A stretch of DNA of 25,711 nucleotides. Origin: an uncultured Deferribacteres bacterium (GTDB taxonomy: Bacteria; Zhuqueibacterota; Zhuqueibacteria; Zhuqueibacterales; Geothermadaptataceae). The notes below the pieces were generated by a model, which saw nothing but the letters and a program-made list of their open reading frames with translations, was not told the DNA's origin and searched no databases. Every line of letters starts with the position of its first letter. Positions within the stretch are counted from its first letter, which is position 1. The position numbers were made by a program, and so were the translations under genes. The stretch is from the NCBI GenBank assembly GCA_964014485.1, contig CAXHAT010000115.1, forward strand, positions 1 through 25,711, given 5' to 3'. Shown here one piece after another: positions 1 through 25,711 of the stretch.

Positions 1-1266
1 TTGGAAGAGCGGGATTTGAAGCTTGAAAACTGTCGCGTCGAAAGCATTCAGCACAGCAAGGGGAGTCGTTGCAGAACGCTTTACCGCTTGAAATTTCGCC
101 GATCTACCGGCGAACGTTTTGAAAAGTGGTTTCATGGCAGAGCGCTCAAAAAGAAACGCGCCGAGCGCACCTATCATAAATCCCAAAGTGTGCATAATCC
201 GACGGACTTTTGGCCGCCCGTCAGTTATTGGCGCGATTGGAATTTCGTGCTCTGGGCTTTTCCGCACGACGCGGGAATGCCGAAGCTGCCGAAAGCCCTT
301 TCGCCGGAATTTATTCGCGCCGGACTGGATGCTAATGTCGAAGCCTTTCAGGAATTGAACAGCCCGAATTGGCGCTTCGCAAGCGTCGAGATTGACGAGA
401 TCAAGTACATGCCCGGAAAGCGTTGCGTTTTGCGCTACCGAACCGCTTTCAAAAATGAAATTGGCGAAAAAAAATCGTTTTCGTTTTATGGCAAGGCCTT
501 CGACGACAGCAGCAGCCAGTTCAAGTTTGAAACGCTGTGCGCGATTTACGAAAACTTTCGACACGTCGTCGAAATTCCGCGACCGCTTGCCCACATCCCG
601 GAAGCGAACTTGATCTGGCAGGAAGACTGGGGCGGCAAACCGCTGGACGAAGCGCTGCCGGAACTTGATTGGCCCGCCTTGTTCGTGAAATTAGGTGCGG
701 TTACCGCGAAATTGCACATGACGCCTTGCACGGAATTGCCGTGTTTAACGACGCCGAAAAGCTTTGTCCGCCGCATGAAGGAAGACGCTCTCGCTCTCGT
801 CTGGCGCTTGCCCGAGCATCGCGAATATTTCGAACAAGTTCATCAACGATTGAATGACGCGCACGAGACCATTGGTGCGGAAGGAGCGCCGCAGGCTCCC
901 ACGCATGGAGCATTGCGCGTTGAACAGTTTTTGGTGAAGGGAGAAACCTTGGCGCTGTTGGATTTTGATGAAGCCGAGCTTTGCGACCCTCACGCGGAAG
1001 TGGCTGAATTTATTGCGTCGCTTCGACATCTCGAATTTTTGAAAGGTTTAAATAGCGCTGATTTGGCGGCTGCGGCCAGCGCTTTCGAAGAAGGCTATTG
1101 CAAGCACGTCACGTGGCGCGTTGATCAGAGAAGAATTGCCTGGTATGCCGCCGCGTCCTGGCTGACAAAGATCAATGATTCCATAAAAAGTTTGACCCAT
1201 AACGCCAACGAAACGCTTGATTCGAAAATGCAATTGCTCGACGGCTGGTTGGCGAAACTTGGATAA
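1..1266 (+). CDS. APH/choline kinase-like phosphotransferase family protein, probable pseudokinase; may be 5'-truncated
   Basis: 421-aa ORF open from base 1 (TTG). C-terminal kinase motifs THGALRVEQF and LLDFD. Shares the KYxPGKxCV segment with ORF 2376-3386. Confidence 0.8.
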   Translation: MEERDLKLENCRVESIQHSKGSRCRTLYRLKFRRSTGERFEKWFHGRALKKKRAERTYHKSQSVHNPTDFWPPVSYWRDWNFVLWAFPHDAGMPKLPKALSPEFIRAGLDANVEAFQELNSPNWRFASVEIDEIKYMPGKRCVLRYRTAFKNEIGEKKSFSFYGKAFDDSSSQFKFETLCAIYENFRHVVEIPRPLAHIPEANLIWQEDWGGKPLDEALPELDWPALFVKLGAVTAKLHMTPCTELPCLTTPKSFVRRMKEDALALVWRLPEHREYFEQVHQRLNDAHETIGAEGAPQAPTHGALRVEQFLVKGETLALLDFDEAELCDPHAEVAEFIASLRHLEFLKGLNSADLAAAASAFEEGYCKHVTWRVDQRRIAWYAAASWLTKINDSIKSLTHNANETLDSKMQLLDGWLAKLG

Positions 1267-1470
1267 AAACCGTCGCACGATAACGAATTTGTTATCCGCA
1301 AAAGTTATTTCCGTTAACGGCGCATTTTGCGTTTAAGAAATCGTTATGGTTGTGCGCAGACGCGGGGGGAAAGCGGTATTTGGTTAGGATTGAAAGAATA
1401 GCCTCAAATAATAGCAGGGTCGGCCCAGCCGATCTGTAAAGTAGTACTTTTTCTCATGGAGGAAACTTCA

Positions 1471-1923
1471 ATGGACAACTTTAAAGAACTGCAAGTTGGT
1501 CAGTGGATCAAGGTTAAAGGCGCACCTGAAAACGGCGTTTTCTCAGCGCACGAAATCAAAATCAAGTCTGCCGGCGACGTCAGCGTCATGGAAGGCAAGC
1601 TTCAGGGCGTTGACTCGGAAAAGAACAGCGTTACCATGATGAGCCGCGAAATCGAATTGCCTGAAAACGTCGACGTTAAAAATGCAGACCGCGAGCCGGT
1701 TTCTCTCGGGGATTTAAAAGTCGGCGAGATCGCAAAGCTAAAAGGCGCTTTTAATGAAGCTGACGGCTTTAACGCTTTCAAAGTAAAGCTGCAGGAGCCA
1801 AAAGGCGTTGATTTGGAAGAATTGCAAGGCTTCATCGATCGCATGGACGAAGGCGAAAAAACGCTGTCCGTTCTCGGCTTGAACGTAAAGATCACCGATG
1901 AAACGGAAATCGAAGGATTCTAA
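1471..1923 (+). CDS. DUF5666-like protein (repeated small beta/OB-like domains), acidic
   Basis: Repeated 'L(Q/K)VGxxxKxKG...F.A..(I/V)K' and 'L.G.....D....V..' segments. Start moved from 1456 to ATG 1471 because of GGAGG at 1458-1462. Confidence 0.65.
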   Translation: MDNFKELQVGQWIKVKGAPENGVFSAHEIKIKSAGDVSVMEGKLQGVDSEKNSVTMMSREIELPENVDVKNADREPVSLGDLKVGEIAKLKGAFNEADGFNAFKVKLQEPKGVDLEELQGFIDRMDEGEKTLSVLGLNVKITDETEIEGF

Positions 1924-1950
1924 GCGGTTGACGGAATTGTAAATACTGGG

Positions 1951-1994
1951 CTGTAAACAGTAAGCTGTGGACAAAATCAGGTTACTGTTTACAG
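1951..1994. repeat. Inverted repeat built from heptamer units (minimal member of the 7-bp repeat family)
   Basis: CTGTAAACAGTAA (1951-1963) and TTACTGTTTACAG (1982-1994) form a perfect 13-bp inverted repeat, 27 bp after a stop codon. Confidence 0.8.
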
Positions 1995-2096
1995 TTCGTA
2001 ATTATTTATCCTGTCACGCTGGAAACGTCTTTTTTTGACCTCACTCCCTAACACTTTTTTGTAAACTGCATTTTCGAGCCGTCGAAAAGCCCCGTT

Positions 2097-2189
2097 TTGT
2101 CATTCTGGAGGAATCTTTGTTATCGCCCAGGACAGATCATGCCCAAAAGTTCAGGGGTTGGATCAAAAAAGATGCTTCCAGCATGACAA
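2097..2189. repeat. GTCAT-type REP-like inverted repeat doublet
   Basis: TTGTCATTCTGGAGGAATCTTT (2097-2118) and AAAGATGCTTCCAGCATGACAA (2168-2189) are 19/22 complementary. Confidence 0.7.
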
Positions 2190-2375
2190 TTCCGGCCTCT
2201 TTCGCCAGCTTTGGAAGCCTATAGAAAAGTGTCAGGTAGTGAATTTTTTGACCTTTACCCTGATCGTTCCAATAGTGCTGCACTTGCGATTAGGGAAGAT
2301 TTTGCTCTGTCGGGCTTCGGCTTTTCAAAATGACAAGCCTGACTGATGACGGGTGTTCACAATTCGTAGAGCGGG

Positions 2376-3386
2376 ATGCATGATCGTCTAATGGAAATGC
2401 TGGAGAAAATCGAAGTCGACCCTAACGCAGACAGGAAGCTTCCAGGTTTGCGCATTGCGCTTGACAACGCCGCCGTTCGCGACACGCTTGCCGCGACATG
2501 TTTTACTAACGGCGTGCGTTTGGAAAAAGTGCAGAGCCGGGTTCTCAAGTACAAGCCCGGGAAAACCTGCGTGATCGCTTATTCGTGTTCGCCCGATGCT
2601 CCCGAAGCGTCGCCGATTGAAATTATCGGCAAAATGTATCGCAAATCGCGGGGCGAAGACATTGCCAGAAGGGTGGAGCGTCTTTGGCGGTCTACGCTCA
2701 ACGTAAACGGCGGTCCGTCTCTGCAAATACCTGAACCTTTGGGCTACGCCGCCAAAACCGGTCTCGTGTTTCAGCGCAGAGCTTCCGGGCGGGTATTGAC
2801 GGAATTTGGCCCTGAAGAAGACGTTGAAAAAGCGATTCTATGGTCGGCCCGGAATCTCGCGGCTTTACATTTAACAAACGTGATCGGTCTGCCGCCGAAA
2901 ACGATGCGGGATCATATCGATAAGCTCTGCCACCCCGGCCCGCAAAAGCTTTGTAAAGCGGCGCCGGAAACTTCGCCTTTGGTTCGCGCTATCCTGACCG
3001 CATTGGAAGATGAGCGCCGCTTGGCCAACTTGTGGTTGTGCCCTGTTCACGGCGATATGAACTTGTCGCAGATCATCGTTCAAGAGCGGAACGTCTGTTT
3101 CATCGATTTTGACGGTCTCTGCCTTTCACACCCGGCGCTGGACGTCGGCAATTTTATCGTCACCATAAAAGTCAAGTTTCCGGAAGTCGGGGAAAAATTG
3201 GCGGAAACGTTTTTGTCGGCTTATTTGGAGCAACGAAATATCGAACGAGTTGCAGGACTTCATCTCTACATGGCTCTCGCATATCTCAGGCGGGCGATGA
3301 TTCAATTCCGCTCGCGGAAAAGTACCTGGCTAAAAGACGCGGTCAAGTTACTGCAGTCAGGGAAATCATGCCTTGAAAGTGTGTAA
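2376..3386 (+). CDS. APH/choline kinase-like phosphotransferase family protein
   Basis: 336 aa with VHGDMNLSQI catalytic loop, FIDFD metal-binding loop, HPALDVG segment and IIGKMY ATP-binding Lys. Confidence 0.85.
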   Translation: MHDRLMEMLEKIEVDPNADRKLPGLRIALDNAAVRDTLAATCFTNGVRLEKVQSRVLKYKPGKTCVIAYSCSPDAPEASPIEIIGKMYRKSRGEDIARRVERLWRSTLNVNGGPSLQIPEPLGYAAKTGLVFQRRASGRVLTEFGPEEDVEKAILWSARNLAALHLTNVIGLPPKTMRDHIDKLCHPGPQKLCKAAPETSPLVRAILTALEDERRLANLWLCPVHGDMNLSQIIVQERNVCFIDFDGLCLSHPALDVGNFIVTIKVKFPEVGEKLAETFLSAYLEQRNIERVAGLHLYMALAYLRRAMIQFRSRKSTWLKDAVKLLQSGKSCLESV

Positions 3387-3583
3387 TCGCGTGTAAACAA
3401 CCGTCACATTTTTGATGCTGTTGAGCATCGCTTGTTAGCGCCGGAAACGGCTGCGGACAAATTTTCATTTTTTCAAAAACATCACATCGAATCGTTTGGC
3501 CGGATTCCGCTGCGAAATGTTTGGTTGAGCAGCCAAAGACCGGCAAACGTGAGGGAATGACGCCATAAGGATTTTGAAACGGA

Positions 3584-5659
3584 ATGGGAAAAAACAGGAA
3601 AAGACGAGGGCGCAAGCCTTCGCCTGCAAAAGGAAAGAAGCGGAGGGAGCCGCGTTTAGCTGAAGAGCAAGCGGCGCAGACACAGCAGGCGGCGCGGCCA
3701 AATAAAGCCGAGGAAGAACCGAAAAAAACGGACGCAAAAAGCAACGGCACGCTCAACAGCGAGACCGATTTGCGCCTGATGCAATTCCCGGAGGACGACA
3801 AGTTCGATTTGAAAGTCGTTTGGCGCGTTTTCAGGGTTTTTGGCAGGCACTATAAGCCATACATCAAAACGCTGATTTTCGCCTTCTCCTGTTTGTTCGG
3901 GACGGTCGCCGTCGGCGCGGTCTCCTCCTGGCCGCTGAAGCTGATCATCGATCAGGTCATTTTGCAGGAAGCCCTGCCGGAAGGATTCACATTTCTCGCG
4001 CCGCTTTTGACCATTGAAGCGTCGACGCTTTTGCTCATACTTGCGATTTCCATTGTCGTGCTCAAATTGATCGAAGCGATCGTTTCTTTTCTCAACAAAT
4101 ATCTCGTTTCAGCCACCGGCGACCGAATGCAGGCGGACATTCGCGACCGCGTTTTCGCCCATTTGCAGCGACTGTCGCTCTCTTTCCACGAGTCGATTCG
4201 CTCCGGAAACATGATTTTTCTCATGACGGCTGACGTTGACAAAATGAAGACGATTCTCGTCAACCTGCCGCAGGATTTTCTGCACAGAACGCTGACGATC
4301 ATCATTTCAATCACCTTCATGGCGATTCTCGATTGGCGGCTCTGCTTGATGGGGTTGGCCGCCGTACCGTTTATCTACTTGACCACAGTTCTGCTTGGCA
4401 AAAGTATGCGCAACGCCATGCGCAAACGAAGAATGCAGGAAGGTCAGGTCGCATCAGTGGTTGCCGAAAACGCGACTTCGATGGCGCTGGTCAAAGCCTA
4501 TGGGCGTGAAAAAACCGAGATGGGGCGCTTCAATCGGGAAAACCGCGAAAGCCTTGAAGCGCAAGTGCGTTTTCTCAAAGTGGGCCGCGCCTTCAGCCGA
4601 ACCATCGATATTTTCACCATCGCCAGCATGACCGCCATTCTTTATTTCGGCGGCAAGTACGCGCTAGGGCACGCGATTACACCCGGCGTACTCGTGTTGA
4701 TGACGGTTTATCTGAAAGAGATTCACGGCGCAGTAGAAAAACTAAGCGTTTTCTTTTTTGATCTCATCGCCGCGCAAGCTTCAGCGGAACGTTTGTTGGG
4801 CCTGGCGGAGAATGACATGATTCTGGAAGACAGGCCGGACGCCGCTGATATTGAGCAAGTGAAGGGCAAAATCGAGTTCAAAAACGTTTCTTTTTCTTAT
4901 GACAAAAAAACGCCGGTGCTTGACAATGTGAGTTTTACGATTAACGCCGGGGAGACAATTGCGCTCATGGGGCCGAGCGGCGCGGGCAAGTCGACGCTCA
5001 TAAGTTTGCTCATGCGCTTCTATGATCCCGACGAAGGAGAGATTTACCTGGACGGCAGAGATATTCGAGAATTTACCATAAAATCTCTGCGCGACCAAAT
5101 GACGATTCTCATGCAAGACGCAAAGCTTTTTCAGCAGAGCGTGCGAGAAAATATTGCTTTCGGTAAAGCGGGCGCAACGGAAGAAGAAGTGATTGCGGCG
5201 GCGAAAAAAGCCGAAGCGGATGAGTTCATTTTGAAGATGAAAAACGGCTACAAGACGTTCATGTTTGAAGGCGGAGAAAACCTTTCCGGCGGCCAGAAGC
5301 AGCGCATAAACATTGCCCGCGCGATTATCCGTGACACGCCGCTGGTCATTCTCGACGAGCCCGCGACCGGCGTGGACGCTTTTACGGAAGAGCGCATCAA
5401 CGCGGCGCTGGAACATTTGACTGAAAAAAAGACGGCTTTCGTTATTGCCCACAAGTTTGCAACCGTGGCCGGCGCCGACAAGATTCTCTTTCTCAAGGAC
5501 AGCGCCGTCGCCGGTTTTGGCACGCATGACAAGCTTTTGAAGAGCAACCCGGACTATCTGGAATTGTTCGAAGCGCAATTTGAATGGCAAAAATCTTTGG
5601 AAAACGGCCAGACTGTGGTTAACGGCAAGACAACGGATTCGACGATGGAGACGGTGTGA
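3584..5659 (+). CDS. ABC exporter, fused permease and ATP-binding domains (MsbA-like, type IV)
   Basis: N-terminal TM helices, Walker A GPSGAGKS, Q-loop, LSGGQ signature, Walker B ILDE, H-loop AHK. Confidence 0.95.
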   Translation: MGKNRKRRGRKPSPAKGKKRREPRLAEEQAAQTQQAARPNKAEEEPKKTDAKSNGTLNSETDLRLMQFPEDDKFDLKVVWRVFRVFGRHYKPYIKTLIFAFSCLFGTVAVGAVSSWPLKLIIDQVILQEALPEGFTFLAPLLTIEASTLLLILAISIVVLKLIEAIVSFLNKYLVSATGDRMQADIRDRVFAHLQRLSLSFHESIRSGNMIFLMTADVDKMKTILVNLPQDFLHRTLTIIISITFMAILDWRLCLMGLAAVPFIYLTTVLLGKSMRNAMRKRRMQEGQVASVVAENATSMALVKAYGREKTEMGRFNRENRESLEAQVRFLKVGRAFSRTIDIFTIASMTAILYFGGKYALGHAITPGVLVLMTVYLKEIHGAVEKLSVFFFDLIAAQASAERLLGLAENDMILEDRPDAADIEQVKGKIEFKNVSFSYDKKTPVLDNVSFTINAGETIALMGPSGAGKSTLISLLMRFYDPDEGEIYLDGRDIREFTIKSLRDQMTILMQDAKLFQQSVRENIAFGKAGATEEEVIAAAKKAEADEFILKMKNGYKTFMFEGGENLSGGQKQRINIARAIIRDTPLVILDEPATGVDAFTEERINAALEHLTEKKTAFVIAHKFATVAGADKILFLKDSAVAGFGTHDKLLKSNPDYLELFEAQFEWQKSLENGQTVVNGKTTDSTMETV

Positions 5660-7566
5660 TGGGCAAGAAAGATAAAGCAACGAAAAAAGGAAAACAAGCG
5701 CAGGTCCCGCTGGATTCGGCGCATATCAGCCTCAAAGTTTTAGCCAGAATTTATAAGCTGTTTCTGCCGCACTATAAAAGCCAGTGGAAGCGGTTGACGT
5801 TGTCGTATTCAGCGATGGCGATAACGATGACTTTTGGCGCATTGGCCGCCTGGCCGCTGAAGCTCATTATCGATCACGTCATTCTCGCAAATCCACTGCC
5901 GCCGAAGTTCAACTTTCTGACGGACTACATGCAGAGCACGGAACCCGCTGATCTGCTGCTGGTCTTTGCCGCCGCTTTTTTCATTCTTCGCGTGGCGAAC
6001 ACGTTTCTTTCGTACGTGCATAAGATCGGCTTGAGCATCGCGGGCAGCCATATGCTCGCGGATTTTCGCGAACGGGTTTTCGGGCATTTACAGCGACTCT
6101 CGCTTTCCTTCCACAAATCCTGGCGCTCGGGCGATATTGTCTATCGCATGACGACGGACATTAACGAAATCAAAACGATTCTCTTGCAAGTGCCGCAACA
6201 CAGCTTTCAGCGCCTGTTTTCGATTTTTCTTTACATCACTTTGATGCTTTTTATCGATTGGGAGCTTGCGCTGATCTCCTTTTCAATCATCCCGATTATT
6301 TGGCTCGCCAATCGCAAGTTTGGCACGGGCATGAAAAAGGCGACCAAGAAAAAGAAAAAGAAGCAGAGCGACATGTCTTCGATGATCGCGGATAATATCA
6401 CGGCCATGGCGCTGGTTCAGGCGTACGGGCGGGAAGATATGCAGCATCGCTTGTTTGCGGCGGTGAACAAAAAATCGATGCAATCCGGCGTCAAGGCGAT
6501 TAAGCTTTCGAAGATTTTTAAACGTCTAAACGGTCTGCTGATTTCGCTGGGCATGGCGCTCGTCGTGTACTTTGGCGGCCTTCTGGTGCTCGATGAAACG
6601 CTGCTGCCCGGGACGCTGGTGTTGTTCACCACCTATCTCAAAAATCTCTACGGGCCGTTGGATAAGTTCTCCGAACTGATTTTCAAAATCGCCAAATCAC
6701 AAGTCGCCGGCGAACGCATGGTAGAGTTGATGGACAATGAGATGGTCATGGAAGACGATCCTGACGCGAAGGATGCGCCGGATTTTCGCGGTGAAGTTGA
6801 GTTCGACAACGTTGCTTTTGCCTACAAGGACAAGACGGTTTTTGAGAACCTGTCGCTTCACGTTAAGGCCGGCGAAAAAATCGCCATTGTCGGGCAGAGC
6901 GGGGCGGGCAAGTCGACGCTGGTGAGCTTGCTGCTGCGATTCTATGATCCAAAGGCAGGAGAGATTCGATTCGACGGAGAGAACCTGCGCAAATTCAAGC
7001 TGAATTCTTTGCGCGACAAGGTCACTATTCTCATGCAGGACGCGACGCTTTTTAACCAAACCATCGCTTATAACATCGGCTTTGGTAAAGAAAACGCGAC
7101 GCGGGAAGAGATCGTTCGTGCGGCAAAAATGGCGCGGGCGCACGATTTTATCGAATCGCTGCCCGACGGGTACGACACGATGATTTCCGAAGGCGGCGAC
7201 AATCTTTCCGGCGGGCAGAAGCAACGCCTGAATATTGCGCGCGCCATCATTCGCGATACGTCAATCGTCGTTCTCGACGAACCGACGACCGCACTTGACG
7301 CCAAGACCGAGAAAGAATTGGACAAGGCGTTGAAAGCGTTGACCGATAACCGCACCACGTTTGTTATCGCTCATAAATTCGCTTCAATCAAAGACGTTGA
7401 CCGGATCATTGTTCTGGAAGAAGACCATGCGCCGATGTTCGGCACGCACAATGAACTTATGACTTCGAGCGCCGAATACAAAAAGTTGTTCGACGTGCAA
7501 GCCAAAATGCACACTGATTTTATAGAGAAAAACAGGCAGCGTGCTCAAAAGGCGGCGTCTGTTTGA
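5659..7566 (+). CDS. ABC exporter, fused permease and ATP-binding domains; paralog and probable partner of the upstream gene
   Basis: GQSGAGKS, LSGGQ, VLDE, AHK. TGATG stop/start overlap with the upstream gene; GGAG at 5647-5650. Confidence 0.95.
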   Translation: MGKKDKATKKGKQAQVPLDSAHISLKVLARIYKLFLPHYKSQWKRLTLSYSAMAITMTFGALAAWPLKLIIDHVILANPLPPKFNFLTDYMQSTEPADLLLVFAAAFFILRVANTFLSYVHKIGLSIAGSHMLADFRERVFGHLQRLSLSFHKSWRSGDIVYRMTTDINEIKTILLQVPQHSFQRLFSIFLYITLMLFIDWELALISFSIIPIIWLANRKFGTGMKKATKKKKKKQSDMSSMIADNITAMALVQAYGREDMQHRLFAAVNKKSMQSGVKAIKLSKIFKRLNGLLISLGMALVVYFGGLLVLDETLLPGTLVLFTTYLKNLYGPLDKFSELIFKIAKSQVAGERMVELMDNEMVMEDDPDAKDAPDFRGEVEFDNVAFAYKDKTVFENLSLHVKAGEKIAIVGQSGAGKSTLVSLLLRFYDPKAGEIRFDGENLRKFKLNSLRDKVTILMQDATLFNQTIAYNIGFGKENATREEIVRAAKMARAHDFIESLPDGYDTMISEGGDNLSGGQKQRLNIARAIIRDTSIVVLDEPTTALDAKTEKELDKALKALTDNRTTFVIAHKFASIKDVDRIIVLEEDHAPMFGTHNELMTSSAEYKKLFDVQAKMHTDFIEKNRQRAQKAASV

Positions 7567-7634
7567 ACCGACGGCGGTTGGCGAACGATCGGCAGTACAA
7601 CAAGGTGAAGTTTGCTTCAAAATGTTTGGCAAGA

Positions 7635-7727
7635 ACAAGCTAAAGCTTGAACTACAAACGACAATGCGATTTGCTAATTCTGAGCGTAAGGAAAGCTCAG
7701 TCGTTTGTAGTTCAGCCTTTAGGTTGT
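7635..7727. repeat. GTAG-family REP doublet (REPIN-like inverted repeat)
   Basis: ACAAGCTAAAGCTTGAACTACAAACGAC (7635-7662) and GTCGTTTGTAGTTCAGCCTTTAGGTTGT (7700-7727) are 25/28 complementary. Each arm has GTAG followed by a short palindrome. Confidence 0.75.
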
Positions 7728-7903
7728 CTCTGATGCGCCGCTTTGTACTGATTCGACGCCATTGTGCAACAGTATTTTTTCGTGAAATATTTGTCTGGAA
7801 TGAGGCGTTTTTGGGGCTGCAAGTCTCGCGTTGCTCAAGAATGCGAAAGCCCACTTAGATTTATGTTGAATCAGTTATTCTAAACGCAATACCAGGAGCA
7901 ACT

Positions 7904-8953
7904 ATGGCGAACAAGGACAAAAAGCGGGCGAAGAAACTGCGCAAGATGCGACCTGAGGGCAAAGAAGCGGTTAAAAATAAGAAGATCGTCGAGCCCATTC
8001 CCGGCATGTTGATCAGGCAGGGCCATCGACATGACCATCACATCCCCTTGACCGAACCCAACTGGGTGACGGTGGAAAACGCCGAGAATATGCGCCCCGA
8101 TGATCCGGTTTTGGGCTTTCACGTCAAGGATCAAAGCTATGCGATTCCCTGGTGGGTGATTAAAAATCATCATGTTGCCAACTTGACTTTGCAAAAAACG
8201 CCGGTTTTTATCGCCTTGTGCGAAGCCTGCTCGAGTTCGTGCGCTTACATCGCGCTGATCGACGACAAACGTCTGAATTTCGAAGTCGCCGGAGCGTACA
8301 AAGGCACGTTCGTGGTCAAAGACTATGAGACCGAAAGTATCTGGGCGCCGTTTCTTGGCGAGTCGCTTGTTGGCGAGCTGAAAGGCAAAAAGCTGGAACA
8401 ATTCCCTATCTACCAATCCGAGTGGCAAGAATGGTCACAGCTTTATCCCAAGACTCTGGTTCCCGACGGCGAAGGCGAATCTCGCGACGGCCACGGTTGG
8501 GATCGTTCGCCCGGTTCCTATGAAAATCCGGACGGCGTTCGGGGCACGCTCAAGCATCGCGACGAAAGATTGCCGCACAGCGAACTGGTGCTTGGCGTCC
8601 ACGTGAACGGCGATGAAATTGCGTTTCCATTGAAAGACCTGCCTCAAGATCAAACCGTGGTAAGTCAAACCATCGGCCGTGAAAACGTTGCGGTCTTTTA
8701 CCGCCCCAACAGTTGGATGGCTATGGCGTTTTTTGGAAAATTGAACGGAGAGACGCTTGAATTTACAAATGACGCCGGCAAAATTATCGACGCCAAAACC
8801 GGCAGTTCGTGGGATATGAAGGGCGAATGCGTCGAGGGCGAGCACGTTGGAAAAAAGCTGACTTTTGCACAGTCCGGCATCGAAGAGTGGCATATTTGGG
8901 CCTCCTATCACCCGGAAACAAAAATCTTTGAATCGACTGCAGGAAATTCGTGA
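7904..8953 (+). CDS. DUF3179 domain protein with CxxC motif
   Basis: HHVAN...LCEACSS, DYETESIW, D.RLP..ELVLGV, D..TGSSW pattern. RBS AGGAG upstream. Confidence 0.8.
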   Translation: MANKDKKRAKKLRKMRPEGKEAVKNKKIVEPIPGMLIRQGHRHDHHIPLTEPNWVTVENAENMRPDDPVLGFHVKDQSYAIPWWVIKNHHVANLTLQKTPVFIALCEACSSSCAYIALIDDKRLNFEVAGAYKGTFVVKDYETESIWAPFLGESLVGELKGKKLEQFPIYQSEWQEWSQLYPKTLVPDGEGESRDGHGWDRSPGSYENPDGVRGTLKHRDERLPHSELVLGVHVNGDEIAFPLKDLPQDQTVVSQTIGRENVAVFYRPNSWMAMAFFGKLNGETLEFTNDAGKIIDAKTGSSWDMKGECVEGEHVGKKLTFAQSGIEEWHIWASYHPETKIFESTAGNS

Positions 8954-9981
8954 GCATTATGAGCAAGAAGAAGCAAAGAAAAGAAAAAGAACGGCTTTTC
9001 AAATCCGGGCAAATTCAAATGCTCGAACCGATCCCCGGCATGAGAATACGGCAGGGACATGTTCCAAAATTTTGGCAGCCGCTGGATGCGCCCGATTGGG
9101 TTGCTGCGGAAGAAGCCGAGCGTATGCGCCCGGATGATCCCGTCATCGGTTTTCACGTCAAGGGTCAGGCATACGCGATTCCGTGGTGGAACATCAAAAA
9201 TCATCACGTGGCAAATCTGGACTTGGATGGTACGCCGGTTCTCGTCATGCTCTGCGAAGCGTGCAGCAGCTTGGCGGCCTATTATCCCGTCAGCGGCGAA
9301 AAACGATTCAGGTTTCGTGTGACCGGGGCCTGGAATGGGACATTTACCATACGCGACGAAGAAGAAGAGACGAGTTACTGGTCTCCCGTTTTCGGTAAAG
9401 CAGTCCATGGCCCGCTCACAGGAACGACCTTTGAGCGCTTCCCGGTTTTTCTTTCTATTTGGAAAGAGTGGGCTGAATTATACCCGGAAACACGCGTGCC
9501 CTACGGCAAGGGCGAGTTAAAAACCGGCCATGGCAGTGAATTTTTTCCTGGCTCTCCGAGCAACGAACGCGGCATTAGCGACACGCTGCCCGTGCATGAC
9601 GAACGTTTGCCCGCAAATGATTTGGTGTTAGGCGTTCGAGTGAGTGACGTGACAAAGGCGTACCCGCTCAAAAGTCTCCCGCAAGATCGTAAGGTTATCA
9701 ATGAAAGTATAGGCGACGATGAAATAGCGGTTTTTTATCGTCCGGGAAGCTGGATGGCCACGGCGCGTTTTCGCAAAATTGGCGACAGGACGCTAAATTT
9801 TGAAACGCGTGATAAACAGATTATTGACGTTGAAACCGGCAGCGCATGGAACTTTCTCGGAGAGTGCATTGAAGGCGAATTCAAGGGCGAGCAACTGCCG
9901 TTTGTATGGTCGATGATGATGGAATGGCATCTCTGGCCGGCGCATTTCCCGGAAACGTTGATTTATGGAATAGACGGTTAG
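8950..9981 (+). CDS. DUF3179 domain protein with CxxC motif (tandem paralog)
   Basis: Same motifs (EPIPGM.IRQGH, IKNHHVANL, LCEACSS). GTGA overlap with the upstream stop; alternative ATG at 8959. Confidence 0.8.
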   Translation: MSIMSKKKQRKEKERLFKSGQIQMLEPIPGMRIRQGHVPKFWQPLDAPDWVAAEEAERMRPDDPVIGFHVKGQAYAIPWWNIKNHHVANLDLDGTPVLVMLCEACSSLAAYYPVSGEKRFRFRVTGAWNGTFTIRDEEEETSYWSPVFGKAVHGPLTGTTFERFPVFLSIWKEWAELYPETRVPYGKGELKTGHGSEFFPGSPSNERGISDTLPVHDERLPANDLVLGVRVSDVTKAYPLKSLPQDRKVINESIGDDEIAVFYRPGSWMATARFRKIGDRTLNFETRDKQIIDVETGSAWNFLGECIEGEFKGEQLPFVWSMMMEWHLWPAHFPETLIYGIDG

Positions 9982-10037
9982 GCTGCGTAATTTCTCGCGG
10001 AGTACGATGATTCATCGTCGCACTCAAGGCTGTTTAC

Positions 10038-10204
10038 CCGATGTTACGCACTCTTGGAAATTTCTCAAGCAGCACCAGACAAATGTCGCTTTTACGTCAT
10101 TCTCGCGCAGGCGGGAATCCAGTCAATCGCGCACAGCCCCTGGATTCCCGCCTGCGCGGCAATGACTCTAACAGGAGTTTCTTTGGCTTCATAGCTGAAG
10201 CGTT
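10038..10204. mobile_element. Composite non-autonomous element, copy A (left TIR present, right TIR degenerate), containing a dRS3-like REP doublet at 10096-10166
   Basis: Closely similar to 14972-15298 apart from that copy's insertion. Core GTCATTCTCGCGCAGGCGGGAATCC ... GGATTCCCGCCTGCGCGGCAATGAC. Confidence 0.8.
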
Positions 10205-10283
10205 TGACTCCGGCGTTTTCGGATGGGTCTTTGACCTGATCGTCTAACAGTCTGTCGCCTAAACCCTTGATTAAGGAGAAATT

Positions 10284-11429
10284 ATGGATTTCAGTTTTAC
10301 TGAAGAGCAAATCGCGCTTAAAAAAGAGCTCACAAATTTTGCAAAAAACGAGCTCAATGAAAACATGTTGGAGCGTGATAAGGCGGGCGAATTTTCTCGC
10401 GAGAATTGGAAAAAATGCGCCGAAATTGGCGTTTTGGGCCTGCCGTTCCCAGAGAAATTCGGCGGCAGCGACGCGGATATTATCACGACGGCGATGGCGA
10501 TGGAAGGCTTGGGCTATGGCTGTCGTGACAACGGTTTGCTTTTTGGCATTAACGCACAAATGTGGGCGGTGCAAACGCCCATTCTCGAATTTGGCGCGCC
10601 GGAACAGCAAGACAAATACCTGGCGGCGCTGATTCGCGGCGATATAATCGGCGCGCACGGCATGTCCGAGCCTGACTCCGGTTCTGACGCTTTCAACATG
10701 AACACGACCGCTGAAAAAAAAGGCGACAAATACGTTCTTAACGGCTCAAAGACTTTCGTTTCCAACGGCCCTTCCGCAGACGTTTTTGTGGTTTTCGCCA
10801 CACTCGACAAATCGAAGGGCTTCATGGGCGTGACGGCGTTTTTGGTCGACCGTGACACGCCGGGAATGCGCGTTGGGCCAAACATGAGCAAAATGGGCTT
10901 GAAAACTTCGACGATTTCCGAACTGTTTTTTGATGATTGCGAAATTCCCGCGAGCTGTCTGCTTGGCGGCGAGGGCAAGGGCGCGAACGTGTTCAATGCT
11001 TCGATGGAATGGGAACGCGCTTCAATTTTGGCGAACTACGTCGGAGCGATGGAATTTCAGATCGAACGCTGCGTAAAGTACGCTCGCGAACGCAAGCAGT
11101 TCGGTAAGCCGATTTCGAAATTTCAAACGATTTCGAATCGCATCGTAGACATGAGATTGCGCCTGGAAACCGCGCGCTTGTTGCTCTACAAAGTTGCGTG
11201 GACGAAAAAAGAGTTCGGCAAATGTCCAATGGAAGCGGCGCTTGCAAAGCTTTATCTGAGTGAATCATTTGTCGAATCGAGTCTTGACGCAGTGCGCGTT
11301 TTTGGCGGTTATGGATTTATGAGCGAGTATGAGCTTGAGCGCGATCTGCGCGACTCGGTCGGTTCGATTCTCTACTCAGGGACTTCGGACATTCAACGCA
11401 ACATCGTCGCGCGACATATGAGACTTTAG
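10284..11429 (+). CDS. Acyl-CoA dehydrogenase family, probable L-prolyl-[carrier protein] dehydrogenase (PltE/RedW/Bmp3-like)
   Basis: MSEPDSGSD, NGSKTFVSNG, RKQFGKPI, FGGYG, YSGTSDIQR motifs. Lies directly before the adenylation, carrier and halogenase genes. Confidence 0.9.
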   Translation: MDFSFTEEQIALKKELTNFAKNELNENMLERDKAGEFSRENWKKCAEIGVLGLPFPEKFGGSDADIITTAMAMEGLGYGCRDNGLLFGINAQMWAVQTPILEFGAPEQQDKYLAALIRGDIIGAHGMSEPDSGSDAFNMNTTAEKKGDKYVLNGSKTFVSNGPSADVFVVFATLDKSKGFMGVTAFLVDRDTPGMRVGPNMSKMGLKTSTISELFFDDCEIPASCLLGGEGKGANVFNASMEWERASILANYVGAMEFQIERCVKYARERKQFGKPISKFQTISNRIVDMRLRLETARLLLYKVAWTKKEFGKCPMEAALAKLYLSESFVESSLDAVRVFGGYGFMSEYELERDLRDSVGSILYSGTSDIQRNIVARHMRL

Positions 11430-11436
11430 TCTGGGA

Positions 11437-11492
11437 GCAGTAAGCAGTAAGCAGTAAGCAGTAAGCAGTAAACGGTAAGCTGTAAACTGTGG
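11437..11492 (+). repeat. Heptamer tandem array (GCAGTAA)x5 plus 3 degenerate units (left arm)
   Basis: Read directly. Starts 7 bp after the TAG stop. Confidence 0.95.
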
Positions 11493-11508
11493 ACAGAATT
11501 TATTAGAT

Positions 11509-11564
11509 CAGCTCACAGCTCACAGCTCACAGCTCACAGCTCACAGCTCACAGCTCACAGCTCA
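11509..11564 (+). repeat. Heptamer tandem array (CAGCTCA)x8 (right arm)
   Basis: Read directly. Reverse-complement unit GCTGTGA matches GCAGTAA at 5/7 positions. Confidence 0.95.
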
Positions 11565-11701
11565 CCGATTGTAAAATCTCTGTCACACGCCTCGCCAGAC
11601 CTTGAGAACTGGCGGGTATGATCCTATGTTTGAAAAACGCGGTCAAGCTTTTTTCTCGAATAAACAGCACGGGAAGATAGAACAGCAACCATGGAGAAAG
11701 A

Positions 11702-13285
11702 ATGACCTGGCTTTTATCGCAACTGCTCTCGGACGGCGCCAAGAAATATCCGGGAAACGACGCCGTTGTTTTCAACGACGAAAAGATCACCTATGCTGAA
11801 TTGGACGCCTTGACCAATCGTATGGCGCGCGCGCTCAAAGAAGCGGGCGTACGTCGCGGCGATCGTGTCGGCGTTTACATCAACAAATCCATCTCCTCCG
11901 TTGCGAGCATTTACGCCATTCTCAAAGCGGACGCGGCGTATGTCCCGCTCGATCCCTGGGTGCCCGTCAATCGTCTCGCATTCATTATCAAAAATTGCGG
12001 CATTTGCTGCTTGTTGAGCGCTTCGAATAAACTCGACGGCGTCGCTCAAATGATCGGCGGCGAGAGTCCGGTGGAAAATGTCATTCTAACCGACGCACCG
12101 GCGACGGACCAGCGTCCTGAAGGCGCAAATTTTGTTGAGTGGAGCGACGTTCTGCAACAAAGCGACAGCGCGGTCAAGCAACAAAATATTGAAACCGACC
12201 TGGCGTATATTCTTTACACTTCAGGCTCCACCGGTGATCCGAAAGGGGTAATGATTACGCACCTGAACGCGCTTACGTTTGTCAATTGGGCGTACGAAAC
12301 GATTAAGCTGCATTCGGGCGACCGCACCACGAGCCATGCGCCGTTTCATTTTGATCTCTCCATTTTCGATCTCTACGCAACGGCCAAAGCCGGCGCGACG
12401 CTTTGTCTTGTGCCGACTGAGACTGCAAAATTCCCGGTCAAGCTGGCGCAATTTATTCAAGAGCAAAAAGTTACCGTCTGGTATTCCGTGCCCTCCGCCT
12501 GGGTGCTCATGCTCACACGCGGGAAAACCAACGAGATCGATTTTTCCGCTTTGCGAACGATCATTTTCGCGGGCGAAGTTTTTCCGATTAAATACTTGCG
12601 CAAATTAACCGAAACCGTGCCGCATGCTGAATTTTACAATTGGTACGGCCCAACCGAAACGAACGTCATCACTTCCTACAAGGTGGAAGCTCTGGCTCCC
12701 GAAAGGCGCGAACCGATTCCAATCGGCAAAGCCTGTGCAAATATGGACGTCTTCGCACTTGATGAACACGGCGGGATCGTGACTGAACCGGGGCAAGTCG
12801 GCGAGCTTTACGGGCGCGGTTCAACCGTAGCGCAAGGCTATTGGAACGACCCGGAAAAAACGCAACGCCTTTTCGCTCCAAACCCAATTTTGCCTCACTA
12901 CCACGACCGCACTTATCGCACCGGCGATTTGGTCAAACTCGATGAAAACGGGGACTACCACTACATCGGTCGACGCGATCATCAGGTGAAAGTGCAAGGG
13001 TATCGCATCGAACTCGGGGAGATAGAAACGGCGATTTTGAATTTGCCGGAAGTGGAAGAAGCGGCGGTCATACCGTTGCAAAACCAGGAGCAGCAAACCT
13101 ACTTGAAAGCTTTTGTCGTTCTGCGGAACGGCAATGAAATGAAACCGAATCAGCTAAGACGGCATTGCTCCCGGTGCGTGCCGAAATACATGGTTCCCGA
13201 AACAGTTGAATTTCGTGAGTCTTTGCCTAAAACGTCCACCGGCAAGACGGATCGGAAACAGTTGGCCGGCGAACTACAGCGATGA
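11702..13285 (+). CDS. Stand-alone amino acid adenylation enzyme, probable L-proline--[carrier protein] ligase (PltF/RedM-like)
   Basis: A-domain cores YTSGSTGDPKG, FDLS, NWYGPTE, YRTGDL, GRRDHQVKVQGYRIELGEIE, PKTSTGK. No C or T domain. Confidence 0.9.
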   Translation: MTWLLSQLLSDGAKKYPGNDAVVFNDEKITYAELDALTNRMARALKEAGVRRGDRVGVYINKSISSVASIYAILKADAAYVPLDPWVPVNRLAFIIKNCGICCLLSASNKLDGVAQMIGGESPVENVILTDAPATDQRPEGANFVEWSDVLQQSDSAVKQQNIETDLAYILYTSGSTGDPKGVMITHLNALTFVNWAYETIKLHSGDRTTSHAPFHFDLSIFDLYATAKAGATLCLVPTETAKFPVKLAQFIQEQKVTVWYSVPSAWVLMLTRGKTNEIDFSALRTIIFAGEVFPIKYLRKLTETVPHAEFYNWYGPTETNVITSYKVEALAPERREPIPIGKACANMDVFALDEHGGIVTEPGQVGELYGRGSTVAQGYWNDPEKTQRLFAPNPILPHYHDRTYRTGDLVKLDENGDYHYIGRRDHQVKVQGYRIELGEIETAILNLPEVEEAAVIPLQNQEQQTYLKAFVVLRNGNEMKPNQLRRHCSRCVPKYMVPETVEFRESLPKTSTGKTDRKQLAGELQR

Positions 13286-13360
13286 CCAGAAGAGTGAAAA
13301 CCGAGAATCAATAATTAGCATCAAGAGAGCAATCACTTCAAGCACCCAGGAGTAAGCACC

Positions 13361-13621
13361 ATGACGACGCAAGAACAATTGAAAGAGTATGTTTTGTCAG
13401 AGTTTATGTTTGATCAAAACCCGGAAGCGCTGACCGCCGATTATGATTTGTTGAATAACGGCGTGATCGATTCAATGGGCATTCTCGACCTGGTCAGTTT
13501 TATGGAAGAGAAGTTCGGCGTGCAGGTCGGCGATGATGAAATCACCCCCGATAATTTCCGTAATCTCGACACGCTGGTGAAAATGATTGAAACAAAAAGC
13601 GGCGCCGTTCAAGCTGCTTAA
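13361..13621 (+). CDS. Acyl/peptidyl carrier protein
   Basis: 86 aa, acidic, GVIDSMG phosphopantetheine-attachment Ser motif. RBS AGGAG. Confidence 0.93.
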   Translation: MTTQEQLKEYVLSEFMFDQNPEALTADYDLLNNGVIDSMGILDLVSFMEEKFGVQVGDDEITPDNFRNLDTLVKMIETKSGAVQAA

Positions 13622-13669
13622 CACGATTCTGCAACTGATGGCGAAAAATATAACTGACGGAGAGAGTCA

Positions 13670-14971
13670 ATGAACATTCCTGAATCCTGCGACGTCGTCG
13701 TTATTGGTGGGGGCCCCGGGGGAAGCACGGCGAGTACGCTGCTCGCTCAAAAAGGATACGACGTCGTACTGTTAGAGCGCGCGAAACACCCGCGTTACAC
13801 TGTTGGCGAAAGCTTGATCCCGCACTTCTGGAAGTATGCCGAACTCATCGGCGTGGATAAGAAAATCGATGAAGAAAATTTTGTTCAAAAGGCCGGCGGC
13901 ACGGTTGTTTGGGACGGCGTGATTCGGCAAATGCAATTCAAGAGCTTCGGCTATGGCAAGCCGGCGCTGCATGTTGAGCGAGACAGTTTTGATCATATTC
14001 TGCTTGAGCACGCCAAAGAACAAGGCGTGAAGGTTTTTGAAGAAGTGACCGTGACCAAGGTTGACCCTGAAGACCACAATTCAAAAGCGACTTATCGCGT
14101 CAACGGCGAAAAGGAATCGCGCGAAATTGCCTGTAAATTTATTATCGATTGCTCGGGCCAAAAAGCGCTGATCGCTCGCCAATTCGGCATGCGCAACATT
14201 GACGACGGCTTCAAATTCATGAGCATTTGGGGGTACTACGACGATTCCAAGTATATCGCCGCCGACGCCAAGGCTTACCCTTTCGAAATGCTGCGCAAAA
14301 TCCCGCCGACGACATTTGTGACCAACATCGATGAATGGGGCTGGGTGTGGCACATTCCGCAGCGTGAGAGCACCAGCGTCGGCCTGATTTTGCCGCAGGA
14401 CATGATGAAGGAAATCAAGTCGTCCGACGAATTGCTCGAAGAGTATTTCAAAAGACGGTGCATGGAAATCCCGCATTTGGACAAGCTGTTGGAGAACGCA
14501 ACCTACAAGGAAGGTCATTTCCACGTGATCCGCAACTATTCCTACAGCCCTGAAAAACTGACCGATTCCGGTTACTTCATCTGCGGCGACGCGGCGGCTT
14601 TCATCGACCCGATTTTTTCCATCGGCGTTGTGCTGGCCATGTATTCCGCCAACGTCGCGACCTGGGCGATTGATCGTTCGATGAAAAATCCGGCGTCGAC
14701 GGAGCGGAACCGGGCCATATTTGCCAAACAGTACAAAGCGCGCTACGAAGCCAGTCGAGCTTTGGCGCTGCCGCGTTACGGCTATGGCGGTGAAAACGGC
14801 GAATTGGTCAAGACTTCGATCAATTTTGAGACGCTGCTCGAGCAAGAGTTGATGCACGTCGTTTCTTCCATGACAACGCGTTCGGAGAATTTCAGCGAAA
14901 TGTCGAGGAACGTTGAGAAGCCTGTGATGGAATCTGACAAGTATCACGTCGTCGAAGAAATCGTTTTCTGA
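13670..14971 (+). CDS. Flavin-dependent halogenase (PltA/Bmp2-type, likely acting on a carrier-bound substrate)
   Basis: GGGPGG FAD motif, PRYTVGES, Lys in FVQKAGG, WVWHIP (WxWxIP), GDAAAFIDPIFSIG. Confidence 0.85.
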   Translation: MNIPESCDVVVIGGGPGGSTASTLLAQKGYDVVLLERAKHPRYTVGESLIPHFWKYAELIGVDKKIDEENFVQKAGGTVVWDGVIRQMQFKSFGYGKPALHVERDSFDHILLEHAKEQGVKVFEEVTVTKVDPEDHNSKATYRVNGEKESREIACKFIIDCSGQKALIARQFGMRNIDDGFKFMSIWGYYDDSKYIAADAKAYPFEMLRKIPPTTFVTNIDEWGWVWHIPQRESTSVGLILPQDMMKEIKSSDELLEEYFKRRCMEIPHLDKLLENATYKEGHFHVIRNYSYSPEKLTDSGYFICGDAAAFIDPIFSIGVVLAMYSANVATWAIDRSMKNPASTERNRAIFAKQYKARYEASRALALPRYGYGGENGELVKTSINFETLLEQELMHVVSSMTTRSENFSEMSRNVEKPVMESDKYHVVEEIVF

Positions 14972-15298
14972 CTGATGTTACGCACTCTTGGAAATTTCTC
15001 AAGCAGCATCAGAGAAACGTCGCTTTTACGTCATTCCCGCGGAACAGGCTGTTGCAGAATAGAAAATTTCTCAATCGCGGCCTTAATTTGTGAAGCGAAT
15101 GAGCGATATAGTTGCACGTGGGAAGCTCGCTGTAGCTTTGTCGCGAATTTTATTAGGCATGATCTTATGGAAAATCTATTCTGCAACAGCCTGGGAAGCG
15201 GGAATCCAGGGGCTGTGCGCGATTGACTGGATTCCCGCCTCCGCGGGAATGACTTTAGCAGGAGTTTCTTTGACTTCATAGCTGGCGCGTAACATCAG
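14972..15298. mobile_element. Composite non-autonomous element, copy B (MITE-like, 12-13 bp TIRs), containing a dRS3-like REP doublet and a nested MITE
   Basis: TIRs CTGATGTTACGC (14972-14983) and GCGTAACATCAG (15287-15298). Flanked by TTTCTGA and TTTCTAA. Homologous to 10038-10204. Confidence 0.85.
15045..15193. mobile_element. 149-bp MITE with perfect 19-bp TIRs and a 4-bp GGAA target-site duplication
   Basis: CAGGCTGTTGCAGAATAGA (15045-15063) and TCTATTCTGCAACAGCCTG (15175-15193). GGAA at 15041-15044 and 15194-15197. Absent from copy A. Confidence 0.92.
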
Positions 15299-15330
15299 TT
15301 TCTAATAAACAAAAGCACGACGGAAGTATT

Positions 15331-16242
15331 ATGCAAGCCCCCTATCCTGAAAGTTCGGGTGAAATTTCAAAATCGGACCTTCACTATCTTGCAAAAAAAC
15401 GACGGCGGTGGGAACGCGAATTTTCGCACACCAAGAGCAAACAATTGCGTTGGCACACTGGGGACGTGCCGGAAACGCTGCAGTCGTTTTTTGAAAAATA
15501 CGATCCGCCGAAAGGATTGGCTGTAGATTTGGGCTGCGGCATAAGTCCTTCGACAGCGTTTATTGCTGAGAAAGGGTTTATGCCCGCGGTTGGTCTTGAC
15601 ATCGCTTTGTCGGCTGTTGTTAAGGCGCAAAAAATGAGCGGCGAACTTTCTGTAACGCCGGATTACGTCGTTGCGGCCGCGCCTTTCCTGCCTTTTAAAA
15701 GCGAGCAGGCCGGATTCCTTTATGATCGCGGCTGTATGCACGCTCTGCCCTCGACGCTTTGGCAGCCTTATCTAAGCGCAGTTTCGAGAATACTAAAGCC
15801 CGGCGGCTATTTTCAATTATGGACCAAAGCGCTGCCTGGCTTGAATTTGGAAAAAACGCCGATTTCGAACCTGGAAATCATGGATTTTGAAGCTTTCGAT
15901 TTTGATTTGAAGGACGGCAGACAGCGCCAAATCCATCACGTGATTTACAGGAAAAAATTATCCGCTGCGACGGAAGTCGCCGGGGAATCAGCGCCAGCGG
16001 AACGAGTTTTTATCGAAGCTTTGGCGCACCCCAAGACGGGGGAGCCTTTGGAATTGGCCGATGATCACTTTCTCGAAAGCGTCAATCGCGACATTGAAAC
16101 CGGCAAATTGCAAAATGCAGCCGGAAACCTGCTGAAACAACCTTTGACGGCCGCGTTAATCACGCAATCGAAAGGCGCCCTTTTTCCTGTCAAGCACGGC
16201 GCTCCCATTTTGTTGATCGATGAAGAAATAACGATTGAATAG
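15331..16242 (+). CDS. Class I SAM-dependent methyltransferase (TPMT/TehB-like) fused to a C-terminal Trm112-like domain
   Basis: VDLGCG motif I, GLDIA, YDRGCMHAL, LKPGG. C-terminus ALAHPKTGEPLELAD...FPVKHGAPILLIDE resembles Trm112/YcaR. Confidence 0.8.
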   Translation: MQAPYPESSGEISKSDLHYLAKKRRRWEREFSHTKSKQLRWHTGDVPETLQSFFEKYDPPKGLAVDLGCGISPSTAFIAEKGFMPAVGLDIALSAVVKAQKMSGELSVTPDYVVAAAPFLPFKSEQAGFLYDRGCMHALPSTLWQPYLSAVSRILKPGGYFQLWTKALPGLNLEKTPISNLEIMDFEAFDFDLKDGRQRQIHHVIYRKKLSAATEVAGESAPAERVFIEALAHPKTGEPLELADDHFLESVNRDIETGKLQNAAGNLLKQPLTAALITQSKGALFPVKHGAPILLIDEEITIE

Positions 16243-16251
16243 AGCGAACAT

Positions 16252-18048
16252 ATGAGCATTTGTGGAATTTGGAGAACTTGCGACGGCGAAACGGGCGATG
16301 AAGCAAGCCTGCAAAAGATGCTGGCTTCTCGAAGCGCCGCGGACCCAAAAAATATCAAGACCTGGAGCGATGAGAAGGCGGGCTTGGCTTTGGGTTTCAG
16401 CCGCCTGGAGGATGATGCGGGATTGGATGTACAGACGTCTTTTTTCAGTAAAGACGATCCGCGTTTTGTTTTTTTGGGCGAAGGTCGTTTTTCGCAATCA
16501 CCAACTTTTGCACATGATAAAACGCTGCCCGATTTGGCCGGGAATGCAGCGAACGGCGTTTTCCCGGAAGATATGTACGGCGGTTTTGTCATGGCCGCCA
16601 TTGATCGCAAAGCGCGCACGCTGACCCTTGGCCGTGACTCTTTGGGCGCAAGAATGCTCTACTGGACGAAGTTGCACAACAGCGGCGCCGTCATTTTTGC
16701 TTCAGAACTGCAAAGTCTGTTGGCGCATCCGCAAGTCCGTTTTGAAATCGATTCAACCGCTGCGTCCGTTTTCCTTGCCTTGGGCTATGTGCCTTCGCCT
16801 CTGACTATTTGCCGCGATATACAAAAACTCATCCCCGGAGAATATTTGCAATTTCAATCGGGGGAAAGCGCGTCCAAAAGCGCGATGATGCAAATCAAAC
16901 CGCGTGAAGTTGCGGCCAACGATCTTGACGACTACGGTCGAGCGGCGCGAAAAGAGATTATTGAAAGTGTCACGGCAAATCTGCCTCGCACCGGAAAGCC
17001 GGGCGTTTTGTTAAGCGGCGGCGCAGACTCAACGGCAATCGTCGGCGCTTTGCGGGAATTGGTCGGCAATGATTTTCAGACTTTTACAGCCGGCTACGAG
17101 CAGATGGAGAAGGACAGAGCCGGGCTTACGGACGTCACGTTTAGCCAAATGCTCGCGGAGAAGCTGAAGCTCAATCATCACGAAATTATGATTGGGCAAA
17201 ACGATGTCAGCGAAGAAAGAATTTTGCACGCGGTTCAAAATATGAGCGAACCCGCGGATACTTTGGGCCACATGGTTTCAGCGTCGTTTCTATTTGAAAA
17301 AGCGCGGGGCATGGGCGCGAATCTGGTGATGTCCGGTTCAAACGCTGAACATAATTTTGGCAGCCTTATTTGGCGGAAAGGGCTGAAATCCGGGAAAATT
17401 AAAGAAGATTCCAGTCGCGGCGCGGTTCTCGATTACTATGTTGAAAGCAGCGTTTCCCATCATAGCCGCTTGGGTCGCCTGTTGGTCGGAGCGCAAACGG
17501 ACGCACGAGAAAAAACTATTGAAGCGTTCGATCTGAGATGGCGTCACATGGATTTGGAAGACCGCTACAATGCGCTGTGCTGGTTGATGCTTACCGCGAG
17601 CGGTTGCGAGAGAATTACGCCTCTTTTGGACAGAATGAGCGCAAGTTTTCGCATTGACGTCCGGCACCCGTTTCATGAACCAAAATTATTTCAGTTTTCT
17701 CTGAACATTCCTTCCGTCTTTAAAGGTCGTGAATCGGAAAAAATGTATAAAGCCGTGTTGCTAAAAGCCTTTGACGACGTTATCGATCCGACAATTGCCA
17801 ATCGTCGCAAAGTCGGCTTTCTGGGGCTAAATTTGGAAGCGCCGGCGGTCGTTTCATTGATGGACTGTTTATTCGCAAAAGCGGCTCTTGCCAAGTCAGG
17901 CATATTTGAACCGGAAAAAACCGTGCTAACCGTCGCCAAAGCAAAAAAGAAAAATCGCGGGGTAGACAGAAAAACGCTTTGGCGGATTCTGATTCTACAG
18001 CTTTGGCAAGAAGTACATCACGCTGCTGCAACTGAAAAGAGGAGCTAA
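16252..18048 (+). CDS. Asparagine synthetase B-like ATP-dependent amide ligase (atypical N-terminus)
   Basis: RDSLG, FASE, LLSGGADS PP-loop, RHPF, RRKVGF, LWRILILQLW. Confidence 0.88.
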   Translation: MSICGIWRTCDGETGDEASLQKMLASRSAADPKNIKTWSDEKAGLALGFSRLEDDAGLDVQTSFFSKDDPRFVFLGEGRFSQSPTFAHDKTLPDLAGNAANGVFPEDMYGGFVMAAIDRKARTLTLGRDSLGARMLYWTKLHNSGAVIFASELQSLLAHPQVRFEIDSTAASVFLALGYVPSPLTICRDIQKLIPGEYLQFQSGESASKSAMMQIKPREVAANDLDDYGRAARKEIIESVTANLPRTGKPGVLLSGGADSTAIVGALRELVGNDFQTFTAGYEQMEKDRAGLTDVTFSQMLAEKLKLNHHEIMIGQNDVSEERILHAVQNMSEPADTLGHMVSASFLFEKARGMGANLVMSGSNAEHNFGSLIWRKGLKSGKIKEDSSRGAVLDYYVESSVSHHSRLGRLLVGAQTDAREKTIEAFDLRWRHMDLEDRYNALCWLMLTASGCERITPLLDRMSASFRIDVRHPFHEPKLFQFSLNIPSVFKGRESEKMYKAVLLKAFDDVIDPTIANRRKVGFLGLNLEAPAVVSLMDCLFAKAALAKSGIFEPEKTVLTVAKAKKKNRGVDRKTLWRILILQLWQEVHHAAATEKRS

Positions 18049-18050
18049 AG

Positions 18051-19838
18051 ATGGCCGGCATTTACGGTTATTTTTGCTACGGAGAGCCTGAACCCGGAAT
18101 AGCGACCGCCTTTTTTGAAGCTGTCAAGAAAGGAGCGCCCGCCGTAGAAGGTCAAAAACAAACTTTCAAAAGCGCCGACGGCTCAGCGGCGATGTATTGG
18201 GAATCGAGCAGCGATGAATCGACGCCCGTTGTTGAAGGCAATGCTAACGCGCCGATCATTTTCACGGACGGCTGGTTTTGCACAAGCGATGAACCGTCTT
18301 CCCAGGCTTTTGTACAGACGAACGAGCGCTCAAGAAAAATCGCGGCGTCGTTGGAAAAAGGCGCGGACTGCGGCATACGGGGCAATTACGCGACGGGCTG
18401 CTGGAATCCCGCCGAACGAACGATGATGATTTCAGCGGATCGTTTCAATACCAAGACTTTGTATTACACAGTTGTGCCTGAAAAGAATCTGTTCGTTTTT
18501 GGATCGCGACTCAATGTGCTGACCAATTTCTCTGGAGTTCGGAAAAAAGTCTCACAGGCAGGCTTGGCGGCATACTTGATTTACGGCTTTTTGCCTGCGC
18601 CGTTGACCCCTTATGAGAACGTCTGCAAAGTTTTTCCAGGCGAAGTTTTGCGCATTGACGCGCGCGGCGAAATCGTCAAGTCGCGCCCCCGAACAGTCGT
18701 TCTGAAGCCGGATCACGAGGCCAGCTACGAAGAACATTGCAAATCCACGCGAGAAAGCCTCTTGAGCGCTGTTGAGTTTTATACCACGCAGTATGGCGAG
18801 GTCGGGAATCTTTTAAGCGGCGGGATTGACTCAACGCTTATGCTTGCGGCGCAGAGCAAGTTCAGTGATAAGCCGATAAAAGCTTTTACGCTTGACTACG
18901 ATGATGTTCAAAAAAACAGATATGAAGTCTCCGATTTGAGATATGCGCAATACGCGACGAAACTTTATGGCGCTGAGCATTTTCCGTTAATTCGGGAAAG
19001 AGAGTCGGTCGGGCTTGGTGAGTTGGAGCGTATCGCGCCCTATTATGATGAACCGATCACGACCTTGACGCACGGCGTGACGACGGACGCTTTGCTGGAG
19101 CTTGCCCGAGCTAAAGGCGTCAAGCATTGTATCACCGGCAACGCAACAGGCCCGCTTTATGGTTTGGTCGCCTGGAAAGCGACGCAGCGAAAAATGCGCA
19201 AAGGCAAAATCAACAGCGACGAAGACATATTGGACGGCTACGGCAAGACGGCGAATTGCGACTTGACGTGGGTTTCGGAGCTCTTGCCGGGACTGGAAGA
19301 AGCGCCGATAGAGATCACCAATCGCATTTTTACGCCCTATCGCGAGATGTATGAGGCGGAATCTATCTACGAGCGATTTATGAACATCCGGCTGATTATG
19401 CAAGCCGGGCAGCGCGTTCTTGGCATGAAGGAAGCCGTTGCGCGCCAACGCGGCGTATCGTGCTGGCATCCCTTTGTCCATCCTGACGTTCACGCGTCTG
19501 CAATTCGCATCCCGGGTCGCTATAAGGGCGAGTTTGACCTGGCGAAAAGCAAGGCGGTTCTTGTTGACGCTTTCCGCGACATGATCCCGGAAAAAGTGGT
19601 CACGCGACCCAAGGTCGGCCTGCCAAGTTCCGTTCTTGACAAACGCGAAACGCTTGTCCGCTATTCCGGGGAGAAGCTGACGCGCGAACGCCTGTCCGAG
19701 ACGGGCATTCTAAATCCAAAATTCGTAGCGGATCTTTTTGAGAAAGCGCAAACGAAGGAAGGATTGAAACGATCGGCGAAGCTTCTGCGCAATCTGACGA
19801 TGCTGCAAGTGTGGGCGGAAGCGAATTTACTCAGTTAG
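18051..19838 (+). CDS. Asparagine synthetase B-like protein (no N-terminal Cys; degenerate second Asp motif)
   Basis: LLSGGIDS, YDEP, HPFVH, RPKVG. Begins MAGIYG, 2 bp after the upstream stop. Confidence 0.85.
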   Translation: MAGIYGYFCYGEPEPGIATAFFEAVKKGAPAVEGQKQTFKSADGSAAMYWESSSDESTPVVEGNANAPIIFTDGWFCTSDEPSSQAFVQTNERSRKIAASLEKGADCGIRGNYATGCWNPAERTMMISADRFNTKTLYYTVVPEKNLFVFGSRLNVLTNFSGVRKKVSQAGLAAYLIYGFLPAPLTPYENVCKVFPGEVLRIDARGEIVKSRPRTVVLKPDHEASYEEHCKSTRESLLSAVEFYTTQYGEVGNLLSGGIDSTLMLAAQSKFSDKPIKAFTLDYDDVQKNRYEVSDLRYAQYATKLYGAEHFPLIRERESVGLGELERIAPYYDEPITTLTHGVTTDALLELARAKGVKHCITGNATGPLYGLVAWKATQRKMRKGKINSDEDILDGYGKTANCDLTWVSELLPGLEEAPIEITNRIFTPYREMYEAESIYERFMNIRLIMQAGQRVLGMKEAVARQRGVSCWHPFVHPDVHASAIRIPGRYKGEFDLAKSKAVLVDAFRDMIPEKVVTRPKVGLPSSVLDKRETLVRYSGEKLTRERLSETGILNPKFVADLFEKAQTKEGLKRSAKLLRNLTMLQVWAEANLLS

Positions 19839-19852
19839 TGAGGTTTTCGATT

Positions 19853-21094
19853 ATGGGAAAAACGATCAAGCATGATGTTGCCGTTATTGGCGGCGGGCCG
19901 GGCGGACTTTCCGCTGCATTGTTCTTAAAAAAAGCCGGCGTGAGTCCGGTGATAATCGAGAAACAGACTTTTCCGCGTTACCACATCGGCGAATCGTTCA
20001 CCGGGGAAGTCCGCAAGGTATTGACGCGTTTGGACCTGGCGCCGAGCATGCTGAAAGCGGAGTATCCGGTTAAGTACGGCGTGAAGGTTTTCGGCCCTGG
20101 GGGCAAAAATTCTTTCTGGGTCGGCGTGGCGGAAAGAGACGAAAAATCGGTGCAAAAACCAAGTTGGACCTGGCAGGTGCGCCGGAGTAAATTTGACAAA
20201 ATGTTGCTCGATACGGCGATAGAACGCGGTGTTGAATATTTGCCGTGCGAAGCCAAGGAGCCAATCATTGAAAACGGCATTGTCGCTGGCGTGCGCATTG
20301 AAACGCCCGGCGGAAAATCGGACGACGTTCAGGCCAAAGCTGTGATTGACGCTTCCGGCCCCGCCACTTTTCTCGCATCAAAGGGTGTAACCGGGCGCAA
20401 GGATCGCGGCAGATATGACAATCAGGTGGCGGTGTTTTCGCAAGTGGTCGACGCCGTTCGCGATCCAGGCGAGGATGCGGGTAACACGCTTATTTTTTAT
20501 CAAAAGAAACATCATTGGGCGTGGTTTATTCCCATTGACGCCAAGAACACCAGCGTGGGCGTAACAGTTCCGGCAGGGTATTTAAAGGCGCAAAAGCTTT
20601 CGAAGGAAGCGTTTCTCAAGCAAGAGTTGCGCAGCCTGAACAGCGAATTAACGAAACGCATCACAAATCTGGATTTCACCGAGGAAGTGCGGGCCTGTTC
20701 GAATTTTTCGTACCAGGTGGAAAACTTTACTGGCAGAAATTTTATCTGCGTCGGCGACGCACATCGTTTCATTGATCCTATATTTTCACTTGGCGTTTTT
20801 CTGGCGATGCGCGAAGGTGAAATAGCGGCGGAAGCGATCATTGATTTTCTCGCCGGCAAGTTGAACGGCGAGGGAAATCCTTTTGCCGAATATGAACGCT
20901 ACGTGGATGAAGGGCAAGACGTTGTGCAGGCTTTGCTGGACACGTTCTGGGAACACCCGTTGGCCTTCGCGCTCTTCGCGCATAAACGCTACAAAGAAGA
21001 AGTCATCGATACTTTTGCCGGACGCATCTACGGCGAGGAAGGTCGAAACAATAAGGCGGTTATTGCTATGCGAAAGCTTCTGGCGAAGCAATAA
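19853..21094 (+). CDS. Flavin-dependent halogenase (second copy)
   Basis: GGGPGG, PRYHIGES, Lys in PVKYG, WAWFIP, GDAHRFIDPIFSLG. Start set at ATG 19853 (GAGG upstream), which avoids overlap with the previous gene. Confidence 0.83.
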   Translation: MGKTIKHDVAVIGGGPGGLSAALFLKKAGVSPVIIEKQTFPRYHIGESFTGEVRKVLTRLDLAPSMLKAEYPVKYGVKVFGPGGKNSFWVGVAERDEKSVQKPSWTWQVRRSKFDKMLLDTAIERGVEYLPCEAKEPIIENGIVAGVRIETPGGKSDDVQAKAVIDASGPATFLASKGVTGRKDRGRYDNQVAVFSQVVDAVRDPGEDAGNTLIFYQKKHHWAWFIPIDAKNTSVGVTVPAGYLKAQKLSKEAFLKQELRSLNSELTKRITNLDFTEEVRACSNFSYQVENFTGRNFICVGDAHRFIDPIFSLGVFLAMREGEIAAEAIIDFLAGKLNGEGNPFAEYERYVDEGQDVVQALLDTFWEHPLAFALFAHKRYKEEVIDTFAGRIYGEEGRNNKAVIAMRKLLAKQ

Positions 21095-21143
21095 TTTCTA
21101 ATAACTTTTCGAGGTGGTTAATGCGACTGTGGAGAATATAGCA

Positions 21144-22163
21144 ATGGAAAAAAACTACCGCCTGTTTAAGAATCCGATTTGGATCGGGGCCGGTTTTGTC
21201 TGGGCCGGGTGGCTCGCGATAATGCTTTTGGGGGATCACTGGCATTACTTTACCACCAATTATTTTATGTCGATCACAATGGTGTTCGGCTCGTTTATCG
21301 CCGGCGCCACGAGCGAGGGCGGCGGCGCCGTAGCGTTTCCTGTTATGACGCTTCTCTTCAAAATCCCGCCGCATATTGCTCGCGATTTTTCTTTTTGCAT
21401 TCAAGCCGTCGGCATGATGGCCGCCGCATTCACGATTTATTGCATGAAAGTTCAGGTTGAATGGCGCGCGGTGATCTACGCCGGGCTTGGCGGCGCTATT
21501 GGCGTCGCAATCGGTCTGGACGTTATTTCACCCATGCTGCCGCCTGCATACACGAAGCTCTTTTTTGTCAGCACATGGTTGAGCTTCGCCGCCGCATTGT
21601 TTTGGATCAACCGTTATAAAAATCGCAAAACGCACAGTGAAATTGTAAACTTTGAGTCAAAGCATATCGGGCTTTTGTTCGTCACCGGAATTATTGGCGG
21701 CTGCGTCAGCGGCATTACCGGCAGCGGCCTGGATATTGTGACCTTTTCTCTACTGGTGCTGACCTTTCGCGTCGATGAAAAAGTCGCCACACCCACCTCA
21801 GTTGTTCTCATGGGCATGAACGCCTTGGTCGGCGTGATTTGGCGCGAAGGCGTGACCACCGGCATGGCCGCGGCTGCATGGGAATACTGGTATGTTTGCG
21901 TGCCAATTGTCGTCGTCGGCGCGCCTGCCGGAGCCTGGTTTATTAAGAACAAGTCGCGATTGTTTGTCGCGGGGTTTCTTTACTTGTCGATATTGATCCA
22001 ATACGTCGCGGCTTTGGCGATTATCCCAATGTCAAGAGAGTTGATCATTTTCACTGCCTCCGTCGCTGTTGGCGGACTGCTCTTTTTTGGTCAGATGGCG
22101 TATTTCGGCAAGCGCAGATTAAACTGGCTAAACAGCACCTCGCCCAAAGAAGCGCGTACTTAG
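21144..22163 (+). CDS. TauE/SafE (TSUP) family membrane permease
   Basis: Multiple TM helices with repeated Gly-rich motifs GATSEGGGAVAFP and SGITGSGLD, plus ATPTSV and GAPAG. ATG 21144 has GGAG at 21131. Confidence 0.85.
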   Translation: MEKNYRLFKNPIWIGAGFVWAGWLAIMLLGDHWHYFTTNYFMSITMVFGSFIAGATSEGGGAVAFPVMTLLFKIPPHIARDFSFCIQAVGMMAAAFTIYCMKVQVEWRAVIYAGLGGAIGVAIGLDVISPMLPPAYTKLFFVSTWLSFAAALFWINRYKNRKTHSEIVNFESKHIGLLFVTGIIGGCVSGITGSGLDIVTFSLLVLTFRVDEKVATPTSVVLMGMNALVGVIWREGVTTGMAAAAWEYWYVCVPIVVVGAPAGAWFIKNKSRLFVAGFLYLSILIQYVAALAIIPMSRELIIFTASVAVGGLLFFGQMAYFGKRRLNWLNSTSPKEART

Positions 22164-22169
22164 GAGCGA

Positions 22170-22209
22170 AGGTGCATAGGCAGAAAGGCACAGAGGCACA
22201 AAGATACAA
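22170..22209 (+). repeat. Degenerate octamer tandem repeat (AGGCACAA-like) x5
   Basis: AGGTGCAT AGGCAGAA AGGCACAG AGGCACAA AGATACAA, 6 bp after a stop codon. Confidence 0.6.
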
Positions 22210-22243
22210 AATGCTTGAAAGTATCGAGTTCAGAACAACCTTT

Positions 22244-22320
22244 CTAACAGCTAACAGCTAACAGCTAACAGCTAACAGCTAACAGCTAACAGCTAACAGC
22301 TAACAGCTAACAGCTAACAC
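22244..22320 (+). repeat. Heptamer tandem array (CTAACAG)x10 plus CTAACAC
   Basis: Read directly. Reverse-complement unit GCTGTTA belongs to the same family as GCAGTAA. Confidence 0.95.
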
Positions 22321-22359
22321 CACAGGACTGACAACAAAGATTTCAGGAAGGAATCTAAG

Positions 22360-23754
22360 ATGAAACAGGAATTGATTTTGCGCAAACGCCTGGCTTTGGC
22401 GTTGGGCGTTTTGGGAGCGTTTTTCGCTTCACAAGGCATGGCTCAAAGAGCCTGCCCCAAATTTCACAATGTTCGTTATCAGGACGATTACAGCGCTTTT
22501 GAGAAAGGCGATTGTCTCATGGGCGTGATAAAGCAAATTCCGCTTGGCGGCGCTGCGCATGTTTCGTTTGGCGGGCAGTATCGCGCCAGATTTGAATTTG
22601 ATAAAAATCGCGCGTTCGGCGCCAGTGATCCGAAATCTCAAGATTATGTTCTAAACCGAGTTTTCCTTTTTAGCGATTTGCGACTTGGTGAACGGGGCAA
22701 AATCTTCGCTGAATTCAAGGCTGCGGGCGTGAACAACAACGACCTGCCGCCGTCGCCGATTATGCGCGACAAGCTGGATATTCAAAATCTGTTCGCTGAA
22801 TACTGGCTGCTAAATAGGAAAAAAGCCAGATTTGGCGTTCGCCTTGGGCGACAAGAGATGCAGTTTGGCAAACAGCGCCTGATTTCGCCTTTGGATTGGG
22901 CGAACACCCGCCGTACTTTTGAAGGCGCACGAGTTTTGTTTTCGCGTTCAAAGTGGGAATTCGATGCTTTTCTTATGCGGCATGTGCCCGTGAAAGCGGA
23001 AGCGCTCAATAAGGCGGATAGTACGACTCGTTTCTCGGGTTTCTATATTCAACGCAAATGGCGCTTGGGAAAAGCTTCCGCCTACTTTCTTTCGCTGGAT
23101 AATAACACGACGGTTGCGCCAAGCGGCTCTGCGACGGGCTTTAGTCGTCAGACCGTGGGGGCGGCTTGGGACGGCGCTTCAAAAAATATCGATTGGAGTA
23201 CGGAAACCGCGCTGCAATTTGGCGATTTTGCCGGCGAAGATATCGGCGCCTGGATGTTGACGCTCAATGCCGGATATACTTTTAAGCGTCACGCAATGAA
23301 GCCGCGCCTGGGCTTGGGCCTCGATCTCGCTTCCGGAGACGCTGACCCAAACGACGCGAAATTACAGTCGTTCAACCAGCTTTTCCCGCTGGCGCATGCT
23401 TATTTCGGCTGGACGGATCAAGTCGGCAGAAGCAATTTGCGCGCGCTGCAATTTAACTTTCGCGCCAATCCGCATGAGCGTGTTACCGTCAAGCTTTTCA
23501 TACATGATTTTCATCTTTTGCAAGCCCGAGACGCTTTTTACAACGCCGCCGGAGCTGCGGCGCGTTCAGACATCGAAGGGCTTTCCGGTAAGGACGTCGG
23601 GCAGGAAGTTGACGTTGAGATAAGCTACAACATTAACCAACATATCGGGCTGGCGATAGGCGCGGCTGTGTTTGTTCCAGGCGAGTTTATCAAAAAAACC
23701 GGCGATTCCGAAGCGCATCGGTTGATTTATTTCATGATCCCGGTTAAGTTTTGA
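22360..23754 (+). CDS. Alginate export (AlgE-like) family outer-membrane beta-barrel protein
   Basis: Signal peptide (...SQGMA), GGQYRARFE, RLGRQEMQFGKQRLISPLDWANTRRTFEG, ASGD..P....FNQLFPLAH, terminal Phe. Confidence 0.85.
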   Translation: MKQELILRKRLALALGVLGAFFASQGMAQRACPKFHNVRYQDDYSAFEKGDCLMGVIKQIPLGGAAHVSFGGQYRARFEFDKNRAFGASDPKSQDYVLNRVFLFSDLRLGERGKIFAEFKAAGVNNNDLPPSPIMRDKLDIQNLFAEYWLLNRKKARFGVRLGRQEMQFGKQRLISPLDWANTRRTFEGARVLFSRSKWEFDAFLMRHVPVKAEALNKADSTTRFSGFYIQRKWRLGKASAYFLSLDNNTTVAPSGSATGFSRQTVGAAWDGASKNIDWSTETALQFGDFAGEDIGAWMLTLNAGYTFKRHAMKPRLGLGLDLASGDADPNDAKLQSFNQLFPLAHAYFGWTDQVGRSNLRALQFNFRANPHERVTVKLFIHDFHLLQARDAFYNAAGAAARSDIEGLSGKDVGQEVDVEISYNINQHIGLAIGAAVFVPGEFIKKTGDSEAHRLIYFMIPVKF

Positions 23755-23940
23755 TGGCATGATTGCTGTATTTAAGCGTTTCAAACGGATGTGAGGCGGC
23801 GGTTTCAGGGAAGAATCCACCAATCTAAAGTTCGAAAATGTAAAAACGCCGGTAATGATTACAAAACCGGCGTGTAAAATTTTCACCCAAAGACGAACCG
23901 CGCTCCGCAACAAGCACTGCACCTCATGGGAGAACCCAAA

Positions 23941-25545
23941 ATGCTTAAACGTGTTTTATTCACATGTCTCGTGCTTTTGAGCGGCCAATCGCTGATTTTT
24001 TGCCAAAAAGCCCAGCCTGTCGCGCCGACTGCTCAAGGCGAATCTTTTAGCTGCGCGTTCGGCGTCGATCCGAGCAGCTTTTCGCCTTTCCCGGACGGGA
24101 ATTTGTACATCGCCGAAACCGACAAATCCCAGACTCCCTACGAAACCTATCTCTACCCAAATCAATCAAACGAGATGCCCGCCGCTCATCGTCGCAAGGG
24201 CGAAGAAATCGCCGCGACGATTCTGCCGCTCGACAAAGACGGTAATGTTGATCTGAAAAAAGGCAAGATTCTCATTGTCGCCGAAGGCATGTCGAATATG
24301 CGTGATGAGATGGAGCAGTTTGAAAAGCGCTATATGAGCGACAATGCCGAGCTGAACCCGAAAGTTGAATTCACGAGCGAGGCGGAAGGCGGATGTGATC
24401 TGGTTTGCTGGATTGGAAAAGGAACGAAAGGCAAAAACAAGCAAGTGCAAATCGTGATGATGAAGCACAGCAACAATCGCCCGCAACTGCCGGACGGTTC
24501 GCCAAAACGCGCCAACGCTTTTTTTCGCACAAAGGAAGACAAATTCTTTCCGAATCATGCGATGGTGACGAAGAATATGCTCAAGGAACGGCTGCATAAT
24601 TTGAAGGAAATTTACCCGAATTTGAAGCAGGTTTATATCACCAGTCGTTCGTTTGGCGGCTATTCCTGCAACAAAGACTATCGCGAACCTGTGGGCTATG
24701 AAGAGAATTTTTCGGTAAAATGGTTGATCGAAGATCAGGTGACGGGCGCTGATCCAGATTTGGCCTTTGAAGGCCCTGATGCGCCTGCGCCCTGGATCGC
24801 TTGGGGACCATTTCTTTGGGATTCAAATTGGGATCGGAGCTATTTCAGCGACGACGGCACGCATCCTTCGAAAAAAGGTTCGAACGCCGTCGCGGATTTG
24901 TGGTACGAATCTTTGTCGGCGCAAAGCACTTCCCGAAACTGGTTTATGAAAGACGCAGCCACTTCCGTCGCTTTGAAAAGCTTTCAGGCGACTCCTGCGG
25001 AACAAGGCGTGCGATTGACCTGGGCGACGACGCGAGAAACGAATCATTTCGGGTTTGAAATCCAGCGTCGGGAAAGCGGCGTGAGTGAAGAAAGCTGGCG
25101 AAAACTTGCTTTTCTTCCGGCGGAAACGCAAAACGAATCTGGCGACGTCTACGAATATTTTGACGCAAGCCCGCTTGCAGGCGCTAACGAATACCGGCTC
25201 ATTCAGCACGACGCTAACGGCGAAACGACGAACCTCGGCGTTCTCACGGCGAACTTTGATCTGCCGCAAACGATGGCGCTTTCGCAAAACTATCCGAACC
25301 CGTTTTCTAAAATAACCGAAATCTCATTTTTTACCCCGAACAACGGCGGCGCGCAACTGACGATTTACAATCTGCTTGGTCAGGAAGTGCGACGTTATGA
25401 AATTTCAAAAGCGGTCAACGGCTTTCAAACGGTACGCTGGGACGGCCGAGATCAAAAGGGCCTTCGCGCACCGAACGGCGTTTATGTCTATCGTCTCGTG
25501 GCCAACGGCGCCGTGCGGACGAAGTCGTTGTTGTTGATGGAATGA
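23941..25545 (+). CDS. Secreted protein: SGNH-hydrolase-like domain, Ig-like domain and C-terminal FlgD-Ig/T9SS-type-A-like sorting domain
   Basis: Signal peptide MLKRVLFTCLVLL. GMSN and DGTHP resemble SGNH blocks I and V. Also V.L.SF.A...L.W.T..E.N..GF.I.R and LSQNYPNPF...IYNLLGQ...WDGRD. ATG 23941 has GGAG upstream (alternative 23926). Confidence 0.72.
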   Translation: MLKRVLFTCLVLLSGQSLIFCQKAQPVAPTAQGESFSCAFGVDPSSFSPFPDGNLYIAETDKSQTPYETYLYPNQSNEMPAAHRRKGEEIAATILPLDKDGNVDLKKGKILIVAEGMSNMRDEMEQFEKRYMSDNAELNPKVEFTSEAEGGCDLVCWIGKGTKGKNKQVQIVMMKHSNNRPQLPDGSPKRANAFFRTKEDKFFPNHAMVTKNMLKERLHNLKEIYPNLKQVYITSRSFGGYSCNKDYREPVGYEENFSVKWLIEDQVTGADPDLAFEGPDAPAPWIAWGPFLWDSNWDRSYFSDDGTHPSKKGSNAVADLWYESLSAQSTSRNWFMKDAATSVALKSFQATPAEQGVRLTWATTRETNHFGFEIQRRESGVSEESWRKLAFLPAETQNESGDVYEYFDASPLAGANEYRLIQHDANGETTNLGVLTANFDLPQTMALSQNYPNPFSKITEISFFTPNNGGAQLTIYNLLGQEVRRYEISKAVNGFQTVRWDGRDQKGLRAPNGVYVYRLVANGAVRTKSLLLME

Positions 25546-25560
25546 GTCTGGAAATAGTGA

Positions 25561-25616
25561 GCAGTAAGCAGTAAGCAGTAAGCAGTAAGCAGTAAGCAGT
25601 AAGCAGTAAGCAGTAA
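25561..25616 (+). repeat. Heptamer tandem array (GCAGTAA)x8 with degenerate flanking units (left arm)
   Basis: Read directly. Same unit as 11437-11471. Confidence 0.95.
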
Positions 25617-25649
25617 GGAGTGAACTGTGAACTGAAACAAAGAGTCTCC

Positions 25650-25711
25650 TTACAGTTTACAGTTTACAGTTTACAGTTTACAGTTTACAGTTTACAGTTT
25701 ACAGTTTACAG
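25650..25711 (+). repeat. Heptamer tandem array (TTACAGT)x8+, cut by the window end (right arm)
   Basis: Read directly. Reverse-complement unit ACTGTAA matches GCAGTAA at 5/7 positions. Confidence 0.95.

What the first reader, a model, noticed from the sequence alone, without database searches (positions are those of the whole stretch)
10284..21094. Candidate new halogenated-pyrrole pathway with no PKS/NRPS, paired with Cys-less AsnB-like ligases
Seen: co-oriented dehydrogenase, stand-alone A enzyme, carrier protein, halogenase, methyltransferase, two AsnB-like genes and a second halogenase. Known: the first four types form the pyrrolyl-2-carboxyl-S-carrier module of pyoluteorin (PltE/F/L/A) and bromopyrrole (Bmp) pathways, where the product is passed to a PKS or released by a thioesterase. 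Seen: no PKS, condensation domain, thioesterase, flavin reductase or PPTase in the window. Inference: a halopyrrole unit is methylated and amide-linked to an unknown acceptor (small molecule or surface polymer) in a probably uncultured lineage. I do not recognise this gene combination.
Basis: partly seen in the sequence, partly recalled or inferred. Interest (0 to 1): 0.82.

Follow-up and report, generated by a model that had tools for sequence, protein, structure and literature searches.

The report
Halopyrrole pathway with AsnB-type ligases
An uncultured bacterium has the known enzyme set that turns proline into a halogenated pyrrole, but in place of the usual assembly-line partners it carries a methyltransferase, two unusual amide-forming enzymes and export pumps, so it probably makes an undescribed halogenated compound.

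Summary
At 10284-21094, all on the + strand, lie a prolyl-carrier dehydrogenase, a stand-alone proline-type adenylating enzyme, an 86-aa carrier protein, two flavin halogenases (one Bmp2-like), a methyltransferase and two AsnB homologues without the catalytic Cys (Ser2 and Ala2).

- The window is one whole 25.7-kb contig of a fragmented genome, and the locus continues leftwards onto contig C276.
- The proline-to-halopyrrole core, with ABC pumps, APH-like kinases, DUF5666 and an AlgE-like porin, recurs in four related genomes. None has MT-Asn1-Asn2. One of them has no NRPS or modular PKS anywhere.
- Neither AsnB homologue has a relative above 28% identity in 5.8 billion proteins.
- In 17 cassette loci from other phyla the neighbours are glycan-assembly genes and acyltransferases, never PKS or NRPS.

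Best reading (about 0.4): the halopyrrole-2-carboxylate is methylated and joined to amines by two PdmN-style ligases, without an NRPS. Main rival (0.3): the halopyrrolyl group decorates an exported glycan.

This scan noted halopyrrole cassettes with envelope or transporter partners before, on other DNA. I rate this a new variant of a known kind, of moderate interest.

The parts
1..1266 (+). APH-like kinase 1, 5' end cut by the contig start. Joined to contig C276 it reads about 450 aa.
   Evidence: Pfam APH 31.2 bits. 54-nt exact overlap with C276; the frame stays open for 36 codons upstream, with a GTG start.
1456..1923 (+). DUF5666 protein: tandem small beta-barrels, no signal peptide.
   Evidence: Pfam DUF5666 46.2 bits. 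Model pLDDT 90.3. Only weak PilY2/CusF-like fold hits. Conserved beside the cassette in G011 and G013.
2376..3386 (+). APH-like kinase 2.
   Evidence: Pfam APH 50 bits. 42-43% identical orthologues in G013 and G011.
3584..7566 (+). Two fused permease-ATPase ABC exporter genes (3584-5659 and 5656-7566), probably a heterodimer.
   Evidence: ABC_membrane plus ABC_tran. MsbA-related model is the best match, below its cut-off. Orthologues of 46-55% in G011 and G013.
7904..9981 (+). Two tandem DUF3179 genes (7904-8953 and 8950-9981) with a conserved CxxC. A lineage-specific insertion between ABC2 and the ACAD.
   Evidence: Pfam 162 and 142 bits. Absent from the four related loci. C106 invariant and C109 nearly invariant in 50 sequences. 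Model pLDDT 92.7 with weak Rieske-ferredoxin-like fold hits.
10015..10203 (.). MITE-like repeat, copy 1, at the right edge of the DUF3179 insertion.
   Evidence: Direct repeats D4 and D5 and inverted repeats I1 and I4.
10284..11429 (+). Prolyl-S-carrier-protein dehydrogenase (ACAD fold).
   Evidence: PigA model 443.4 bits (cut-off 500) and RedW model 407.9 bits (cut-off 650). PDB: 4irn prolyl-ACP dehydrogenase 434.9 bits, 6cxt_B 349, 5zw0 L-prolyl-PCP dehydrogenase 310.9.
11702..13285 (+). Stand-alone proline-type adenylating enzyme.
   Evidence: TIGR01733 397 bits, above its cut-off of 317. The pocket region scores best against 6o6e L-proline--[L-prolyl-carrier protein] ligase, 149.3 bits, against DltA at 81.9. 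Nine pocket positions read DLFSIAWVI.
13361..13621 (+). 86-aa type II carrier protein with its Ser in GVIDSMG.
   Evidence: PP-binding 20.2 bits, just under the cut-off of 20.8. PDB hits include the chain co-crystallised with 6cxt_B, PigG and PltL.
13670..14971 (+). Flavin-dependent halogenase 1 (CmlS/8zop-like).
   Evidence: Trp_halogenase 105 bits. PDB: CmlS 172.3, 8zop 168.1, PltA 138 bits. GGGPGG, the Lys in FVQKAGG and GWVWHIP are seen in the alignments.
14949..15290 (.). MITE-like repeat, copy 2, at the left edge of the MT-Asn1-Asn2 insertion. It contains the spurious ORF 14975-15226.
15331..16242 (+). Class I SAM methyltransferase (TPMT-like) with a C-terminal Trm112-like tail.
   Evidence: TPMT 39.7 bits, Methyltransf_25 39 bits. 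PDB: YtkW 49.9 bits; residues 225-300 match XF2673, 37.5 bits. Homologues of 29-32% in cassette loci L055 and L076.
16252..18048 (+). AsnB homologue 1: Ser at the nucleophile position, degenerate glutaminase half, intact PP-loop (SGGADS).
   Evidence: Asn_synthase 123.5 bits. TIGR01536 155.5 bits, under its cut-off of 267. Alignment A1. N-termini. Best non-self homologue 28%.
18051..19838 (+). AsnB homologue 2: Ala at the nucleophile position, degenerate glutaminase half, intact PP-loop (SGGIDS).
   Evidence: Asn_synthase 102.7 bits. TIGR01536 112 bits, under 267. Best non-self homologue 27%. No relative found in genome contigs.
19811..21094 (+). Flavin-dependent halogenase 2, Bmp2-like (likely start 19853).
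   Evidence: PDB 5bva 250.4 bits over residues 19-416. GxGxxG, K88 and WxWxIP are invariant among four orthologues.
21114..22163 (+). TauE/SafE-family anion permease. Inferred halide supply; lineage-specific.
   Evidence: TauE 88.3 bits. It occupies the slot that holds an NMT1-type binding protein and permease in G011, G013 and G014, with an ATPase fused to a halogenase seen in G011 and G014. A 34% TauE homologue follows the halogenase in L051.
22360..23754 (+). AlgE-like outer-membrane porin, conserved with the cassette.
   Evidence: Alginate_exp 302.5 bits. 51-52% orthologues in G011 and G014, lying inside the importer operon.
23926..25545 (+). Secreted protein with a type IX secretion sorting tail. 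The N-terminal 450 aa have no family.
   Evidence: FlgD_ig and Por_Secre_tail. 51% to the G011 protein at the same position.

Best explanation
The locus makes a halogenated pyrrole-2-carboxyl unit on a carrier protein and, in this lineage only, turns it into an amide without any NRPS.

Steps supported by homology (about 0.85 for this part):
1. The A enzyme loads L-proline on the 86-aa carrier protein, which a PPTase encoded elsewhere must first activate.
2. The ACAD-fold flavoenzyme oxidises prolyl-S-CP to pyrrolyl-2-carboxyl-S-CP.
3. Halogenase 2 (Bmp2-like) and halogenase 1 (CmlS-like) halogenate the ring, using reduced flavin from a reductase encoded elsewhere.

Inferred steps (about 0.4):
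4. The acyl group is released as the free acid by an enzyme not yet identified.
5. The methyltransferase methylates it. The site is unknown; N-methylation of the pyrrole is my guess.
6. The two ligase-type AsnB homologues each activate a carboxylate as the acyl-AMP and couple it to an amine. The first attaches an amino acid or amine to the halopyrrole carboxylate. The second extends the new carboxylate or attaches a second amine.
7. The ABC pair exports the product.
8. TauE and the AlgE-like porin bring in halide.

In relative G014 an NRPS C-A-MT-PCP module with a thioesterase sits beside the cassette and would give the equivalent product by the classical route.
For: Proline loading:
- The pocket region scores best against two solved L-proline--[L-prolyl-carrier protein] ligases: 6o6e 149.3 bits and 7thn 101.3 bits, against DltA at 81.9 bits.
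- The nine pocket positions read DLFSIAWVI. The same columns read by eye from the printed alignments give DLFSIAWVC in 7thn_B and DLLSLAFVC in 6o6e_B.
- 17 other cassette A enzymes read DL[FL][SYTM][ILFM]A[WLF]V[CI].

Dehydrogenase: the three best specific PDB relatives are prolyl-carrier dehydrogenases or their co-crystal partner.

Carrier: PDB hits include PigG and PltL.

Halogenases: Bmp2 at 250 bits for halogenase 2. Both enzymes keep GxGxxG, the Lys and WxWxIP.

Operon coupling: the gaps MT-Asn1, Asn1-Asn2, Asn2-Hal2 and Hal2-TauE are 9 nt, 2 nt, a 28-nt overlap (or 14 nt from the ATG) and 19 nt.

Ligase type: Asn1 has Ser and Asn2 has Ala where the Cys nucleophile should be. Both lack the RGPD, NGE and DTE glutaminase motifs and keep SGGxDS. 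In passages of bioRxiv 10.1101/2025.10.30.685158, N-terminal Ser (PdmN, which ligates D-Ala or D-Ser to an aromatic polyketide acid) or Ala marks ligases, Cys (FdmV) marks amidotransferases, and two such ligases can sit in one cluster.

Methyltransferase: class I MTs recur inside cassettes in 4 of 17 loci from other phyla. Two of them are 29-32% identical to this one.

NRPS counterpart: G014 has C-A-MT-PCP, a TE and MbtH next to its cassette.

Trans factors: PPTase-like and Flavin_Reduct genes exist in the genome.
Against: - No thioesterase or other release enzyme is in the window, yet AsnB-type enzymes act on free carboxylates.
- Four related genomes keep the cassette without MT, Asn1 or Asn2, so the halopyrrole has a fate that needs none of them.
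- Other Ser2 AsnB homologues of this genome sit in kinase, glycosyltransferase and sulfation loci with no pyrrole genes (C242, C154), so this enzyme type may belong to that system and not to the pyrrole.
- The ACAD's best hit, 4irn, is the anatoxin-pathway enzyme. From recall, it stops at the pyrroline.
- NCBIfam scores for the ACAD are below both curated cut-offs.
- The contig's right neighbour is unknown.
- No substrate of any enzyme was tested.
Confidence: 0.4

Rival explanations
1. The halopyrrolyl-S-carrier is a Dlt-like acyl donor. The halopyrrole-2-carbonyl group is transferred to an exported glycan, glycolipid or other envelope polymer built by the glycosyltransferases, sulfotransferases and APH-like kinases of the wider locus. 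Asn1 and Asn2 amidate or ligate amines to carboxyl groups of that acceptor, not of the pyrrole.
For: - In 17 cassette loci from other phyla, 14 hold at least one glycan-type family: Acyl_transf_3 in 4, LpxL-type acyltransferase in 2, GT or PMT in 7, Wzx/Wzy/Wzt/ABC-2 in 7, sulfotransferase in 4, sugar nucleotidyltransferase in 3. None of the 150 ORFs scanned has a KS or C domain.
- KSB1-type relatives flank the cassette with GT1/GT28/GT4, sulfotransferases and kinases.
- Own-genome contigs C350, C242 and C154 carry the same families plus PAPS synthesis genes and Ser2 AsnB homologues.
- The A enzyme also resembles DltA (332 bits).
- The ABC pair's best models are lipid and glycan exporters.
Against: - No membrane acyltransferase (AT3, MBOAT or LpxL type) is in the window.
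- tblastn with five such acyltransferase proteins gave one weak LpxL-type hit in this genome (C299, 26% identity), on a contig not tied to the locus.
- EPS amidotransferases normally keep the Cys nucleophile.
- MT-Asn1-Asn2 is wedged between the two halogenases and packed tightly against halogenase 2.
- Gene neighbourhood is the only evidence for a glycan acceptor.
Confidence: 0.3
2. The halopyrrolyl-S-carrier primes a modular PKS encoded elsewhere in the genome, in the manner of pyoluteorin or pyrrolomycin. The window only looks PKS-free because the assembly is fragmented.
For: The genome has 21 KS matches, at least 12 of them in multi-kb ORFs on fragmentary contigs (C159, C114, C269, C298, C101, C326, C3). 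The contig's right end is a repeat shared with many contigs, so its neighbour is unknown.
Against: - G013 has the cassette and no NRPS or modular PKS in a 100% complete genome.
- In G011 every modular-size KS is on a contig other than the cassette's, and 40 kb around the cassette hold none.
- 0 of 32 loci with a close halogenase-2 relative have a KS within the fetched flanks.
- The left neighbour, C276, holds ABC and kinase genes.
Confidence: 0.08
3. The end product is a free polyhalogenated pyrrole or its carboxylic acid, released and possibly decarboxylated as in the Bmp pathway. MT-Asn1-Asn2 is an unrelated passenger insertion.
For: Halogenase 2's best solved relative is Bmp2. Relatives carry two or three halogenases and no ligase. 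The block lies next to a MITE-like element, which marks a recent insertion.
Against: The carrier protein has no thioesterase domain (86 aa), unlike Bmp1 as described in PMC5577590 (passages). The inserted block is packed into one apparent transcription unit with halogenase 2 and TauE. Methyltransferases recur in cassettes elsewhere.
Confidence: 0.07
4. A peptide- or protein-modifying system. The AsnB homologues act as isopeptide or lactam cyclases, and the LxmK-like kinases act on a ribosomal substrate such as the DUF5666 protein, which the ABC pumps export.
For: Weak NCBIfam hits to lasso cyclase (82 and 62 bits), macrolactam cyclase and LxmK (36-42 bits). DUF5666 genes also sit beside Ser2 AsnB homologues in G022 and G019. 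The ABC pair resembles peptide exporters as well.
Against: All those scores are far below the curated cut-offs of 525, 300 and 315 bits. No lasso B-type protease, leader peptide or lyase was seen. DUF5666 models as a well-folded beta-barrel protein, not a precursor peptide.
Confidence: 0.07
5. The ACAD stops at the two-electron product (a pyrroline-carboxyl-S-carrier, as recalled for AnaB), so the unit is a dehydroproline and not a pyrrole.
For: The best PDB hit is 4irn, 'Prolyl-ACP dehydrogenase', at 434.9 bits, well above 6cxt_B (349) and 5zw0 (310.9).
Against: Two flavin halogenases are conserved with the ACAD, and one is closest to the pyrrolyl-S-carrier brominase Bmp2. Such enzymes need an electron-rich ring. 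The PigA model scores as high as AnaB does (443 bits).
Confidence: 0.05

Closest known systems
Bmp1-4 bromopyrrole module of marine Pseudoalteromonas (tetrabromopyrrole, pentabromopseudilin)
   Same: Proline adenylating enzyme, carrier, flavin dehydrogenase and flavin halogenase acting on a carrier-bound pyrrole (PMC5577590, passages). Halogenase 2's best solved relative is 5bva at 250 bits. The ACAD's second-best and the carrier's third-best PDB hits are the two chains of 6cxt.
   Different: The carrier here is a free-standing 86-aa protein with no thioesterase domain. There is a second, CmlS-like halogenase, and a methyltransferase and two AsnB-type ligases lie inside the operon. At the three Bmp2 positions Y302, F306 and A345 this enzyme reads L, L, V by eye in the alignment.
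PltF/PltL/PltE/PltA (pyoluteorin) and PigI/PigG/PigA (prodigiosin) pyrrolyl-S-carrier modules
   Same: The pocket of the A enzyme is nearest to the solved PltF and PigI-type ligases. The carrier hits PigG and PltL. The ACAD hits the PigA and RedW models.
   Different: Those modules hand the pyrrole to a PKS or KS-type partner. Here no such partner is in the contig, its left neighbour, or (for G013) the whole genome of a relative. NCBIfam scores are below the equivalog cut-offs.
Ligase-type asparagine-synthetase homologues of aromatic polyketide pathways (PdmN; proposed Tln4 and TlnF)
   Same: Ser or Ala replaces the N-terminal Cys. ATP-dependent ligation of an amino acid to an aromatic carboxylic acid without an NRPS. 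Two such genes in one cluster (bioRxiv 10.1101/2025.10.30.685158, passages). The PP-loop is kept.
   Different: No sequence relative above 28% identity exists. The presumed acid is a carrier-derived halopyrrole, not a type II polyketide. Both proteins share deletions relative to ordinary AsnB homologues.
AnaB/AnaC/AnaD prolyl-ACP module
   Same: Highest-scoring solved relative of the ACAD (4irn, 434.9 bits). Stand-alone A enzyme and carrier.
   Different: That pathway has no halogenases and feeds a PKS (recalled). Here two halogenases are conserved partners.
Dlt D-alanylation relay, and the Dlt-like halopyrrole relay noted earlier in this scan (e1-3113057)
   Same: Stand-alone A enzyme plus small carrier serving export-linked genes. 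The A enzyme scores 332 bits on the DltA model. Cassettes in other phyla sit beside membrane acyltransferases.
   Different: No MBOAT, AT3 or DltD-like gene is in this window. The DltA models score below their cut-offs.

Membership tests
Thiotemplated (halo)pyrrole module (Plt/Pig/Bmp type) | Stand-alone A enzyme with a proline-type specificity pocket | tested here: met
   The pocket region scores best against two solved L-proline--[L-prolyl-carrier protein] ligases. Pocket positions DLFSIAWVI against DLFSIAWVC and DLLSLAFVC, read from the alignments. The same pattern holds in 17 other cassette A enzymes. Substrate was not assayed.
Thiotemplated (halo)pyrrole module (Plt/Pig/Bmp type) | Small type II carrier protein with a phosphopantetheine Ser | tested here: met
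   86 aa with a GVIDSMG motif. PDB hits to PigG, PltL and the 6cxt carrier chain. Pfam PP-binding scores 20.2 bits, just under the cut-off of 20.8.
Thiotemplated (halo)pyrrole module (Plt/Pig/Bmp type) | ACAD-fold prolyl-S-carrier dehydrogenase giving the four-electron (pyrrole) product | tested here: inconclusive
   The best relatives are prolyl-carrier dehydrogenases, but the PigA and RedW models score below their cut-offs (443 of 500; 408 of 650). The top hit is recalled as a two-electron enzyme. The chemistry cannot be tested here.
Thiotemplated (halo)pyrrole module (Plt/Pig/Bmp type) | FADH2-dependent halogenase with GxGxxG, catalytic Lys and WxWxIP | tested here: met
   Both halogenases carry the three motifs. 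Halogenase 2 is closest to Bmp2.
Thiotemplated (halo)pyrrole module (Plt/Pig/Bmp type) | Downstream PKS/NRPS partner or thioesterase for release | tested here: not met
   None in the window or on the left neighbour C276. Relative G013 has none in its genome.
Asparagine synthetase B (class II glutamine amidotransferase) | N-terminal Cys nucleophile and glutaminase motifs | tested here: not met
   Ser2 in Asn1 and Ala2 in Asn2. The RGPD, NGE and DTE motifs are missing. TIGR01536 scores 155.5 and 112 bits against a cut-off of 267.
Asparagine synthetase B (class II glutamine amidotransferase) | PP-loop ATP pyrophosphatase domain (SGGxDS) | tested here: met
   SGGADS and SGGIDS; S255, G256, G257, D259 and S260 are invariant in alignment A1. 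Asn_synthase Pfam 123.5 and 102.7 bits.
Ligase-type AsnB homologues (PdmN-like) | Non-Cys (Ser or Ala) N-terminal residue with an intact synthetase domain | tested here: met
   The criterion is taken from passages of bioRxiv 10.1101/2025.10.30.685158.
Ligase-type AsnB homologues (PdmN-like) | Sequence kinship with PdmN, and amine ligation to an aromatic acid | not tested
The best solved relative is the hydroxyamidotransferase 7ylz at 81 bits. The activity cannot be tested here.
Lasso-peptide cyclase / macrolactam cyclase | Score over the curated cut-off, and a partner B-protein with a precursor | tested here: not met
   NF033535 scores 82 and 62 bits against a cut-off of 525. NF033561 scores 45 and 65 bits against 300. 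No transglutaminase-like or PqqD-like gene among the 20 ORFs.
Dlt-like envelope acylation relay | Membrane acyltransferase (MBOAT or AT3) next to the A enzyme and carrier | tested here: not met
   None in the window. tblastn with three AT3 and two LpxL-type proteins from other cassettes gave one weak LpxL-type hit in this genome (C299, 26% identity), on a contig not tied to the locus.

The most novel reading that the evidence does not exclude
The thiotemplated halopyrrole cassette has a second, undescribed way of working that needs no PKS or NRPS and is spread over many uncultured phyla. It comes with its own halide uptake: a TauE, MFS or Na/H-type permease, or an ABC importer whose ATPase is fused to a halogenase, together with an AlgE-like porin. 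The halopyrrole-2-carbonyl group is then either written onto exported glycans by membrane or LpxL-type acyltransferases or, in this window, built into a small N-methyl-halopyrrole carboxamide or pseudo-peptide by two orphan ligase-type AsnB enzymes. That would be the first enzymology for NRPS-free halopyrrole carboxamide formation. From recall, this is the bond type of the sponge bromopyrrole alkaloids, whose biosynthetic genes are unknown.
Probability: 0.25. Interest if true: 0.75.

Novelty: new variant of a known kind. Interest (0 to 1): 0.55.

Why it matters
Halogenated pyrroles are potent antibiotics and signalling molecules. So far their carrier-bound precursor has been described only as feeding a PKS, an NRPS or a thioesterase.

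This locus and its relatives show the same cassette operating where none of these exists. In one relative none exists in the whole genome. Some other acceptor chemistry must therefore be at work.

The window offers a concrete candidate that can be cloned: a 5.8-kb MT-Asn1-Asn2-Hal2 block whose two ligase-type AsnB enzymes have no relative above 28% identity. If they couple halopyrrole acids to amines, they would be new ATP-dependent amide-bond catalysts for halogenated heteroaromatic acids, and a way to make such amides without an NRPS.

The survey of other phyla also suggests that halopyrrole groups may decorate exported glycans, which nobody has looked for chemically.

Tried and rejected
- First reading of Asn1 as keeping a catalytic Cys. 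MAFFT placed its Cys4 under the canonical Cys2. I rejected this after seeing the paralogue N-termini MSGICG against the canonical MCGICG.
- AlgE-like porin as a polymer exporter. I now think this less likely than anion uptake, because in G011 and G014 the gene lies inside a binding-protein/permease/ATPase importer operon. It is not excluded.
- RiPP reading. The lasso-cyclase and LxmK hits are far below their cut-offs.
- The search for related loci with Asn2 in genome contigs: 45 pattern matches, none confirmed.
- Protein atlas with Asn2: generic AsnB-like clusters only.
- DUF5666 fold: confident model but only weak PilY2/CusF-like matches, E of 7e-3 or worse.
- DUF3179 fold: confident model, only weak Rieske-ferredoxin-like matches, E of 5.6e-3 or worse. 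No PDB sequence match.
- APH-like kinase: no PDB match better than E 0.013 and no NCBIfam identity.
- Promoter and terminator scan: counts were no higher than in shuffled sequence.
- Rfam gathering scan and the tRNA scan found nothing.
- tblastn with AT3, LpxL-type, BD-FAE and GDSL proteins from other cassettes found nothing beside the locus in this genome.
- Literature searches. 'pyrrole-2-carboxyl' + halogenase + 'asparagine synth': 0 papers. KSB1 + 'biosynthetic gene cluster' + halogenase: 0. 'pyrrole-2-carboxyl' + polysaccharide + 'acyl carrier protein' + acyltransferase: 1 paper, a decarboxylation review seen as a listing only. PMC8269204 passages held nothing on pyrrole halogenase neighbourhoods.
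- Sequencing runs: no RNA holder is listed. Three DNA rows come from one study.
So I have no independent check of the assembly across the repeat at 14949-15290 and no view beyond the right end.
- Complex prediction was not used. Asn1 plus Asn2 exceed its size limit, and a carrier-enzyme job was judged uninformative.

Full report
**What is there.** The window is one complete contig (G000:C115) of an 8.4-Mb, 465-contig, 97% complete genome. All real genes run on the + strand. Pfam and NCBIfam give this order:
- APH-like kinase (1-1266, cut at the contig start)
- DUF5666 (1456-1923)
- APH-like kinase (2376-3386)
- two fused ABC exporters (3584-7566)
- two DUF3179 genes (7904-9981)
- ACAD (10284-11429)
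- A enzyme (11702-13285)
- carrier protein (13361-13621)
- halogenase 1 (13670-14971)
- methyltransferase (15331-16242)
- AsnB-like 1 (16252-18048)
- AsnB-like 2 (18051-19838)
- halogenase 2 (19811-21094)
- TauE permease (21114-22163)
- AlgE-like porin (22360-23754)
- a protein with a type IX secretion tail (23926-25545)

None of the 20 ORFs I submitted hits a KS, condensation, thioesterase, flavin-reductase or PPTase family.

**The proline-to-halopyrrole core.**
- ACAD. Its best solved relatives are 4irn 'Prolyl-ACP dehydrogenase' (434.9 bits), 6cxt_B (349) and 5zw0 'L-prolyl-[peptidyl-carrier protein] dehydrogenase' (310.9), ahead of ordinary acyl-CoA dehydrogenases at 301 bits or less. The NCBIfam PigA and RedW models score 443 and 408 bits, both below their cut-offs.
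- A enzyme. The best single solved relative is the L-proline--[L-prolyl-carrier protein] ligase 6o6e (328.6 bits). In the pocket region alone it scores 149.3 bits, a second proline ligase (7thn_B, co-crystallised with PigG) scores 101.3, and DltA scores 81.9.
- Pocket residues. Reading the classical pocket positions from those alignments gives DLFSIAWVI here, DLFSIAWVC in 7thn_B and DLLSLAFVC in 6o6e_B. The choice of positions rests on my recall of the GrsA numbering.
- Same columns elsewhere. In 17 other cassette A enzymes they read DL[FL][SYTM][ILFM]A[WLF]V[CI]. An unrelated second A enzyme in L062 reads DYYTTTMRT.
- Carrier. It has its Ser in GVIDSMG and hits the 6cxt carrier chain, PigG and PltL.
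- Halogenase 2. It is closest to 5bva (Bmp2, 250.4 bits over nearly full length).
- Halogenase 1. It is closest to CmlS (172.3 bits), 8zop and, further down, PltA.
- Motifs. Both halogenases keep GxGxxG, the Lys and WxWxIP.
- Reference pathway. A review (PMC5577590, passages) describes the Bmp logic that this mirrors.

I put about 0.85 on this core making a halogenated pyrrolyl-2-carboxyl-S-carrier.

**The AsnB homologues.**
- N-termini. Asn2 starts MAGIYG and Asn1 starts MSICGIW. MAFFT put Asn1's Cys under the canonical Cys. But four paralogues and relatives begin MSGICG or MSGFCG, while ordinary homologues begin MCGICG. So the nucleophile position is Ser in Asn1, and its Cys4 is the second Cys of the motif.
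- Domains. Both proteins lack the RGPD, NGE and DTE glutaminase motifs, share deletions relative to ordinary homologues, and keep the PP-loop SGGxDS. They fall under the AsnB equivalog cut-off (155.5 and 112 bits against 267) and far under the lasso-cyclase cut-off.
- Uniqueness. For Asn2, 121 proteins reached E 1e-10 or better among 7,999 scored candidates from 5.8 billion. The best was 27% identical, apart from a 358-aa fragment identical to the query. For Asn1, 19 reached 1e-20 and the best was 28%. The index used is word-based, so very distant relatives can be missed, but close ones cannot.
- Relatives. Among 41 related genomes the best match to Asn2 is 27-28%. The genome-contig scan confirmed none.
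- Precedent. A preprint (bioRxiv 10.1101/2025.10.30.685158, passages only) states that PdmN ligates D-Ala or D-Ser to an aromatic polyketide acid. It also states that N-terminal Ser (or Ala in one pathway) goes with ligase function and Cys (FdmV) with amidotransfer, and that two such ligases can share a cluster. Asn1 (Ser) and Asn2 (Ala) fit the ligase type. I could not align them with PdmN itself.

**What relatives show.** Searching 167 genomes of the phylum with halogenase 2, 30 (G000 included) have a match at E 1e-40 or better. Only four others have an orthologue of 57-62% identity: G013, G014, G024 and G011 (split into two frames there).
- tblastn with the window's proteins finds a conserved core in G013 and G011: DUF5666 twice, APH, ABC1, ABC2, ACAD (73-74%), A (64-65%), carrier (55-56%), Hal1 (67-68%) and Hal2. 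G011 also has the AlgE homologue. G014 has a rearranged set.
- None of these loci has MT, Asn1, Asn2, DUF3179 or TauE.
- In the window, these lineage-specific blocks sit next to two copies of a MITE-like element (10015-10203 and 14949-15290).
- In the slot after Hal2, G011 and G014 carry an NMT1-type binding protein, a permease, the AlgE-like porin and an ABC ATPase fused to a third halogenase. G013's contig shows the binding protein and permease there before it ends. The window has TauE in that slot. I infer a role in halide supply.
- G014 adds, next to the cassette, an O-methyltransferase, an NRPS C-A-MT-PCP protein, a thioesterase, MbtH, a sulfotransferase, kinases and GTs.
- G013 (100% complete) has no condensation domain anywhere and only two FabF-sized KS hits. 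G011 has no condensation domain, and its modular PKS lies on another contig.

The cassette therefore works without PKS or NRPS in this clade.

**The wider locus.**
- The first 54 bases of C115 are identical to C276 positions 99-46. What precedes them on C276 looks like a sequencing adapter (from recall). Across the join, the kinase frame stays open for 36 more codons to a GTG, giving 450 aa like its paralogues.
- So the locus continues leftwards with two more ABC exporters and two more kinases.
- The right end is a heptamer-repeat element shared with many contigs, so the right neighbour is unknown.
- The roughly nine APH-like kinases of the genome all lie on C115, C276, C242, C350 and C154. 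They sit there with GT1/GT4/GT28 genes, sulfotransferase and PAPS genes, DUF5666, a second T9SS protein, two AhpD-like genes and two more Ser2 AsnB homologues.
- The genome also holds PPTase-like genes, two flavin reductases, an NRPS and at least 12 modular KS domains on other contigs.

**A cblaster-like survey.** A scan of 185,579 species' genomes with the halogenase-2 alignment kept 78 loci.
- 32 loci have a relative of 43% identity or more, from MAGs labelled Chloroflexota, Verrucomicrobiota, Gemmatimonadota, Acidobacteriota, Planctomycetota and others.
- Of those 32, 16 have an A-enzyme match, 11 an ACAD match and 13 a carrier match within the fetched flanks. Many of the contigs are short. 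None has an AsnB match.
- Over all 78 loci, only L118 has AsnB-like, KS and C matches, and its halogenase is only 32% identical.
- I scanned 150 ORFs of at least 150 aa from 17 cassette loci with Pfam. A further 33 ORFs from seven of those loci were left out, mostly the ACAD, A and halogenase matches already known.
- No KS or condensation domain appeared among the 150.

What did appear, as loci out of 17:

| Family | Loci |
|---|---|
| Acyl_transf_3 | 4 |
| LpxL-type acyltransferase | 2 |
| BD-FAE esterase | 3 |
| GT or PMT families | 7 |
| Wzx/Wzy/Wzt/ABC-2 | 7 |
| sulfotransferase | 4 |
| sugar nucleotidyltransferase | 3 |
| class I methyltransferase | 4 |
| MFS or Na/H-type permease beside a halogenase | 4 |

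Fourteen of the 17 loci hold at least one glycan-type family.

This is neighbourhood evidence only. Still, it makes 'halopyrrolyl as an acyl decoration of an exported glycan' a serious reading.

**Weighing.** For amide formation on the pyrrole acid:
- the ligase-type N-termini;
- the tight packing MT-Asn1-Asn2-Hal2-TauE, with gaps of 9, 2, -28 (or 14) and 19 nt;
- methyltransferases recurring inside cassettes;
- the NRPS counterpart in G014.

Against it:
- no release enzyme is in view;
- four relatives lack the block;
- Ser2 AsnB homologues sit in pyrrole-free kinase/GT loci of the same genome.

I give 0.4 to the ligase reading, 0.3 to the glycan-decoration reading, and small shares to four others: a PKS starter, a free halopyrrole, a peptide-modifying system, and a pyrroline-only oxidation.

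**Limits.**
- No activity was tested.
The Asn2-Hal2 junction has no repeat.
- No RNA data set is listed.
- Statements about AnaB chemistry, the adapter and the sponge alkaloids are from recall.
- Supplements of the cited preprint are closed and may hold the PdmN alignment that I lacked.

Noticed in passing
window 11418-11571, 22230-22345, 25528-25708: Intergenic arrays of 7-nt tandem repeats (CAGTAAG, CTCACAG, CTAACAG, TTTACAG) flank short unique cores. The same arrays sit at the ends of many contigs of this genome (C242, C350, C154, C349 and others) and evidently break the assembly.
   Followed up: partly
window 10015-10203 and 14949-15290; also the far end of contig C276: A MITE-like element with internal inverted repeats. 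Its translation gives the spurious 'MLRTLGNFSSS...' ORFs. Its copies mark the edges of the two lineage-specific insertions (the DUF3179 pair and MT-Asn1-Asn2).
   Followed up: partly
L024:17687-19783 (G011) and L023:6552-8654 (G014): One ORF fuses an ABC-transporter ATPase to a flavin halogenase, inside an operon with an NMT1-type binding protein, a permease and an AlgE-like porin. This suggests halide import coupled to halogenation.
   Followed up: partly
window 7904-9981: The DUF3179 pair. The family is large (5,308 representatives at E 0.001 or better), with an invariant and a nearly invariant Cys in a CxxC and a conserved His. The model is confident and has only weak Rieske-ferredoxin-like fold matches. 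Two reviews list the family among selenoproteins (listing only). A homologue lies 1.7 kb from the halogenase in L049. A redox role, such as flavin supply or dehalogenation, is a guess.
   Followed up: partly
L042 (G022:C17) and L043 (G019:C63): The nearest relatives of Asn2 (27-28%), also with Ser at position 2, sit in a conserved set RtcB / AsnB-like / D-Ala-D-Ala-ligase-like ATP-grasp / secreted DUF5666 / TolC-HlyD-MacB exporter. This is an unexplained system that links DUF5666 with this AsnB subfamily.
   Followed up: no
own contigs C242, C276, C350, C154 (L037-L039, L041): About nine orphan APH-like kinases of 330-480 aa, with no solved or named relative, are confined to five contigs together with GTs, sulfation genes, ABC exporters and T9SS proteins. 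This is probably one or two large loci shattered by repeats.
   Followed up: partly
contig C276, bases 1-45: The contig starts with a stretch that looks like a transposase sequencing adapter (from recall), directly before the 54 bases that overlap the window's start. It is an assembly artefact at the junction.
   Followed up: no
L037:8132-9215 (own contig C242): Two tandem AhpD/CMD-family 'peroxidase-related' genes lie beside kinases, an AsnB homologue and a GT. From recall, the Bmp pathway's Cys-based debrominase is of a similar small redox type, so a dehalogenase role is conceivable.
   Followed up: no
own contigs C159, C114, C101, C269, C298, C326, C3: The genome encodes at least 12 modular type I PKS KS domains and an NRPS on fragmentary contigs, which points to a large separate assembly-line cluster or clusters.
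   Followed up: no
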